In this document: piece by piece, positions 1 through 64,000 of the stretch
Layout of the letters: each line of letters starts with the position of its first letter
Position numbering within the stretch: position 1 is the first letter of the stretch
Assembly: GCF_058153355.1 (NCBI RefSeq)
Contig: NZ_CM177019.1
Reading direction: 5' to 3' (one strand)
Length of the DNA: 64,000 nt
Notes under the pieces: model-generated
Database searches by the model: none
What the model was told of the DNA's origin: nothing
Seen by the model: the letters and a program-made list of their open reading frames with translations, nothing else
Translations under genes and position numbers: made by a program

Positions 1-729
1 TGCATGTTGATTACCTGTCGCGTCGATCACTTTCTGCGCCAGCGAACCACCAAACTGCGCCCGCAGCTGCGCGTCAAAATCTTCGGCTGACGGGTCCAGC
101 ACGGGCAACTCCAGACGCGTTGCCACATGTTCTCGGCGTGCCGGACTGGTATCCGCCACCACCACCTGTGCGCCATCAGCTTTAGCGATTGCCGCCGCGC
201 CCAGACCGATTGGCCCCGCCCCGACCACCAGCACCTGCTCGCCGGGAGCAATGGCTGCACGACGCACCGCATGTGCGCTAATAGCGAAAGGTTCAATCAA
301 TGCTGCCGCCTGCGGGTCAATACCGTCTGCGGGCAAAATGTTCGCCACCGGCACGCTCAAATACTCACTAAAACCACCATCCTGATGCACGCCAATAACT
401 GAAATTTTTTCACAGCAATTGGTGCGACCGCTTTTACATGCCGGGCATTGCTGACAGGCAACATAAGGGATCACAGCAACTTGCTGACCATTTTTAAGAT
501 CAGCAATATTTTTACCCAGCCCAACAATCTCCCCACATATTTCATGGCCTAAAACGCGTGGATAACTAAAAAATGGTTGATTTCCACCCCAGGCATGAAT
601 ATCGGTACCGCAAATCCCGACAGACTTAATTTTTATTAATGCTTCATTGTCACCCGGAATAGGTATCTCGCGTTGTTTCCAGACTAATTCTTTCGGCTGC
701 TGGCAAATTAAAACATTCATCGTAGACAT
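1..729 (-). CDS. lgoD: L-galactonate-5-dehydrogenase-like zinc-binding alcohol dehydrogenase, N-terminal part (3' end beyond window start)
   Basis: Minus-strand frame open from ATG at 729-727 (GGAGAG RBS upstream) to window edge; hand translation MSTMNVLICQQPKELVWKQ..., GHE zinc motif and GAGPIGLG Rossmann motif. Absent from ORF track because no stop lies in the window. Divergent from lgoR as in K-12. Confidence 0.85.
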   Translation of the reverse strand, partial: MSTMNVLICQQPKELVWKQREIPIPGDNEALIKIKSVGICGTDIHAWGGNQPFFSYPRVLGHEICGEIVGLGKNIADLKNGQQVAVIPYVACQQCPACKSGRTNCCEKISVIGVHQDGGFSEYLSVPVANILPADGIDPQAAALIEPFAISAHAVRRAAIAPGEQVLVVGAGPIGLGAAAIAKADGAQVVVADTSPARREHVATRLELPVLDPSAEDFDAQLRAQFGGSLAQKVIDATGNQHA

Positions 730-867
730 GATTCGGCTCTCCATTTTTTGTTGCCTTAGATATCAATGAAAATGAAAAATGGCAGCGGAACGGAAAATCT
801 GTTTTGTGAAAACACACGCATAAAAATGTTTTAAATCGGGTTTTAATGGACTCACAAGGAGGAAAAT

Positions 868-1782
868 ATGAGTCGCTCACAAAATTTACGCCACAATGTG
901 ATTAACCAGGTCATTGATGATATGGCGCGAGGTCACATCCCTTCCCCACTTCCATCGCAAAGTGCGCTGGCGGAAATGTACAACATCAGCCGCACCACAG
1001 TGCGTCATATTCTCAGCCACTTACGCGAATGCGGCGTCTTGACGCAGGTTGGAAACGACTATGTTATTGCGCGTAAACCTGACCATGATGACGGTTTCGC
1101 CTGTACTACCGCTTCAATGAGTGAACAAAACAAAGTGTTTGAGCAGGCTTTTTTTACGATGATAAACCAGCGCCAGTTACGCCCAGGGGAAACTTTTTCT
1201 GAACTGCAACTGGCTCGGGCCGCGGGTGTCAGCCCGGTGGTTGTAAGAGAATATCTTTTAAAATTCGGTCGTTATAATCTTATTCAGAGCGAAAAGCGCG
1301 GCCAGTGGAGCATGAAGCAATTCGATCAATCCTACGCCGAGCAGCTGTTTGAGCTACGCGAAATGCTCGAAACGCATTCACTTCAGCACTTTCTCAACCT
1401 GCCTGATCATGATCCCCGCTGGCTGCAGGCGAAAACCATGCTCGAACGTCATCGACTACTGCGTGACAACATCGGCAATAGCTTTCGCATGTTCTCGCAA
1501 CTTGACAGAGATTTTCACTCCTTACTGCTTTCAGCTGCCGATAATATCTTTTTTGATCAATCGCTTGAGATCATCTCAGTCATCTTTCATTTTCACTATC
1601 AATGGGACGAAAGCGATCTTAAACAGCGCAATATCATTGCCGTCGATGAGCATATGACCATTCTCAGCGCTCTGATTTGCCGCAGTGACCTGGATGCCAC
1701 CCTTGCGCTCCGTAACCATTTGAATTCAGCTAAACAATCAATGATTCGATCCATTAATGAGAACACGCGTTATGCTCATTAA
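868..1782 (+). CDS. lgoR: GntR/FadR-family transcriptional regulator of L-galactonate catabolism
   Basis: 304-aa ORF with AAGGAGG RBS; N-terminal GntR-type winged helix, FadR-like C-terminal domain; position between lgoD and lgoT. Confidence 0.85.
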   Translation: MSRSQNLRHNVINQVIDDMARGHIPSPLPSQSALAEMYNISRTTVRHILSHLRECGVLTQVGNDYVIARKPDHDDGFACTTASMSEQNKVFEQAFFTMINQRQLRPGETFSELQLARAAGVSPVVVREYLLKFGRYNLIQSEKRGQWSMKQFDQSYAEQLFELREMLETHSLQHFLNLPDHDPRWLQAKTMLERHRLLRDNIGNSFRMFSQLDRDFHSLLLSAADNIFFDQSLEIISVIFHFHYQWDESDLKQRNIIAVDEHMTILSALICRSDLDATLALRNHLNSAKQSMIRSINENTRYAH

Positions 1783-1995
1783 GTACGGATTAAAAACAGC
1801 AAACTATTAGCGGGTGCACGGTTTTATCAAAAGATAAATACCGGAAAATTCCGCTTACCTATGCTCACAATCAGTCGACTAAAAATGTTTTTGTGAGCGG
1901 TAGTAAAGTCCTAAAACTTTTACCTGCCGTTAATGTCAACCTTGCGTAATGCACAATTACGTAAACAATTAAAATTATAAATACAGGAGTCCGGC

Positions 1996-3357
1996 GTGGA
2001 AAAAGAAAATATCACCCTCGATCCGCGTTCTTCATTTACTCCATCTTCGTCGGCAGATATTCCCGTGCCACCAGATGGATTAGTTCAACGCAGTACCCGA
2101 ATTAAACGCATTCAAACCACCGCCATGTTGTTATTATTTTTTGCGGCGGTAATCAATTATCTCGACCGCAGTTCACTGTCGGTAGCAAATTTAACGATTC
2201 GTGAAGAATTGGGATTAAGTGCCACCGAAATCGGCGCTTTGCTCTCCGTGTTTTCACTCGCTTACGGGATTGCGCAACTTCCTTGCGGCCCACTATTGGA
2301 TCGTAAAGGCCCGCGCCTGATGCTGGGACTGGGGATGTTCTTCTGGTCACTGTTCCAGGCAATGTCTGGCATGGTGCACAGCTTTACGCAGTTCGTGTTG
2401 GTGCGTATCGGTATGGGGATTGGTGAAGCGCCGATGAACCCATGCGGTGTAAAAGTCATTAACGACTGGTTCAACATCAAAGAGCGCGGACGCCCGATGG
2501 GCTTCTTCAACGCAGCTTCTACCATTGGCGTTGCCGTAAGCCCACCGATTCTGGCGGCGATGATGCTGGTGATGGGCTGGCGCGGGATGTTTATTACCAT
2601 TGGTGTACTGGGGATTTTTCTCGCCATTGGCTGGTATATGCTCTATCGCAACCGCGAGCACGTAGAACTGACTGCCGTTGAACAAGCCTATCTCAATGCC
2701 GGTAGCGTCAATGCCCGCCGTGATCCACTCAGTTTTGCTGAATGGCGCAGCCTGTTCCGTAACCGCACAATGTGGGGAATGATGCTCGGATTCAGTGGCA
2801 TCAATTACACTGCGTGGCTGTATCTGGCCTGGCTGCCAGGTTACCTGCAAACAGCCTATAATCTGGATTTAAAAAGCACCGGGTTGATGGCGGCTATCCC
2901 TTTCCTGTTTGGGGCTGCCGGGATGCTGGTCAATGGTTACGTTACCGACTGGCTGGTCAAAGGAGGAATGGCTCCGATTAAAAGCCGTAAGATCTGCATT
3001 ATTGCCGGGATGTTCTGTTCTGCCGCCTTTACGCTGGTAGTACCGCAAGCGACAACATCCATGACAGCGGTTCTGCTGATTGGCATGGCACTGTTCTGTA
3101 TTCACTTTGCTGGAACATCCTGCTGGGGATTGATCCACGTCGCTGTCGCTTCTCGCATGACTGCATCGGTGGGCAGTATCCAGAACTTTGCCAGCTTCAT
3201 CTGCGCCTCTTTCGCGCCGATCATTACTGGTTTTATTGTCGATACCACCCACTCATTCCGTCTGGCGCTAATCATCTGCGGTTGCGTCACCGCGGCGGGT
3301 GCACTGGCATACATCTTCCTGGTTCGTCAGCCGATCAACGACCCACGTAAAGATTAA
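1996..3357 (+). CDS. lgoT: MFS transporter, L-galactonate:H+ symporter
   Basis: 453-aa multi-TM MFS protein, GTG start after ACAGGAG RBS; length and position match K-12 YjjL/LgoT. Confidence 0.85.
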   Translation: MEKENITLDPRSSFTPSSSADIPVPPDGLVQRSTRIKRIQTTAMLLLFFAAVINYLDRSSLSVANLTIREELGLSATEIGALLSVFSLAYGIAQLPCGPLLDRKGPRLMLGLGMFFWSLFQAMSGMVHSFTQFVLVRIGMGIGEAPMNPCGVKVINDWFNIKERGRPMGFFNAASTIGVAVSPPILAAMMLVMGWRGMFITIGVLGIFLAIGWYMLYRNREHVELTAVEQAYLNAGSVNARRDPLSFAEWRSLFRNRTMWGMMLGFSGINYTAWLYLAWLPGYLQTAYNLDLKSTGLMAAIPFLFGAAGMLVNGYVTDWLVKGGMAPIKSRKICIIAGMFCSAAFTLVVPQATTSMTAVLLIGMALFCIHFAGTSCWGLIHVAVASRMTASVGSIQNFASFICASFAPIITGFIVDTTHSFRLALIICGCVTAAGALAYIFLVRQPINDPRKD

Positions 3358-3366
3358 TTTCCCTAT

Positions 3367-3399
3367 GCCCGATAACATTTTGCTTATCGGGCATTTTTA
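3367..3399. terminator. Hairpin terminator between convergent lgoT and tsr
   Basis: Inverted repeat gcccgataa / ttatcgggc followed by ATTTTTA on the plus strand. Confidence 0.6.
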
Positions 3400-3405
3400 T
3401 GGCGA

Positions 3406-5070
3406 TTAAAACGTTTCCCAGTTCTCTCCGCTATCTGCCACTGCCACTTTGCGCGGCGCAGATGGCGTCACAGTTTTTACTACTGCCGATGCTTCGCGCT
3501 GGCGTTGCTGCTCTTGCTGAATCCGGAACACTGCCACAGCTTCGGTCAGGCGACTGGCCTGCTCCTCCAGCGCGGCGGCGGCGGCGGCAGATTCTTCCAC
3601 CAGCGCGGCGTTTTGTTGGGTTACCCGGTCCATCTCAGCTACTGCTAAGCCAACCTGATCGATACCACGGCTCTGCTCATCAGAAGCCGAAGCAATTTCG
3701 CCCATAATGTCCGTCACGCGGGTCACAGCGCTGACAATCTCTGCCATGGTTTCCCCGGCGCTTTCGACCAGCGTAGAGCCAACATCCACTTTGCCCACCG
3801 AGTCTTCAATCAGGCTTTTAATTTCGCGAGCCGCCTGAGCGCTACGCTGGGCCAGATTACGCACTTCTCCCGCAACCACCGCAAAACCGCGCCCTTGCTC
3901 ACCCGCACGCGCTGCTTCAACCGCCGCGTTCAAAGCCAGAATATTGGTCTGGAAGGCAATGCCGTCAATTACGCTGATAATATCGGCGATTTTCTGCGAA
4001 CTGGTGGAGATATCGCGCATGGTCTGCACCACGTTATCCACCACTTTGCCGCCGCGTTGCGCCGTTTCGGAAGCACTTAACGCCAGGTGGCTGGCCTGAC
4101 GCGCATTTTCGGCGTTCTGCTTCACCGTTGCGGTCAGTTGCTCCATGCTGGCTGCCGTCTCTTCCAGCGAAGCGGCCTGTTGCTCGGTGCGCGAAGAAAG
4201 ATCGTTATTGCCGGTGGCGATTTCGCTGGCACCGCTATAGATAGCATTGGCCCCGTTGCGCACATCACCGACGGTACGCATCAGCTCTCCCTGCATATGG
4301 CGCAAACTCTCTGCCAGTTGCCCCATCTCATTAGAACCATCCACCTCAATCGGTTTCACCAGATCGCCACCTGCAATATGACGAATGCTGTCAATCAGGC
4401 GATTCATTGGCGCTACCAACGAGGCTTTAATACCGAACCAGACGGCGAAGATGACTGCCAGTACGACGATCATCACGCCCACCAGAATCCACATCGCCTG
4501 GCTGTAGGAGGCATTATTATCGCTGACGGCGATATCATAGAGCCGATCGTTTTGCTCCATGTAAGCCACATACTGCTTCTCGAAACCGTCCTGATATCCC
4601 TGAGTCGGCTGATCAAAGAATTCGTTGATTTTGCCTGCACCTAACAGTTGGATCAGTTCCGCCAGCGCATTGTGATAAATATCGTAATTACGTTTGATCT
4701 CTGCCGCTGCGGCGGTGCTCTGACGCGGGTCACGCGGCAATGCTTCGTAATCCGCCCAGTTTTTTTCCGCCTGTTTCAGCGAAATACTGGCACTCTGCAT
4801 CAGCTCGGCAACGGTTGAACCGCTACCAATATTGTTCTGATCCATCATGTAGCGGATCCCCGCGCGGTTGAGGGTGTTACGCGTCTGTAACAACGCGACC
4901 CAGCTGCCATTCAGCGTGGATTGCTGCTGGCGAATGGTTTGTAAAACAGTGAAATTTTCTTTGTCATTCTTTAAGGCATTAAAGAACAGACCGCCTGATG
5001 TCAGTTGTAAAAGGCCAAAAACGGCCAAAACCAGCAGTAAGCTGGTCACGATCTTGATACGTTTTAACAT
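3406..5070 (-). CDS. tsr: Methyl-accepting chemotaxis protein I (serine chemoreceptor)
   Basis: [14 protein letters not shown]-terminus, periplasmic ligand domain, conserved MCP signalling region ([32 protein letters not shown]), C-terminal NWETF. Start taken at Met6 of the listed ORF. Confidence 0.95.
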
Positions 5071-5101
5071 GGTTTCTCTTTCCACTAGACAGATACACTG
5101 G

Positions 5102-5128
5102 TTGTCGGCCTGGTGGTGGAAAACTTTA
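5102..5128 (-). promoter_or_regulatory. sigma28 (FliA) class-III flagellar promoter of tsr
   Basis: Minus strand reads TAAAGTTT-N11-GCCGACAA, near-perfect match to FliA consensus TAAAGTTT-N11-GCCGATAA, about 30 nt upstream of the tsr start. Confidence 0.7.
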
Positions 5129-5209
5129 TGCTGTGGAAAAGCGTCGGCACTGCTTTTGTTGCAGCAAACTTGCGTTTTTTGTGAGGGTCACACTCTATAG
5201 CGGCAGTTT

Positions 5210-6115
5210 ATGGTACAAAGTATCAATCTTCTTCGAACCAGTGATACTCCCATGGCTTATAGCATCGATATCATCTCCTGTATTACCGAACGGTTTATGG
5301 CGTTAACCGCCACTGAAAAGCGTATCGCACAATTTATTCTTGATGACGTCTCTGCCGCAGTAGAGTTGCCAATTGCTGAGCTGGCACGGTTAACGCAAAC
5401 CAGTCAGGCGTCGGTGACGCGTTTTGCCCGTGCTCTGGGGTGCAAAGATGTCCGCGAGTTGAAAGTCAAACTGGCGCAGTCACTGGCTGTCGGGCAGCGG
5501 TTTATTCTCGATGTACCGGATCTTGACGGTGTTCAGGGGATCTACGAAGCGATTATTAGCGTGCTGGAAACGCATCGTCGTTCGCTGGATATGAATGCCA
5601 TCAGCCAGGCTGTAAGCTGGTTAAGTCAGGCGCGGCAAATTCTTGCGTTAGGAACTGGCGGCGGTTCCACTATCTGTTCACAGGAGATTCAGTACCGTTT
5701 ATTCCGTCTGGGGCTACCGGTGGTCAGTCAGAATGATGCCCTGATGATGAGAATGATGTGCTCGGCAGTGATGCCGCAGGATGTGGTGATTGTGCTGTCG
5801 CTGGGCGGTTATACACCGGAAATCATCGAAAGTGCGGCAATCGCCCGTCAGTATGGCGCGCGTGTTATTGCCATTACGCCAGCACAAACACCGCTGGCAG
5901 AACAGGTAGATCTGGTATTGCCGTTACTGGTTCAGGAGAGTGATTACATTTTTAAGCCCACCCCTTCCCGCTACGCGATGTTAGCCATGGTCGATGTACT
6001 GGCAACAGAACTGGCAATGGCAAATAAAGCGCAGGCGAAAGATCGCCTGCGGCGGATAAAACTGGTGTTAGACAGCCACCGTGGGGGCGCTAACCGCCAG
6101 CCACTTGGCGATTAG
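5210..6115 (+). CDS. RpiR/MurR-family transcriptional regulator (HTH_6 plus SIS sugar-phosphate-binding domain)
   Basis: HTH segment LARLTQTSQASVTRFARALGCKDVRELK; SIS-like ILALGTGGGS; start uncertain (Met at 5210, 5252 or 5297). Confidence 0.75.
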   Translation: MVQSINLLRTSDTPMAYSIDIISCITERFMALTATEKRIAQFILDDVSAAVELPIAELARLTQTSQASVTRFARALGCKDVRELKVKLAQSLAVGQRFILDVPDLDGVQGIYEAIISVLETHRRSLDMNAISQAVSWLSQARQILALGTGGGSTICSQEIQYRLFRLGLPVVSQNDALMMRMMCSAVMPQDVVIVLSLGGYTPEIIESAAIARQYGARVIAITPAQTPLAEQVDLVLPLLVQESDYIFKPTPSRYAMLAMVDVLATELAMANKAQAKDRLRRIKLVLDSHRGGANRQPLGD

Positions 6116-6124
6116 CATTGTCGG

Positions 6125-7594
6125 TTATGCTTCTTCAGGTTTGGTGATCACGACACTCTGGTTTTCACGCTCATTGGTGATAATAGCCAAAGCTTCTTCC
6201 CGGCTGACCTGACTTGCTGGCGTTACCAACGTCACCAGTACGCCAGCGACCAGGCTGCCCAGCACTGACGGAATACACGGGTTACCCCAGTAAGCCAGCC
6301 AGTCGGCATTCATCAGCACCACAATTGACATCACCATACCGCTCACTAACGCCGCCAGCGCGCCCTGCCAGTTAAAGCGTAGCCAGAAGCGACCGAGAAT
6401 CGAGCAGATAAACAGCCCGGACATCAGCATCGAAATCATTTTGGTAATGTAGCTGATGATGTCATTAGAGGTCAGAGCAAAGACCAGCGCCAGGCCAATA
6501 ACAAAGGTCAACATCCAGCGTGAGTAAGTAATGGCCTTGTCCTCCGGCGGCATTCTGCCGGTAATCATGGTGTAGACGTCGCGCATCATAATCGCCACCG
6601 CCGCGATGGCATCGGAGCTGGCGGAAGACATGGTGGCTGAAAGCCCGGCAATCAGCACCACCAGCCCAAGAATGGCAGGTAAGAAACTGGTCGCGAACAA
6701 GAAGGCGTAGTTGCTGTTTTCCAGATTTGGGTTCATGGTGAACGCCGCCATGCCGATAATGGCAGGCAGAATCGAGAAGAACAGATACAACACGCCAGTA
6801 ATAACAAATGAACGCCGTACAGAGGGAACGTCTTTTCCCGAGTAAATACGCTGGCGATAAGACGGTGTTGCCAGCACACCTACGCCAATAACCAGTGCCA
6901 GCGAAAGCGCAGGCAGCACGCCCATTTTATCAATCGCAAACAGGCTCATCGCTTTTGGGTCCATCGCCTGCTCAATCGCACTCCAGCCGCCAACGTGAAC
7001 AACGGCAAGAATAGCCATTAATATAAAGCCAAAGAACAGAATTAGGGCCTGAATAGTATCTGTCCACACTACCGCCGAATAACCGCCGATAATAACGTAA
7101 ATCGCAAAGGCCAAAGCGATAATTAATTTTGCTACAGTAAGATCAATACCCGTCGCCCAGGCAAGATACATACTGCCACCTAATATATGCGCTCCCAGCC
7201 AGCCAATAGAGGCAATAAATATCATCAGGCCGACAATATTTTTAATTAAATGGCTGCCGCCAGTATAATAAGATATTTCTTCACTCATGGTCATAAAACG
7301 TAATTTACGTACCGGTGCAAACAGCCACGCCACCAGTAATATACCTACGGCCCCACCGACGCCATAAAGCATTCCGGCCCAGCCATTGCTGTAGCCAAAG
7401 CCCACTGCGCCCATACTGGAACCCGTGCCAACCATCGTGGCAACGGTTGACCCCAGCGTCAGAAACAGCGGCAGCGAACGCCCGCCCAGCAGAAAATCTT
7501 CTCCGCTTTTCTGATTACGAGAAACAAACCAACCAAGCCAAATCATGGCGATGGCATAAATAATAAAGCCGACTAAAAAGATATGACTGTTCAT
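6125..7594 (-). CDS. Sodium:solute symporter (SSS) family transporter
   Basis: 489-aa polytopic membrane protein with SSS-type N-terminal region (GGRSLPLFLTLGSTVATMVGTGSSMG). Confidence 0.75.
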   Translation of the reverse strand: MNSHIFLVGFIIYAIAMIWLGWFVSRNQKSGEDFLLGGRSLPLFLTLGSTVATMVGTGSSMGAVGFGYSNGWAGMLYGVGGAVGILLVAWLFAPVRKLRFMTMSEEISYYTGGSHLIKNIVGLMIFIASIGWLGAHILGGSMYLAWATGIDLTVAKLIIALAFAIYVIIGGYSAVVWTDTIQALILFFGFILMAILAVVHVGGWSAIEQAMDPKAMSLFAIDKMGVLPALSLALVIGVGVLATPSYRQRIYSGKDVPSVRRSFVITGVLYLFFSILPAIIGMAAFTMNPNLENSNYAFLFATSFLPAILGLVVLIAGLSATMSSASSDAIAAVAIMMRDVYTMITGRMPPEDKAITYSRWMLTFVIGLALVFALTSNDIISYITKMISMLMSGLFICSILGRFWLRFNWQGALAALVSGMVMSIVVLMNADWLAYWGNPCIPSVLGSLVAGVLVTLVTPASQVSREEALAIITNERENQSVVITKPEEA

Positions 7595-7696
7595 AATTCA
7601 CATCCTGCCAGTAGAGAGAAATTAATGTAAGAGTTCCCGGAGTGCTGAATGTATTCAGCACTCAATTGCGGTCTGTTTTTTTAATTCTTAAATTTA

Positions 7697-8092
7697 TTAG
7701 CGGGTCGCGTTATAACAGGTCACATCGACTTCGACTTTACAATCGACAACCAGATCAGCCACACAACAAATACGTGCAGGCGGATTCTCGCCAAAAAATT
7801 CTCTGAATACTTTATTAAATGACTGGAAATAGCGGGCGTCGGTCAGGATCACTTTCACGTGAACCACATCCGCCAGGCTATAACCGGCTTCAGTCATGAT
7901 GTCGACACAGTTTTGGATCGCCAGTCGTGACTGTTCAACGATTCCGCCTTCTACCACTTCACCGTTTTTCATGGGTGTTTGCCCGGAGACGTACAGCCAG
8001 CCGCCCGCCTCAACCGCCCTGGCAAAAGGCAAATGCTGCCCGCCAGTGCCTGTTCCACCTTCCGTACCGTAACGTTTAATGCTCATATTCAC
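7697..8092 (-). CDS. RidA/YjgF-family reactive enamine/imine deaminase
   Basis: 131-aa protein with RidA-fold signatures; 3 bp downstream of the aminoacylase gene. Confidence 0.8.
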   Translation of the reverse strand: MNMSIKRYGTEGGTGTGGQHLPFARAVEAGGWLYVSGQTPMKNGEVVEGGIVEQSRLAIQNCVDIMTEAGYSLADVVHVKVILTDARYFQSFNKVFREFFGENPPARICCVADLVVDCKVEVDVTCYNATR

Positions 8093-8095
8093 TCC

Positions 8096-9547
8096 TTAAT
8101 GTGAGGTCTGCCGGCGCAGGAAGCGTCCCGCACGGCCTGTAATGTGTTTATCGCGACCATAGCTCATAACGCCGTTCACCATCACCGCCTCAATGCCATC
8201 TGCCGGGCGTTTGGGATCAGAAAAGCTGGCAACATCACGAATGGTTTGTGGATCGAACAACACCAGGTCCGCAAAATAGCCAACTTTCACCAGTCCACGC
8301 TGGGGCAGGCGAAAACGGCTGGCAGAAAGCCCGGTCATTTTGTGGATAGCCGTGGTCAGTGGGAATAAGCCTTCATCACGGCAATAGTGGCCCAGCACGC
8401 GAGGGAAGGCGCCCCATAAACGTGGATGCGGCATGGGATCATTGGGCAGGCCGTCAGAGCCAATCATACTGACCGGATAACTCAACACTCGGCGGACGTC
8501 GCGCTCGTCCATGTTGTAATAGATAGCCCCGGCAGGCATTAGCAGCTTCGCGGCCTCCAGCATACTCATCTGCCAGTCGATGGCGATTTGCGCCAGTGTT
8601 TTCCCGGCCTGCTGCGGATGTGTTTGTGACCAGGTGATCACAATATCGAATTCGTCGGTGACTTGTTTGAGATCCAGCGTTGAAGAGCTGGCTGAGTAAG
8701 GGTAGACATCGCAGCCAATTTCCTGGTGTTGACGCATTTGGTCAAAAAAAGCCAATGTTTCTTTTGTCCGCCCCCAGTTTTTCGCCCCGGCGCATTTATG
8801 GTGGGAAACCACGATAGGCACTTTGCCATGACGCCCAATACGAAACGCCTCATCCAGGGCATCGAGAATCGGTTCAAATTCAGAACGCAGATGGGTGGTA
8901 TAAACGCCCTTCTCACCGGCTAATTCTTCCGCCAGCGCCATGACTTCTTCGGTAGTCGCCTGAAATGCCGTTGCATAGGCCAGCCCGGAACTTAACCCCA
9001 GCGCCCCCTGACTCAACGCCAGACGTAAGTCGGCACGCATAGCGGCAATTTCATCCACCGTCGCCGGGCGAAACAGGTCGTCCATATGGTTATTACGCAG
9101 CGCCGTATGACCAATCAGCGTGCCAACGTTCAGTGACGGCCTGGCTGCTTCCACTGCCTGGGCATAGCTTTCAACGGTGGGATAAATAAAGTGCTCTGCT
9201 TCCCCCAACAGATTCATCGGGTCAGGAACTTCACCTTTCATTTTCGCCGACGCCGCACTAATCCCGCAGTTACCGACAATCACCGTAGTGATCCCCTGGC
9301 TGATCTTTGGCAGATATTCCGGGATGCGAATAACGTTGATATCGTCATGGGTATGAACGTCGATAAACCCTGGTGCCAGCACCCGCCCTTCCCCGTCAAT
9401 GACCTGCTGCGCCGTAACGTTAAGCGCAGGGGCAATATCGACAATCCGATCACCTGTTATTGCCACGTCACCGCGAAATTCAGGGCCGCCGCTACCGTCG
9501 ATAACGGTCACATTTTTGATTAACCAGTCAACCTGCATGTTCGTCAC
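8096..9547 (-). CDS. N-acyl-D-amino-acid deacylase (D-aminoacylase) family amidohydrolase
   Basis: 483 aa; metal-binding HTHDD motif near N-terminus, GNCG segment, length typical of D-aminoacylases. Confidence 0.75.
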   Translation of the reverse strand: MTNMQVDWLIKNVTVIDGSGGPEFRGDVAITGDRIVDIAPALNVTAQQVIDGEGRVLAPGFIDVHTHDDINVIRIPEYLPKISQGITTVIVGNCGISAASAKMKGEVPDPMNLLGEAEHFIYPTVESYAQAVEAARPSLNVGTLIGHTALRNNHMDDLFRPATVDEIAAMRADLRLALSQGALGLSSGLAYATAFQATTEEVMALAEELAGEKGVYTTHLRSEFEPILDALDEAFRIGRHGKVPIVVSHHKCAGAKNWGRTKETLAFFDQMRQHQEIGCDVYPYSASSSTLDLKQVTDEFDIVITWSQTHPQQAGKTLAQIAIDWQMSMLEAAKLLMPAGAIYYNMDERDVRRVLSYPVSMIGSDGLPNDPMPHPRLWGAFPRVLGHYCRDEGLFPLTTAIHKMTGLSASRFRLPQRGLVKVGYFADLVLFDPQTIRDVASFSDPKRPADGIEAVMVNGVMSYGRDKHITGRAGRFLRRQTSH

Positions 9548-9738
9548 TCCATTTCTGCAATGGTGACAAGTTAACCATTTACAAGGACGAAAAACAGTGG
9601 AAAACTACGCAAAACCCAGATGATTTTATGATACTTTTATTCATAAACTATAAGATAAATAAACTAAATATTTATATTTCATTTAGTTACAAATGATACC
9701 CATATCCGATACGGTGAAAAACTTAAAAGGTAAATGTT

Positions 9739-10959
9739 ATGAAATACCACTCAGAACCTCTGGTTCCCCATAAATCGGCCCTGATGCAAATGCCCGCAAA
9801 TCTCCTTGCCGAAGATGTCTGTTTACCTGCCGCGATCATTAAAAAGCAGGCCCTGGAGAACAACATTACGTGGATGCAACGCTACGCTGACGCGCGCGGC
9901 GTTTCACTGGCACCGCACGGTAAAACCACCATGACGCCGTGGATTTTTCAGGCGCAGCAGGCGGCAGGCGCCTGGGCAATAGGTGTCGGTAGCGCATGGC
10001 AGGCTGGTGCGGCAATGGCGAGCGGTATTCAGCGTGTGCTGATGGTTAACCAGTTGATCGGCAAGGCAAATATGCAGTTGATTGCCCGGTTGCAACGACA
10101 TTACCCGACGGTCGATTTTATCTGCTGTATCGACAGCATTGAGAACGCCCGCGCTTTGTCTGCCTTTTTTGCCAGTCAGCAACAGACACTGAACGTGATG
10201 ATTGAGCTGGGTGTTCCCGGCGGACGCTGTGGTTGCCGCTCAACGGATGCAGCACTGGCACTGGCTAAACAGGCGGCCCAATTACCAGGGCTACGTCTGC
10301 GCGGGCTTGAGTTATATGAAGGTGTTTTACACGGTGACGATCCACAACCGCAGGTAGAAGCTCTGCTGCGGGATGCCGCACAACTGGCCTGTGATATGGC
10401 AAGTTTGGTTGATGGCGAGTTTATTCTCACCGGAGCAGGCACGGTCTGGTATGACGTGGTGTGCAATATCTGGCTGGCGGCAGAAAAGCCTGATAACTGC
10501 CGCATTGTTATTCGCCCTGGCTGCTACATCACTCACGACACCGGGATCTACGACGCGGCACAACAACAGTTGCTCGCCCGTGATCCTGTGGCCTGTGATC
10601 TGGCAGGCGATCTCACATCTGCGCTGGAACTGGTCGCCATGGTGCAATCGGTGCCGGAAGCTGATCGTGCGGTGGTAAATTTTGGTAAGCGTGATTGCGC
10701 CTTCGACGCCGGACTGCCGCAACCAGTCGCCCACTATCGCAACGGCAAATCACTGGCATTTGATCCACAGGCGATTCGCAGTACAGGTATTATGGATCAG
10801 CACTGCATGTTGCAACTGTCAGCTAATAGCGACGTGCAAGTGGGGGATATTCTGGTGTTTGGCACATCGCATCCGTGCCTGACCTTCGACAAATGGAAAA
10901 CGTTGTTATTGGCTGATGACGACTACAACGTACTGGCGGAATTAGACACTCTCTTCTAA
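9739..10959 (+). CDS. Alanine-racemase-fold PLP enzyme of the DSD1 / D-threonine aldolase / D-serine dehydratase-like family
   Basis: 406 aa; PLP-lysine motif APHGKT near N-terminus; divergent from the aminoacylase operon across an AT-rich 190-bp spacer. Confidence 0.7.
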   Translation: MKYHSEPLVPHKSALMQMPANLLAEDVCLPAAIIKKQALENNITWMQRYADARGVSLAPHGKTTMTPWIFQAQQAAGAWAIGVGSAWQAGAAMASGIQRVLMVNQLIGKANMQLIARLQRHYPTVDFICCIDSIENARALSAFFASQQQTLNVMIELGVPGGRCGCRSTDAALALAKQAAQLPGLRLRGLELYEGVLHGDDPQPQVEALLRDAAQLACDMASLVDGEFILTGAGTVWYDVVCNIWLAAEKPDNCRIVIRPGCYITHDTGIYDAAQQQLLARDPVACDLAGDLTSALELVAMVQSVPEADRAVVNFGKRDCAFDAGLPQPVAHYRNGKSLAFDPQAIRSTGIMDQHCMLQLSANSDVQVGDILVFGTSHPCLTFDKWKTLLLADDDYNVLAELDTLF

Positions 10960-10964
10960 GAATA

Positions 10965-10996
10965 CCCCTTCGGTTAATTATCGAAGGGGCATTTTT
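10965..10996 (+). terminator. Rho-independent terminator after the DSD1-like gene
   Basis: ccccttcg / cgaagggg stem followed by CATTTTTATT. Confidence 0.7.
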
Positions 10997-11042
10997 ATTG
11001 TGATCTCAATCACATATCCACCCGACGAATAATTCTTGCCCA

Positions 11043-11070
11043 ACCGCTCACCGCCATTCCTGACCGCTTA
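11043..11070 (+). promoter_or_regulatory. Direct-repeat BtsR (YehT) response-regulator site upstream of btsT
   Basis: ACCGCTCA-N12-ACCGCTTA direct repeat about 280 bp upstream of btsT; matches the ACC(G/A)CT(C/T)A repeat motif I recall for the yjiY promoter. Confidence 0.55.
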
Positions 11071-11349
11071 CGTCCCAAATATAACCACTCAGTTATTTAC
11101 CTTACTTTACGCGCGCGTAACTCTGGCAACATCACTGCAGGATAGCGGTCAATTTACCTCCTCAAACGCAACGCAAACCTAGAACGGCTTCGGCCTATGA
11201 TTAACAAATTACTCTATGGATTTTGGTTTGCAGGAAGGCAGCAAGTGAGTGAATCCCCGGGAGCTTACAAAAGTAAGTGACAGGGGTGAACGAACGCAGC
11301 TGCCGCACCTGTAAGCCAAAAGACGACGAGTAAAATGCCAGGTTTTACT

Positions 11350-13500
11350 ATGGATACGAAAAAACTATTCAAGCACATACCCTGGGTGATTCTTGGAATC
11401 ATCGGTGCATTCTGCCTCGCGGTAGTTGCATTACGTCGGGGGGAGCACGTCAGCGCCCTGTGGATCGTGGTCGCCTCTGTGTCGGTGTATCTGGTGGCTT
11501 ATCGCTACTACAGTTTGTACATCGCCCAGAAAGTGATGAAACTCGACCCCACGCGCGCGACGCCTGCGGTTATTAACAATGACGGTCTGAACTATGTTCC
11601 GACCAACCGTTACGTGTTGTTTGGTCACCACTTCGCCGCTATCGCCGGTGCTGGTCCGCTGGTTGGTCCGGTTCTCGCCGCGCAGATGGGCTACCTGCCT
11701 GGCACGCTGTGGTTGCTGGCGGGGGTAGTGCTGGCCGGTGCGGTTCAGGACTTTATGGTGCTGTTTATCTCCTCTCGCCGTAACGGCGCATCTCTCGGTG
11801 AGATGATCAAAGAAGAGATGGGACCAGTACCGGGGACTATCGCGCTGTTTGGCTGTTTCTTAATCATGATCATCATCCTCGCCGTTCTGGCGCTGATTGT
11901 GGTTAAAGCCCTGGCCGAAAGTCCGTGGGGTGTCTTCACCGTTTGCTCAACCGTACCAATTGCGCTGTTTATGGGTATCTACATGCGCTTTATCCGTCCG
12001 GGGCGTGTAGGTGAAGTCTCTGTTATTGGTATCGTGCTGCTGGTTGCCTCTATCTACTTCGGTGGTGTGATTGCTCACGATCCGTACTGGGGTCCGGCAC
12101 TGACCTTTAAAGACACCACCATTACCTTCGCACTGATTGGCTATGCGTTTGTTTCCGCACTGCTGCCGGTGTGGCTGATCCTCGCACCGCGCGACTATCT
12201 GGCAACCTTCCTGAAAATCGGCGTTATCGTCGGCCTGGCGCTGGGTATCGTGGTGCTGAACCCGGAACTGAAAATGCCTGCGATGACCCAGTACATTGAC
12301 GGTACTGGCCCGCTGTGGAAAGGCGCTCTGTTCCCGTTCCTGTTCATCACCATCGCCTGTGGTGCGGTATCTGGCTTCCACGCGCTAATCTCTTCCGGTA
12401 CGACGCCGAAACTGCTGGCTAACGAAACCGACGCGCGTTTCATCGGCTACGGTGCAATGCTGATGGAGTCCTTCGTGGCGATTATGGCGCTGGTTGCTGC
12501 GTCCATCATCGAACCGGGTCTTTACTTCGCGATGAATACTCCGCCTGCGGGCCTTGGCATCACCATGCCTAACCTGCATGAGATGGGTGGCGAGAACGCG
12601 CCGATCATCATGGCACAACTGAAAGACGTTACCGCACACGCGGCAGCGACCGTCAGCTCCTGGGGCTTCGTGATTTCGCCAGAGCAGATCCTGCAAACCG
12701 CGAAAGACATTGGTGAGCCTTCTGTCCTGAACCGTGCAGGTGGTGCGCCGACGCTGGCGGTAGGTATCGCTCACGTGTTCCACAAAGTGCTGCCGATGGC
12801 TGACATGGGCTTCTGGTATCACTTCGGTATTCTGTTCGAAGCCCTGTTCATCCTGACCGCGCTGGATGCGGGTACCCGTTCTGGCCGCTTTATGCTGCAG
12901 GACCTGCTGGGTAACTTCATCCCGTTCCTGAAAAAAACCGACTCTCTGGTTGCTGGTATCATCGGTACTGCGGGCTGTGTGGGTCTGTGGGGCTACCTGC
13001 TGTATCAGGGCGTGGTCGATCCGCTGGGCGGCGTTAAGAGCCTGTGGCCGCTGTTCGGTATCTCCAACCAGATGCTGGCAGCCGTGGCGCTGGTACTGGG
13101 CACCGTTGTGCTGATTAAGATGAAACGCACCCAATACATCTGGGTAACTGTTGTTCCGGCTGTATGGCTGCTTATCTGCACCACCTGGGCGCTGGGCCTG
13201 AAACTGTTCAGCACCAACCCGCAGATGGAAGGCTTCTTCTACATGGCAAGCCAGTACAAAGAGAAGATTGCTAACGGTACTGACCTGACGGCACAGCAGA
13301 TTGCCAACATGAACCACATCGTTGTGAACAACTACACCAACGCAGGCCTGAGTATTCTGTTCCTGATTGTGGTGTACAGCATCATCTTCTACGGTTTCAA
13401 AACCTGGCTGAAGGTGCGTAACAGCGACAAACGTACTGACAAAGAAACACCGTACGTTCCAATCCCGGAAGGCGGCGTGAAGATCTCTTCGCACCACTAA
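11350..13500 (+). CDS. btsT: CstA-family pyruvate/H+ symporter
   Basis: 716 aa from MDTKKLFKHIPWVILG; CstA-family membrane protein; followed by yjiX and yjiA. Confidence 0.95.
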   Translation: MDTKKLFKHIPWVILGIIGAFCLAVVALRRGEHVSALWIVVASVSVYLVAYRYYSLYIAQKVMKLDPTRATPAVINNDGLNYVPTNRYVLFGHHFAAIAGAGPLVGPVLAAQMGYLPGTLWLLAGVVLAGAVQDFMVLFISSRRNGASLGEMIKEEMGPVPGTIALFGCFLIMIIILAVLALIVVKALAESPWGVFTVCSTVPIALFMGIYMRFIRPGRVGEVSVIGIVLLVASIYFGGVIAHDPYWGPALTFKDTTITFALIGYAFVSALLPVWLILAPRDYLATFLKIGVIVGLALGIVVLNPELKMPAMTQYIDGTGPLWKGALFPFLFITIACGAVSGFHALISSGTTPKLLANETDARFIGYGAMLMESFVAIMALVAASIIEPGLYFAMNTPPAGLGITMPNLHEMGGENAPIIMAQLKDVTAHAAATVSSWGFVISPEQILQTAKDIGEPSVLNRAGGAPTLAVGIAHVFHKVLPMADMGFWYHFGILFEALFILTALDAGTRSGRFMLQDLLGNFIPFLKKTDSLVAGIIGTAGCVGLWGYLLYQGVVDPLGGVKSLWPLFGISNQMLAAVALVLGTVVLIKMKRTQYIWVTVVPAVWLLICTTWALGLKLFSTNPQMEGFFYMASQYKEKIANGTDLTAQQIANMNHIVVNNYTNAGLSILFLIVVYSIIFYGFKTWLKVRNSDKRTDKETPYVPIPEGGVKISSHH

Positions 13501-13509
13501 CCGTGTTTA

Positions 13510-13536
13510 GCCCCGCTTCGGCGGGGCTTTGTTCTT
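13510..13536 (+). terminator. Rho-independent terminator after btsT
   Basis: gccccgc-ttcg-gcggggc hairpin followed by TTTGTTCTT. Confidence 0.7.
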
Positions 13537-13549
13537 ATCAGAGTGAACT

Positions 13550-13753
13550 ATGTTTGGTAACTTAGGACAGGCAAAAAAATATCTCGGCCAGGCGGCGAAG
13601 ATGTTGATTGGCATTCCAGACTACGACAACTACGTCGAGCATATGAAGACCAACCATCCCGACAAGCCGTACATGAGCTATGAAGAATTCTTCCGCGAAC
13701 GCCAGAACGCGCGCTACGGCGGCGATGGTAAAGGCGGTATGCGCTGTTGTTAA
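13550..13753 (+). CDS. yjiX: Small conserved protein (DUF466, CstA-associated)
   Basis: 67-aa ORF directly downstream of btsT. Confidence 0.85.
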
Positions 13754-13763
13754 TGGAGAGAGC

Positions 13764-14720
13764 ATGAACCCGATTGCAGTTACCCTACTCACCGGTTTTT
13801 TAGGCGCAGGCAAAACCACCCTGCTGCGCCATATTCTTAATGAACAGCACGGCTACAAAATTGCCGTGATTGAAAACGAATTCGGCGAAGTCTCCGTTGA
13901 TGATCAACTGATTGGCGACCGCGCCACGCAGATCAAAACGCTGACCAACGGCTGCATCTGTTGTTCGCGCTCCAACGAGCTGGAGGACGCGCTACTCGAC
14001 CTGCTGGATAATCTCGACAAGGGCAATATTCAGTTCGACCGTCTGGTCATTGAATGCACAGGCATGGCCGATCCCGGCCCGATTATTCAGACCTTTTTCT
14101 CCCATGAGATTTTATGCCAGCGTTACCTGCTGGACGGCGTGATTGCGCTGGTGGATGCGGTACATGCCGATGAGCAGATGAACCAGTTCACCATCGCCCA
14201 GTCACAGGTTGGCTACGCCGACCGCATTCTGCTGACCAAAACCGACGTCGCAGGCGAAGCAGAAAAACTGCGTGAACGCCTGGCGCGCATCAACGCCCGC
14301 GCACCGGTCTACACCGTCACCCACGGCGACATCGATCTGGGCCTGCTGTTCAACACCAACGGTTTTATGCTGGAAGAAAACGTCGTCAGCACCAAACCGC
14401 GTTTCCACTTTATCGCGGATAAACAAAACGATATTTCGTCGATTGTGGTGGAACTGGATTACCCGGTAGATATCAGCGAAGTTTCTCGGGTGATGGAAAA
14501 CCTGCTGCTGGAATCGGCGGATAAACTGCTGCGTTACAAAGGGATGCTGTGGATTGACGGCGAACCAAATCGCCTGCTGTTCCAGGGCGTCCAGCGCCTC
14601 TACAGCGCCGACTGGGACCGCCCGTGGGGCGATGAAAAACCGCATAGCACAATGGTGTTTATCGGGATTCAGCTGCCGGAGGAAGAGATTCGGGCTGCGT
14701 TTGCGGGGTTGAGGAAGTAA
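13764..14720 (+). CDS. yjiA: CobW/P47K-family GTPase
   Basis: 318 aa from internal Met (GGAGAG RBS); P-loop GFLGAGKTT. Confidence 0.9.
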   Translation: MNPIAVTLLTGFLGAGKTTLLRHILNEQHGYKIAVIENEFGEVSVDDQLIGDRATQIKTLTNGCICCSRSNELEDALLDLLDNLDKGNIQFDRLVIECTGMADPGPIIQTFFSHEILCQRYLLDGVIALVDAVHADEQMNQFTIAQSQVGYADRILLTKTDVAGEAEKLRERLARINARAPVYTVTHGDIDLGLLFNTNGFMLEENVVSTKPRFHFIADKQNDISSIVVELDYPVDISEVSRVMENLLLESADKLLRYKGMLWIDGEPNRLLFQGVQRLYSADWDRPWGDEKPHSTMVFIGIQLPEEEIRAAFAGLRK

Positions 14721-14788
14721 GTTCGGGAAAGATCAACTTTTTGAGAGTTCCACCGCAATATTATTACGAGTGGAACTCTTTAGATATG

Positions 14789-16463
14789 TCAGACCAACCA
14801 AAGCTTCTTCAATTGCGTTTTCATTTTTTCATGTCTCATTTTCAGTTCAGCCAATCCCCATTCTGAAGAATTACAAACATCTTTTGTTAAATCAAAAGAG
14901 CTTTTACTATTAAGTTTCTCATAAATAGATTTCTTTTTGATAAAATCATAGTGTTGTGCTTCAGAATTTTTGGAACCACTTATGAGTGTTAAATTACCTA
15001 TTTTATGCAGCCAGTAGACATGCTCTTGAGGTTGGAATCTATTAATCCAGTATTCATTAACTAATGCTTGAGGAAGAATATGCTCAATTGTGATTCTCCC
15101 CGTATAGGTTTTAATCACGCTCTCATCTTGTTGCTCCATATCTAAGCGAAGCAAAATTGCTTTTATTAAGTTCACTTGATTCGGACGAGGCTCATATAAA
15201 TCTTCATCCAGTGCAGCTATAAAACCTGAATTATCTGCATGTTGGTTTATCTGATTTATCACAGAATCAAAAGGCATATCATTATTTATTGCTACCAGAG
15301 CTGAATAACAAACCATTTCTCTTTGGCTTTTAATTTGTTTTTTTAACCACCCATGCATATATACCTTCTCAAAGGCGGTAATAAATTGAGAAAAATCATC
15401 TAAATTAAAATCTTCTGTACGAGCCATTCGATTCATGAATGCCATAACCGGAGGAATCCACTCATCTACCCCTAAATTACTTAGCGATGCTATTTTTCGT
15501 CGTATTGAAGGGTGTTCAAAATCATTCTCTAAAATCTTAGTATAATTTTTTGCAGAATTAACCAACATCAGTGACATAGCAATAGCATCTCCATCAAATT
15601 GCTGCTGGAGATTTTCAATAAAAGCTTCAAAACCTTTTTGTAACACCCTGTCACGATCTTTTTTCTCGGAAAGCTTATGAAGAGTAAGAAATTTATCAAG
15701 CCGTCTCACTCCAACCATATCTTCAATTTGCGACCATGCTGATTCTATTTGCTCTAATTTTTTATTATGTGTAGAAGCTGATTCAAACAGTGCATTTTTT
15801 AAAAGAACTGCATTACTTAAAGGTAAACCTCGACTATTTAATACATTAAAGAGTCTAAATGATGATGCGAAATCATCTGTTTGCACAAATACGATATATA
15901 CATTTTGCAAAATATATTTAGCAAGCAACTTCAACTCATCAACAGATAACCGCAACAAATAATCTCTAATTGTTTCAGCGTTGCTAATGAATACTAAATC
16001 AGTATCCGATGGCTTTTCAGGCTTATAATCTTTAGAATCCTGCAGTATATAATATTTATAAAGATCATACTCTTTTTTTCTAACAATTAGTCTTGGTTCA
16101 TCTGTTTCATCAGAATAAACATCAATAGGTAGAACTCTTTTTTTGCAAATCATCTTTTATCCCCTGAATCGGGATGATTTTTTTTAGCTCGGAGACAATA
16201 ATACTTAACGTTGTAAGACGTTGTTGCCCATCTACAACTTCATACTGATTTTGCCCTTTATTGATACAAATCATACTCCCAATAAAATATTCATTCTCTT
16301 CTGATTGAGAGCTTTTATAAATGTCATCAATGAGTTGCTCTGCATTATCTACCGTCCAACTGTAAGGACGCTGATAAGAAGGAATAATAAACTTTTTGTT
16401 TTCAGTAAGGATATCCTGCACCTTACATTCTTTAGCTTCCATTTCATATACCCAATCAAACAA
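14789..16463 (-). pseudogene. GmrSD-like type IV restriction endonuclease (DUF262 ParB-like N-domain plus DUF1524 HNH-like C-domain), frameshifted
   Basis: Two overlapping minus-strand ORFs (16463-16122 and 16153-14789). The upstream piece has the DUF262 motif PSYQRPYSW...DGQQR. They are joined only by a 1-nt frame change inside an A7 run (plus-strand T7 at 16138-16144). AT-rich. Confidence 0.7.
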
Positions 16464-16599
16464 TCAACAATAACATTATCTTTCTTGCCCGAAAGAAACG
16501 CAACTATAAGATTTTTATATATTTTGTTAGAGATATTAGTAGCAAAAGGCCACGATAAATTTCTCTCCCCTTCCCCATACGGGAAGGGGAAATACCCCC

Positions 16600-16764
16600 T
16601 CACTCCACATCCTCCCTGCGTAACCCAATATCCCTCAACCGTTCATCACTCATCTGCTGTAACACGCGTCGGGTCTGCATTTGCCGCCGCCAACGCCTCA
16701 CCGCCTGCCAGAGTTGCACCAGGCCGATAAACGGCGCTTTAGCTCTGTTTTCGTGAAATACCAT
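16600..16764 (-). CDS. yjiS: DUF1127-family small protein (YjiS-like)
   Basis: Hand-translated 54-aa ORF MVFHENRAKAPFIGLVQLWQAVRRWRRQMQTRRVLQQMSDERLRDIGLRREDVE with the DUF1127 signature; below the ORF-track length cut-off; divergent from yjiR. Confidence 0.7.
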   Translation of the reverse strand: MVFHENRAKAPFIGLVQLWQAVRRWRRQMQTRRVLQQMSDERLRDIGLRREDVE

Positions 16765-16940
16765 CTGCTGCCTCCTCATCTTTCAGAGGCTTCATCATCC
16801 GCCTTCTGGCAGTTCACAATACAGATGCAAATATTAGTTTTATTTAACATACAGACAGGTTAAAACAACATCTGCATCCGGTTTTTTAGCCTCATCTGTA
16901 CCGGTTTTTCTCTCTGTATGGTCCAAATAAGGAGTACAGC

Positions 16941-18353
16941 ATGACGCGTTATCAACATCTGGCGACTCTGCTTGCCGAACGGATTGAGCAAGGGCTGTAT
17001 CGTCACGGGGAGAAATTGCCGTCGGTGCGCAGCTTAAGTCAGGAGCACGGCGTCAGTATCAGCACCGTGCAGCAGGCGTATCAGACGCTGGAGACGATGA
17101 AGCTCATCACTCCGCAGCCGCGTTCGGGTTATTTTGTCGCACAACGTAAAGCCCAGCCGCCAGTACCGCCGATGACGCGTCCGGTGCAGCGCCCGGTGGA
17201 AATTACCCAGTGGGATCAGGTGCTGGATATGCTGGAGGCGCATAGCGACAGTTCCATTGTTCCGTTAAGCAAAAGCACGCCGGATGTCGAAACGCCCAGC
17301 TTGAAACCGCTGTGGCGGGAGCTAAGCCGGGTGGTGCAGCATAATCTGCAAACCGTTCTCGGTTATGACTTGTTAGCCGGTCAGCGAGTATTGCGAGAGC
17401 AGATTGCCCGCCTGATGCTCGACAGCGGCTCGGTAGTCACCGCCGATGACATCATTATTACCAGCGGCTGCCATAACTCGATGTCGCTGGCGTTAATGGC
17501 GGTGTGTAAACCGGGCGATATTGTCGCGGTCGAATCCCCCTGTTATTACGGTTCGATGCAGATGCTGCGCGGCATGGGCGTGAAAGTGATTGAAATCCCA
17601 ACCGATCCAGAAACAGGCATCAGCGTTGAAGCGCTGGAACTGGCGCTGGAACAGTGGCCAATTAAAGGCATCATTCTGGTGCCAAACTGTAATAATCCGC
17701 TGGGATTTATTATGCCGGACGCGCGCAAACGGGCCGTTCTCTCTCTCGCTCAGCGTCATGATATTGTGATTTTTGAAGATGATGTCTATGGCGAACTGGC
17801 AACGGAGTATCCGCGCCCGCGGACCATTCATTCCTGGGATATCGACGGGCGAGTGCTGCTGTGCAGTTCGTTCAGTAAAAGCATTGCACCAGGCCTGCGC
17901 GTGGGTTGGGTCGCACCGGGGCGTTATCACGATAAACTGCTGCATATGAAATACGCCATCAGCAGCTTTAATGTGCCGTCCACGCAAATGGCGGCGGCAA
18001 CGTTTGTGCTGGAAGGTCACTATCATCGCCATATCCGGCGGATGCGGCAGAATTATCAGCGCAATTTGGCGCTTTATACCTGCTGGATACGGGAATATTT
18101 TCCCTGCGAAATCTGTATTACGCGCCCGAAAGGCGGATTTTTACTGTGGATAGAATTGCCTGAACAGGTCGATATGGTCTGCGTTGCGCGACAGCTGTAC
18201 CGCATGAAAATCCAGGTGGCGGCAGGCTCGATTTTCTCGGCTTCCGGCAAATACCGTAATTGTCTACGCATCAACTGCGCTTTACCGCTCAGCGAAACCT
18301 ATCGCGAAGCACTGAAGCAAATTGGCGAGGCCGTGTATCGGGCAATGGAATGA
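16941..18353 (+). CDS. yjiR: MocR-family regulator (GntR HTH fused to aminotransferase-like domain)
   Basis: 470 aa; N-terminal GntR HTH and class-I aminotransferase-like fold; AAGGAG RBS. Confidence 0.9.
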   Translation: MTRYQHLATLLAERIEQGLYRHGEKLPSVRSLSQEHGVSISTVQQAYQTLETMKLITPQPRSGYFVAQRKAQPPVPPMTRPVQRPVEITQWDQVLDMLEAHSDSSIVPLSKSTPDVETPSLKPLWRELSRVVQHNLQTVLGYDLLAGQRVLREQIARLMLDSGSVVTADDIIITSGCHNSMSLALMAVCKPGDIVAVESPCYYGSMQMLRGMGVKVIEIPTDPETGISVEALELALEQWPIKGIILVPNCNNPLGFIMPDARKRAVLSLAQRHDIVIFEDDVYGELATEYPRPRTIHSWDIDGRVLLCSSFSKSIAPGLRVGWVAPGRYHDKLLHMKYAISSFNVPSTQMAAATFVLEGHYHRHIRRMRQNYQRNLALYTCWIREYFPCEICITRPKGGFLLWIELPEQVDMVCVARQLYRMKIQVAAGSIFSASGKYRNCLRINCALPLSETYREALKQIGEAVYRAME

Positions 18354-18450
18354 ATTCGAAATAGTGGCGAAGCGCCTGATTTCCTCTCACGAATCGCGTG
18401 TGACTCGTTTTATCTTTGCTGGGTCATCGCCACGTTCCAGCCTGAATTAG

Positions 18451-18570
18451 GCAAAGTGCGCTTTGTTCATGCCGGATGCCATGTGAACGCCTTACCAGGT
18501 CTACAAAATCTTTAAAGTTCAATATATTTAATGGGTTATGTAGACCTGATAAGTGTAGCGCATCAGGCTG
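18451..18570. repeat. REP/BIME palindromic units
   Basis: gccggatgc...cgcctta... and inverted gtagacctgataag...gcgcatcaggc units typical of E. coli REP elements. Confidence 0.7.
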
Positions 18571-18595
18571 CTTTGCGTTTGTCATCCGTCTCTGA

Positions 18596-19552
18596 TTAGT
18601 ACTCGATCCATGGATCACGCTTGCTTTCAGGCAAGGGCTGATCTAATGCCTGCATTTGCTCTGCCGAAAGTCCGGTATATCGTTGTATCCATTCAGGATC
18701 GGCCCCATTCTGCAACAACAATCGGAGGAGGCTCCGTTCCCCTTCTACTTTCCCTTCTTTCCTCCCCCTCTCCCTTCCCAACAGCCATCCATCATTATGA
18801 ATTCGCTCTGCAATTGTCATTATTCGCTCCCTGTGGTGTGGCATTCGCCTGGTAAGTTCGCTGATAAACGCCTTAAAACGCGCTTCATCGCCAGTCAGTA
18901 AAATGTAATTTAACAGCGCAGTTATCTGGCTGTCATTAGCGCACCCTGTAACCAGTAATACTGCCAGTTGATCAATAAGCCCCATTAGATCGCGCTGGCG
19001 AATATGCTTTTGGATCAACTCCAACAGGGCGACTCTGCGATGCTGCACAATCTCGTCATCCGGCACGATAGTGATATCCACCAGCGGGAACGCGGCGTTA
19101 TAAAGCTTCCGTGCGGTAGTCGGGTCGGCAAATTCGTCCAGCCAGCACAAAGACCAGGGATAAGGACTACGGCTACCGTGATAAAACAGCATCGGGATGA
19201 CCAGCGGTAGCGGTCGGCGTTTATCATGTTCGATATGGCGCTGCATCACCGCCATGGAATAGCGCATCAGGCGAAAAGCCATGTGAATATCCTCACGGCT
19301 CTGATGTTCAATCACCACATAGATATAGCCATCTCCTTTACGGGTCTTTACCGACCACAGAATATCGGAATGTAGCGCCCGTAATTTTTCATCGACAAAG
19401 CTGGCGGATTCCAGTTTTAAGCTATCGAGATCGCACAGTTCACGTAAATCTATTGGTAAGTGGATCTCCATAAAATCCCGCGCGGTGTCAGGGTGGGTGA
19501 GAAAGGATTTAAATAATGCGTCATGCGGCGTACTGGTCGTGAAGTTTGTCAT
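18596..19552 (-). CDS. rpnD: Rpn-family recombination-promoting nuclease (PD-(D/E)XK, transposase_31-like), uninterrupted
   Basis: 318 aa; N-terminal HDALFKSFL and core typical of the YhgA/Rpn family; adjacent to mdtM where K-12 has yjiP/yjiQ. Confidence 0.8.
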
Positions 19553-20029
19553 GGCGATCCGTCACCTGTAGATAAGATGGCCCGACTTTAGCGACTAACA
19601 AAACCATTCTCACCCGGCTATTTTCCGTTCCCCGAGGCGCTTTCTAGGCTATTTTTGTTCCTCTGCAAACGATACATTTTTCCGGAAACAGGCTCGCGTT
19701 TTACATTTCCTGTACCCGGCAGATATTCCCCTTTCCACCGCGCTCTTTTGATTAACCGCAAATTTTAATTACACTTAAGGTGTATATTTTCTATGCAACC
19801 CATCAATTCAAGAGGTGTAATGTGCTGATGACTATTTGTAATCGTTATACATTCTGACCCGAAGTCAGAAAGTATTTCACTGTCTGTGTGTTCACAGGCA
19901 GTGTGGTTGATTACATGAAATTCAGTACATTTGCAGTCTCGTTGCCCTTCTCACCTGCCTTTCGTCATTACCGACGGTATTGAATTTCGTTTTCCCCGTT
20001 GGGGTTCTCCGGACAAGGAGTTGTTTGTT

Positions 20030-32800: not shown

Positions 32801-35114
32801 ACTACCGGATGAGGATGTGAAATTTACCTTGCCAGCATCTATGACAGGGAACTTCACGCTAAGTAGTGACACCGCTCGCACCGATTCAAACGGCAATGCC
32901 GTGGTCACATTGCGAGGCACAAAAGCGGGTGGGTTTACAGTGACGGCGACACTGAGCAGAAATAATACCAGTGCTAATCAGCTAGTCTATTTTATTGGGG
33001 ATACAAGCAGCGCGCAGCTCCAGCCGCTGACTGCCTCATTAAATACCATAGTTGCTGGCAACAGTACGGGGAGTACCCTGACAGCAACGATCCTGGACGC
33101 TTACCAAAATCCGCTTAAAGACCAACAGGTCACTTTCCAGAGTAACGATGTCACACTAAGCGGAACAGAAGTCACCACCAATACGCAGGGTCAAGCGACA
33201 GTAATAATGACCAGCAATATTGCCGGACAACATAACGTAGTGGTGAGCCGGAAAGCGCAATCATCCGATAATAAAACGTTTAGTTTATCAGTGCTCCCGG
33301 ATGAAAGTTCGGCGAAGATAATAAGTATAACCGGAGCCGAAAAAACGATAATGGTTGGCGAAAACATCACGCTACGTATACACGTACAGGATGCGTTTAA
33401 TAACGTCATAGCCGGTCAACGCGTCAGATTAAGTGCGCTGCCAACAGCTAACATTACGATAGACGATACGGCTTACACCGATAATAACGGCTATGCGTAC
33501 GTTAACCTTATCAGCACCCAGCCTGGGGTCTATCAGGTGACAGCATCGCTGGACAATAACAGTAGTCGTAAAGTTGACGTGAGTGTGGCAAAGGGCAAAC
33601 TCGAGTTAACATCATCGAAGCCAGAAACCACGGTCCATAACAGTGAAGGTATTACACTGACCGCAACGGCAAGAAATATTCAGGGTGAATTGATGCCGGG
33701 GCAAATTATCACCTTTAGCGTAACACCTGATGGGGCAACGCTAAGCAATACAGGGGAAATCCTGACTGATCAGTCAGGTCAGGCCAAAGTGACGCTGACC
33801 AGTGACAAAGTCAATGTATATACCGTTACGGCCACAATGGGCAAAGACGTTCCCGTTCAGAGCCAGGTGACGGTTGCGGTTAAGGCTGATGCTAAAACGG
33901 CACATGTTGTGAGTGTCGTGGCTTCTCCTGACACCATAATCGCCGACGGGGTTGATAGCAGCACCATCACTTCACGAGTAGAAGATGATTATGGATTCCC
34001 GGTTGAAGGTGTCGACGTTAGTTACAGCTTAGACACCAAAGGCAGCCCGGTGATTAATAATCCAACTACGCGTACCGATCAGTCCGGGCAAGTCACGGCG
34101 ACAATAACAGGTACATTGGCAGAAGCTCTAATTGTCAATGTTCAGGTCCCTGGCACAGTCCACAAATCCGCAGCCATTACATTGATTCCTGGTACGGCAG
34201 ATGAAAGTAAATCAACATTGAAATCTAGCGTTAGCTCTTTTATGGCTGACTTCCAGGAGAGCGCGACACTTACGTTAATATTGCAAGACAAGTACGGTAA
34301 CCCGATAGTGACGTCTGATCATCTGGAATTTGTCCAGTCAGGTGCCTACGTGAACCTCCTGAAGTTGAGCAATATTGATTACAGCCAAAGAAATTATGGC
34401 GAGTACACCGTCACTGTCACTGGCGGCGTAGAGGGCAGAGCGACTCTCATTCCTATGCTGAACGGTGTTCATCAAGCAAACTTAAGCATATCACTGGATC
34501 TTGTCCGCTCAATAAAAGACATGCACGGTCATGTAACAGTCAACAACCATACCTTCACAACGGCTACATTCCCCAGTGAAGGTTTTATAGGGGCGTACTA
34601 CACACTTAATGATGACAACTTTGAAGCGGGTAAAACCGTTAGTGATTATATGTTCACAAGTTCACAGAGTTGGGTGTCTGTCGATGCTTCAGGTAAAGTT
34701 TCTTTCACAAATACCGGCGACCAAACTTCAGTCGTAATAAGCGCTGTTCCCAGACAAGGAGGTACAACCTACCAGACATTAATTAAGCTGAAAGGCTGGT
34801 GGGTGAATCATGGGAATCAAACCAATATCTGGCTAACTGCCAATGCGTTCTGCAACGCGAAAAGTGATGGATATAATCTTCCTGGCGTCGCACATTTAAC
34901 GTCTGGCGAAAACAAACGCACGTTGGGATCGCTATATGGTGAGTGGGGGAACGTTGGGGAGTTTTCCAGTGATTCGCAATTTACCGCGGGTGATTACTGG
35001 ACCAATCAACAGGATGATTACAATAGACACGTCTATGTGCAGATGCTGACGGGCAGGATTGGAAGCGACGCAGATTCCAGCGCTCAACTAACTGCCTGCC
35101 GTAAATCACTTTAA
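29874..35114 (+). CDS. Inverse autotransporter adhesin (intimin/invasin family, type Ve)
   Basis: 1746 aa; LysM-like segment; beta-barrel domain with intimin-like motifs (GAEYWRDY, ERPANGWD, EQYYGD, LAGSRYDLIDRNNNIVLEYRKKE); about a dozen Big_1 Ig-like repeats; C-terminal C-type-lectin-like domain. Confidence 0.85.
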   Translation: MASTNAQQIKNNDQNSLCGLGDKIRRLAAGVCLFTQIFFPVIATAQNVVHAKPQMTVSSPPPLTENKTVPYTLGALESAQSVADRFGISLEELRRLNQFRTFARGFDNVRQGEELDVPATTSQRSHELQNAVSPANAENTLENQIASTSQRVGTLLSQGMNSEQASSMARGWASSEASGTMTDWLNNFGTAKISLGVDEDFSLKNSEFDFLHPWYDTPDYLLFSQHTLHRTDDRTQINTGLGWRYFTPSWMSGINLFFDHDLSRYHSRAGLGAEYWRDYLKLSSNAYIGLTGWRSAPELDNDYEARPANGWDLRAEGWLPAWPHLGGKLVFEQYYGDEVALFDKNDRQSNPHAITAGLNYTPFPLLTLSAEQRQGKQGENDSRFAVDLTWQPSSSMQKQLNPDEVAGRRSLAGSRYDLIDRNNNIVLEYRKKELIRLSLLDPVKGKSGEIKSLVSSLQTKYALKGYKIDAAALESAGGKVSTSGKDITVTLPGYRFTNTPETDNTWPIDVTAEDVKGNLSHREQSMVVIQAPALSQKDSLLSVNPLTLAADKKSTTTLTVTAHDSDGTPVPGLALQTRSEGVQDITLSDWTDNGDGSYTQMLTAGTTSGSVTLTPQLNGESAVKESIVVNIVPVVSSRDHSSISIDNILYYAGDDIKVRVELKDDKNKPVEYQEDALVKAVTVENSKPGATVVWHEEHPGVYAANYPAHKQGAALRAQLSLHNWNTPLQSHIYNIEANQNKAHVATLSATNNDVYADKKTFNTITINVTDESDNPLRNHQVTFKNEKGSAEFVEPTQQNTDAHGVATINMISQVAEENTISATLPNGSTQRVTAKFVSDSNTPKLKQLVAAPDTISAGNSQGSTLTATVTDFHNNPLKDMKVNFVAPTDSQLDNTTATTDQSGIARVHLTSSKAGNYTVDASLEADKNIHQSVTVTVVPNREQSVIILNAGSGSTIANNTDTVTLTASVKDVYGHSLPDEDVKFTLPASMTGNFTLSSDTARTDSNGNAVVTLRGTKAGGFTVTATLSRNNTSANQLVYFIGDTSSAQLQPLTASLNTIVAGNSTGSTLTATILDAYQNPLKDQQVTFQSNDVTLSGTEVTTNTQGQATVIMTSNIAGQHNVVVSRKAQSSDNKTFSLSVLPDESSAKIISITGAEKTIMVGENITLRIHVQDAFNNVIAGQRVRLSALPTANITIDDTAYTDNNGYAYVNLISTQPGVYQVTASLDNNSSRKVDVSVAKGKLELTSSKPETTVHNSEGITLTATARNIQGELMPGQIITFSVTPDGATLSNTGEILTDQSGQAKVTLTSDKVNVYTVTATMGKDVPVQSQVTVAVKADAKTAHVVSVVASPDTIIADGVDSSTITSRVEDDYGFPVEGVDVSYSLDTKGSPVINNPTTRTDQSGQVTATITGTLAEALIVNVQVPGTVHKSAAITLIPGTADESKSTLKSSVSSFMADFQESATLTLILQDKYGNPIVTSDHLEFVQSGAYVNLLKLSNIDYSQRNYGEYTVTVTGGVEGRATLIPMLNGVHQANLSISLDLVRSIKDMHGHVTVNNHTFTTATFPSEGFIGAYYTLNDDNFEAGKTVSDYMFTSSQSWVSVDASGKVSFTNTGDQTSVVISAVPRQGGTTYQTLIKLKGWWVNHGNQTNIWLTANAFCNAKSDGYNLPGVAHLTSGENKRTLGSLYGEWGNVGEFSSDSQFTAGDYWTNQQDDYNRHVYVQMLTGRIGSDADSSAQLTACRKSL

Positions 35115-35132
35115 TTTCTGAAGTAGTTATTA

Positions 35133-35163
35133 AAGGATACCCTTTTGCGAGGGTATCCTTTCA
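35133..35163. terminator. Strong hairpin after the inverse-autotransporter gene
   Basis: aaaggataccc / gggtatccttt stem with ttttgcga loop, 19 bp after the stop. Confidence 0.55.
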
Positions 35164-35185
35164 GACTCATGACAAAAGCCAAATT

Positions 35186-35290
35186 GCCTGATGCGCTACG
35201 CTTATCAGGCTTACACTATCTCTCTAATATATTGAATTTTTATGCTTTTGTAGGGAGCGCAAGGCGTTTATGCCGCATCTGGCACGAGCA
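35186..35290. repeat. REP/BIME palindromic units
   Basis: gcctgatgcgctacgcttatcaggc and gtaggg...gccgcatctggc units. Confidence 0.6.
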
Positions 35291-35294
35291 AACA

Positions 35295-35867
35295 TTAATC
35301 AGCTCTTTTCTTCGGGCACTCAAGAAACTCAACAGCAACCGTTGATGTCAGCCAGACCCCGTTTTCCGCTTGCCAGAAAGGGATGCCTCGTTTCGCCATT
35401 TCCTGTGCTTTGACGGTTAAAATAACCGGCGATCCGTGTCTTGCTCCCACTTTGCGTGCCGTTGCTTCATCAACAGAGAGATGCACGTAATGACGCTCTC
35501 CTGGAATCAGCCCTTGTTTTTTTATCTCGTCAAGAAAGCGGCTTGCCGTACCGTGGTAGAGAAACTGTGGCGGTGTTTTTTCGGCAAAGGCAATGGCGAC
35601 CTGCGAAGTCGAATGCCCCTGAACCGCGCGAATGCACCTACTATCACTGGAATAACTAAAACGCTTTTTATCGCTGGTGGCGACAACGGTATCCAGTAAT
35701 GCACGGGTTAACCGCTTACCTGCTTTTTGTGCACAAAGTATGAGCTTATCAATATCCGCCCATCCTTCACGGTCAAGTACGATACCAATCGCCTCCGGTT
35801 TATGTCGGAGAACAAAACTTAAAAACTTGCTCGTATCCGCCAGCTCTTTTTCGTTGTACTTTGCCAT
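35295..35867 (-). CDS. kptA: RNA 2'-phosphotransferase (Tpt1 family)
   Basis: 190-aa ORF with KptA/Tpt1 core (RAVQGHS...HYVHLS). Confidence 0.9.
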
Positions 35868-36116
35868 CGCATTTTCGTCCCTGGATTTTCCGTTTTTATT
35901 TACTCACGTCATTGTCACTGGATTTATGAATTTTCTGCAACGAAATCCTTCGCAGCATCTTGTTCAAACAGCGTAATTTTTCCGCTATGCAAAAAACGCA
36001 TAGCCAGAAACATACTTGCATTTTCCCCATACCCACATGGCTGATAAGGTTTTTCAGCTCCAGGAATTTTCCTGGCTCAAGCAACACACAAACACAAAAA
36101 AACAATGGGGATTGTT

Positions 36117-36800
36117 ATGACACAACAAGGGGATGCTGTAGCCGGGGAGCTGGCGACAGAAAAAGTGGGCATTAAAGGGTATCTGGCTTTTTTTCTTACC
36201 ATAATCTTTTTTTCCGGTGTTTTTTCCGGGACAGACAGCTGGTGGCGCGTTTTTGATTTTTCCGTTCTGAACGGATCGTTTGGGCAACTGCCTGGTGCGA
36301 ACGGAGCCACCACCTCATTTCGCGGCGCGGGTGGCGCGGGAGCTAAAGATGGCTTTCTCTTTGCGCTGGAGCTGGCACCATCAGTCATTCTCTCTCTGGG
36401 GATTATTTCAATTACCGATGGTCTTGGCGGATTACGCGCCGCGCAGCAGTTAATGACGCCAGTGCTAAAACCGTTGCTTGGCATTCCAGGAATCTGCTCG
36501 CTGGCGCTGATCGCTAACTTGCAAAACACTGATGCCGCCGCCGGTATGACCAAAGAGCTGGCGCAGGAAGGTGAAATTACCGAACGCGATAAAGTGATTT
36601 TCGCCGCATATCAAACCAGCGGTAGCGCCATCATCACCAACTACTTCTCTTCCGGCGTCGCGGTGTTTGCCTTTCTGGGGACGTCCGTAATCGTACCTTT
36701 AGCCGTCATCCTGGTATTTAAATTTGTCGGTGCCAATATTTTGCGCGTCTGGCTTAACTTTGAAGAACGTCGCAACCCAACGCAAGGAGCGCAAGCATGA
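36117..36800 (+). CDS. yjiH: Nucleoside-recognition-domain inner membrane protein
   Basis: 227 aa from internal Met; stop overlaps yjiG start. Confidence 0.85.
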   Translation: MTQQGDAVAGELATEKVGIKGYLAFFLTIIFFSGVFSGTDSWWRVFDFSVLNGSFGQLPGANGATTSFRGAGGAGAKDGFLFALELAPSVILSLGIISITDGLGGLRAAQQLMTPVLKPLLGIPGICSLALIANLQNTDAAAGMTKELAQEGEITERDKVIFAAYQTSGSAIITNYFSSGVAVFAFLGTSVIVPLAVILVFKFVGANILRVWLNFEERRNPTQGAQA

Positions 36801-37258
36801 CAACTCAGGTCCGCAAAAACGTCATGGATATGTTTATTGATGGCGCACGCCGTGGCTTTACTATCGCCACCACCAACCTGCTGCCGAACGTGGTGATGGC
36901 ATTTGTCATCATTCAGGCGCTGAAAATTACCGGCCTGCTCGACTGGGTGGGGCATATCTGTGAACCCGTAATGGCGCTGTGGGGATTGCCCGGTGAAGCG
37001 GCAACCGTCCTTTTAGCCGCATTAATGAGTATGGGCGGCGCAGTCGGTGTTGCCGCCAGTCTGGCAACCGCCGGCGCATTAACCGGCCACGATGTCACTG
37101 TTTTACTGCCTGCAATGTATTTAATGGGCAACCCGGTGCAAAATGTCGGTCGCTGCCTGGGGACAGCCGAAGTGAATGCCAAATATTACCCGCACATCAT
37201 TACGGTCTGCGTCATTAACGCATTGCTGTCGATCTGGGTTATGCAGCTTATTGTTTAA
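36797..37258 (+). CDS. yjiG: SpmB-like inner membrane protein
   Basis: 153 aa; ATGA overlap with yjiH; precedes iadA. Confidence 0.85.
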   Translation: MTTQVRKNVMDMFIDGARRGFTIATTNLLPNVVMAFVIIQALKITGLLDWVGHICEPVMALWGLPGEAATVLLAALMSMGGAVGVAASLATAGALTGHDVTVLLPAMYLMGNPVQNVGRCLGTAEVNAKYYPHIITVCVINALLSIWVMQLIV

Positions 37259-37270
37259 CAAGGAGTTATC

Positions 37271-38443
37271 ATGATTGATTATTCCGCAGCCGGTTTTACC
37301 CTGCTGCAGGGAGCGCATTTGTATGCGCCGGAAGATCGGGGAATTTGCGATGTCCTCGTCGCTAACGGCAAAATTATCGCCGTTGCCAGCAATATCCCTT
37401 CTGACATCGTACCTGACTGCATGGTCGTCGATCTCCGCGGGCAGATCCTCTGCCCTGGTTTTATTGACCAACACGTCCATTTGATTGGCGGTGGCGGAGA
37501 AGCTGGCCCCACTACGCGTACGCCGGAAGTGGCGTTAAGTCGTCTGACAGAAGCGGGCGTCACGTCAGTGGTTGGACTGCTGGGCACCGACTCTGTCTCT
37601 CGCCACCCGGAATCCCTGCTCGCCAAGACCCGTGCGCTCAATGAGGAAGGCATCAGCGCCTGGATGCTGACCGGCGCTTATCATGTACCTTCCCGCACCA
37701 TTACAGGTTCCGTGGAAAAAGACGTGGCAATTATCGATCGCGTGATTGGCGTGAAATGCGCAATCTCTGATCACCGCTCTGCCGCACCGGACGTTTATCA
37801 CCTGGCCAATATGGCGGCGGAATCCCGCGTTGGCGGTTTGCTCGGCGGTAAGCCTGGCGTCACAGTGTTCCACATGGGCGACAGTAAAAAGGCATTGCAG
37901 CCTATCTATGACCTGCTGGAAAACTGCGATGTTCCCATCAATAAGTTGCTGCCGACCCACGTTAACCGCAACGTACCGTTGTTTGAGCAGGCGCTGGAGT
38001 TTGCGCGCAAAGGCGGTACCATCGACATCACCAGCAGCATTGACGAACCAGTCGCCCCTGCCGAAGGTATTGCCCGCGCCGTTCAGGCCGGTATTCCGCT
38101 GGCACGCGTCACCCTCAGCTCTGACGGCAACGGTAGCCAGCCGTTCTTCGATGACGAAGGGAATTTAACCCATATCGGTGTTGCAGGTTTTGAAACGTTG
38201 CTGGAAACCGTGCAGGTGCTGGTCAAAGACTATGATTTCAGTATCAGCGATGCCCTGCGCCCGCTCACCAGTAGCGTAGCCGGTTTCCTTAACCTGACCG
38301 GGAAAGGCGAAATTCTGCCAGGCAATGACGCAGATTTGCTGGTCATGACGCCAGAACTGCGCATTGAACAGGTATACGCCCGCGGCAAACTGATGGTTAA
38401 AGACGGCAAAGCCTGCGTGAAAGGAACGTTTGAAACGGCATAA
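37271..38443 (+). CDS. iadA: Isoaspartyl dipeptidase
   Basis: 390 aa; amidohydrolase with HVHLIGGGGE metal-binding motif. Confidence 0.9.
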   Translation: MIDYSAAGFTLLQGAHLYAPEDRGICDVLVANGKIIAVASNIPSDIVPDCMVVDLRGQILCPGFIDQHVHLIGGGGEAGPTTRTPEVALSRLTEAGVTSVVGLLGTDSVSRHPESLLAKTRALNEEGISAWMLTGAYHVPSRTITGSVEKDVAIIDRVIGVKCAISDHRSAAPDVYHLANMAAESRVGGLLGGKPGVTVFHMGDSKKALQPIYDLLENCDVPINKLLPTHVNRNVPLFEQALEFARKGGTIDITSSIDEPVAPAEGIARAVQAGIPLARVTLSSDGNGSQPFFDDEGNLTHIGVAGFETLLETVQVLVKDYDFSISDALRPLTSSVAGFLNLTGKGEILPGNDADLLVMTPELRIEQVYARGKLMVKDGKACVKGTFETA

Positions 38444-38507
38444 ACGGTTGTCAGCCGCCCGAATGGACGTAGAATGCCCGCAAGGGCGGCTGACAGAGTA
38501 AAACGTA

Positions 38508-39419
38508 ATGGATGACTGTGGTGCGGTTTTGCATAATATTGAAACAAAATGGCTTTATGATTTTCTGACCCTGGAAAAATGCCGCAACTTTTCCCAGGCG
38601 GCAGTCAGTCGCAACGTCTCACAACCCGCATTTAGCCGTCGCATCCGCGCGCTGGAACAGGCAATTGGCGTTGAATTGTTTAACCGCCAGGTGACACCTC
38701 TGCAACTCTCGGAACAAGGGAAAATCTTCCATTCGCAGATCCGCCATCTGCTGCAACAGTTAGAGAGCAACCTTGCAGAACTGCGTGGCGGCAGCGATTA
38801 CGCGCAACGTAAAATCAAGGTAGCCGCTGCACACTCTCTTTCTCTCGGTCTTTTACCGTCAATTATCAGCCAGATGCCGCCGCTCTTTACCTGGGCGATT
38901 GAAGCCATTGATGTTGATGAAGCGGTCGATAAACTGCGTGAAGGGCAAAGCGACTGTATTTTTTCCTTTCATGACGAAGATTTGCTGGAAGCGCCGTTTG
39001 ACCACATTCGCTTATTTGAATCTCAATTGTTCCCCGTCTGCGCCAGTGACGAACACGGAGAAGCACTTTTTAACCTCGCACAGCCACACTTTCCGTTACT
39101 GAATTACAGCCGCAACTCCTACATGGGGCGATTGATTAACCGTACCCTGACGCGCCACAGTGAGTTAAGTTTCAGCACCTTTTTTGTCTCGTCGATGAGC
39201 GAGCTTTTAAAGCAGGTTGCCCTCGACGGCTGTGGGATTGCCTGGCTGCCGGAGTACGCCATCCAACAAGAAATTCGCAGCGGGAAGCTTATCGTTCTGA
39301 ATCGGGACGAACTGGTGATCCCGATTCAGGCCTATGCATACCGGATGAATACCCGTATGAATCCCGTGGCCGAACGCTTCTGGCGCGAACTGCGCGAGCT
39401 GGAGATTGTGCTTAGCTGA
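38508..39419 (+). CDS. hypT: LysR-type hypochlorite-responsive regulator
   Basis: 303 aa; N-terminal LysR HTH; position after iadA. Confidence 0.85.
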
Positions 39420-39804
39420 CATTCTCCAGCGTCGCACTACACCAACCGCCACTATCCCAGACCAGATCATACGTTAGCGGTTCATCGTCGTGGTGCAGCA
39501 TTATCTCAAGGCTGATCGCCAGAGTGTGGCTGTACGCTTCTTTCAAATTGACCTGCAACGCCGCAATCCGAGGCTCATGAAATAACAGTGCAGAACGTAG
39601 TTGACGGCAATACCAGCTCTGGAGATGTTTGTCGCTCTGGTTATGCACTTGCCACTCAGGCATACCTGAAACAAGTAATGAAGGTAATGCCGAATGAGGA
39701 GAATTAAAAAGAGTGAGGAGATCGCTGCATACCGATTTACGCAGTGATAACGTTTTATTGCCTGATATTTCAGGTGAAACAGCCTGAAGTGATTGGCGCA
39801 TCAT
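39412..39804 (-). CDS. iraD: Anti-adaptor protein stabilising RpoS
   Basis: 130 aa from MMRQSLQAV; convergent with hypT, 3' ends overlap by 8 bp. Confidence 0.85.
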
Positions 39805-40475
39805 TTTGCGCACTCCTGACGTTTAGCAACATATGTGGCTTGCCCTGAATACCGGGCACCACTGTATTGATGCTCATTTTCCATAGCCATTCCCTTTTGT
39901 TCATTACATCCATGTCAGTCTGAGACAGGCCTGAATCCTGTCAGCAAAGTATAAAACCTTACTTGCCTATGAATATCTACTGACTTTTCAGGAAAAAAGT
40001 CATGATTTGATAAAAATCATCAAACTCAAAAAAAAACTGCTAGTATATTCTGAATATTCCGAATAGTTACGTAGATGAAAATACTTGTCACCGCCGCTAC
40101 TTAATCCCGGCGGGACATTATTTATTTTCGTATAATCAACCATGTATTATTTGAAACAATTAGTTTGTAAATAATATAAATTGATAACATATCAAATACA
40201 TCAAAAACACCATTCACAGGCATTATTAATATAGACATCAATATAACAACATCAAATTCCAATTAGTAATAAGATATGCTTTTTAATTGCATGCAAATAA
40301 TTTTAAATGAGCGTTTTTTGATACTTTAGAGTGTTTCCCACCCTTTAATATGACCGTGTAGAGTTGATATCACTACAACAGAAACATGCATGTCATTTGT
40401 TTACTTCTCTTTTTACTACAGAAAAATTTATCTATTTTTCTAAGCATCAGTGAAATACTCATAAAGGTAACTATT

Positions 40476-41306
40476 ATGTCTATGCCATTAAGCAATACCG
40501 CTAATAACCAAATCTATACAAATAATCACTTCCTTCATCATCCAAAAGTCGACAATAAGTTAACACGTGAATATGAATATGCACGCATGGATACGGGAAA
40601 TATCTATCTCCTGCCTCTTACTCGTGGCAATAACCATAATTACGATGGAAAAAGCGTTGTCGAAATTAGAAAACTTGATATTAGCAAAGAGTCCTGGCCA
40701 TTTAATTATGTGACAGAAACATGCAGAGAATTCAATGGTATTACAACAACAGGACGTATGCTCTATCGAAACTTGAAAATCACCTCAGCTTTAGACGAAA
40801 TATATGGTGGTATATGTAAAAAGGCGCATGCTGCCACAGAGTTAGCGGAAGGATTACAACTAAATTTATTTATGAAGAGCCCTTTCGATCCTGTTGAGGA
40901 ATATACAGTTCATGAAATAACATTAGGCCCTGGTTGCAATGTTCCAGGTTATGCTGGAACCACGATAGGATATATTTCAACCCTTCCAGCTTCTCAGGCA
41001 AAAAGATGGACCAATGAGCAGCCAAGGATTGATATCTATATTGATCAGATAATGACGGTAACAGGGGTAGCAAATTCTTCCGGATTCGCCCTTGCCGCAT
41101 TACTTAATGCTAATATTGGAATGGGAAATGACCCAATAATTGGTATAGAAGCTTATCCAGGTACCGCGGAGATCCATGCAAAAATGGGATATAAAGTTAT
41201 CCCCGGTGATGAAGATGAGCCACTCAAACGCATGACTCTGCAACCGTCATCTCTTCCAGAACTGTTTGAATTAAAAAATGGTGAATGGAATTATATTGGT
41301 AAATAA
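40476..41306 (+). CDS. yjiC: Uncharacterised protein YjiC
   Basis: 276 aa from MSMPLSN; AT-rich; position between iraD and uxuR. Confidence 0.75.
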   Translation: MSMPLSNTANNQIYTNNHFLHHPKVDNKLTREYEYARMDTGNIYLLPLTRGNNHNYDGKSVVEIRKLDISKESWPFNYVTETCREFNGITTTGRMLYRNLKITSALDEIYGGICKKAHAATELAEGLQLNLFMKSPFDPVEEYTVHEITLGPGCNVPGYAGTTIGYISTLPASQAKRWTNEQPRIDIYIDQIMTVTGVANSSGFALAALLNANIGMGNDPIIGIEAYPGTAEIHAKMGYKVIPGDEDEPLKRMTLQPSSLPELFELKNGEWNYIGK

Positions 41307-41446
41307 CCACTGGGAAGAATGAGTACTAATATTCAGGTTATACAGATAGTTAAACAATACCCTGCAATTTACAAAGTAATACTCATTGCAACTTCTTAAT
41401 TTAAGAAAGCGCAAGGAACGTTTACCCTTGCGCTTATCATAATAAG

Positions 41447-42220
41447 TCAGGCGTCGACTTTATCCAGCGGCCATGAATCAAACAGATAGCCATCAAAATA
41501 AATATCGTCAACGTTCGAGAATTCAAGCAGACGTTGCTTCACGTTTTCCAGATGCTGCCACATTGCCAGCTTCGCCGCTCGGGCGTCTTTTTTGATTAAC
41601 GCGGCGAGGATCTGTTTGTGATCGCCCAACCACTCTTTGCGATACAGGCTGTCATCCAGATGGCTGTGCAATTGGATCCACATTGGATTGTTTTCCCGCC
41701 ACTGCCAGGACTGACGGAATAGCTCCACCAGCATGCTGTTATGCGTCGCTTCGGCAATGGCGAGATGGAACTGCATGTCACCGCTTTCGCTGCTGCCCGG
41801 TGCACTGGAAGCCAGCTCACGCTCTTCCAGTTGCAATGCCTGACGCATTTTGACGATATCTTCGCGGGTAGCCTGCAGGGCGGCAAATTCCGCGATGTTA
41901 CTTTCCAGTAACTGACGCGCCTGTAACAGCTCAAAAGGACCCGCATCATTGCAAACGTTGGCATCCGGACTGTCTGTGTTGTGGCTGCCTGAGCTATCAA
42001 GAACATATATACCGGCACCCCGGCGCACTTCCACCAGCCCTTTGATCTCCAGCATGATCAGCGCTTCACGTACCACCGTCCGCGTGACATCAAGCATTTC
42101 TGCAATTTCACGCTCCGGCGGCAGCCGCTCGCCAGGATTGTACGGCGTCTTTATGATCAGATCGCGGATCATCGCCCCGACTTCCTGGTAAGGTCTTTGC
42201 GCAGAGGTGGCAGATTTCAT
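41447..42220 (-). CDS. uxuR: GntR/FadR-family repressor of hexuronate genes
   Basis: 257 aa; GntR HTH; upstream of uxuBA. Confidence 0.95.
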   Translation of the reverse strand: MKSATSAQRPYQEVGAMIRDLIIKTPYNPGERLPPEREIAEMLDVTRTVVREALIMLEIKGLVEVRRGAGIYVLDSSGSHNTDSPDANVCNDAGPFELLQARQLLESNIAEFAALQATREDIVKMRQALQLEERELASSAPGSSESGDMQFHLAIAEATHNSMLVELFRQSWQWRENNPMWIQLHSHLDDSLYRKEWLGDHKQILAALIKKDARAAKLAMWQHLENVKQRLLEFSNVDDIYFDGYLFDSWPLDKVDA

Positions 42221-42257
42221 GGTGTTGTGTCCGTTAGGTGCAGTTAATCAAATTTTT

Positions 42258-42291
42258 GCCGGATGCGTCGTGCACGCCTTATCCGGCCTAC
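42258..42291. repeat. REP element
   Basis: gccggatgcgtcgtgcacgccttatccggcctac, canonical REP-like palindrome. Confidence 0.75.
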
Positions 42292-42433
42292 AACGGGCGA
42301 TTTTACGGCCCCCGTCAATCTCAAACTATACCATTAGCACTGGAAGTTAGCACGTACAGGTGGGCAAAAAACGAAAACTGGTCAACCAAATATTATTTTG
42401 ATTGACCAGTAAGTCTGTTGGGTAATCAGTCAG

Positions 42434-43894
42434 TTACAGCGCAGCCACACACTCGCGCGCACCGCGTTCACACAGCTGCTGATATGCCGCCGTCACCGCG
42501 CCAACAAAGTCGGCATTCTGCGGCAGATCATCGGCAAAAATACCGCTCAGGCCCAGCAGCGCTTTCACGCGGTCTGCGCCCTGATACTGCGCGTTGATCT
42601 TCTGGAACTCCGCCAGCATCGGGTCGACCACGTCAATAGCATTACCCTGCTCATCCACGCCCTGGGTGTAACGCATCCAGCCAGCCACGCCCAGCGCCAG
42701 ATGACGCCAGCTACCACCGTTTTGCAGGTGCAGACGCACCGGATCCAGCAGACGCTGCGGTAACTTCTGGCTGCCGTCCATCGCAATCTGCCAGGTACGG
42801 TGACGCAGAGACGGGTTGCTGAAACGCTCGATCAGCAGCGTCGCATAGGCGTTCAGGTCCGTACCTTCCGGCATCGACAGCGTTGGCGCTTGTTCCTGCA
42901 TCATCAGGGCAAAGGCCGCTTTGCGATAATCCGGATTAGTCATGGTGTCGGCAATAGTTTCATAGCCGCCGAGGTAACCGAGGTACGCCAGGAAAGAGTG
43001 GCTACCGTTCAGCATACGCAGCTTCATCATTTCGAACGGCACAACGTCTGCAACAAACTGTGCGCCCACTTTATCCCAGTCCGGGCGACCATTAACAAAG
43101 TTATCTTCAATCACCCACTGACGGAACGGTTCGCAGGCAATGGCGCACGGGTCGTAAACACCCAGCTGGTCAGCAATTTCCTGTAAGGTTTCTGGCGTCG
43201 CCGCCGGAACGATGCGGTCAACCATGGTGCACGGGAAGGTGACGTTCTCTTCAATCCATGCCGCCAGCTGTGGATCACGCGCCTGAGCCAGCCCCAGAAC
43301 CGCGACCTTCGCCACATGACCGTTTTCACGCACGTTGTCGCAGGACATCACCGTAAACGCTTTCAGCCCTTTTTCACGACGCAGGCGCAAGGCTTCGACG
43401 ATGTAACCAATCGCGGACTTCGGCGCAGTCGGGTTTTCCAGATCGTGCTTAATCAGCGGATTATTGAGATCCAGCTGACCGCTTGCCGCATCGGCGCAAT
43501 AACCTTTCTCTGTGACCGTCAGGGAGACAATCGCCGTCTGCGGACGCGCCATCGCGTTGAGAATACCTTCACAACCGTCGATTTCCGGGTGCAGCGCTTC
43601 TTTCATCGAGCCAATAATTTTCAGCTCGGTGCTTTCTGCGCCTTTTTCCGCCACGGTATACAGCAGTTGCTGTTTTTTCAGGTTTTCGATCAGCACGCGG
43701 TCGTTACCTGGCATCAGGTTAACTTCGCAGATCCCCCAGTCGCTATCCGTGCTTTCCAGCAGGTGATGGGTGTACAGCGCCTGGTGCGCGCGGTGAAACG
43801 CCCCGCAACCGAGATGCACAATGCGTGATTCCAGACGAGAATGATCCCATGACGGGCGGGCAACCGGCAGATTGCTGTCAACAATAGTAGTCAT
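42434..43894 (-). CDS. uxuB: D-mannonate oxidoreductase
   Basis: 486 aa; mannitol-dehydrogenase-family fold; between uxuR and uxuA. Confidence 0.95.
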   Translation of the reverse strand: MTTIVDSNLPVARPSWDHSRLESRIVHLGCGAFHRAHQALYTHHLLESTDSDWGICEVNLMPGNDRVLIENLKKQQLLYTVAEKGAESTELKIIGSMKEALHPEIDGCEGILNAMARPQTAIVSLTVTEKGYCADAASGQLDLNNPLIKHDLENPTAPKSAIGYIVEALRLRREKGLKAFTVMSCDNVRENGHVAKVAVLGLAQARDPQLAAWIEENVTFPCTMVDRIVPAATPETLQEIADQLGVYDPCAIACEPFRQWVIEDNFVNGRPDWDKVGAQFVADVVPFEMMKLRMLNGSHSFLAYLGYLGGYETIADTMTNPDYRKAAFALMMQEQAPTLSMPEGTDLNAYATLLIERFSNPSLRHRTWQIAMDGSQKLPQRLLDPVRLHLQNGGSWRHLALGVAGWMRYTQGVDEQGNAIDVVDPMLAEFQKINAQYQGADRVKALLGLSGIFADDLPQNADFVGAVTAAYQQLCERGARECVAAL

Positions 43895-43974
43895 CGTAAA
43901 CTCCAGAATCCGTCTTCAGAGAGTGACGGCAAGGAAGAAGGAACCGGCACGGCGCGCAGCCATGCCGGTGGATA

Positions 43975-45159
43975 TTAACGGCTAAAGAAAGCGCGCTGGA
44001 TCGCCATTTCGACACCGCGAACTTCGGCCAGGCCTTTCAGACGACCAATTGCGGAGTAACCTGGGTTGGTTTTCTTCTTCAGGTCGTCCAGCATCTGATG
44101 ACCGTGGTCCGGACGCATCGGGATCAGGTCTTCTTTGCCTTCCGCTTTACGACGGTGTTCTTCTTCAACAATCGCTTTCACCACTTCGTACATATCAACG
44201 TCACCGTTCAGGTGCGCCGCTTCGTGGAAGGTTTTCGGGTTATCTTCACGCATGGTGGAACGCAGATGGGTGAAGTAAATACGCGGACCGAACTGCTTGA
44301 TCATATCAACCAGATCGTTGTCAGCACGCACGCCGTAGGAACCGGTGCACATGGTGAAACCGTTCGCCATGCTGTTTACGGTATCAACCATCCACTGCAT
44401 ATCTTCAATGGTGGAAACGATACGCGGCAGGCCGAGGATTGGGCGCGGCGGATCGTCCGGGTGAACAGCCATACGCACGCCAACTTCTTCCGCAACTGGA
44501 ATGATCGCCTTCAGGAAGACCGCAAAGTTTTCGCGCAGTTTGGCTTTGTCGATATCTTTGTACAGCTCCAGGTGCTTACGGAACTGGTCAAGGGTGTAGC
44601 CTTCTTCCGCGCCCGGCAGACCGGCAATGATGTTACGGGTCAGACGCGCTTTGTCTTCGTCGCTCATAGTGGCGAAGCGTTCAGCGGCCTGAGCAATTTC
44701 TTCTTCGGTGTAATCCGCTTCCGCGCCTGGACGCTTGAGGATGTGCATTTCAAACGCAGCAAATTCGATCTGGTCGAAGCGCAGAGCTTTGGAGCCGTCT
44801 GGCAGCACGTATTCGAGGTCAGTACGGGTCCAGTCGAGCACCGGCATGAAGTTGTAGCACACGGTGCGAATGCCGCACTGCGCCAGATTGCGCAGGGTCT
44901 GCTGATAGTTAGCGATCCACTGCTCGTAGTTGCCAGTATGAGTTTTGATATCTTCGTGAATTGGCACGCTTTCTACGACAGACCACACCAGGCCTGCGTC
45001 TTCAACGATCGCCTTGCGTTTGAGGATCTCTTCTACGGACCATACTTCCCCGTTCGGGATATGGTGCAAAGCGGTAACCACGCCAGTCGCGCCCGCCTGA
45101 CGGACATCAGCTAAAGTGACCGGATCATTTGGGCCGTACCAGCGCCAGGTCTGTTCCAT
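43975..45159 (-). CDS. uxuA: D-mannonate dehydratase
   Basis: 394 aa from [14 protein letters not shown]. Confidence 0.95.
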
Positions 45160-45498
45160 GATTTTTCCTCTTTCACATAGTGGGTTCCACAGCAAAGAGA
45201 CGCGGAACCCTGGAGTTGTTTAGGTATCCGGATGAACAACCAGACCGCAGCCGTGGCATTGCATCGGATGAGATGGCGTATAAGTTCTACCTTTTGGTAA
45301 GACATGTCAACCCGAATTCTAAAATTGGTTAACCACATCACAAGATTTTCACGCGCACGCTCGTTGCTGCAAATTGCAGCAACGGGTAATTGACAGTTAT
45401 TAATCAGAGCGTGTGACATTCATCGCAACAATGGTTGACCAATTTACATAACATGTCGCCCAAAATAACAACGGTTCAACCAGGTAAGGTAAAACGTT

Positions 45499-46842
45499 AT
45501 GCATGTGCTTAACATTCTTTGGGTAGTATTCGGTATCGGCCTGATGCTGGTACTGAATTTGAAGTTCAAAATCAATTCAATGGTGGCTTTGCTAGTGGCG
45601 GCGCTGTCCGTCGGGATGTTGGCGGGCATGGATTTGATGTCGCTGCTGCACACCATGAAAGCGGGCTTCGGCAACACGCTGGGGGAACTGGCAATCATTG
45701 TTGTGTTCGGTGCGGTCATTGGTAAATTGATGGTCGACTCCGGCGCGGCCCATCAGATAGCGCATACGCTGCTGGCGCGTCTCGGCCTGCGCTATGTCCA
45801 GATATCGGTGATTATCATCGGCCTGATTTTTGGTCTGGCGATGTTCTATGAAGTGGCCTTTATCATGTTAGCGCCGCTGGTTATCGTCATTGCCGCCGAA
45901 GCTAAAATTCCGTTCCTGAAACTGGCTATTCCGGCAGTAGCGGCTGCTACCACCGCACATTCACTGTTCCCACCGCAGCCGGGTCCGGTGGCGCTGGTGA
46001 ATGCTTATGGCGCGGATATGGGGATGGTTTATATCTATGGTGTACTGGTGACAATCCCAAGCGTAATCTGCGCAGGCCTGATTCTGCCGAAGTTCCTCGG
46101 TAATCTTGAGCGCCCAACGCCATCATTCCTCAAAGCGGATCAACCGGTGGATATGAATAATCTCCCCTCTTTCGGCGTTTCGATTCTGGTACCGCTGATC
46201 CCGGCGATCATTATGATCTCTACCACTATCGCCAATATCTGGCTGGTCAAAGACACCCCTGCGTGGGAAGTCGTTAACTTTATAGGTTCATCGCCGATTG
46301 CAACGTTTATTGCGATGGTGGTTGCATTCGTACTCTTTGGCACCGCGCGTGGTCATGACATGCAGTGGGTGATGAACGCCTTTGAAAGCGCGGTAAAAAG
46401 CATTGCGATGGTGATTCTGATCATTGGTGCGGGCGGCGTGCTGAAGCAGACCATCATCGACACCGGCATTGGTGACACCATCGGCATGTTGATGTCCCAC
46501 GGCAATATCTCGCCCTACATCATGGCGTGGCTGATCACTGTGCTAATTCGTCTGGCGACGGGTCAAGGTGTGGTTTCGGCGATGACTGCCGCCGGGATTA
46601 TCAGTGCTGCAATCCTTGATCCAGCAACCGGTCAACTGGTTGGCGTGAATCCGGCGCTGCTGGTGCTGGCGACAGCTGCAGGTTCCAACACCCTCACCCA
46701 CATTAATGATGCCTCATTCTGGCTGTTCAAAGGTTACTTTGACCTGTCAGTAAAAGACACGTTGAAAACATGGGGTCTGCTGGAGCTGGTCAACTCCGTG
46801 GTTGGGCTGATTATTGTGTTGATTATCAGCATGGTCGCGTAA
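45499..46842 (+). CDS. gntP: GntP-family fructuronate/gluconate transporter
   Basis: 447 aa polytopic GntP-family permease, divergent from uxuA. Confidence 0.9.
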
Positions 46843-46885
46843 AAGAACGCCAGAGCCTGCCAATGGCAGGCTCTGTTCGGATTGT

Positions 46886-46988
46886 CGGCAAAGTGCGCTT
46901 TGTTTATGCCAGATGCGACGCTGGCGCGTCTTATCTGGCCTACAAAGGGCTAACGTGCGGGTTTGTAGGTAGCGTAGCGCATCAGGCA
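46886..46988. repeat. REP/BIME palindromic units
   Basis: gccagatgcgacgctggcgcgtcttatctggcctac and inverted gtaggtagcgtagcgcatcaggc. Confidence 0.75.
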
Positions 46989-47026
46989 ATATTGCGTACC
47001 AGCATTAGCAATGTCCTGTGATTTCT

Positions 47027-47929
47027 TTATTGATAAACAAAAGTCACGCCAATAATCGATTGCACATTCCCTGCAGTCACCTGCCCTCCGGTACGTGCGT
47101 AATTTGCCGTTAATCCCAGACTTACCGCCGAAGTCCCTACTGCTCCTAACGATACCGTGTTATTCGCTGGAATAATCGTACCGTTGCGCGTTAACTGTAC
47201 GCCGACGCCCTGTGCTGGTGAAAACGACGCGGTATTGGTGAAAATCGAGTTGCCCGCATCTGCGGTTGTGCCGGAGAGGTAATACCCCAGGTTTTGGCTT
47301 TTCGCACAATAAACGGTAAGAGGAATAGGTACCGAACCGGGATAGTCCGGCAGAGTCACGGTGACATCACGAGCAGAAACATCACAGCCGCCAGTGGGCA
47401 CCACCACATCATTATTGGCGTAAATATTCCACACAAACTGGAAATCATCGCTGTTATAGTTGTTGGTCTGTCGCAAAATAAGCACGGCAATTAATGAGCC
47501 AGCTTTAATCGCCACCCCGCCCGCACTGCTCACAGGCGTCAAATAAAGCGCCACCGGCCACGGCTTATCCGTTCTCGAATTATAAACAACGCGCGGCGTT
47601 TCGCTGGTGGTAGGAAATGGATAGCTACTGCCACTATATTTTACGGTCCCGGAAAAATGAGATAACACGCCGCCATAAGCCGAACCTCGTTGCAGTGTGA
47701 CATAGTCTGTAATGGTTTCCGGGTAATCGTTATGGCAAAAGATTTGCGTCGAAAGATCTACGACCAGGTTTTGCCCCACATTCACGGCGGGCGCAAGGTT
47801 TACATAAACATTGGCGCTGCCACCGCCAATAGGGATAGCGGTGCCATTGGCGGTTTTACAGGCGAATGACCAGGCATTTACCGACCAACCCATCAACAGT
47901 ACAGCAAACAGGGTAATAACTCTTTTCAT
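47027..47929 (-). CDS. fimH: Type 1 fimbrial mannose-binding tip adhesin
   Basis: 300 aa; MKRVITLFAVLLMGWSVNAWSFACKTANGTAIPIGGGSANVYVNLAP. Confidence 0.97.
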   Translation of the reverse strand: MKRVITLFAVLLMGWSVNAWSFACKTANGTAIPIGGGSANVYVNLAPAVNVGQNLVVDLSTQIFCHNDYPETITDYVTLQRGSAYGGVLSHFSGTVKYSGSSYPFPTTSETPRVVYNSRTDKPWPVALYLTPVSSAGGVAIKAGSLIAVLILRQTNNYNSDDFQFVWNIYANNDVVVPTGGCDVSARDVTVTLPDYPGSVPIPLTVYCAKSQNLGYYLSGTTADAGNSIFTNTASFSPAQGVGVQLTRNGTIIPANNTVSLGAVGTSAVSLGLTANYARTGGQVTAGNVQSIIGVTFVYQ

Positions 47930-47948
47930 TACAATCATCTCTTCGGAT

Positions 47949-48452
47949 TCAGCTGTAGGTATAGGTGATGCTAATCACTGCCTGAATGGTTCCCTGAGTG
48001 GCTCCGCCATTTACCGTCAATGCTCTGACCTGTAACGGGAAGTGCGCTGATTGTGAGGAATCATCCACCTGAACTGTTTTGGTTGCGCCAGTATTCAATG
48101 TGTTGCCACTGTCATCCTGTAGCTCTAACTGGATGTTTTGCGCGGTCCCCTGGTTTTTATAATATCCCGTACTATCGGCTGCCCCGCTGAAGCTGGCGGT
48201 GACCCTCGATGTTCCCACCGGACAATGAGTCAACTCAAGCGCAACATCATGCCAGGCCGATGCCGCACCGGCAGACACGAGACTGAAAGAATAAAGATCG
48301 CCGAGATCAACCGTGGCATTAGTGGTGGAAACCGTGCACGGTTTGGCGACGACCTTACCGTTCACGGTGATCGTGACATCGGCGGCCTGTAGCGTCGCAC
48401 TTACGAGCGTCAACATTGCCGCCAATAAACACCCACGTATGCGCCATTTCAT
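47949..48452 (-). CDS. fimG: Type 1 fimbrial minor subunit
   Basis: 167 aa from MKWRIRGCLL. Confidence 0.95.
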   Translation of the reverse strand: MKWRIRGCLLAAMLTLVSATLQAADVTITVNGKVVAKPCTVSTTNATVDLGDLYSFSLVSAGAASAWHDVALELTHCPVGTSRVTASFSGAADSTGYYKNQGTAQNIQLELQDDSGNTLNTGATKTVQVDDSSQSAHFPLQVRALTVNGGATQGTIQAVISITYTYS

Positions 48453-48464
48453 GAGCATCTCCAG

Positions 48465-48995
48465 TTACTGATATTCAAGAGTGAAGGTAGCCGTGGCATT
48501 GATATGCCCCGCAGTGACAGGCACCTGTGTCGCCATTAGCCGGGCGTAAAAATTCAGCGTATTTGGTTTACCCGGCGTCAGGGTCGTCCACGAAATCGCG
48601 GAGGATGGCGCATTAAGGGGGATCTGATTTTGTTGCTCATTCAGAAGCTGTATTCCCAGCCCCGCAGCCGCTGACACCGTATTTTCAAGTGCAAGCAGGT
48701 TGGCATTGTGACTATCTGCAACGCCGGTAAACCCAACCTTTACGGCAGAAACGGCATTACCACAGGGTGACAGCAAAATACGAAATGGAACGACAGGAGT
48801 CGTCGCGCCAATGTTGTTAAATTGCTTCGCCGCGTTTTCCATCAGATCAACAGTAAAATTGGTTGATTCAGCGGCCACACTACAGCCGTTATCTCTGACA
48901 TAGCCGCGGATAGTAATCGTGCTATCCGCAGCCAAAGCGTGACTTACCGCCAGCCACAAAAAAGCGCACAGAAGATAAAAAGGTTTGCTTTTCAT
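48465..48995 (-). CDS. fimF: Type 1 fimbrial minor subunit
   Basis: 176 aa pilin-like protein between fimD and fimG. Confidence 0.95.
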
Positions 48996-49004
48996 CACGC
49001 CCCC

Positions 49005-51641
49005 TTAACGACATTCAGCTGATAGCTGGGTTAATAACTGCTGCTGACTCTCTGGTGGCAGTTGATAATTGGCGACACAGTGAGCATTTTCCTCTTCTCC
49101 CCATTTCACCTGAACTTTTCCCGCTAAAGGCATCCCGCTGAGATAAACCTGACCATTATCCGCAACAATGCCGCTACTCTGGCTACTCTCTGATGTGACC
49201 ATCGCCCCAAACGGCAGCGGCTTATTATTGTGGGTTAGCGTCATGAGCAGTTTTATCCCAACACGCGCTTTAAACTCTGCTCGCACAATTGCCCCACGGG
49301 TGGGAACAACGTTAGCGACCGCGTTATCTAAATCGACGTTATCAGCCAGGGTATTGGTATCCAGCGCCACTCTATTTTCCCGATATTCTGTGGCATAAGG
49401 CAGCACGGCATAGCCGCGCCAGTCGGTACGCACCCCCGTCTGGTTTTCAACTTTTGCATCTTTTGCGCCGGGCGTTTTAACAAGCACCACCGTATCGTTT
49501 AACGGCTGCCCCAGCGTTACGCCATTGGCATGAGCCAATACCCCACCGCTGATTCCGTAATAGAGCTGCTTAATATCATCGCTATGGCTGTAACCAATGT
49601 TGGCATTGCCGTAGCCACCGCGATAATTCAGCGCGGCGTAGCCTGTACTTCCGCTATTACCATCGCCTCCCCCGGCATAGCCGGTTTGCACGCTATAGCT
49701 GAGGTTATTGTCTTCCAGCAACGTACCGTATACGCCCGCAAGGTTGGTCATCCGACCGTTGAGATCGTGTGACATGCTGTAGCTGGCACTGGCATGTCGC
49801 CACTGAGATTTACTGTCAGAACGCAGCCAGTGGCTGAAAGGAATATTGATGTTAAGAGCCAACATCTGATCCCGTCCTTTTTGCCACGCGTTTTTCGTCA
49901 GGCTATAGCTGAGCGTCCAGTTGATATCTTCGAAAGCAGTATTTAATCCAGCCTGGAATTGCTCATCGACATTACTCGTTCCCCAATAAGTTTGATGGCT
50001 ACCACTCAAATACAGTGTTGATGTGCGTCCGAGTTGCTGAGTAACAGTGAGCTGTAATTTCCCGCGTTTGTTATAAGCGAGATTGTAATAGTCGGTAAAT
50101 TTCGGCTTAACCTGAATAACACCATCCTGTGTTTCGATGTTGTAGCCACTCATTCGGCTGTATGTTGTATCAGCGAAATTAAAATACCCGCTGGTCGAGT
50201 AACGGTAACCCACTAACTGAAAATTCGTACCTGACTCATTGAGCGATTTGTTATAGAGAAAACGCACCGATTGCCCGTCATGCTGACTGTCATCAGGAAG
50301 TGTGGAATTAGCCTGCGTCATATCCACGGACAGAGCGCCCAGTGCCCCCATGTTTTTCCCGATACCGAAATTAAAAGCGCGATAACGATCCGCCAGTTGC
50401 GTTCCACCATATATTGTCCAGCCAGCCGGAAGGCCGTGGAGTAATGTACTCTGGAAAAAACGGGGTTTATCCTGTTGCGCATTTCCACTACGGTATTCTC
50501 CTGCCGTAATGGAATAACGAGTATGCCCTTCACGTTGCAAAAGCGGGACTGACGAATAGGGTACGGTAAAGATCTGCGTGCTACCGTCAGCCTCTTTAAT
50601 CGTTACCTGCAAGTCACCACTATTACCTGCGGCATAGATATCGTTGATGGTAAAAGGCCCCGGTGGCACCGTACTATTATAAATGTCATACCCATTTTGT
50701 TTAATAGTGACCTGTGCAGTACCACGAGCAATACCGTGGATCACCGGGGCAAATCCTCTTTGGCTATCGGGTAACATATTGTCATCTGAGGCCAATTGTG
50801 CGCCGCGGAAGTTAATACCATCAAAAATATCGCCCTGAGTATAACCATCACCCAGCGTCAGCCGGGAACGCAACGGTATTATGTCTCGCTCAAGCCAGGT
50901 ATTGATATGCTGCCATTTATTTTTGCTACCTGATGAACTGTCGCTACTGTTATAACTCCAGGTGGTATTGTCGCGTAAACGCCATGCACCAATATTTAAC
51001 CCACTCTGTAGGTTTAAATATGCATAATGGCTGTTACCACCAATCCGATTCTGTACACTATTTCCGCTGAAATTATAATTGAGCAATCCGGCATTAATAC
51101 CGGGATCCCATAACTCAGGAGGAATATAACCACGCGCGCGATTACTCATAAATGCCTGAGGGATCGTCAGGTTGAGTCGCTGCTGACCAACATCCAGATG
51201 CGCAGTAGCGTCATGGATCATTGAGGTTAATGGCACGCAGGCATCATCCGCCAGCAGATTCATACCGGAGACAGAAGCCGTATTCAGCCCCATACTGGCA
51301 AGTTGCGCGCGTGTCAGGCAGGGAACAATCCCTTGTTCACTGTCGCCCGTATTAAATGTGACATCACGCGTTGCCATATAACCATTATTCAAATAGATAT
51401 CGACGCGATACGTCCCTGGCGGTAATTCTTGACCATTCTCGAAACGCGATAAATCGGCCACAGCCTGGGGATCATCCGCTAAAAAGCGCGGATTAAAATA
51501 GAGTTCGGCAGATGACAAATGTGCCTGTGCGGCAAAAGCACAGGCGACAAAGAGCCGAACAAAAAAACCAGCCAGACGAGGCTTACGAATATGCAAGCAT
51601 TGTGTGTTTCGCTGGTAAAGTCTTAAATTCAGATATGACAT
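49005..51641 (-). CDS. fimD: Type 1 fimbrial outer-membrane usher
   Basis: 878-aa usher. Confidence 0.97.
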   Translation of the reverse strand: MSYLNLRLYQRNTQCLHIRKPRLAGFFVRLFVACAFAAQAHLSSAELYFNPRFLADDPQAVADLSRFENGQELPPGTYRVDIYLNNGYMATRDVTFNTGDSEQGIVPCLTRAQLASMGLNTASVSGMNLLADDACVPLTSMIHDATAHLDVGQQRLNLTIPQAFMSNRARGYIPPELWDPGINAGLLNYNFSGNSVQNRIGGNSHYAYLNLQSGLNIGAWRLRDNTTWSYNSSDSSSGSKNKWQHINTWLERDIIPLRSRLTLGDGYTQGDIFDGINFRGAQLASDDNMLPDSQRGFAPVIHGIARGTAQVTIKQNGYDIYNSTVPPGPFTINDIYAAGNSGDLQVTIKEADGSTQIFTVPYSSVPLLQREGHTRYSITAGEYRSGNAQQDKPRFFQSTLLHGLPAGWTIYGGTQLADRYRAFNFGIGKNMGALGALSVDMTQANSTLPDDSQHDGQSVRFLYNKSLNESGTNFQLVGYRYSTSGYFNFADTTYSRMSGYNIETQDGVIQVKPKFTDYYNLAYNKRGKLQLTVTQQLGRTSTLYLSGSHQTYWGTSNVDEQFQAGLNTAFEDINWTLSYSLTKNAWQKGRDQMLALNINIPFSHWLRSDSKSQWRHASASYSMSHDLNGRMTNLAGVYGTLLEDNNLSYSVQTGYAGGGDGNSGSTGYAALNYRGGYGNANIGYSHSDDIKQLYYGISGGVLAHANGVTLGQPLNDTVVLVKTPGAKDAKVENQTGVRTDWRGYAVLPYATEYRENRVALDTNTLADNVDLDNAVANVVPTRGAIVRAEFKARVGIKLLMTLTHNNKPLPFGAMVTSESSQSSGIVADNGQVYLSGMPLAGKVQVKWGEEENAHCVANYQLPPESQQQLLTQLSAECR

Positions 51642-51707
51642 TATTCCTCCGGTTTAAAATTACCCGGCAGTCAATTCTTTTTATTCAGGCGAAAAATTCC
51701 CCCTGCG

Positions 51708-52433
51708 TTATTCCATTACGCCCGTCATTTTTGGGGTAAGTGCGCCATAATCATTTATTGTTCGGTAAGTAATGTTGCTTCCTGCATCAGAAGGTAATTT
51801 AACTGTGCTTTCGCCCATTGGAGGCACCAATGCATTTTCAAGAACCCGAGTTCCGGCATTCAACTCTGTTACCGTCAGGTAATAGGGTGTCGGGTTAATC
51901 AGCGTCAGAGAATTCGCGCTACGACGAAATCTTAATTTTTCTGCGGCCTGATCGGGTGGCAACGCTAATTTAGCCGGGCGATAGTACAATTTAATGCGGC
52001 TGATAATTGCGAGCTGTAGCGTATTCTCAATCAATTTTGATTTATCCATTGACGGAATCGCTTTAACGTTCATCCAGAATAAACTTTCCCGATCCTGTGG
52101 CAATTGGTTATTTGTGGCATCAAGAATACGTAAGGTATTCTCTTTTTTTCCCTTCATCGCAAACAGAGGTGGCGTCACGATAAAACGACCATCCTTTACA
52201 CCATCGGCATTTTCCACCCATGATTGAATTAAATAGGTGCTATTTTCATCATTATTTGTCACGGCAAGTTGCACTTGTTTTTGCCCTGCCGGATAAATTA
52301 CGCGAGTCGCACCTAAGGCCACTCCTGCTTCCGCGCGTCCGGCAGCCATCATTGCCATGATCATCAGGATACCTGCCAGCAAGCAGAATGTTATTTCCTG
52401 CAATTTCCTTACATTGACGTTTTTATTACTCAC
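51708..52433 (-). CDS. fimC: Type 1 fimbrial periplasmic chaperone
   Basis: 241-aa PapD-like chaperone. Confidence 0.97.
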   Translation of the reverse strand: MSNKNVNVRKLQEITFCLLAGILMIMAMMAAGRAEAGVALGATRVIYPAGQKQVQLAVTNNDENSTYLIQSWVENADGVKDGRFIVTPPLFAMKGKKENTLRILDATNNQLPQDRESLFWMNVKAIPSMDKSKLIENTLQLAIISRIKLYYRPAKLALPPDQAAEKLRFRRSANSLTLINPTPYYLTVTELNAGTRVLENALVPPMGESTVKLPSDAGSNITYRTINDYGALTPKMTGVME

Positions 52434-52469
52434 TGTCCTGTTCCTGTTATCACATTATCTGCTGAACAA

Positions 52470-53009
52470 TTACTGATAGGTTAAAGAGAACCAGGCCTGA
52501 GCATTGGCGATGCCGCCAGTAACCCGACGCCCGGTAGCACGATATTTGGCGATGAAATGTAACGACGTAGAGCCTGAGTAAAGTCGTTTCCAGTTTGCTG
52601 GAGGACGATTAATCGGTACAAGGTTTCCTTCATCATCAAACAACGCTACGCCAATATTGGTGGCAATCCCTGGCCCCTCTCCCACGGAAAGCACATCCGG
52701 ATTTTTACCATCCGCGACACCGTGAAACGCCACACCCACACGTTCACTCACCACCGTGCTACATTCCCGTAAATGAATAACAAAAGGCACCGGTGCGCTA
52801 TCTTCCCCAACCGCATGAAACCGGTTACTGCTGATTTGCCTCATATTGACCGTCATTTGTTTATCACCAGCTTCAATCCGGCAAGCTTCTGCAATAATGA
52901 CGCCCTGAAATTGCATATTTCCGCCGGGCAACGTGGTGTTCCATTTATTTCCGGCCAGAGCAAACATTGGCAGCAACGACGCTAATAGAAATAATCTCTT
53001 CCTTTTCAT
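52470..53009 (-). CDS. fimI: Type 1 fimbrial FimA-like protein
   Basis: 179 aa from [16 protein letters not shown]; the listed ORF's 5' extension overlaps fimA and is discounted. Confidence 0.85.
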
Positions 53010-53073
53010 CGTTATTTTTATCGCACAAGGGTGGGCATCCCTGCCCATAATGACGTCCCTGAACCTGGGTAGG

Positions 53074-53622
53074 TTATTGATACTGAACCTTGAAAGTCGC
53101 ATCCGCATTAGCAGCACCTGGGGTTGCGGCACCGGTTGCAAAGTAACGCGCCTGGAACGGAATGGTGTTAGTACCGTTATTCAGGGTTGTTTCTGCACTA
53201 AATGTCGCACCGTCCAGCGCCAGTGCAGCACCCGTTCTGTCCAGGATCTGCACACCAACGTTTGTTGCACTACCTGCAGCAGAACTCTGCAGAGCCAGAA
53301 CGTTGGTATGAGTCGCATCAATCGCCGTACCTAAAAAGGCAACAGCGGCTTTTGATGCAACATTGGTATCGCAATCATTCAGCTGAATGTTAAAACCGAC
53401 AGCAGAACTGGTTGCTCCGTCCTGTGCCAGCGATGCGGCACGAACCTGTCCTAACTGAACGGTTTGATCAACAGAGCCTGCATCAACTGCGCAAGCGGCG
53501 TTAACAACTTCCCCTTTAAAGTGAACGGTCCCACCATTAACCGTCGTGGCAGCGGCCAGAGCCGCTGTAGAACTGAGGGACAGAGCCGACAGAACAACGA
53601 TTGCCAGAGTTTTAATTTTCAT
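53074..53622 (-). CDS. fimA: Type 1 fimbrial major subunit
   Basis: 182 aa from [23 protein letters not shown]; the listed ORF carries a spurious upstream extension. Confidence 0.97.
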
Positions 53623-53738
53623 GCTGCTTTCCTTTAAAAAACTATTTCTAAATCGACATGGGCAGTCGTTCTGTACACTTTGTTTTGAAACGAATTGGAC
53701 TGCCAACACTGCACAGTTCTTCCCCAAAAGATGAAACA

Positions 53739-54053
53739 TTTGGGGCCATTTTGACTCATAGAGGAAAGCATTACGCACGAACTTTCTTAGTTTATTATTT
53801 GGATTTATATTCTATTAATACATTATTTTATAGATTTTTATATTGAACGCGGTGGTTTTTGGAGAGATGAATGAGGAAGTTGCTTCGAGACACAGAAACG
53901 TTAGCTTTACCTATAGCGGAGGTGATGTGAAATTAATTTATAAGAGAAACAATTTACATATCAAACAGTTAGTTGCTTTATGTCGTTTTTTTATATTTTT
54001 ATGCTTGAGAACAAATACAAAACTTTTTTATGATATGGACAGTTTGGCCCCAA
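53739..54053. promoter_or_regulatory. fimS: fimS invertible phase-variation switch, bounded by 9-bp inverted repeats
   Basis: TTGGGGCCA at 53739-53747 and exact reverse complement TGGCCCCAA at 54045-54053, 315 bp end to end, between fimE and fimA. Confidence 0.9.
54005..54035 (+). promoter_or_regulatory. Candidate sigma70 promoter inside fimS (probable fimA promoter), directed toward fimE in this sequence
   Basis: TTGAGA-18 bp-TATGATA on the plus strand, about 10 bp inside the fimE-proximal inverted repeat. No comparably good -35/-10 pair was found on the minus strand at the fimA-proximal end. Confidence 0.5.
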
Positions 54054-54100
54054 TTGTCTTATATTTCCTTATCTTTTCATATTATTATCAATAAGTTACA

Positions 54101-54697
54101 TCAGGCATCTTCTCTTTTTAATTTTTCGTTTATGAGATTATTTCTTTCCCATAATCCGGCAAAACGTGCAGCATTACTGGCGGTATAACGCACAGTATGG
54201 CGAATATTTCGATGCCCGAGATAATCCTGAATTAAACGGGTATCTGCACCACGCTCCGCCAGTTCATAACCGCAAGCATGCCTTAACATATGAGGATGAG
54301 TCTGCGTCACGGTTCCAGCTTCAATACCGGCATCGCGAATAATGCGATAGGCCTGCTGGCGAGAAAGTCGACTCCCGCGGCGAGAAATAAATATGGCGTC
54401 GGTCTGGTCAGCGCCTTTCCAGTTAATACGTTCCTGGGTCCAGCGCTCCACAGCTTCACGCTCATCAAAACGTAACGGGTGAACGGTAGAAAATCCGTTC
54501 TTCAGTCGGCGAATATTTATTCGACCTTCGTTAAGGTCAAGATCCTGATAATGCAGATCAAGCAGTTCACTAATACGCATCCCATGCCGATATGCCAACA
54601 AAATTAGGCAATAATCTCTGGCTCCCGTTGCCCCGTAACAAACCGCCTGCATCATGTCCTGAACTTCTTTACCGGTAAGATAACGACGTTTACTCAC
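54101..54697 (-). CDS. fimE: Tyrosine recombinase (ON-to-OFF fim switch)
   Basis: 198 aa; recombinase motifs HPHMLRHACGY...LGHRNIRHTVRYT. Confidence 0.97.
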   Translation of the reverse strand: MSKRRYLTGKEVQDMMQAVCYGATGARDYCLILLAYRHGMRISELLDLHYQDLDLNEGRINIRRLKNGFSTVHPLRFDEREAVERWTQERINWKGADQTDAIFISRRGSRLSRQQAYRIIRDAGIEAGTVTQTHPHMLRHACGYELAERGADTRLIQDYLGHRNIRHTVRYTASNAARFAGLWERNNLINEKLKREDA

Positions 54698-55174
54698 AAT
54701 AGTAGTACTCCTGACTGAGATATATTTGAATGAATACCTATAGGAAACCTCGATCGGTTAAAATTAGCCCAATAGATAAAAAGATAACCACACAGGAAGT
54801 TATGTGGCTATCAGTCAATTACATTAAATATCATACAAAAATAAAATATCACTGATGTGACAACATCTATTTTCATTGATTTGATTCAATATAACAATAG
54901 ATTGCAGCGGATTAACTTCCAGTTGCTTAAAAAATAAAGAAAAAAGTGCAGAAACAGGAGAACTTGAGTGATGTGTAAATTTATGAATGATTTTGTTTAT
55001 TTATTTTGAAGAACATAAACCATTGTATTTTGTATGGATATGGTTAACTTAATGTTTATTATGATAATTAAGAATCACACTTACAATAACATCAATTAAT
55101 AAATGGTTAATCATTTTTGATATATCGTAAGAATAATGTATTTTTTAACACCATCCCTGGTATCTCATCTATCT

Positions 55175-55777
55175 CTATAAAACAGCGTGATGCTGTCGTC
55201 CTCTGGCTCTATCCCAGATGCCGTAAAAACGCCCTGCATTGCTGGCGGTATACCAGACAGTATGACGAATATTGCGATGCCCAAGATAATCCTGGATAAG
55301 TCGTGTATCTATTCCCATATTCGCCAAAGCAAAACCACACGAATGGCGTAACATATGCGGATGAATCTCCAGTGATAACCCAGCATTACCACCAGAAGTC
55401 GAGATAATATGGTAAAACTGTTGCCGAGAAAGCGGGTTCCCCTTACGTGATAAAAATACCCACTCGCTCTCAGCATGCGGATAAGAAGTACGTATACTCA
55501 ACCAGTTTTTTAAAGCCTGAACTTCTTTGTTCAATAGCGGGTGCGTTGTTGAAAAGCCTTTTTTTAATCGATGGATATAGATACACTTTGCCTTAAGATC
55601 AATATCCGAAATCCTCAATCGACAAATTTCACTCGCCCGGAAACCATGAATAAAACAAAGCAAAGTCAGACAATAATTACGTGCTGCATGAGGCCCGGTA
55701 TTTGCTGCTTTAAGGAGTGACTCGATTTCACTATGGGTCAGGAAGTTCCTTTTTTTGTTATCAGCCTTATTCTTCAT
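55175..55777 (-). CDS. fimB: Tyrosine recombinase (bidirectional fim switch)
   Basis: 200 aa; paralogue of FimE (HPHMLRHSCGF...LGHRNIRHTVWYT). Confidence 0.97.
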   Translation of the reverse strand: MKNKADNKKRNFLTHSEIESLLKAANTGPHAARNYCLTLLCFIHGFRASEICRLRISDIDLKAKCIYIHRLKKGFSTTHPLLNKEVQALKNWLSIRTSYPHAESEWVFLSRKGNPLSRQQFYHIISTSGGNAGLSLEIHPHMLRHSCGFALANMGIDTRLIQDYLGHRNIRHTVWYTASNAGRFYGIWDRARGRQHHAVL

Positions 55778-56801
55778 CGTTTTCCCTTATAATTACAGAC
55801 GCGCACTAGCTGTGCTGGGTTAGCAATAATCCAACATTTTAATCCTGGTTATGTTTATAAAAGCGAACGTTTGCTTAATAACTAACGTAAGTGGACCAGT
55901 TCTTCTGAGTGAACTAAAATGGAGTAGCGATAGTTACTTATAATAACTTTGCCATACAAACGCCATGCTCTTGCATGCTATGTACCCTTATATATTTATC
56001 AATCTGATACGAATCTAATAATAACCCTCATCATTAATGCAACTAATCTTATCTATATATCATGTGATATGTTCTGTAACAAGTAAAATCAACATAAAAA
56101 ATTCAGCAAAATTTAATATTCGTTCAACTAGCCGTCTCACATATGACATTATTAGTCAACTGCATTTGCCACAAAATGGCTATTTCATGGAACGCAGTAA
56201 TTTCTTAGCGTCTATTATCATGCTAATTCTTAGGTCCCTAGCGATTATTCCTGCCTGGTTCGTCAGCTTACGCCATGAGATTGCTACATTCCTTTTTATC
56301 CTGGAGATATGGGGGAACGCAGGCGACGCTTTTTCATCTACATTCGTTGGTAAATATGGCTTTGGTCACTACGACTTAAACCTTCCTCAATCACAGCTAT
56401 TCGCCGGGCGATACGGCAAACAAACTAAGTGAAACATCATCCTGAAAACACCAATGCGTACTGAACATCAACAAGCCTCTCCTGATCGACTTCAGAAGTG
56501 ACCAGTTACAAGCCACAAACCTGGAAACATATTTCATGATGAGAATTATGCTCAGCCTGATGGCGGGTAAACACTTATTTTCACCACGCTCACTGAGTTA
56601 GCCAGCAAAGCTCCCCTTGTTTAGAGTGCAAATAAATAACATATAAAACAAATAGTTAATAAAATATCTTTGATTTGTGAAGGCCATCGTAAGTGTTCGT
56701 CTGACTTCACATGGCATCTTCTTCATAGAAAAATATAGACATATTTTGTGACACGAATTGCAAATCTGGTTTTGTTATATGGCTTGTGTGATTTTTGATA
56801 T

Positions 56802-56824
56802 GGTATAACAGGTATAAAGGTGTA
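56802..56824. promoter_or_regulatory. NanR operator (GGTATA repeats) in the fimB-nanC intergenic region
   Basis: GGTATAACAGGTATAAAGGTGTA, three tandem GGTATA-type hexamers about 380 bp upstream of nanC. Confidence 0.65.
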
Positions 56825-57205
56825 CCGAAGTAGTCAATGAGACTGAGCATCTCGCAATCTATGACAAACATCACTTCAGTCTGAAAGGAGTATGAAAATG
56901 AGATCAACAAACTTTCTATTTTATGACTCTGGGTAAAATGGATTGAGTAAGTGATATCGCTTACGAATATTCAAATCAATTAAACATCAGAAGAGATTTT
57001 ATACTCAGGTATTTAATCTGGCCCTCTGTTTATTTAAATAATGTGGAAGAGAATTTTCACAGGAGACCTTATACAAAAAATATAAAATACAGCTACCCGT
57101 TACCAAAGACACTATAAGCCTGGCAAAAAATATTACACAACATAAATGCTAATTGTTTATGCGGGCTTTGTATTGCTTTCTGTATCCTACAAATGAGTGA
57201 AATTT

Positions 57206-57922
57206 ATGAAAAAGGCTAAAATACTTTCTGGCGTATTATTACTGTGCTTTTCGTCACCATTAATTTCTCAAGCTGCGACACTGGACGTACGTGGTGGATA
57301 TCGTAGTGGAAGCCACGCCTATGAGACTCGACTCAAAGTCAGTGAGGGATGGCAAAATGGATGGTGGGCAAGCATGGAAAGTAATACCTGGAATACCATT
57401 CATGATAATAAAAAGGAAAATGCCGCACTCAATGATGTTCAGGTTGAAGTTAATTACGCGATTAAACTTGATGATCAATGGACGGTGCGCCCGGGAATGT
57501 TAACGCATTTTAGCAGCAACGGCACACGCTACGGACCCTACGTAAAATTGTCCTGGGACGCGACAAAAGATCTTAATTTTGGTATTCGCTATCGTTACGA
57601 CTGGAAAGCTTACCGACAACAAGACTTATCCGGTGATATGTCTCGTGATAATGTTCATCGTTGGGATGGATATGTCACTTACCATATTAATAGTGATTTC
57701 ACCTTCGCATGGCAAACGACGCTATACAGCAAACAAAACGATTATCGCTATGCAAACCATAAGAAATGGGCGACGGAAAATGCATTTGTTCTACAATACC
57801 ATATGACGCCTGATATTACGCCATACATAGAATATGACTACCTTGACCGTCAGGGTGTTTATAACGGCAGAGATAATTTATCAGAAAACAGTTATCGCAT
57901 TGGTGTGTCATTTAAACTGTAG
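57206..57922 (+). CDS. nanC: KdgM-family N-acetylneuraminic acid outer-membrane channel
   Basis: 238 aa from MKKAKILSGVLLL with signal peptide; C-terminal aromatic residue pattern of a beta-barrel. Confidence 0.9.
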   Translation: MKKAKILSGVLLLCFSSPLISQAATLDVRGGYRSGSHAYETRLKVSEGWQNGWWASMESNTWNTIHDNKKENAALNDVQVEVNYAIKLDDQWTVRPGMLTHFSSNGTRYGPYVKLSWDATKDLNFGIRYRYDWKAYRQQDLSGDMSRDNVHRWDGYVTYHINSDFTFAWQTTLYSKQNDYRYANHKKWATENAFVLQYHMTPDITPYIEYDYLDRQGVYNGRDNLSENSYRIGVSFKL

Positions 57923-57941
57923 TAGACAGGAGACAGTCACA

Positions 57942-59048
57942 ATGAATAAAACAATAACGGCGCTTGCTATCATGATGGCTTCATTTGCCGCAAACGCGTC
58001 TGTATTACCGGAAACTCCGGTGCCATTTAAAAGTGGTACCGGAGCAATTGATAACGACACTGTCTACATTGGTTTAGGTAGCGCAGGTACAGCATGGTAC
58101 AAGCTGGATACACAGGCCAAAGATAAAAAATGGACAGCGTTAGCTGCATTCCCTGGTGGACCGAGAGATCAAGCAACCTCTGCATTTATTGATGGCAATC
58201 TGTATGTGTTTGGCGGCATTGGCAAAAACAGCGAGGGCTTGACTCAGGTATTTAATGACGTACACAAATACAACCCCAAAACCAATAGCTGGGTTAAATT
58301 GATGTCGCACGCGCCGATGGGCATGGCGGGCCATGTGACTTTTGTACATGACGGCAAGGCTTATGTTACTGGCGGTGTTAACCAGAATATCTTCAATGGC
58401 TATTTTGAAGATCTCAACGAAGCTGGAAAAGATCCAACCGCTATAGATAAAATCAACGCCCACTATTTTGACAAAAAAGCAGAAGATTATTTCTTCAATA
58501 AGTTTCTGTTGTCTTTTGATCCCTCAACACAGCAATGGAGTTACGCTGGCGAATCTCCCTGGTACGGGACGGCTGGTGCAGCGGTTGTGAATAAAGGCGA
58601 TAAAACCTGGCTTATTAATGGTGAAGCCAAACCAGGACTACGAACGGATGCCGTATTTGAACTTGATTTCACCGGTAATAATTTAAAATGGAATAAACTT
58701 GCTCCCGTCTCATCACCAGATGGCGTCGCTGGCGGTTTTGCGGGGATAAGCAATGACTCACTTATATTTGCCGGGGGGGCCGGATTCAAGGGGGCGCGGG
58801 AAAATTATCAGAACGGTAAGAACTATGCGCATGAAGGCCTGAAAAAATCATATAGCGCTGATATTCATCTTTGGCATAACGGGAAATGGGATAAATCGGG
58901 CGAATTATCGCAAGGTCGGGCCTACGGAGTATCATTGCCCTGGAATAATAGTTTATTAATTATTGGCGGTGAAACTGCAGGCGGCAAAGCGGTGACGGAT
59001 TCAGTTTTGATCTCTGTGAAGGATAATAAAGTCACAGTACAAAACTAA
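57942..59048 (+). CDS. nanM: N-acetylneuraminate mutarotase (Kelch-repeat beta-propeller)
   Basis: 368 aa from MNKTITALAIMMASFAANA. Confidence 0.9.
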   Translation: MNKTITALAIMMASFAANASVLPETPVPFKSGTGAIDNDTVYIGLGSAGTAWYKLDTQAKDKKWTALAAFPGGPRDQATSAFIDGNLYVFGGIGKNSEGLTQVFNDVHKYNPKTNSWVKLMSHAPMGMAGHVTFVHDGKAYVTGGVNQNIFNGYFEDLNEAGKDPTAIDKINAHYFDKKAEDYFFNKFLLSFDPSTQQWSYAGESPWYGTAGAAVVNKGDKTWLINGEAKPGLRTDAVFELDFTGNNLKWNKLAPVSSPDGVAGGFAGISNDSLIFAGGAGFKGARENYQNGKNYAHEGLKKSYSADIHLWHNGKWDKSGELSQGRAYGVSLPWNNSLLIIGGETAGGKAVTDSVLISVKDNKVTVQN

Positions 59049-59112
59049 TGCTTCAGGGCCCCAGTAAAGGGGCTCTGCTATCAATTTGCCATTTCAATTA
59101 CGCGAAAATTAT

Positions 59113-60093
59113 ATGAACGCAATAATAACGCCCGATTATTACTATGTTCTTACCGTTGCCGGTCAGTCTAATGCCATGGCGTATGGCGAAGGACTGCCAT
59201 TACCGGACAGGGAAGATGCGCCTCATCCCAGGATTAAACAATTAGCGAGATTTGCGCATACGCATCCCGGAGGCCCGTCATGTCACTTTAACGACATTAT
59301 TCCACTGACTCACTGCCCACACGATGTTCAGGATATGCAGGGTTATCACCATCCTCTGGCAACGAATCATCAAACACAGTACGGCACCGTTGGCCAGGCA
59401 CTGCATATTGCACGGAAATTACTGCCCTTTATTCCTGATAACGCGGGGGTTCTCATCGTTCCATGTTGCCGTGGCGGATCGGCTTTTACCGCGGGCAGCG
59501 AGGGGACATATTCAGAACGGCACGGAGCCAGCCATGATGCTTGTCGTTGGGGAACGGATACTCCGCTATACCAGGATTTAGTCAGCAGAACGCGAGCCGC
59601 ACTGGCAAAAAATCCGCAGAACAAATTCCTCGGCGTATGCTGGATGCAAGGCGAATTTGACTTAATGACCAGTGACTACGCGTCACACCCTCAATACTTT
59701 AATCATATGGTTGAAGCCTTTCGTAGGGATCTAAAACAATACCATTCTCAGCTTAATAATATTACTGACGCACCGTGGTTTTGCGGCGATACCACCTGGT
59801 ACTGGAAAGAAAATTTCCCTCATGCGTATGAAGCTATTTATGGCAATTATCAAAATAATGTTTTAGCCAATATTATTTTCGTCGACTTCCAGCAACAAGG
59901 TGCAAGAGGACTGACGAACGCGCCTGATGAAGATCCAGACGATTTAAGCACGGGATATTACGGTTCAGCGTACCGGTCACCGGAGAACTGGACGACGGTA
60001 CTGCGAAGCAGTCATTTCAGCTCAGCAGCCCGTCGGGGGATTATTTCTGACAGATTTGTAGAAGCAATTTTGCAGTTTTGGCGCGAAAGGTGA
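59113..60093 (+). CDS. nanS: 9-O-acetyl-N-acetylneuraminate esterase
   Basis: 326 aa from MNAIITPDYYYVLTVAGQSNAMAYG (SGNH-like GQSN motif). Confidence 0.85.
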   Translation: MNAIITPDYYYVLTVAGQSNAMAYGEGLPLPDREDAPHPRIKQLARFAHTHPGGPSCHFNDIIPLTHCPHDVQDMQGYHHPLATNHQTQYGTVGQALHIARKLLPFIPDNAGVLIVPCCRGGSAFTAGSEGTYSERHGASHDACRWGTDTPLYQDLVSRTRAALAKNPQNKFLGVCWMQGEFDLMTSDYASHPQYFNHMVEAFRRDLKQYHSQLNNITDAPWFCGDTTWYWKENFPHAYEAIYGNYQNNVLANIIFVDFQQQGARGLTNAPDEDPDDLSTGYYGSAYRSPENWTTVLRSSHFSSAARRGIISDRFVEAILQFWRER

Positions 60094-60100
60094 GCGTTCA

Positions 60101-60751
60101 TTAATTTGATTTATTCGCATCCATCAACGCTTTTAACTGCTCCGGCGAAAACGGTGGTTTGCGTCGGTGCAACATCGCATGGCAATTAGGGCACACAGGA
60201 AGCAAATCATTAACTGGATCCAGCTGGTAATCCTCTTTAATGGCTGAAAGCGGCACCAGGTGATGCACATGGATAAAGCCTTCAGCGATATCACCATAGA
60301 TCTTCACCAGATCAACGCCGCATACTTTGCACTGGCATCCATGATGTTCGACCGCTTTATCTCGGGCCTTTTTATCGCGTTCATAGCGGTTTACTGTCAC
60401 CTTTATCGCCGCACCTTCAAGGTATGTCTCCTGCGACGGCAACTCATCCGGGAACAGAACGTCGGCTATGGGAGCCGCAGCGGCTTTATCCTGATGAATA
60501 TGAAATCCCTGCTCTATGAGTAGTTTGACGCATTTAGATTTTATTCCGCCGGTGAAATCCGCAGGGGTAAATTGCGTCCCCGTCATCAATGTCGCTGCGA
60601 TGCCAGCAATCGCCTTCGAGGGGTAACGTCGGCCATGATATTCAATCTCATACAACCGCGCAGGCTGGAACTGATGAGTTTCTCCCGCATCCCATAAATG
60701 GATAGCTTCGATGATATACCGCCGCGGAAGATGATCAGGGAGTTTATTCAT
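60101..60751 (-). CDS. HNH endonuclease with uncharacterised N-terminal putative DNA-recognition domain (candidate type IV restriction enzyme)
   Basis: 216 aa; C-terminal zinc-finger HNH (CQCKVCG...HVHHLVPLS...NDLLPVCPNCH); stop 7 bp from the nanS stop, convergent. Confidence 0.65.
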   Translation of the reverse strand: MNKLPDHLPRRYIIEAIHLWDAGETHQFQPARLYEIEYHGRRYPSKAIAGIAATLMTGTQFTPADFTGGIKSKCVKLLIEQGFHIHQDKAAAAPIADVLFPDELPSQETYLEGAAIKVTVNRYERDKKARDKAVEHHGCQCKVCGVDLVKIYGDIAEGFIHVHHLVPLSAIKEDYQLDPVNDLLPVCPNCHAMLHRRKPPFSPEQLKALMDANKSN

Positions 60752-60830
60752 GGAGAATGTCCTTATACGTTCTCAGAACAGGCAGCAAAAAAACAAATGA
60801 GATCAAGGTAATATATCTTCACTTGCAGGC

Positions 60831-61760
60831 TTGAACAGCAGAAAATTTGCGAGCATGATCGCAATTATTTCACTGCCAGGGATATCAATGGCTTCCAGTA
60901 AATCGCTACAGCAGGCAATTGCCAACATAAAAATCTGGCACAAGGGTGAACAGCGCGCGCCGCATAAGCCATTGTTACTGCTATACGTATTAGCGGGATA
61001 CCTGAATGGACATCCGCGCCTTTTCGATTATGGCTCGGAAATCTACGAACCTCTGCACAGTTTACTGGAACGTTTTGGGCCACAGCGTTCACAGTACCGA
61101 CCTGATATGTCGTTCTGGCGATTACAAGGCGACGGATTCTGGCAATTACACAATGCCGAACTTTGCTCAACAGCAGGGAGTAGCCGACAACCGCCAGTGA
61201 AGGAACTGACCGAACACCGCGTTGCAGGCGGTTTCGATGAACAGCACTATGCCCTGGTAATCGGCAATAAAAAACTCATCAATACCCTAGCGCAACAGAT
61301 ACTCGAAGCGCACTTCACCGAGAGCATTCAGGAAGAAATTGCTGACGAGCTGGGTTTTGATCTCCAGCAAATCCGTAAACAGCGCGACCCGTTATTTCGC
61401 AAAAATGTATTACGCGCTTATAAATACCAGTGCGCGATATGTGGCTTTAATATGCGCCACGACGACACCACCGTCGCGTTGGAAGCGGCGCATATAAAAT
61501 GGAAACAGCACGGCGGTCCTTGTGAAATTCCTAATGGCCTGGCGCTTTGTGCAATACACCATAAAGCCTTTGATAAAGGATCGATTGGCCTGGATGAAAA
61601 TATGCGGGTACTGGTCTCGGATGCGGTAAACGGCGGAGGGATCGTTGAGAAACTATTCTGGGATTTTGACGGGAAAACTATTGCGTTACCACAGGTGCGT
61701 AAAAATTACCCTTTTGAGGGGTTTGTGGAGTGGCATCGAAAAGAGGTTTTTAGGGGGTGA
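60831..61760 (+). CDS. HNH endonuclease with N-terminal modified-DNA-sensing-type domain (possibly sulfur-binding-domain-like; candidate type IV restriction enzyme)
   Basis: 309 aa; C-terminal HNH (CAICGFN...EAAHIKW...CAIHHKAFD); roughly 200-aa N-terminal domain; divergent from the 216-aa HNH gene. Confidence 0.6.
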   Translation: MNSRKFASMIAIISLPGISMASSKSLQQAIANIKIWHKGEQRAPHKPLLLLYVLAGYLNGHPRLFDYGSEIYEPLHSLLERFGPQRSQYRPDMSFWRLQGDGFWQLHNAELCSTAGSSRQPPVKELTEHRVAGGFDEQHYALVIGNKKLINTLAQQILEAHFTESIQEEIADELGFDLQQIRKQRDPLFRKNVLRAYKYQCAICGFNMRHDDTTVALEAAHIKWKQHGGPCEIPNGLALCAIHHKAFDKGSIGLDENMRVLVSDAVNGGGIVEKLFWDFDGKTIALPQVRKNYPFEGFVEWHRKEVFRG

Positions 61761-61822
61761 GGTAGGCTATCTTGTGCATACAAATAGACAAATAAATTGT
61801 ATAAAGAGATAGCCTACAAATA

Positions 61823-63133
61823 CTAAATAAATTCAGCCCCACTAGGAAAACGCAACTCTGATGTCTGTAAACTCTCGCCAATAAAGAAAGGTACAACCCA
61901 TAAACGTAACCTATTTTCCTTCTGATGGCTAAATTCATAAGGATGAGGAGATGGCTGATTAAATCCGTTATGATAGGGGTATATCAAAATCATATCACCT
62001 TCCCCCTCCTGGTAATTCAATCCATAGGCAAGCATTTGGTAGAGATCGGCTTGAGATTGCTCAAGACTGTCCTTTCTGCCATTAACTATCTTCCATTTAA
62101 CATCACAGGTAATAACTGAACCAGTAGTACTTTTACGAGGCCGTAAACAAATATCAGGCCGCAGCTTAAATAAAGCTTTACCGTTATAACTAATCAGATT
62201 TTTTGAACTTACCTGTGCGTCCACTCGCCATTTATCATAATAACGATAACGCATCCATGTCGTCACAAAAGATTCAAAAACAGCCTCCATCGGGAAAAGC
62301 AGTGAAAAAGCATTAACATCCCCATACATACAGTGTGGAGAATCGCCCAATAAAATCATCTTCGCCCACGCTAATGCTTGCTCATAGTGATGCATTTGTC
62401 TATCAAAGTGTAACTGCTCGAAAGCTATATAAGCATCATGAACTGACGTGATATTTTCAAAGTGAAACTGCAGCTGTGTTATCTGCTGTAATAATTGTGG
62501 ATTACTGGTCTGGCGACTAATCTTATTGATTGCAGTTTTGAGTATCCGGTTTTCCAGACGATTGACGCTGTACTCGTCATACTCTACCTGAAAACGATCC
62601 CGCCTAATACAGTTTTTGCTTAATTGTGCAGAGATCCGTAATCTTCCTTTCATCCATGGAAGATTATCTTCCTGACGTAAATAGTCACGTTTTAACCCTC
62701 TCTGCACAATCTTACGCACGCTCTCTATAAATTGTTGAATAAAGATATCCATCAGAGGCATTTTAGATATTTTGACGCCAGATTCAGAGGAGGCAATATG
62801 ACGAAATGATTTTAACGTACGTAACATCATCAGTAATTGTTGACGAACAGTATCCTCATTATCCTGACCTGTTTTAGGCAGGATTTCGAGAAATCGCCCC
62901 CCTGGCAGTGAGATTACTCCTGCATAGTTTTTTACCTGCAGCGTTTTTACTCCATTCCGGCTGCTAAGGGTGAGCAAACGATGAGTATTATCAGCATCGT
63001 CTTTCAGACAGCGCAGCTCAAGCCATTTAAATAGGTCTGCAGGTAGCACTACCGCATTATTTATACGGGCATCACCTTCCTCACTCACTAAATGCCCGTA
63101 TTCGAACACAGTGAAATGACTGGAAGATTTCAT
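61823..63133 (-). CDS. McrC-like PD-(D/E)XK nuclease subunit of a McrBC-type GTP-dependent restriction system
   Basis: 436 aa from MKSSSHFTVFEY; C-terminal D...DVKWK PD-(D/E)XK signature; ATG overlaps the upstream McrB-like stop (ATGA). The listed ORF start at 63199 is discounted. Confidence 0.7.
   Translation of the reverse strand: MKSSSHFTVFEYGHLVSEEGDARINNAVVLPADLFKWLELRCLKDDADNTHRLLTLSSRNGVKTLQVKNYAGVISLPGGRFLEILPKTGQDNEDTVRQQLLMMLRTLKSFRHIASSESGVKISKMPLMDIFIQQFIESVRKIVQRGLKRDYLRQEDNLPWMKGRLRISAQLSKNCIRRDRFQVEYDEYSVNRLENRILKTAINKISRQTSNPQLLQQITQLQFHFENITSVHDAYIAFEQLHFDRQMHHYEQALAWAKMILLGDSPHCMYGDVNAFSLLFPMEAVFESFVTTWMRYRYYDKWRVDAQVSSKNLISYNGKALFKLRPDICLRPRKSTTGSVITCDVKWKIVNGRKDSLEQSQADLYQMLAYGLNYQEGEGDMILIYPYHNGFNQPSPHPYEFSHQKENRLRLWVVPFFIGESLQTSELRFPSGAEFI

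Positions 63134-64000: not shown

Follow-up and report, generated by a model that had tools for sequence, protein, structure and literature searches.

The hypT-iraD locus

The genes considered here, hypT and iraD, stand tail to tail within the window, by which we mean the whole 64-kb stretch of DNA that was analysed, and their coding regions run into each other at their 3' ends (Table 1). The plus-strand ORF contains the HTH_1 and LysR_substrate domains of Pfam, which match it as far as residue 297 of 303, and the minus-strand ORF contains a GPW_gp25 domain and matches chain B of PDB 6OD1 over IraD residues 17-130. Homologue searches recovered thousands of orthologues of both. The Pfam domains and the RefSeq names agree with the identities that an earlier note, made from the sequence alone, had proposed for the two genes. 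The stop codon of idlP, which encodes the iraD leader peptide, overlaps the start of iraD. Two alternative starts were also observed in this neighborhood: a GTG at 39813 (133 aa) lies three codons before the RefSeq ATG of iraD at 39804 (130 aa), and the ORF of yjiC (DUF2686) begins at 40386 (306 aa), as against the annotated 40476 (276 aa).

Table 1. Coordinates of the features at the hypT-iraD junction (positions are those of the window)
Feature	Position	Strand	Basis or remark
hypT (yjiE/qseD), LysR-type regulator, 303 aa	38508..39419	+	ORF, Pfam, RefSeq
iraD (yjiD), RssB anti-adaptor, 130 aa	39412..39804	-	ORF, Pfam, RefSeq, PDB
CDS overlap TTAGCTGA	39412..39419	both strands	sequence, ORFs, RefSeq
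idlP, iraD leader peptide (ORF27)	39801..39884	-	RefSeq annotation, PMC5574718
Palindrome left arm, in hypT codons R296-V301	39394..39409		centroid fold, inverted repeat
Loop GCTTAGCTG, enclosing the iraD stop and the TG of the hypT TGA	39410..39418		
Palindrome right arm, antisense to iraD codons A124-V129	39419..39435		centroid fold, inverted repeat
Polymorphic stem position	39427		C39427A in an O157-like strain, C39427G in two others (L081, L082, L083)
End of the match to GimA-positive genomes (after …GCTTAGCTGACATT); site of the GimA island or the pptE/ptsP remnant elsewhere	39423..39424		
iadA-hypT intergenic hairpin GTCAGCCGCCC…GGGCGGCTGAC, 24-nt loop, -27/-30 kcal/mol	about 38446-38495 (also 38450..38495)		

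Read directly, the sequence from 39400 to 39423 is tggagattgtgcttagctgacatt. Within it hypT ends GAG ATT GTG CTT AGC TGA, with the TGA at 39417-39419, and iraD ends GAG AAT GTC AGC TAA on the opposite strand, with the TAA at 39412-39414 (TTA on the plus strand), leaving 8 bp common to the two coding sequences. Both proteins terminate in a serine encoded by AGC, and the central AGCT is common to the two gene ends. The stop positions and the 8-bp convergent overlap described in the earlier note are thus confirmed by the sequence and the ORFs, and two genuine genes on opposite strands share their terminal bases. RefSeq annotates the identical overlap in the closest strain, MB50 (99.8% identity), and in K-12 NBRC 3301, and the same arrangement follows from the MG1655 record NC_000913.3 (iraD 4556993..4557385, hypT 4557378..4558289). 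The overlap itself is therefore already known, in the sense that it is present in public reference annotation. The haplotype of the window is a rare one, 12-13 of 5,426 complete E. coli genomes being at least 99% identical to it over 37271-42220. Compared with K-12, each of its three genes iadA, hypT and iraD differs by about 4.5%, a high figure for core genes of this species.

An ordinary convergent overlap between unconstrained tails

Overlaps of this kind are common in E. coli, for which 663 overlapping neighbor pairs, 75 of them convergent, have been reported (PMC4161906). Like other prokaryotic convergent pairs, hypT and iraD lie on opposite strands, share a short overlap confined to their last codons, and probably came to do so when one gene ran on as far as the next stop codon, in line with the loss of a stop codon or the 3' extension proposed for convergent overlaps in general (PMC4161906, PMC2716372). 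We find no substantive difference from that class, of which this pair is a typical member tied to a specific, structurally variable locus. In the 64-kb window, using the MB50 annotation, it is the sole overlapping pair among roughly eight convergent ones.

The earlier note had also held that the two transcripts must overlap. This stands for full-length mRNAs, which share at least 8 nt because a message that ended before its own stop codon would be a non-stop message; what does not stand is the distinctiveness of the arrangement, given that RNA-seq of K-12 found complementary 3' ends in 276 of 370 convergent operons (~75%), with a mean overlap of 286 nt (PMC4161252). Taken with the 75 convergent overlapping pairs, these data make both the overlap of the coding sequences and that of the transcripts ordinary in this organism.

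The overlap is also cheap, since both of the ends involved are unconstrained tails. In IraD, family conservation stops at W121, and the residues beyond it vary in length and sequence: CSATLENVS in the A-type haplotype to which the window belongs, HRTMPQ in the B-type and QSLGQGY in E. albertii, with the Citrobacter homologues stopping one residue after the tryptophan. The crystal structure of the RssB-IraD complex was obtained with a construct spanning residues 17-130, of which only 18-124 were modelled, leaving 125-130 unmodelled (PMC6546054). The last residues of HypT are likewise variable (VLS, EPG or RLS), and differ again in other genera.

A palindrome spanning both stop codons

An imperfect palindrome of 15 bp (39394-39435) is centered on the overlap and carries the two stop codons in its loop region, which allows a hairpin to form around each stop. 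This palindrome is an addition to what the reference annotation of the overlap contains. In the centroid fold 39394-39405 pairs with 39423-39435, with one bulge, and 39407-39409 with 39419-39421, and an inverted-repeat search delimits arms at 39398-39409 and 39419-39430 that are 92% complementary. The predicted RNA fold has a free energy of -24.3 kcal/mol on the hypT strand and -26.8 kcal/mol on the iraD strand, corresponding to z scores of -3.9 (plus strand) and -5.2 (minus strand).

Does this structure have a role at the 3' ends of the two genes, or is it an accident of their coding sequence? The latter reading would have the palindrome arise as a template-switch quasi-palindrome, or from the chance presence of Leu-Glu (CTG GAG) in both tails, with the transcripts ending elsewhere, by Rho action inside the partner gene. 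The composition of the arms speaks for it: they consist of the same coding hexamer and its flank (GCTGGAGA on each strand), and arise because both of these unconstrained tails encode Leu-Glu. So does natural variation, in that the alleles at 39427, which are synonymous in Leu126 of iraD, break the pair with G39402 without compensation. The prevalence of such uncompensated alleles argues against strong selection on the stem. No covariation support for the hairpin was found among the sampled E. coli variants, some of which break pairs, and the two differences seen in Escherichia sp. MOD1-EC7003, which preserve pairing as G·U on the hypT strand but not on the other, carry no significance. A U-tract 3' of the stem is absent on both strands, the sequences there being ACUACACC… on the plus strand and GCAGUUCGCG… on the minus strand, and a consensus scan of 38300-40400 returned 0 sites resembling a canonical intrinsic terminator. 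The RNA 3' of the hypT stop is C-rich and rut-like (C/G of 1.8 over its first 80 nt), which makes Rho-dependent termination within iraD a realistic alternative. Nor does the hairpin extend to tight hypT junctions in general, a candidate trait that we rejected on finding only modest structures at the hypT junctions of Citrobacter and Salmonella.

Against an accident stand the stability of the fold and its position. None of 200 shuffles was as stable on either strand, and about 0.04-0.06% of 12,790 sliding 49-nt windows in the 64 kb were. Only three sites in the 64 kb reach -24 kcal/mol or below on both strands, namely the iadA-hypT intergenic region, the stop-spanning hairpin and a site after gntP, and the first and the last of these occupy classic, terminator-like positions at 3' ends. 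Furthermore, the hairpin is seated exactly on both stops, and the alleles weakened at 39427 are still predicted to fold at about -15 to -20 kcal/mol. On balance we regard an accidental palindrome as a serious possibility, though one at somewhat worse than even odds, and the hairpin may act as a shared bidirectional 3'-end element. Any such action would have to contend with terminating ribosomes, which would melt the hairpin, since on either strand the 5' arm is coding sequence.

Two observations concern the other strong hairpins. The sole plus-strand match of the region to a sigma-70-like promoter (TTGTCA-16-TAGAAT, 38448-38475) overlaps the left arm and loop of the iadA-hypT hairpin, so that a putative promoter of hypT may be interleaved with the terminator of iadA; in the promoter scan of 38300-40400 as a whole, matches did not exceed the shuffle expectation. 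Directly behind the stop codon of gntP, on the side facing fimH, lies the symmetric hairpin AGAGCCTGCCAATGGCAGGCTCT (46831-46879, -26/-28 kcal/mol), which has the look of a bidirectional terminator. A search of 38000-41000 with the Rfam covariance models gave no match at E values up to 1.

The stop-spanning hairpin can be compared with two kinds of known terminator. The first comprises the bidirectional, overlapping terminators of non-canonical type that lie between convergent genes of E. coli, such as that of ynaJ-uspE (Ju et al. 2019, as presented in bioRxiv 10.1101/2022.10.23.513370). The shared features are a convergent gene pair, a hairpin region common to both strands, here at 39394-39435, and the lack of a canonical-terminator appearance; overlapping 3' ends, too, would be expected for hypT and iraD. 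There are also differences: the arms of the hypT-iraD hairpin are coding sequence of both genes and its loop holds both stops, and these genes are probably weakly expressed, whereas the collision model is most successful for pairs with high expression. The second kind is the canonical Rho-independent bidirectional terminator, as exemplified in GimA-positive strains by the hairpin following hypT and the one separating ptsP from iraD. With these the hypT-iraD structure has in common a GC-rich symmetric stem at convergent 3' ends, but it lacks a U- or A-tract on either side and lies inside the coding sequences rather than in a spacer.

Adams et al. 2021 list neither Term-seq 3' ends nor regions of Rho termination for iraD, hypT, yjiE or idlP, and their tables contain none at 4,557,0xx-5xx, an absence that probably reflects low expression of the locus.

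Junction states within E. coli and the GimA island

We surveyed 5426 complete E. coli genomes with a 140-nt or 53-nt probe across the junction. The contiguous, A-type junction was present in 4879-4880 of them (about 90%), and its core is nearly invariant across these genomes. In the remaining ~10% of E. coli the overlap is absent, the two genes being separated by the 20-kb GimA island or by a remnant of ~0.4 kb. The right junction of GimA occurs in 512 of the complete genomes; about 247 of these appear to be GimA-positive, an estimate from partial matches of the 53-nt probe that was checked in one strain, and about 266 genomes are of the remnant type. In strains 2A and H22 the block between hypT and iraD is ~20 kb long and has the gene order nhaC, ibeA, dhaR, gcl, hyi, …, dhaK, dhaL, ptsP, which identifies it as GimA, while in strain N1131 some 425 bp, within which lies the 3' part of a PEP-protein phosphotransferase gene, come between hypT and a divergent iraD of 127 aa.

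These states correspond to the three patterns described by Homeier et al. 2010 (PMC2878320): GimA-positive, a 342-bp pptE remnant, and GimA-negative as in K-12, always between yjiD (iraD) and yjiE (hypT), with the island and the remnant nearly confined to phylogroup B2. Aligned to N1131, 2A and H22, the window is GimA-negative like MG1655, hypT and iraD adjoining each other with neither GimA genes nor the pptE/ptsP remnant between them, and all three patterns were recovered here from complete genomes. The searched passages of that paper make no mention of the overlap of the coding sequences in the GimA-negative state, of a palindrome spanning the stops, of the derivation of the last codons of IraD from the end of hypT, or of the further junction states that we describe below for other Escherichia species.

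The island genomes also indicate where the end of iraD comes from. In GimA-positive genomes hypT ends GTG CTT AGC TGA CATT and then diverges into the island, so that the end of hypT and its flank, GTGCTTAGCTGACATT, are present even in strains in which iraD is 20 kb away. The last three codons and stop of IraD in the window, AAT GTC AGC TAA, are the antisense of TTAGCTGACATT. Since the same bases are found in GimA-positive genomes, the end of iraD is read from sequence belonging to the end of hypT. In GimA-positive and remnant genomes, by comparison, IraD ends HRTMPQ*, six residues past W121, at a stop codon of its own that is followed by a separate intergenic hairpin; the GimA-positive genomes have two such hairpins, one after hypT and one after iraD. 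The codons for the remnant-type end of HypT (EPG*) gave no exact match inside ptsP and resemble a divergent allelic version of the same 18 nt.

The two haplotypes differ further in the genes themselves. Between the A- and B-types, identity is 97.5% in hypT and 95% in uxuR but only 81% in iraD; the flanking hypT, iadA and uxuR together span 95-97.5%. iraD is thus represented in E. coli by two deeply diverged alleles (window 39412-39804 against L003:2946-3329), which over codons 1-121 are about 81% identical and show 22 non-synonymous and 32 synonymous codon differences, and the boundary of divergence coincides exactly with the hypT-iraD junction. The B-type haplotype lacks yjiC, and idlP is unannotated in it. 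In strain 2A a CATT occurs at both ends of GimA, which read, with a slash at the boundary, …GCTGACATT/ATTCTGC… (L077:12374-12422) and …CCCGTCATT/TACTGCGG… (L078:30088-30175); this repeat would fit either a microhomology-mediated deletion or a 4-bp target duplication. A simple one-step origin of the A-type from a GimA-positive genome by deletion between the CATT motifs was considered and rejected, as it would leave the B-type tail and stop on iraD; the ~19% difference between the iraD alleles is likewise too large for a simple one-step derivation.

The junction in other Escherichia and other genera

Across genera, iraD adjoins hypT only in Escherichia. In Citrobacter, Salmonella and Pluralibacter the convergent partner of hypT is instead an aspartate-racemase-like gene, 4-7 nt away, and in Entomohabitans (L016) and Hafnia (L018) hypT overlaps such a gene, by 16 and 18 nt respectively. 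Within Escherichia the junction assumes several further states: 1) In E. whittamii (L006:4892-4912) hypT and iraD overlap differently, by 21 bp, with a new IraD tail. 2) Escherichia sp. E1V33 carries the remnant form, with a ptsP remnant. 3) In Escherichia sp. MOD1-EC7003 hypT is kept, and of iraD only the last 22 codons remain. 4) Two lineages (L085:2800-3000 and L088:1546-1746; GCA_000208585.2 and a Logan assembly) have lost hypT, and the last ~20 nt of the gene (…GAGATTGTATTTAGCTGA) persist there as the end of iraD (GKVS*). 5) In E. albertii (L086:2790-3060) hypT is entirely missing. The variation of the junction across the genus fits a history in which stretches were repeatedly deleted and replaced and each gene read through to the nearest stop. 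None of this variety, as judged from the sequences compared, would fit a conserved regulatory module.

Several of these cases have features of their own. The overlaps of E. whittamii, Entomohabitans and Hafnia are independent convergent overlaps at the 3' end of hypT. In the two hypT-less lineages the relic of the gene lies directly after the iadA terminator, where it still supplies the stop codon of iraD. A 605-bp contig of the Bacillus coahuilensis m4-4 assembly (NZ_ABFU01000118.1) matches HypT residues 275-303 at 100% and the full IraD at 94%, and is almost certainly E. coli contamination.

Origin of the overlap and competing explanations

We favor the view, to which we assign a probability of about 0.7, that this is an ordinary tail-to-tail overlap that resulted from rearrangement of the GimA locus, carries a hairpin around the two stops, and was not selected for cross-regulation. 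According to this proposal, structural rearrangement at the GimA (yjiD-yjiE) locus created the overlap, selection for cross-regulation playing no part. In the GimA-negative haplotype the iraD frame would run on to a TAA lying antisense in hypT codons 302-303, which would be permitted by the short unconstrained tails of both proteins, the IraD fold extending to W121 and the HypT match to about residue 297. Each mRNA could then fold a hairpin of -24 to -27 kcal/mol around its own stop, and this would serve both genes as a non-canonical bidirectional pause or termination site or as an element protecting the 3' end, in the place of the separate intergenic hairpins that the GimA-positive arrangement would use. 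Were the two mRNAs to end just after the hairpin, they would overlap by about 45 nt or more, and any antisense or interference effects of this are expected to be incidental.

A stronger version of the role of the hairpin, which we think unlikely but not negligible, is that the GimA-negative haplotype acquired a terminator embedded in its coding sequences after the loss or absence of GimA and its two flanking terminators, with the palindrome now the main bidirectional determinant of the 3' ends. If this were so, the disordered C-termini of the two proteins would have been molded, with Leu-Glu on both strands, into a palindrome; termination would be sensitive to ribosome occupancy, as the 5' arm is translated; and the variants at 39427, such as the O157-like one, would alter read-through of iraD and hypT or the stability of their mRNAs.

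We consider it improbable that the overlap serves cis-antisense control or transcriptional interference, whereby hypT (hypochlorite) and iraD (RpoS stabilization; DNA damage and stationary phase) would repress each other through collision of RNA polymerases or formation of an RNA duplex. The full-length transcripts are indeed complementary over at least 8 nt, or about 45 nt if they end past the hairpin; there is no canonical terminator between the genes; convergent collisions and overlapping 3' ends are documented in E. coli; and about 4880 genomes share an almost unchanged junction core. However, ~10% of E. coli separate the two genes by 0.4 or 20 kb, and whole lineages of Escherichia lack one partner, be it hypT or iraD. 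Overlapping convergent transcripts are moreover the rule in E. coli and no mark of regulation. What is known of the control of iraD concerns the 5' end of the gene, where the promoters P1/P2, DnaA, ppGpp/SspA, and CsrA by way of idlP, to which iraD is translationally coupled (PMC5574718), come into play. A literature search for links of iraD to hypT/yjiE, Term-seq or antisense transcription found nothing relevant, and no paper tying the two genes together. Regulatory coupling of hypT and iraD is accordingly unsupported, and the comparative data point against it, because the arrangement is not conserved in strains with GimA or its remnant or in the hypT-less and iraD-less lineages. Finally, an annotation artefact, with one ORF truly starting or ending elsewhere and no real overlap, might be suspected from the shortness of iraD and the alternative upstream GTG in its ORF, but is effectively refuted, as the stop codons are unambiguous, the overlap concerns the 3' ends only, both products match their families over their full length, IraD residues 17-130 have been expressed and crystallized, and PGAP agrees with the curated MG1655 record.

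Significance

Returning to the favored reading, an ordinary overlap left by rearrangement, the overlap would carry little weight for regulation: existing annotation already contains it, its class is a common one, and the pair shows no conservation as a functional unit. It offers instead a worked example of how an unconstrained protein tail may come to read to the first stop inside a neighboring gene after rearrangement at a known island site. The natural alleles of the junction, namely the intact A-type, the 39427 variants, the GimA remnant and the GimA-positive form, would be well suited to tests of what a coding-embedded hairpin does to convergent 3' ends. Whoever compares K-12 with B2/ExPEC strains for IraD/RpoS or HypT phenotypes, too, is dealing with iraD alleles ~19% apart and genes whose 3' contexts differ.

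Follow-up and report, generated by a model that had tools for sequence, protein, structure and literature searches.

The 64,000-nucleotide stretch of DNA analyzed here (the window) carries the 314-bp fim switch of Escherichia coli, fimS, in the phase-OFF orientation, a reading to which we assign a probability of about 95%. Both the feature and its OFF state are already known, and only the sequence variant of the switch is rare.

Structure and Identity of the Switch

By the published definition, fimS is a 314-bp invertible element with 9-bp inverted repeats (5′-TTGGGGCCA) that contains the fimA promoter, and FimB and FimE invert it, with IHF and Lrp acting as cofactors. Every sequence-level feature tested was found in the window, and at this level the element is the type 1 fimbriae switch of E. 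coli (Table 1). The repeat on the fimE side, TGGCCCCAA, is the reverse complement of TTGGGGCCA on the fimA side. Both 9-mers are unique within the 64-kb window, and the composite pattern TTGGGGCCA-N296-TGGCCCCAA has a single match there and none in 100 dinucleotide-preserving shuffles. The exact 9-bp inverted repeats that the original prediction had placed between fimE and fimA are thus present, but the element, described as 315 bp long from 53739, in fact measures 314 bp from 53740. The asymmetric HinfI (GANTC) site announced within it also exists, although the position given for it, 53752–53756, was likewise one base off.

Table 1. Features of the fim switch region in window coordinates
Feature	Position	Strand	Description
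fimS, invertible fim switch	53740–54053	.	314 bp, phase-OFF orientation (see text)
IRR, TTGGGGCCA	53740–53748		9-bp inverted repeat on the fimA side; surrounding 53722–53771 identical to K-12
HinfI site GACTC	53753–53757		5 bp inside IRR; sole GANTC within the element, asymmetric; basis of the published orientation assay
Homologue of the Lrp-1/Lrp-2/Fis-binding region	53749–53855	.	Mapped from the 135-bp BSFORBIO/BSREVBIO probe; putative binding
IHF consensus match, TATCAAACAGTTA	53959–53971	+	Inside fimS; corresponds to IHF site 2
PfimA (putative)	54005–54034	+	−35 TTGAGA 54005–54010, 18-nt spacer, −10 TATGAT 54029–54034; 10/12 consensus positions
IRL, TGGCCCCAA	54045–54053		9-bp inverted repeat on the fimE side; surrounding 54027–54060 identical to K-12
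IHF consensus match, TATCAATAAGTTA	54086–54098	+	IRL–fimE spacer; corresponds to IHF site 1
fimE	54101–54697	−	Tyrosine recombinase, ON to OFF; 198 aa, 194/198 residues identical to K-12
fimB	55175–55777	−	Tyrosine recombinase, switches in both directions; 200 aa, 199/200 residues identical to K-12
fimA	53074–53622	−	Major type 1 fimbrial subunit, first gene of the operon
fimI, fimC, fimD, fimF, fimG, fimH	47027–53009	−	Remaining operon driven by PfimA in ON; open reading frames and strain MB52 annotation at the same coordinates

As had been predicted, fimA and fimE flank the element on the minus strand, and here the open reading frames agree with the RefSeq annotation of matching genomes. FimB and FimE both match Pfam family PF00589, and the window FimE protein is annotated as FimE in RefSeq. 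A 641-bp query over the region has matches in 4721 of 5426 complete E. coli genomes, where it lies between the genes annotated as FimA and FimE (type 1 fimbria switch DNA invertase). The element fimS itself is unannotated in the RefSeq records that were inspected, which list no features under the match. An Rfam scan of 52000–57500 returned no family at the gathering score. The sRNA FimR2 is annotated in MG1655 just downstream of fimA.

The candidate IHF sites are matches to the consensus WATCAANNNNTTR only, and K-12 carries both of them unchanged; the literature places IHF-2 within the element and IHF-1 between IRL and fimE. BSFORBIO/BSREVBIO, from which the putative Lrp-1/Lrp-2/Fis region was mapped, is the gel-shift probe of Conway et al. 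The segment around IRR that is identical to K-12 would include recombinase half-sites.

Orientation of the Switch

The MG1655 reference is scored OFF by three published criteria, including the HinfI and BstUI assays. The window is collinear end to end, without inversion, with the reverse complement of the MG1655 fimE–fimS–fimA region, and it is therefore also read as OFF. For PCR with CMD1258/CMD1259 followed by HinfI digestion, the published fragment sizes are 411 + 239 bp (OFF) and 522 + 128 bp (ON); in silico, the MG1655 reference gives 412 + 239 bp and its inverted form 129 + 522 bp. For PCR with OL4/OL20 followed by BstUI digestion, the published sizes are 539 + 187 bp (OFF) and 433 + 293 bp (ON), and the reference gives 540 + 188 bp, or 294 + 434 bp in its inverted form.

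When the HinfI assay is applied in silico to the window, it yields 234 + 414 bp for the sequence as it stands, which is the OFF pattern, and 517 + 131 bp with the element inverted. A natural genome of the opposite orientation, 13E0780, found by an in silico inverted query, yields 519 + 131 bp, with its junctions exactly at the repeats. Of the checks proposed with the original prediction, alignment to a reference of documented orientation (here, MG1655) returns OFF, as does the HinfI digest in silico; the predicted state is upheld by collinearity, fragment pattern, and promoter direction together, and no observation speaks against it.

A Rare Allele of fimS

The window fimS shares 279 of 314 positions with K-12 (88.9%, 35 substitutions), and identity to it over the 314 bp is 95% or more in only 13 of 4693 complete genomes, the remainder lying at about 86–93%. 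The alleles of K-12, CFT073, EC581, Trh52, and the O157-like RM19259 are 94.5–98% identical to one another but only 86–88% identical to the window. The window fimS is, to judge from these alignments, a rare and deep-branching allele, diverged by about 11–13% from the common ones.

In a 150-bp sliding comparison, the extra divergence occupies only some 450 bp (53733–54181) comprising fimS, the fimE–IRL spacer, and the last ~80 nt of fimE. Identity is 84–91% there, as against 95–99% both among the common alleles and over most of the flanking sequence; the exception in the flanks is fimA’s own variable stretch at about 53141–53440. As many as 20 of the 35 substitutions relative to K-12 fall within 53772–53850 (79 bp, ~25% diverged), in the homologue of the Lrp-1/Lrp-2/Fis region, and the fimE-to-IRL spacer is only 79% identical to K-12. 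Unchanged are 53722–53771, 54027–54060, both IHF matches, and both promoter hexamers.

The window FimE protein (WP_000044720.1) is widespread, being present in 688 index blocks, and all ten of the loci read (fimE at 1501–2097 and fimS at 2145–2458 of the locus extracts) have the window-type fimS allele, OFF, which suggests that the FimE variant and the switch variant travel together. Strain MB52 is 100% identical to the window over 641 bp around fimS, with identity falling to 97.6% across most of the window. Window segments 1–11000, 14720–16540, and 61030–64000 are not represented in the corresponding interval of MB52, where type I restriction-modification genes, an IS3 inside iatD, and a primase-helicase gene are located. 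Over 47000–59000, no complete E. coli genome exceeds 98.7% identity to the window, and no match to the allele-specific promoter end with its repeat turned up in a metagenome scan.

A donor species for the diverged patch was sought through repeats at 294–298 nt spacing, with one genome per species, and the sole other Escherichia entry was E. coli E69. With identities of 88.9% to the window and of 90.8% to K-12, the E69 allele represents a third lineage and not the donor; this fimS (CP089930.1, 513–827 of the locus extract) is 315 bp long and was captured ON. The R32_14_1F allele (285 bp, with scattered 1–5 bp gaps relative to the window allele; 2682–2966 of the locus extract) was set aside as a probable assembly or consensus error.

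Tentatively, the rare allele may be a distinct switch variant with an altered rate or an altered response to leucine, DNA relaxation, or Fis, perhaps one that recombination maintains or spreads separately from the neighboring fim genes; the one observation behind this suggestion, to which we give rather less than even odds, is the location of the divergence.

The same location allows a different reading, namely a locked or decayed OFF element in which divergence of the Lrp/Fis region has abolished or greatly reduced inversion. There is a precedent in the O157:H7-type fimS, where a 16-bp deletion locks the switch OFF. RM19259, a strain of this type, has this element at the same locus and likewise oriented OFF; its copy is, however, 298 bp long, with a 16-bp gap at the equivalent of window ~53973–53988, whereas the window element has exactly 314 bp and no such deletion. 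The overall divergence from K-12 and its concentration in 53772–53850 would fit a locked element, as would the OFF state of all of the ~20 genomes that carry the allele and the annotation of fimB as a frameshifted pseudogene in one of them, E. coli 2017-02-2CC (4117–4718 of the locus extract). However, at the species-wide ON rate of 5%, zero ON copies in 20 genomes are expected about one-third of the time (probability ~0.34), so that their absence is uninformative. Moreover, both repeats and at least 18 bp inside each are identical to K-12, as are 18 bp outside IRR, though no more than 7 bp beyond IRL; neither IHF consensus site is disrupted; FimB and FimE have their full length; and the allele is 98–100% conserved among its carriers, as expected under constraint. 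A locked switch is therefore improbable. The switch in the window looks functional, with FimB and FimE, its two IHF consensus sites, and the sequences next to its repeats all intact. All 245 ON genomes found with the in silico inverted query carry common alleles (~92% identity), and, as no ON copy of the window allele was found, its ability to invert is only inferred.

Prevalence of the OFF State

Among the 5426 complete E. coli genomes searched, 4455 matched the query in the window orientation and 245 matched its inverted form (94.8% OFF versus 5.2% ON), counting genomes that covered at least 80% of the query in one place. OFF is thus the usual captured state, and fimS as a family is seen in both orientations with junctions at the repeats. 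This prevalence fits the dominance of FimE, which drives cultures to OFF. OFF in the window is the default state and no notable capture; what an assembly records is the state that prevailed in the sequenced culture, and this is not a fixed genotype.

Cultures are mixed with respect to phase-variable inversions and an assembler outputs a single state, so the orientation might be an artefact, either a mixed-population consensus or a misassembled small inversion, that is uninformative about the strain. We regard this as very improbable, OFF being the majority state expected of FimE-proficient cultures. It would, in any case, be compatible with the OFF reading, since what was captured remains OFF, with clean, canonical junctions.

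The Probable fimA Promoter

According to the literature, the −35 and −10 elements and the start site of PfimA all lie inside the 314-bp element. A candidate outward sigma-70 promoter, the one strong match of this kind, is present, at the sequence level, near one end of the window element: the motif lies 11–49 bp inside the fimE-proximal repeat and is directed at the fimE 3′ end, away from fimA, which begins 118 bp beyond the fimA-proximal repeat. It had been predicted as a plus-strand TTGAGA-18-TATGAT promoter starting at 54005 and firing across the fimE-proximal repeat, and the scan recovered it exactly. The hexamers and their spacing are conserved in K-12, CFT073, and E69, and in the ON genome 13E0780 the same TTGAGA..TATGAT motif is on the fimA strand and aimed at fimA. 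Transcription would start at about 54041, some 7 nt past TATGAT and just inside IRL.

The assignment of this motif to PfimA is based on conservation and position, as no open-access text stating the hexamers or a mapped start site was found; nor were surveys of fimS alleles. The exact hexamers are reportedly those given by Olsen and Klemm (1994).

The scan also agrees with the prediction that no promoter of comparable quality is directed at fimA: the sole minus-strand promoter-like match in the element is a weak one (TTGATA-18-TAAATT, 9/12) in mid-element, running from 53964 to 53935 toward fimA, and there was no match near the fimA-proximal repeat or in the spacer from the repeat to fimA. A phase-ON assignment, with the true fimA promoter elsewhere on the minus strand, would have to rely on this match and has next to no likelihood, given that the match is at background level (four promoter-like sites in the scan versus a shuffle mean of 2.4), that two published restriction assays score the window configuration OFF, and that genomes of the opposite configuration reproduce the published ON sizes.

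Proposed Mechanism

FimB and FimE, both encoded just upstream and intact, would recombine within the 9-bp repeats and flip the element, with inversion assisted by IHF and Lrp, as established for this system. In the OFF state, PfimA would adjoin the fimE-proximal repeat and fire toward the fimE 3′ end; aimed away from fimA, it would leave fimAICDFGH without a promoter and the cell afimbriate. A Rho-dependent terminator inside fimS may, in the same orientation, shorten and destabilize the fimE transcript. Action of such a terminator on the fimE transcript in OFF is claimed in the literature, and a scan for intrinsic terminators found none, as expected for a Rho-dependent site. Inversion in the window strain, the start near 54041, the terminator, and the binding of Lrp and Fis are all inferred from established knowledge.

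Relation to Known Switches

The fim switch of E. coli K-12 was reportedly described by Abraham et al. in 1985 and by Klemm in 1986. The window element has in common with it the 9-bp repeats, the length of 314 bp, the position between fimE and fimA, the promoter hexamers with their 18-nt spacer, both IHF consensus sites, and the (OFF) orientation of MG1655. In Klebsiella, Raoultella, Citrobacter, Enterobacter, and Shimwellia, fimS has identical 9-bp repeats at 314–316 bp spacing and an AT-rich interior (31–38% GC), but these interiors are only ~60–63% identical to that of the window. The latter groups clearly with the Escherichia alleles (86–91%) and is, therefore, a within-Escherichia variant. 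Six to seven matches to the repeat pair in unrelated, mostly GC-rich genomes look like chance.

Proteus mirabilis mrp/MrpI, uropathogenic E. coli hyxR/FimX and ipuS, and Salmonella hin also place a promoter on a short invertible segment with inverted repeats and a site-specific recombinase. Their repeats, target genes, and recombinases (a serine recombinase in the case of Hin) are different from those of fimS; what the window contains is the fim switch proper and not an analogue of the mrp, hyxR, ipuS, or hin switches.

Consequences for Orientation Assays and Annotation

In contrast to K-12, the window fimS has neither the BstUI site close to IRR nor any SnaBI site (in K-12 located near the promoter), and it has an additional CGCG at 53848–53851; the differences in assay sites are located at 53772–53779, 53848–53851, and 54019–54026. 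With the K-12 BstUI site gone and the new CGCG in place, OL4/OL20 amplification followed by BstUI digestion would yield 262 + 463 bp (OFF) or 356 + 369 bp (ON). With the two K-12 sites missing, carriers of the rare allele would be mis-scored by the BstUI and SnaBI digests, two of the three standard orientation assays, which would yield either misleading fragments or none of diagnostic value; only the HinfI assay carries over to them.

The window adds nothing new on the mechanism, since this switch has served in textbooks as an example of phase variation by site-specific inversion since 1985, and both the K-12 reference and ~95% of complete E. coli assemblies show it OFF. However, as fimS goes unannotated in the records examined, recording its orientation tells an annotator that fimAICDFGH is promoterless in the captured state.

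Follow-up and report, generated by a model that had tools for sequence, protein, structure and literature searches.

A rare allelic form of a probable NanR operator (O_NR) in the control region shared by nanC and fimB

Does the tandem GGTATA array in the long spacer between fimB and nanC act as an operator of NanR, and what would it control from there? A sequence-only reading of the 64-kb stretch of DNA analysed here (hereafter the window) had proposed a triple GGTATA operator at 56802-56824 in a 1.4-kb fimB-nanC spacer, with sialic acid control of nanC and, at a distance, of fimB. Our analysis of the letters, the neighbouring genes and published maps indicates that the site is very probably the NanR operator O_NR of the divergent nanC/fimB control region, present in a rare allelic form. 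The feature itself is already known; the finding reported here is new at the level of the allele only.

The array lies within a 1,428-bp spacer (55778-57205), as the sequence-only reading had placed it, between fimB on the minus strand (55175-55777) and nanC on the plus strand (57206-57922). fimB encodes the type 1 fimbrial switch recombinase, and nanC, the first gene of nanCMS, encodes an outer-membrane sialic acid channel. The operator is 381 nt from the ATG of nanC and 1,024 nt from that of fimB, and its strand (+) is the coding strand of nanC, the downstream sialic acid gene. Next after nanC come nanM (57942-59048, +) and nanS (59113-60093, +); on the far side of fimB are fimE and the 314-bp fimS switch. 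Both 9-bp inverted repeats of the fimS invertible element (TTGGGGCCA; 53740-54053) are present, 314 bp apart. Judging by the encoded proteins, which are identical to those of K-12 at 238/238 (NanC), 199/200 (FimB), 363/368 (NanM) and 317/326 (NanS) positions, the last two without internal stops, fimB and nanCMS are intact. No copy of nanR was found in the 64-kb window; K-12 nanR adjoins nanA, more than 1 Mb from fim, and we assumed that nanR is located elsewhere in the source genome.

We also observed a 131-aa ORF in the spacer (56037-56432, +), antisense to the fimB leader and promoter, and the annotation of some RefSeq genomes places a hypothetical protein in the fimB-nanC spacer. This ORF had no NCBIfam match and, in view of two 1-nt indels that distinguish it from the K-12 sequence, was treated as non-coding; it is unlikely to be a gene. 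An Rfam search of the spacer and of the 381-nt nanC leader at E<=1 returned no match. Directly after nanS lies a probable defence cluster (60831-61760, +; 61823-63199, -; 63130-63993, -); it includes a restriction endonuclease that binds phosphorothioated DNA (NF045808, E = 7e-130), and McrC and McrB were matched there only weakly, below the cutoff. A 216-aa ORF at 60101-60751 (-) had no family match.

The plus-strand sequence at 56802-56824, GGTATAACAGGTATAAAGGTGTA, contains two perfect GGTATA hexamers (56802-56807 and 56811-56816) separated by ACA, followed after AA by a third hexamer, GGTGTA (56819-56824), with one mismatch to GGTATA. NanR operators have been defined as at least two direct GGTATA repeats located 2-3 nt apart (PMC3658417, PMC8012715), and the site presents two perfect hexamers and one single-mismatch hexamer with spacers of 3 and 2 nt. 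We scanned both strands of the 64 kb for GGTATA-N3-GGTATA-N2-GGTATA with up to three mismatches, and the sole match to this triple layout was 56802-56824, with one mismatch. The chance expectation for the layout was 0.03 per window, and any match at all was obtained in 3 of 100 dinucleotide-preserving shuffles. Lone GGTATA hexamers numbered 26 against 20.8 expected; the window is not enriched for them, indicating that the operator signal resides in the arrangement and not in the word. Only one perfect two-repeat site was found in the window, within 56802-56824. The remaining two-repeat matches had two mismatches each, occurred at chance frequency and all lay outside the fimB-nanC spacer, where the two-repeat scan revealed no second NanR site. 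A repeat finder run independently returned two copies of GGTATAA with a 9-bp spacing at the operator. A 7-nt inverted repeat, TGTTATA / TATAACA, was also observed at 56773-56779 and 56804-56810, with its right arm in hexamer 1; it is perfect in the haplotype of the window, K-12 has TGTTGTA, and it may be due to chance.

Comparison with the nanA operator, proposed earlier as a check, gave the same base at 22 of the 23 positions. In K-12, nanA and nanX (yjhB) carry one and the same perfect 23-mer operator, GGTATAACAGGTATAAAGGTATA, from which the window operator differs by a single base, G for A at the fourth position of hexamer 3, both spacers being shared. The string quoted in the sequence-only reading was recovered exactly at 56802-56824, and the description of it as a triple needs refinement, as the third hexamer is imperfect. 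Orientation to the downstream gene is also the same, as is a promoter-operator module of ~55 bp. However, the nanA operator is 36 nt from its ATG, whereas nanC of the window has a 381-nt leader, and the window site would also serve the divergent fimB ~760 bp away, unlike the nanA and nanX operators. The perfect (GGTATA)3 sites of nanA and nanX were reportedly used for NanR footprinting, in work attributed to Kalivoda in 2003. They were also used for NanR EMSA and cryo-EM (Horne 2021, PMC8012715).

Furthermore, in a full alignment of the spacers the window operator falls, without gaps, on the fimB-nanC site of K-12 (GGTATAACAGGTATAAAGGTGCA), making it the positional orthologue of that site. The two copies are identical at 22 of 23 positions and occupy the same locus, in the same orientation and between the same two genes; they share hexamers 1 and 2 as well as both spacers, and the third hexamer is GGTGCA in K-12 instead of GGTGTA. 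They differ as well in the distance from operator to nanC ATG, which is 418 nt in K-12 and 381 nt in the window.

The operator O_NR of the K-12 nanC-fimB region is reportedly the subject of studies attributed to Sohanpal et al. in 2004 and Kalivoda et al. in 2013. McVicker 2011 placed the NanR operator ~760 and a NagC site 'around 470' upstream of the fimB start (PMC3173223), and the SlyA site OSA1 (TTAGCATGATAA) spans -179 to -168 on the same scale (PMC3173223). Using OSA1 as an independent anchor, we re-derived the map positions relative to the fimB start. OSA1 is found at 56215-56226 of the window, corresponding to -168 to -179, which puts the inferred fimB start at ~56047 with a 270-nt leader. 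On this scale the K-12 hexamer triple extends from -744 to -766, in agreement with the published ~-760; the operator has thus not been mapped elsewhere in the spacer, an outcome that would have spoken against the proposal. An 11-bp insertion relative to K-12 (AATGCGTACTG, 56453-56463) shifts the window triple to -755 to -777; with this insertion taken into account, the relation to the fimB start is the same as in K-12.

Two NagC-type sites, assigned as such from motif and position, complete this map. The distal 23-mer, resembling O_NC1 (CATATTTTGTGACACGAATTGCA; 56740-56762, +), is identical to that of K-12, where it lies at -682 to -704, within the published -760 to -470 block (PMC3173223). 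The proximal 23-mer, resembling O_NC2 (CATATTTCATGATGAGAATTATG; 56528-56550, +), is invariant in 10 spacer haplotypes, and its K-12 position, -470 to -492, matches the published 'around 470' (PMC3173223). Both ends of the published -760 to -470 interval are therefore reproduced, which identifies the triple as O_NR. The two NagC-type copies share a CATATTT-N8-GAATT motif and are exactly 212 bp apart, as are the corresponding sites of K-12. An IHF site is reported to lie between the NagC operators.

With the operator as the fixed point, we compared the window with three K-12 modules and with 59 distinct nanA promoters from other species. A TG-extended -10 element of the nanC promoter (TGGTATAAC) is predicted at 56801-56809 (+), coinciding with hexamer 1; the three K-12 modules (nanA, nanX and nanC) and the 59 nanA promoters of other species all show this string in an identical register. 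The nanA promoters and the K-12 modules also share a CRP-like site centred ~46 bp upstream. Its putative counterpart in the window, TGTGACACGAATTGCA (56747-56762, +), aligns with the conserved tgaa...gatc.ca block of the nanA promoters and with TGTGACATCAGTAACA of nanX, so that the module shared with nanA and nanX comprises the CRP-like site and TGGTATAAC; this CRP-like site overlaps the distal NagC-type 23-mer. CRP is said to activate nanC, a result attributed to Condemine in 2005. Transcription of nanC is predicted to start at ~56816, inside the operator. As the array overlaps both the predicted -10 element and the predicted start, bound NanR should occlude the promoter. The site can thus be described more precisely than before as a candidate operator of the nanC promoter overlapping its predicted -10 element. 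A generic scan for sigma-70 -35/-10 pairs did not call the nanC promoter at the operator, and its hits were no more numerous than in shuffles; the promoter may be TG-extended and CRP-dependent, without the -35 match required by the scan.

NanR is a winged-helix repressor of the FadR/GntR family, and its DNA-binding mode superimposes on that of FadR-DNA (PMC8012715). FadR-type operators differ in being a single palindrome occupied by one dimer, whereas NanR recognizes an array of direct hexamers on which several dimers are loaded cooperatively. Three NanR dimers bind (GGTATA)3 in this manner (Horne et al. 2021, PMC8012715). (GGTATA)2 is bound with a KD of 25 nM, similar to that of (GGTATA)3, but forms two complexes only, and a single repeat or lengthened spacers abolish binding (PMC8012715). 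The interaction of NanR with DNA is attenuated by Neu5Ac, and the operator is carried by three operons, nanATEK-yhcH, nanCMS and yjhBC (PMC8012715). The nanC/fimB spacer is a persistent genomic SELEX target of NanR, reflecting binding in vitro (PMC5934670). NanR and NagC both activate fimB, NanR doing so from ~760 bp upstream, and sialic acid lowers fimB expression (PMC3173223, PMC5401889).

By analogy with this system, we infer that the window allele acts like that of K-12. In the absence of sialic acid, NanR dimers would assemble cooperatively on the direct GGTATA repeats and, by covering the predicted -10 element and start, would block transcription of nanCMS. The same complex, ~755-777 bp upstream of the fimB start, would raise fimB expression and thereby favour OFF-to-ON switching of type 1 fimbriae. 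Binding of Neu5Ac would weaken the grip of NanR on DNA, de-repressing nanCMS and lowering fimB expression. The sialic acid control of nanC and, distantly, of fimB put forward by the sequence-only reading is supported by the published repression of nanCMS and activation of fimB by NanR in K-12, provided that control of fimB is understood as activation by NanR that sialic acid removes.

A search for the core TGGTATAACAGGTATAAAGGTNNA in a collection of species-representative genomes revealed 65 loci, 61 of which lie ~60 nt before nanA, all in the same orientation. These nanA-linked copies were found in Enterobacter, Citrobacter, Kluyvera, Raoultella, Buttiauxella, Rahnella, Hafnia and other genera, and nanC-linked copies in this collection were confined to Escherichia. 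Among 10 divergent E. coli spacer haplotypes, 56802-56818 was invariant (0/17 columns), compared with 56 variable columns out of 261 in the surrounding region. Hexamer 3 varied in four of its six columns, occurring as GGTGCA, GGTGTA, GGTATG or GATGTA in these haplotypes and as GGTACA in one further genome. It is the only part of the nanC/fimB operator that varies within E. coli and, on this alignment, the part that evolution constrains least. In the 61 nanA operators, hexamer 3 was GGTATA in 43, GGTACA in 15 and GGTCTA in 3, only positions 4 and 5 being informative here because the search pattern fixed GGT..A. Occupancy by three dimers is uncertain at the window operator, as GGTGTA deviates from the consensus and hexamer 3 is poorly conserved. 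We also observed the E. coli fimB-nanC operator region on a 3.3-kb contig, CAUHML010000277.1, that is assigned to an 'uncultured Bacteroides sp.' MAG and encodes a FimB 100% identical to that of K-12; mis-binning of an E. coli contig is the probable explanation.

The spacer that carries the operator is ~95% identical to that of K-12, with several indels, unlike the flanking proteins, which are 99-100% identical. Among 5,086 complete RefSeq E. coli genomes carrying the spacer, 5,065 were only 90-95% identical to the spacer of the window, and no complete RefSeq E. coli genome matched the E. coli-like window closely, the best reaching 98.1% over the spacer and 98.9% over 22 kb. Most E. coli genomes share 95-99% identity with this 22-kb stretch but only ~93-95% with the spacer. 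On these identities, the spacer of the window is a distinct, rare minority haplotype. A 34-bp deletion relative to K-12 in the nanC leader (junction 56871/56872), located between two CACTTCAG direct repeats, accounts for the shortening of the distance between the operator and the nanC ATG, and is common to the minority haplotype group that includes LR-58-1, EC42405 and 2017-02-2CC. The 11-bp insertion falls in the stretch from the proximal NagC-type site to the fimB promoter; since 11 bp is about one helical turn, the phasing of the distal operators to the fimB promoter would be roughly kept.

The window allele also differs from K-12 in a Dam site. The flank 1 nt before hexamer 1 reads GATA (56797-56800) in place of the GATC of K-12, giving GATATGGTATA in the window compared with GATCTGGTATA in the K-12 nanC, nanA and nanX operators; no GATC is thus found immediately 5' of hexamer 1. 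In K-12, NanR binds within 5 bp of GATCs at nanA, nanC and yjhB, and a role of methylation in NanR control has been hypothesised, not demonstrated (Westphal et al. 2016, PMC5155068). Four of the six K-12 GATCs of the fimB-nanC spacer are missing from the window, among them the one flanking the NanR operator and the one next to the distal NagC-type site (56733-56738); the other losses are at K-12 spacer offsets 878 and 1268. We counted alleles by megablast with exact 30- or 32-mers in 5,426 complete E. coli genomes. The K-12 type, GATC flank with GGTGCA, was found in 4,746 genomes, GATC with GGTGTA in 23, and the window allele, GATA with GGTGTA, in none of the 5,426; irrespective of the third hexamer, the counts were 4,642 for the GATC flank and 10 for the GATA flank. 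The window allele was likewise found in no species-representative genome.

The 10 genomes with the GATA flank carry it on an unrelated, K-12-like spacer and include several rodent isolates (EC93, MP1, LI60C3 and EcWJ). This background, seen in EC93 and 1919D3, indicates that the change arose or was transferred at least twice, and EC93 also lacks the GATC on the NagC side, through a different substitution. GATC was found in just 26 of the 61 nanA copies of other species, so that NanR operators do not generally carry it. The last letter of the flank, A in the window, is C in 60 of these 61 nanA operators, which makes an effect on binding or promoter strength possible, if as a minor and unproven lead; the substitution could weaken either.

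Could the hexamer array be a product of chance or a purely promoter-related sequence devoid of NanR function? A plausible extended -10 element falls on hexamer 1, so that conservation could partly reflect the promoter. However, a triple layout is expected far less than once per window even when three mismatches are allowed, the near-complete match to NanR-bound operators extends to non-promoter positions and to both spacers, and NanR binding in the K-12 spacer has been published (PMC3173223, PMC5934670). This explanation is effectively refuted for K-12, and we consider it extremely improbable for the window. A more serious question concerns stoichiometry: only hexamers 1 and 2 may bind NanR specifically, hexamer 3 being a decaying remnant, such that two dimers and not three would occupy the site. 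The variability of hexamer 3, next to 17 bp that never vary in the 10 haplotypes, points in this direction, as does the binding of (GGTATA)2 by NanR with the affinity of (GGTATA)3 in two complexes only (PMC8012715). Yet GGTGTA of the window is one step nearer the consensus than the majority GGTGCA, the GGTACA and GGTCTA tolerated by nanA operators of other species indicate that variation need not abolish binding, and a third dimer could be recruited to an imperfect hexamer through cooperativity. Two-dimer occupancy is thus a genuine but minority prospect, and it would leave the identity of the site as a NanR operator unaffected.

It is also conceivable that the operator controls nanC in the lineage of the window but that long-range control of fimB has been altered or lost there, through the GATC losses, the 11-bp insertion or the ~5% spacer divergence. 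The minority status of the spacer, with its indels and its four missing GATCs, would be compatible with such a change, and fimB is activated in a distance-dependent way that is poorly understood (PMC3173223, PMC5401889). Nevertheless, O_NR, both NagC-like sites with their exact spacing and the SlyA site OSA1 are all kept, the insertion amounts to about one helical turn with phasing roughly preserved, and FimB and the fimS switch are intact; a role of Dam methylation in NanR control is itself undemonstrated (PMC5155068). We therefore regard altered control of fimB as unlikely. Slightly less likely still is that the rare allele is adaptive, having lost the Dam sites beside the NanR and NagC operators while hexamer 3 moved nearer the consensus. 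If it were, sialic acid and GlcNAc control of nanC and fimB would be uncoupled from Dam methylation, or NanR occupancy would be changed, and the occurrence of GATC-to-GATA on two unrelated spacer backgrounds and in several rodent-gut isolates would reflect selection.

Read as O_NR, the site would tie host sialic acid, a signal of inflammation, to the uptake of sialic acid through nanCMS and, via fimB, to type 1 fimbriae. As this link was established in K-12 two decades ago, the operator described here only confirms that the annotation is correct. At the level of the allele, these observations suggest that some natural lineages, that of the window among them, can do without the Dam site that previous work paired with every NanR operator of E. 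coli.

What the first reader, a model, noticed from the sequence alone, without database searches (positions are those of the whole stretch)
63130..63133. McrB-like stop and McrC-like start overlap as ATGA
On the minus strand the McrC-like ATG (63133-63131) overlaps the McrB-like TGA (63132-63130). The ORF track instead starts the McrC-like ORF 22 codons upstream (63199), which would overlap the McrB-like gene by 70 bp. The ATGA junction is the more likely start and implies translational coupling of the two subunits.
Basis: seen in the sequence. Interest (0 to 1): 0.25.

Follow-up and report, generated by a model that had tools for sequence, protein, structure and literature searches.

The report
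McrC start overlaps McrB stop
The nuclease gene (mcrC-like) of a two-gene DNA restriction system starts at an ATG that shares three bases with the stop codon of the upstream motor gene (mcrB-like); this is the commonest gene junction in bacteria, is already annotated this way in public E. coli genomes, and is therefore correct but ordinary.

Summary
On the minus strand, 63133-63130 reads ATGA: the McrC-like ATG is 63133-63131 and the McrB-like TGA is 63132-63130. AGGAG lies 6 nt upstream of the ATG.

The 22-codon longer ORF from TTG 63199 is an artefact of the longest-ORF rule.
- RefSeq annotates the 436-aa ATG form with a 4-nt overlap.
- The 458-aa form is absent from about 15 billion predicted proteins.
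- All 120 best homologues begin 2-12 residues before the conserved TVFEYG strand.
- Without any gene caller, 57 of 77 species' loci allow only one start, and 55 of those lie at -5 to +13 nt (start's first base relative to the stop's first base).
- In the seven closest orthologues the junction is also ATGA. In five of them the "extension" frame contains 1-3 stops.
- Substitutions in the contested stretch fall on McrB third codon positions (15, against 4 and 4).

Translational coupling is likely but not shown. The tight junction is kept across the family (52/57 against 24% genome-wide), and 4 of 5 tested E. coli ATGA pairs are coupled. However, the site has its own good SD and no masking RNA structure.

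The locus is an intact McrBC-family Type IV-like operon in a defence island. Novelty: already known. Interest is low.

The parts
63130..63133 (-). ATGA junction: McrC-like start ATG (63133-63131) overlapping the McrB-like stop TGA (63132-63130)
   Evidence: Read directly. Identical to the RefSeq CDS boundaries in E. coli E2348/69 and MB50 (window = locus + 53699).
63140..63144 (-). Shine-Dalgarno AGGAG for mcrC, embedded in the last codons of mcrB (R-R-S-A-E-stop), 6-nt spacer
   Evidence: Anti-SD duplex energy is -6.9 kcal/mol, rank 13 of 181 start triplets and 5 of 79 ATGs in the operon. GGAG/GAGG-type motifs sit 6-8 nt before the ATG in the closest orthologues.
61823..63133 (-). mcrC-like CDS, 436 aa plus stop (McrC N-terminal domain plus PD-(D/E)xK nuclease)
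   Evidence: Pfam PF10117 at E 3e-100. Sequence match to T. gammatolerans McrC 6ut5_G at E 4e-18 and to EcoK McrC. AF2 model pLDDT 76.6, with top PDB folds TgMcrC at E 5e-20 and EcoK McrC at 2e-12. The exact 436-aa sequence is in NCBI for E. coli and E. fergusonii.
63095..63115 (-). Codons for F-T-V-F-E-Y-G (McrC residues 7-13), the first conserved element and first predicted beta-strand
   Evidence: E11 is invariant and F10 and G13 are nearly invariant in 32 diverse homologues. All 120 best homologues start 2-12 residues before it. The model puts a strand at residues 6-10.
62096..62158 (-). McrC nuclease motif P326-D327 ... D344-V-K346 (PD...DxK)
   Evidence: P326, D327, D344 and K346 are invariant in alignment A1. 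They align with the EcoK McrC catalytic region. Coordinates.
63134..63199 (-). The 22 'extra' codons of the ORF-track call (TTG 63199): not McrC coding sequence. The stretch encodes only the McrB C-terminus.
   Evidence: In orthologues L004-L008 this frame contains 1-3 stops; in L009 and L010 it is open but has no start. Substitutions by mcrB codon position in the conserved block are 4/4/15. The 458-aa protein is absent from the 15-billion-protein collection. The TTG is a by-product of McrB's Val-Trp codons GTT TGG.
63130..64000 (-). 3' part of the mcrB-like CDS (C-terminal ~290 of 684 codons; the gene continues beyond the window end). Contains Walker B DEINR (63834-63820), the NxxD signature N-T-A-D (63672-63661), R-R-R-F (63630-63619), the conserved block VWDNPIAWQQIY (63201-63166) and the variable SD-bearing tail APQKEKRRSAE (63165-63133).
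   Evidence: The full-length 684-aa gene was seen in L001. It is 34% identical to the EcoK McrB GTPase over the Walker B to C-terminal region.

Best explanation
mcrB-like and mcrC-like form a bicistronic operon on the minus strand. McrC is translated from ATG 63133, giving a 436-aa protein. The ATG shares TG with, and sits one base ahead of, the mcrB TGA stop. A ribosome finishing McrB terminates on top of the McrC start and, helped by the AGGAG 6 nt upstream inside the McrB tail, most likely reinitiates there (termination-reinitiation). McrC would then be made mainly on mRNAs that are also making McrB. That suits a complex of about six McrB per McrC, in which free nuclease subunit is undesirable. 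Shown here: the start position, the overlap, the SD, the family memberships, and conservation of the tight junction. Inferred: single-transcript expression, the coupling itself, and the stoichiometric rationale.
For: Start site:
- RefSeq CDS boundaries give a 436-aa McrC and a 4-nt overlap.
- The 120 best homologues start 2-12 aa before TVFEYG and cover at most 95% of the 458-aa query.
- Gene-caller-free analysis of 77 species' loci: 57 have only one possible start before the conserved motif, and 55 of those lie -5 to +13 nt from the mcrB stop, measured first base to first base. Fifteen are (A/G)TGA.
- The seven closest orthologues (57-73% identity) all have ATGA, with an in-frame stop 7-82 nt upstream in the mcrC frame.
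- The extension frame carries 1-3 stops in 5 of 7 orthologues, and substitutions fall on mcrB third positions (4/4/15).
- The 458-aa form is not in the public protein collection.
- The fold starts at residue 6.

Coupling:
- 52 of 57 unambiguous junctions lie within -8 to +6 nt by the published intergenic-distance convention (ATGA = -4). The figure is 24% (707/2987) for E. coli unidirectional pairs (PMC10666635).
- Junction types differ among lineages (ATGA, TAATG, ATGnnTGA, 0-6 nt spacers), so tightness is maintained rather than merely inherited.
- 4 of 5 native E. coli ATGA pairs tested were coupled, and overlaps are enriched among subunits of heteromeric complexes (PMC6728339; PMC10666635).
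- There is no promoter-like site on the minus strand within the 3' part of mcrB.
- The complex is McrB6:McrC (review PMC12707154; PDB 6ut7).
Against: - Nothing here measures translation.
- The ATG has a good SD of its own (-6.9 kcal/mol).
- The junction RNA has no significant structure that would make initiation depend on upstream ribosomes (z = -0.13), so de novo initiation could account for some or all McrC synthesis.
- bioBF is a tested E. coli ATGA pair without coupling.
- SD strength alone does not separate ATG 63133 from TTG 63199 (-6.9 against -5.8 kcal/mol).
- The loci compared are related, so the binomial P value overstates independence.
Confidence: 0.72

Rival explanations
1. ATG 63133 is the start, but McrC is initiated independently on its own Shine-Dalgarno. 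The 4-nt overlap would reflect genome compaction or the need to place an SD inside the mcrB tail, not functional coupling.
For: Strong AGGAG at optimal spacing. No occluding RNA structure. bioBF precedent, plus about 40% de novo initiation at menDH. About half of the family's junctions are short spacers rather than overlaps (26 of 57 overlap).
Against: Most tested E. coli ATGA pairs are coupled. Reinitiation efficiency falls steeply with distance, and this family keeps the distance at 6 nt or less in 52 of 57 loci. The products form one complex.
Confidence: 0.22
2. McrC starts at TTG 63199, as in the ORF track. This gives a 458-aa protein whose gene overlaps mcrB by 70 bp.
For: It is the longest ORF. 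A GAGG lies 10 nt upstream, with an anti-SD energy of -5.8 kcal/mol, rank 18 of 181.
Against: No homologue has the extension. The frame is closed by stops in 5 of 7 orthologues and lacks a start in the other two. The substitution pattern shows selection on the mcrB frame only. TTG is a rare start and here is a by-product of Val-Trp codons. This exact 458-aa sequence is absent from the ~15 billion predicted proteins searched. In 70 of 77 loci the longest possible N-terminus before the F-E motif is 15 aa or less, against 31 aa here.
Confidence: 0.02
3. Both starts are used: a major 436-aa McrC and a minor N-terminally extended isoform specific to E. coli. This would be analogous to the two McrB isoforms of K-12.
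For: The TTG has an SD-like element. K-12 mcrB has a documented internal start giving McrB-S.
Against: There is no conservation of the extension even in the closest genera and no annotation of it. Ribosomes translating mcrB through the region would interfere with initiation 67 nt inside the gene.
Confidence: 0.03

Closest known systems
EcoKMcrBC (E. coli K-12 mcrB-mcrC, Type IV GTP-dependent restriction enzyme)
   Same: Same gene order (mcrB then mcrC) and co-directional arrangement, with overlapping stop and start. McrB is an AAA+ GTPase with Walker A, Walker B DEINR and an NxxD signature. McrC has the McrC N-terminal domain plus a PD...DxK nuclease.
   Different: The K-12 junction is TAGTG (GTG start, 1-nt overlap), not ATGA. 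The proteins are distant: 34% identity over the GTPase and 21% over McrC. NCBIfam equivalog scores are far below cut-off, 92 against 637 and 108 against 338. McrB here is 684 aa rather than 459 aa. It has a different N-terminal module (no DUF3578/ADAM) and about 100 aa inserted between Walker A and Walker B. McrC is about 90 aa longer at the N-terminus. The chromosomal site also differs (next to nanS, not the hsd-mrr region).
Thermococcus gammatolerans McrBC (PDB 6ut5, 6ut7)
   Same: It is the best solved relative of this McrC by sequence (E 4e-18, residues 64-412 against 71-424) and by fold (E 5e-20, TM 0.66-0.69). It also has an N-terminal region of about 70 aa ahead of the core.
   Different: Archaeal, 18-22% identity. 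Its McrB carries a YTH-type reader according to the review PMC12707154. No junction comparison was made.
Experimentally coupled E. coli ATGA gene pairs (hyfHI, astDB, ydbH/ynbE, menDH; Huber et al. 2019, 2023)
   Same: Co-directional pair with a -4 overlap, an SD inside the upstream gene, and products that are subunits of one complex.
   Different: Those pairs were tested with reporters; this one was not. bioBF shows the motif does not guarantee coupling.
iEndoIII-McrB fusions noted with END nucleases (preprint PMC12191111)

Membership tests
McrC family (Pfam PF10117: McrC N-terminal domain plus PD-(D/E)xK nuclease) | Significant match to the family profile over its full length | tested here: met
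   PF10117 at E 3.3e-100, profile positions 1-318 of 318.
McrC family (Pfam PF10117: McrC N-terminal domain plus PD-(D/E)xK nuclease) | Intact PD...(D/E)xK catalytic motif | tested here: met
   P326-D327 ... D344-V-K346 are invariant in 32 homologues and align with the EcoK McrC motif region.
McrC family (Pfam PF10117: McrC N-terminal domain plus PD-(D/E)xK nuclease) | Fold like solved McrC from McrBC complexes | tested here: met
   AF2 model (pLDDT 76.6) matches 6ut7_G at E 5e-20, 6ut6_G at 2e-12 and 6hz4_M at 5e-12.
McrC family (Pfam PF10117: McrC N-terminal domain plus PD-(D/E)xK nuclease) | Encoded directly downstream of a McrB-type GTPase gene | tested here: met
   The same arrangement occurs in 77 related loci.
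McrC family (Pfam PF10117: McrC N-terminal domain plus PD-(D/E)xK nuclease) | GTP- and McrB-dependent DNA cleavage | not testable with these tools
   Biochemistry required.
McrB-type AAA+ GTPase (NxxD clade) | Walker A, Walker B (DEINR) and the NxxD signature motif | tested here: met
   GPPGTGKT at residues 234-241 (in L001, outside the window); DEINR at 451-455; N-T-A-D at 505-508. The NxxD definition comes from PMC11090510.
McrB-type AAA+ GTPase (NxxD clade) | N-terminal (or inserted) nucleic-acid specificity domain | tested here: inconclusive
   [not shown]
EcoKMcrBC orthologue (NCBIfam equivalogs NF008457 McrB and NF007277 McrC) | Score above the curated equivalog cut-off | tested here: not met
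   McrB scores 92 bits against a cut-off of 637. McrC scores 107.6 against 338. This is a family member, not the same enzyme, so 5mC specificity cannot be assumed.
Translationally coupled overlapping gene pair (termination-reinitiation) | Co-directional genes with a -4 or -1 overlap or a very short spacer | tested here: met
   ATGA, -4.
Translationally coupled overlapping gene pair (termination-reinitiation) | Both genes on one transcript | tested here: inconclusive
   There is no room for a promoter or terminator at the junction, and no promoter-like site on the minus strand in 63134-64000. These are consensus scans only; no RNA data.
Translationally coupled overlapping gene pair (termination-reinitiation) | Downstream translation depends on ribosomes reaching the upstream stop | not testable with these tools
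   Needs the reporter assay of PMC6728339 or ribosome profiling.

The most novel reading that the evidence does not exclude
The junction itself holds no novelty. The most novel reading left open concerns the operon it belongs to. This McrB, found in about 300 complete E. coli genomes, lacks the 5mC-binding domain of K-12 McrB. Instead it carries an N-terminal all-helical module resembling HhH-GPD DNA glycosylases (Ogg/EndoIII-like), plus an insert of about 100 aa in the GTPase. If the module is an inactivated glycosylase used as a base-flipping sensor, as proposed for END nucleases, this would be a GTP-driven McrBC enzyme aimed at hypermodified phage DNA rather than at 5-methylcytosine.
Probability: 0.3. 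Interest if true: 0.35.

Novelty: already known. Interest (0 to 1): 0.06.

Why it matters
It matters little beyond correct annotation. The result confirms that the longest-ORF call for McrC is 22 codons too long and that the public annotation is right. It also gives a small worked example of how an upstream gene's variable C-terminal tail hosts the ribosome-binding site of its partner gene. Practically, anyone cloning or deleting either gene must keep the 4-nt overlap and the SD in the last 15 nt of mcrB intact, or McrC expression will change.

Tried and rejected
- Within-species polymorphism test in the contested 66 nt: 308 of 315 E. coli alleles are at least 99% identical, so it has no power. 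Cross-genus orthologues were used instead.
- RNA structure masking the SD or ATG: none. MFE z = -0.13, only a 4-bp hairpin that displays GGAG in its loop.
- SD strength as a discriminator: both candidates have SD-like elements (-6.9 against -5.8 kcal/mol), so it does not decide.
- Internal promoter for mcrC: none found on the minus strand in 63134-64000, but the scan is weak evidence.
- Other in-frame starts: only GTG 63109, one residue before the F of the conserved F-E-Y-G motif, which would cut into the first conserved strand. ATG 63072 and GTG 63075 have strong SDs but are out of frame.
- PADLOC: no model matches this McrC and only weak REase or AAA hits match McrB.
- Pfam on the McrB N-terminus and on the extra ~150-aa N-terminal domain of longer relatives: no hits. 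My impression that the latter is EVE/PUA-like is therefore untested.
- Literature search for a published statement on mcrB-mcrC translational coupling: none found.
- The afdb50 fold library was unavailable.

Full report
**1. The observation**

Reading the minus strand (coordinates re-verified) gives ...AAACGC AGGAG TGCGGA ATGA AATCT.... The ATG occupies 63133-63131 and the TGA occupies 63132-63130. An AGGAG (63144-63140) lies 6 nt upstream of the ATG. The mechanical ORF list starts the downstream ORF at TTG 63199-63197. That is 22 codons further upstream and would overlap the upstream ORF by 70 bp.

**2. What the two genes are**

- The downstream ORF matches Pfam McrBC (PF10117) over the whole profile at E 3e-100.
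- By sequence it matches T. gammatolerans McrC and E. coli K-12 McrC among solved structures.
- An AlphaFold model built on 32 homologues (pLDDT 76.6) matches those same chains as top folds, at E 5e-20 and 2e-12.
- The PD...DxK nuclease motif (P326-D327, D344-x-K346) is invariant in the alignment.
- The upstream ORF runs off the window. The full gene is 684 codons in E. coli E2348/69 (L001).
- It is a McrB-type AAA+ GTPase with Walker A GPPGTGKT, Walker B DEINR and the NxxD signature N-T-A-D.
- Both proteins score far below NCBI's equivalog cut-offs for K-12 McrB and McrC. This is a McrBC-family system but not the K-12 enzyme.
- The operon sits in a defence island. Inside the window, an HNH protein and a phosphorothioate-DNA restriction endonuclease lie on one side, next to nanM-nanS. 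In E2348/69 a DUF4942 gene and a Type I R-M system lie beyond the window on the other side.

**3. Which start?**

Public annotation:
- RefSeq places the McrC start at the ATG and annotates a 4-nt overlap in every record inspected.
- The exact 436-aa protein is in NCBI for E. coli and E. fergusonii. The 458-aa form is absent from a collection of about 15 billion predicted proteins.
- All 120 best homologues, down to 40% identity, are 420-467 aa if complete. They begin 2-12 residues before the conserved T-V-F-E-Y-G element and cover at most 95% of the 458-aa query.

Those N-termini come from gene callers, so I repeated the test on raw DNA. I used 80 loci from different species, fetched from genome contigs.
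- In 77 loci a long McrB-like ORF ends next to the McrC homologue.
- In 57 of these only one ATG/GTG/TTG exists between the upstream in-frame stop and the conserved F-E motif.
- 55 of those 57 forced starts lie -5 to +13 nt from the mcrB stop, counted as first base of the start relative to first base of the stop. Fifteen are (A/G)TGA.
- In 70 of 77 loci the longest possible N-terminus ahead of the motif is 15 residues or less. The TTG here would give 31.
- The seven closest orthologues (Yersinia, Pantoea, Silvania, Enterobacter, Lelliottia, Huaxiibacter; 57-73% identity) all have ATGA. Each has an in-frame stop in the mcrC frame only 7-82 nt upstream and no other start.

I then aligned the 69 nt before the stop, ungapped, across the window and these seven orthologues.
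- The "extension" frame has 1-3 stop codons in five orthologues. In the other two it is open but lacks a start.
- In the conserved McrB block VWDNPxAWQQIY, substitutions fall 4, 4 and 15 on mcrB codon positions 1, 2 and 3. Position 3 of mcrB is position 1 of the extension frame.
- Selection therefore acts on the mcrB frame only.
- The TTG is a by-product of McrB's Val-Trp codons (GTT TGG).
- The predicted McrC fold begins with a strand at residues 6-10.

**4. What did not help**

- Anti-SD pairing energy is good for the ATG (-6.9 kcal/mol, rank 13 of 181 start triplets). The TTG also has a usable element (-5.8, rank 18), so SD alone does not decide.
- E. coli alleles are nearly identical, so polymorphism is uninformative.
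- The junction RNA has no significant structure (z = -0.13).

**5. Coupling**

Evidence in favour:
- McrB's last ~10 residues vary in sequence among orthologues but keep their length, and they always carry a GGAG/GAGG-type motif 6-8 nt before the McrC ATG. The tail of one gene serves as the ribosome-binding site of the next.
- In the published intergenic-distance convention (ATGA = -4), 52 of the 57 unambiguous junctions lie within -8 to +6 nt. Only 24% (707/2987) of E. coli unidirectional pairs do (PMC10666635).
- Junction types differ between lineages, so tightness is maintained rather than just inherited.
- Huber et al. found 4 of 5 native E. coli ATGA pairs coupled (PMC6728339). They also found that reinitiation collapses within about 20 nt and that short overlaps are enriched among subunits of heteromeric complexes (PMC10666635).
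- McrBC assembles as McrB6:McrC (PMC12707154; PDB 6ut7).
- No promoter-like site lies inside the 3' part of mcrB.

Evidence against:
- A strong SD of its own and the lack of a masking structure would allow independent initiation.
- bioBF is an uncoupled ATGA pair.
- I found no published test for any mcrBC operon.

I put the start site at about 0.97 and functional coupling at about 0.7-0.75.

**6. Comparison with the known**

- K-12 mcrB and mcrC also overlap, but as TAGTG with a GTG start.
- ATGA is the commonest junction of co-directional genes in E. coli.
- The McrBC census paper states that the two components are typically expressed as a single operon with McrB upstream, and that inserts in the GTPase domain are frequent (PMC11090510).
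- Nothing about the junction is new, and the correct start is already in RefSeq.

**7. Side observation, outside the finding and mostly outside the window**

- McrB residues 1-205 have no Pfam match.
- They are shared by 37 of the related McrB proteins.
- They model confidently as an all-alpha domain (pLDDT 87).
- The best Foldseek hit, though not significant, is also an Ogg.
- A 2025 preprint reports inactivated EndoIII/Ogg-like sensor domains for hypermodified bases, fused among others to McrB-like GTPases (PMC12191111).
- This is a lead for the specificity of this operon, not a result.

**8. Verdict**

It is already known and ordinary, so interest is low.

Noticed in passing
[not shown]
   Followed up: partly
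window 63883-64000 (minus strand) and beyond; McrB residues ~331-434: Relative to K-12 McrB, this GTPase carries an insertion of about 100 aa between the Walker A block and Walker B. It is conserved in 19 of the related loci. The census paper says such inserts are common and may be specificity domains. It was not modelled.
   Followed up: partly
window 61823-64000 (protein cluster): In the 90%-identity protein clustering, the 436-aa McrC and the 684-aa McrB fall in one cluster of 2170 members with a McrB as representative. This suggests that some assemblies yield a fused McrB-McrC call, for example through a 1-nt indel at the ATGA junction. Members could not be enumerated.
   Followed up: no
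window 60101-60751 (minus strand): There is another start or frame ambiguity next door. The HNH-endonuclease ORF is 216 aa in the window. RefSeq annotates it as 181 aa plus a separate 29-aa hypothetical protein in E2348/69, and as frameshifted in strain MB50.
   Followed up: no
window 60831-61760 (plus strand): This is a full-length phosphorothioated-DNA-binding restriction endonuclease (NCBIfam NF045808, E 7e-130), convergent with mcrC. The ORF track starts it at TTG 60831, but RefSeq starts it 57 nt later, at 60888 by the locus mapping. Together with the HNH gene and McrBC, this makes a cluster of modification-dependent nucleases beside nanS.
   Followed up: no
L084 (E. coli strain 203740), locus 1831-3790: In this strain the McrB gene is annotated as frameshifted, and the match is 11 nt shorter over the 801-nt query. 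McrC and the ATGA junction stay intact. This looks like decay of the motor subunit with the nuclease gene retained.
   Followed up: no
L039, L047, L059, L063, L033 and others: first ~150 codons of the McrB-like ORF: Longer relatives (725-910 aa) carry an extra N-terminal domain (consensus YLLTWNPK...GD.VYL.R.G...GI.A.G.V) ahead of the shared helical module. It looked EVE/PUA-like to me, but Pfam gives no hit at E <= 1.
   Followed up: partly
L003:1457-1461 (E. coli K-12 mcrB/mcrC): The prototype K-12 operon uses a different tight junction, TAGTG, with a GTG start sharing one base with the TAG stop.
   Followed up: yes
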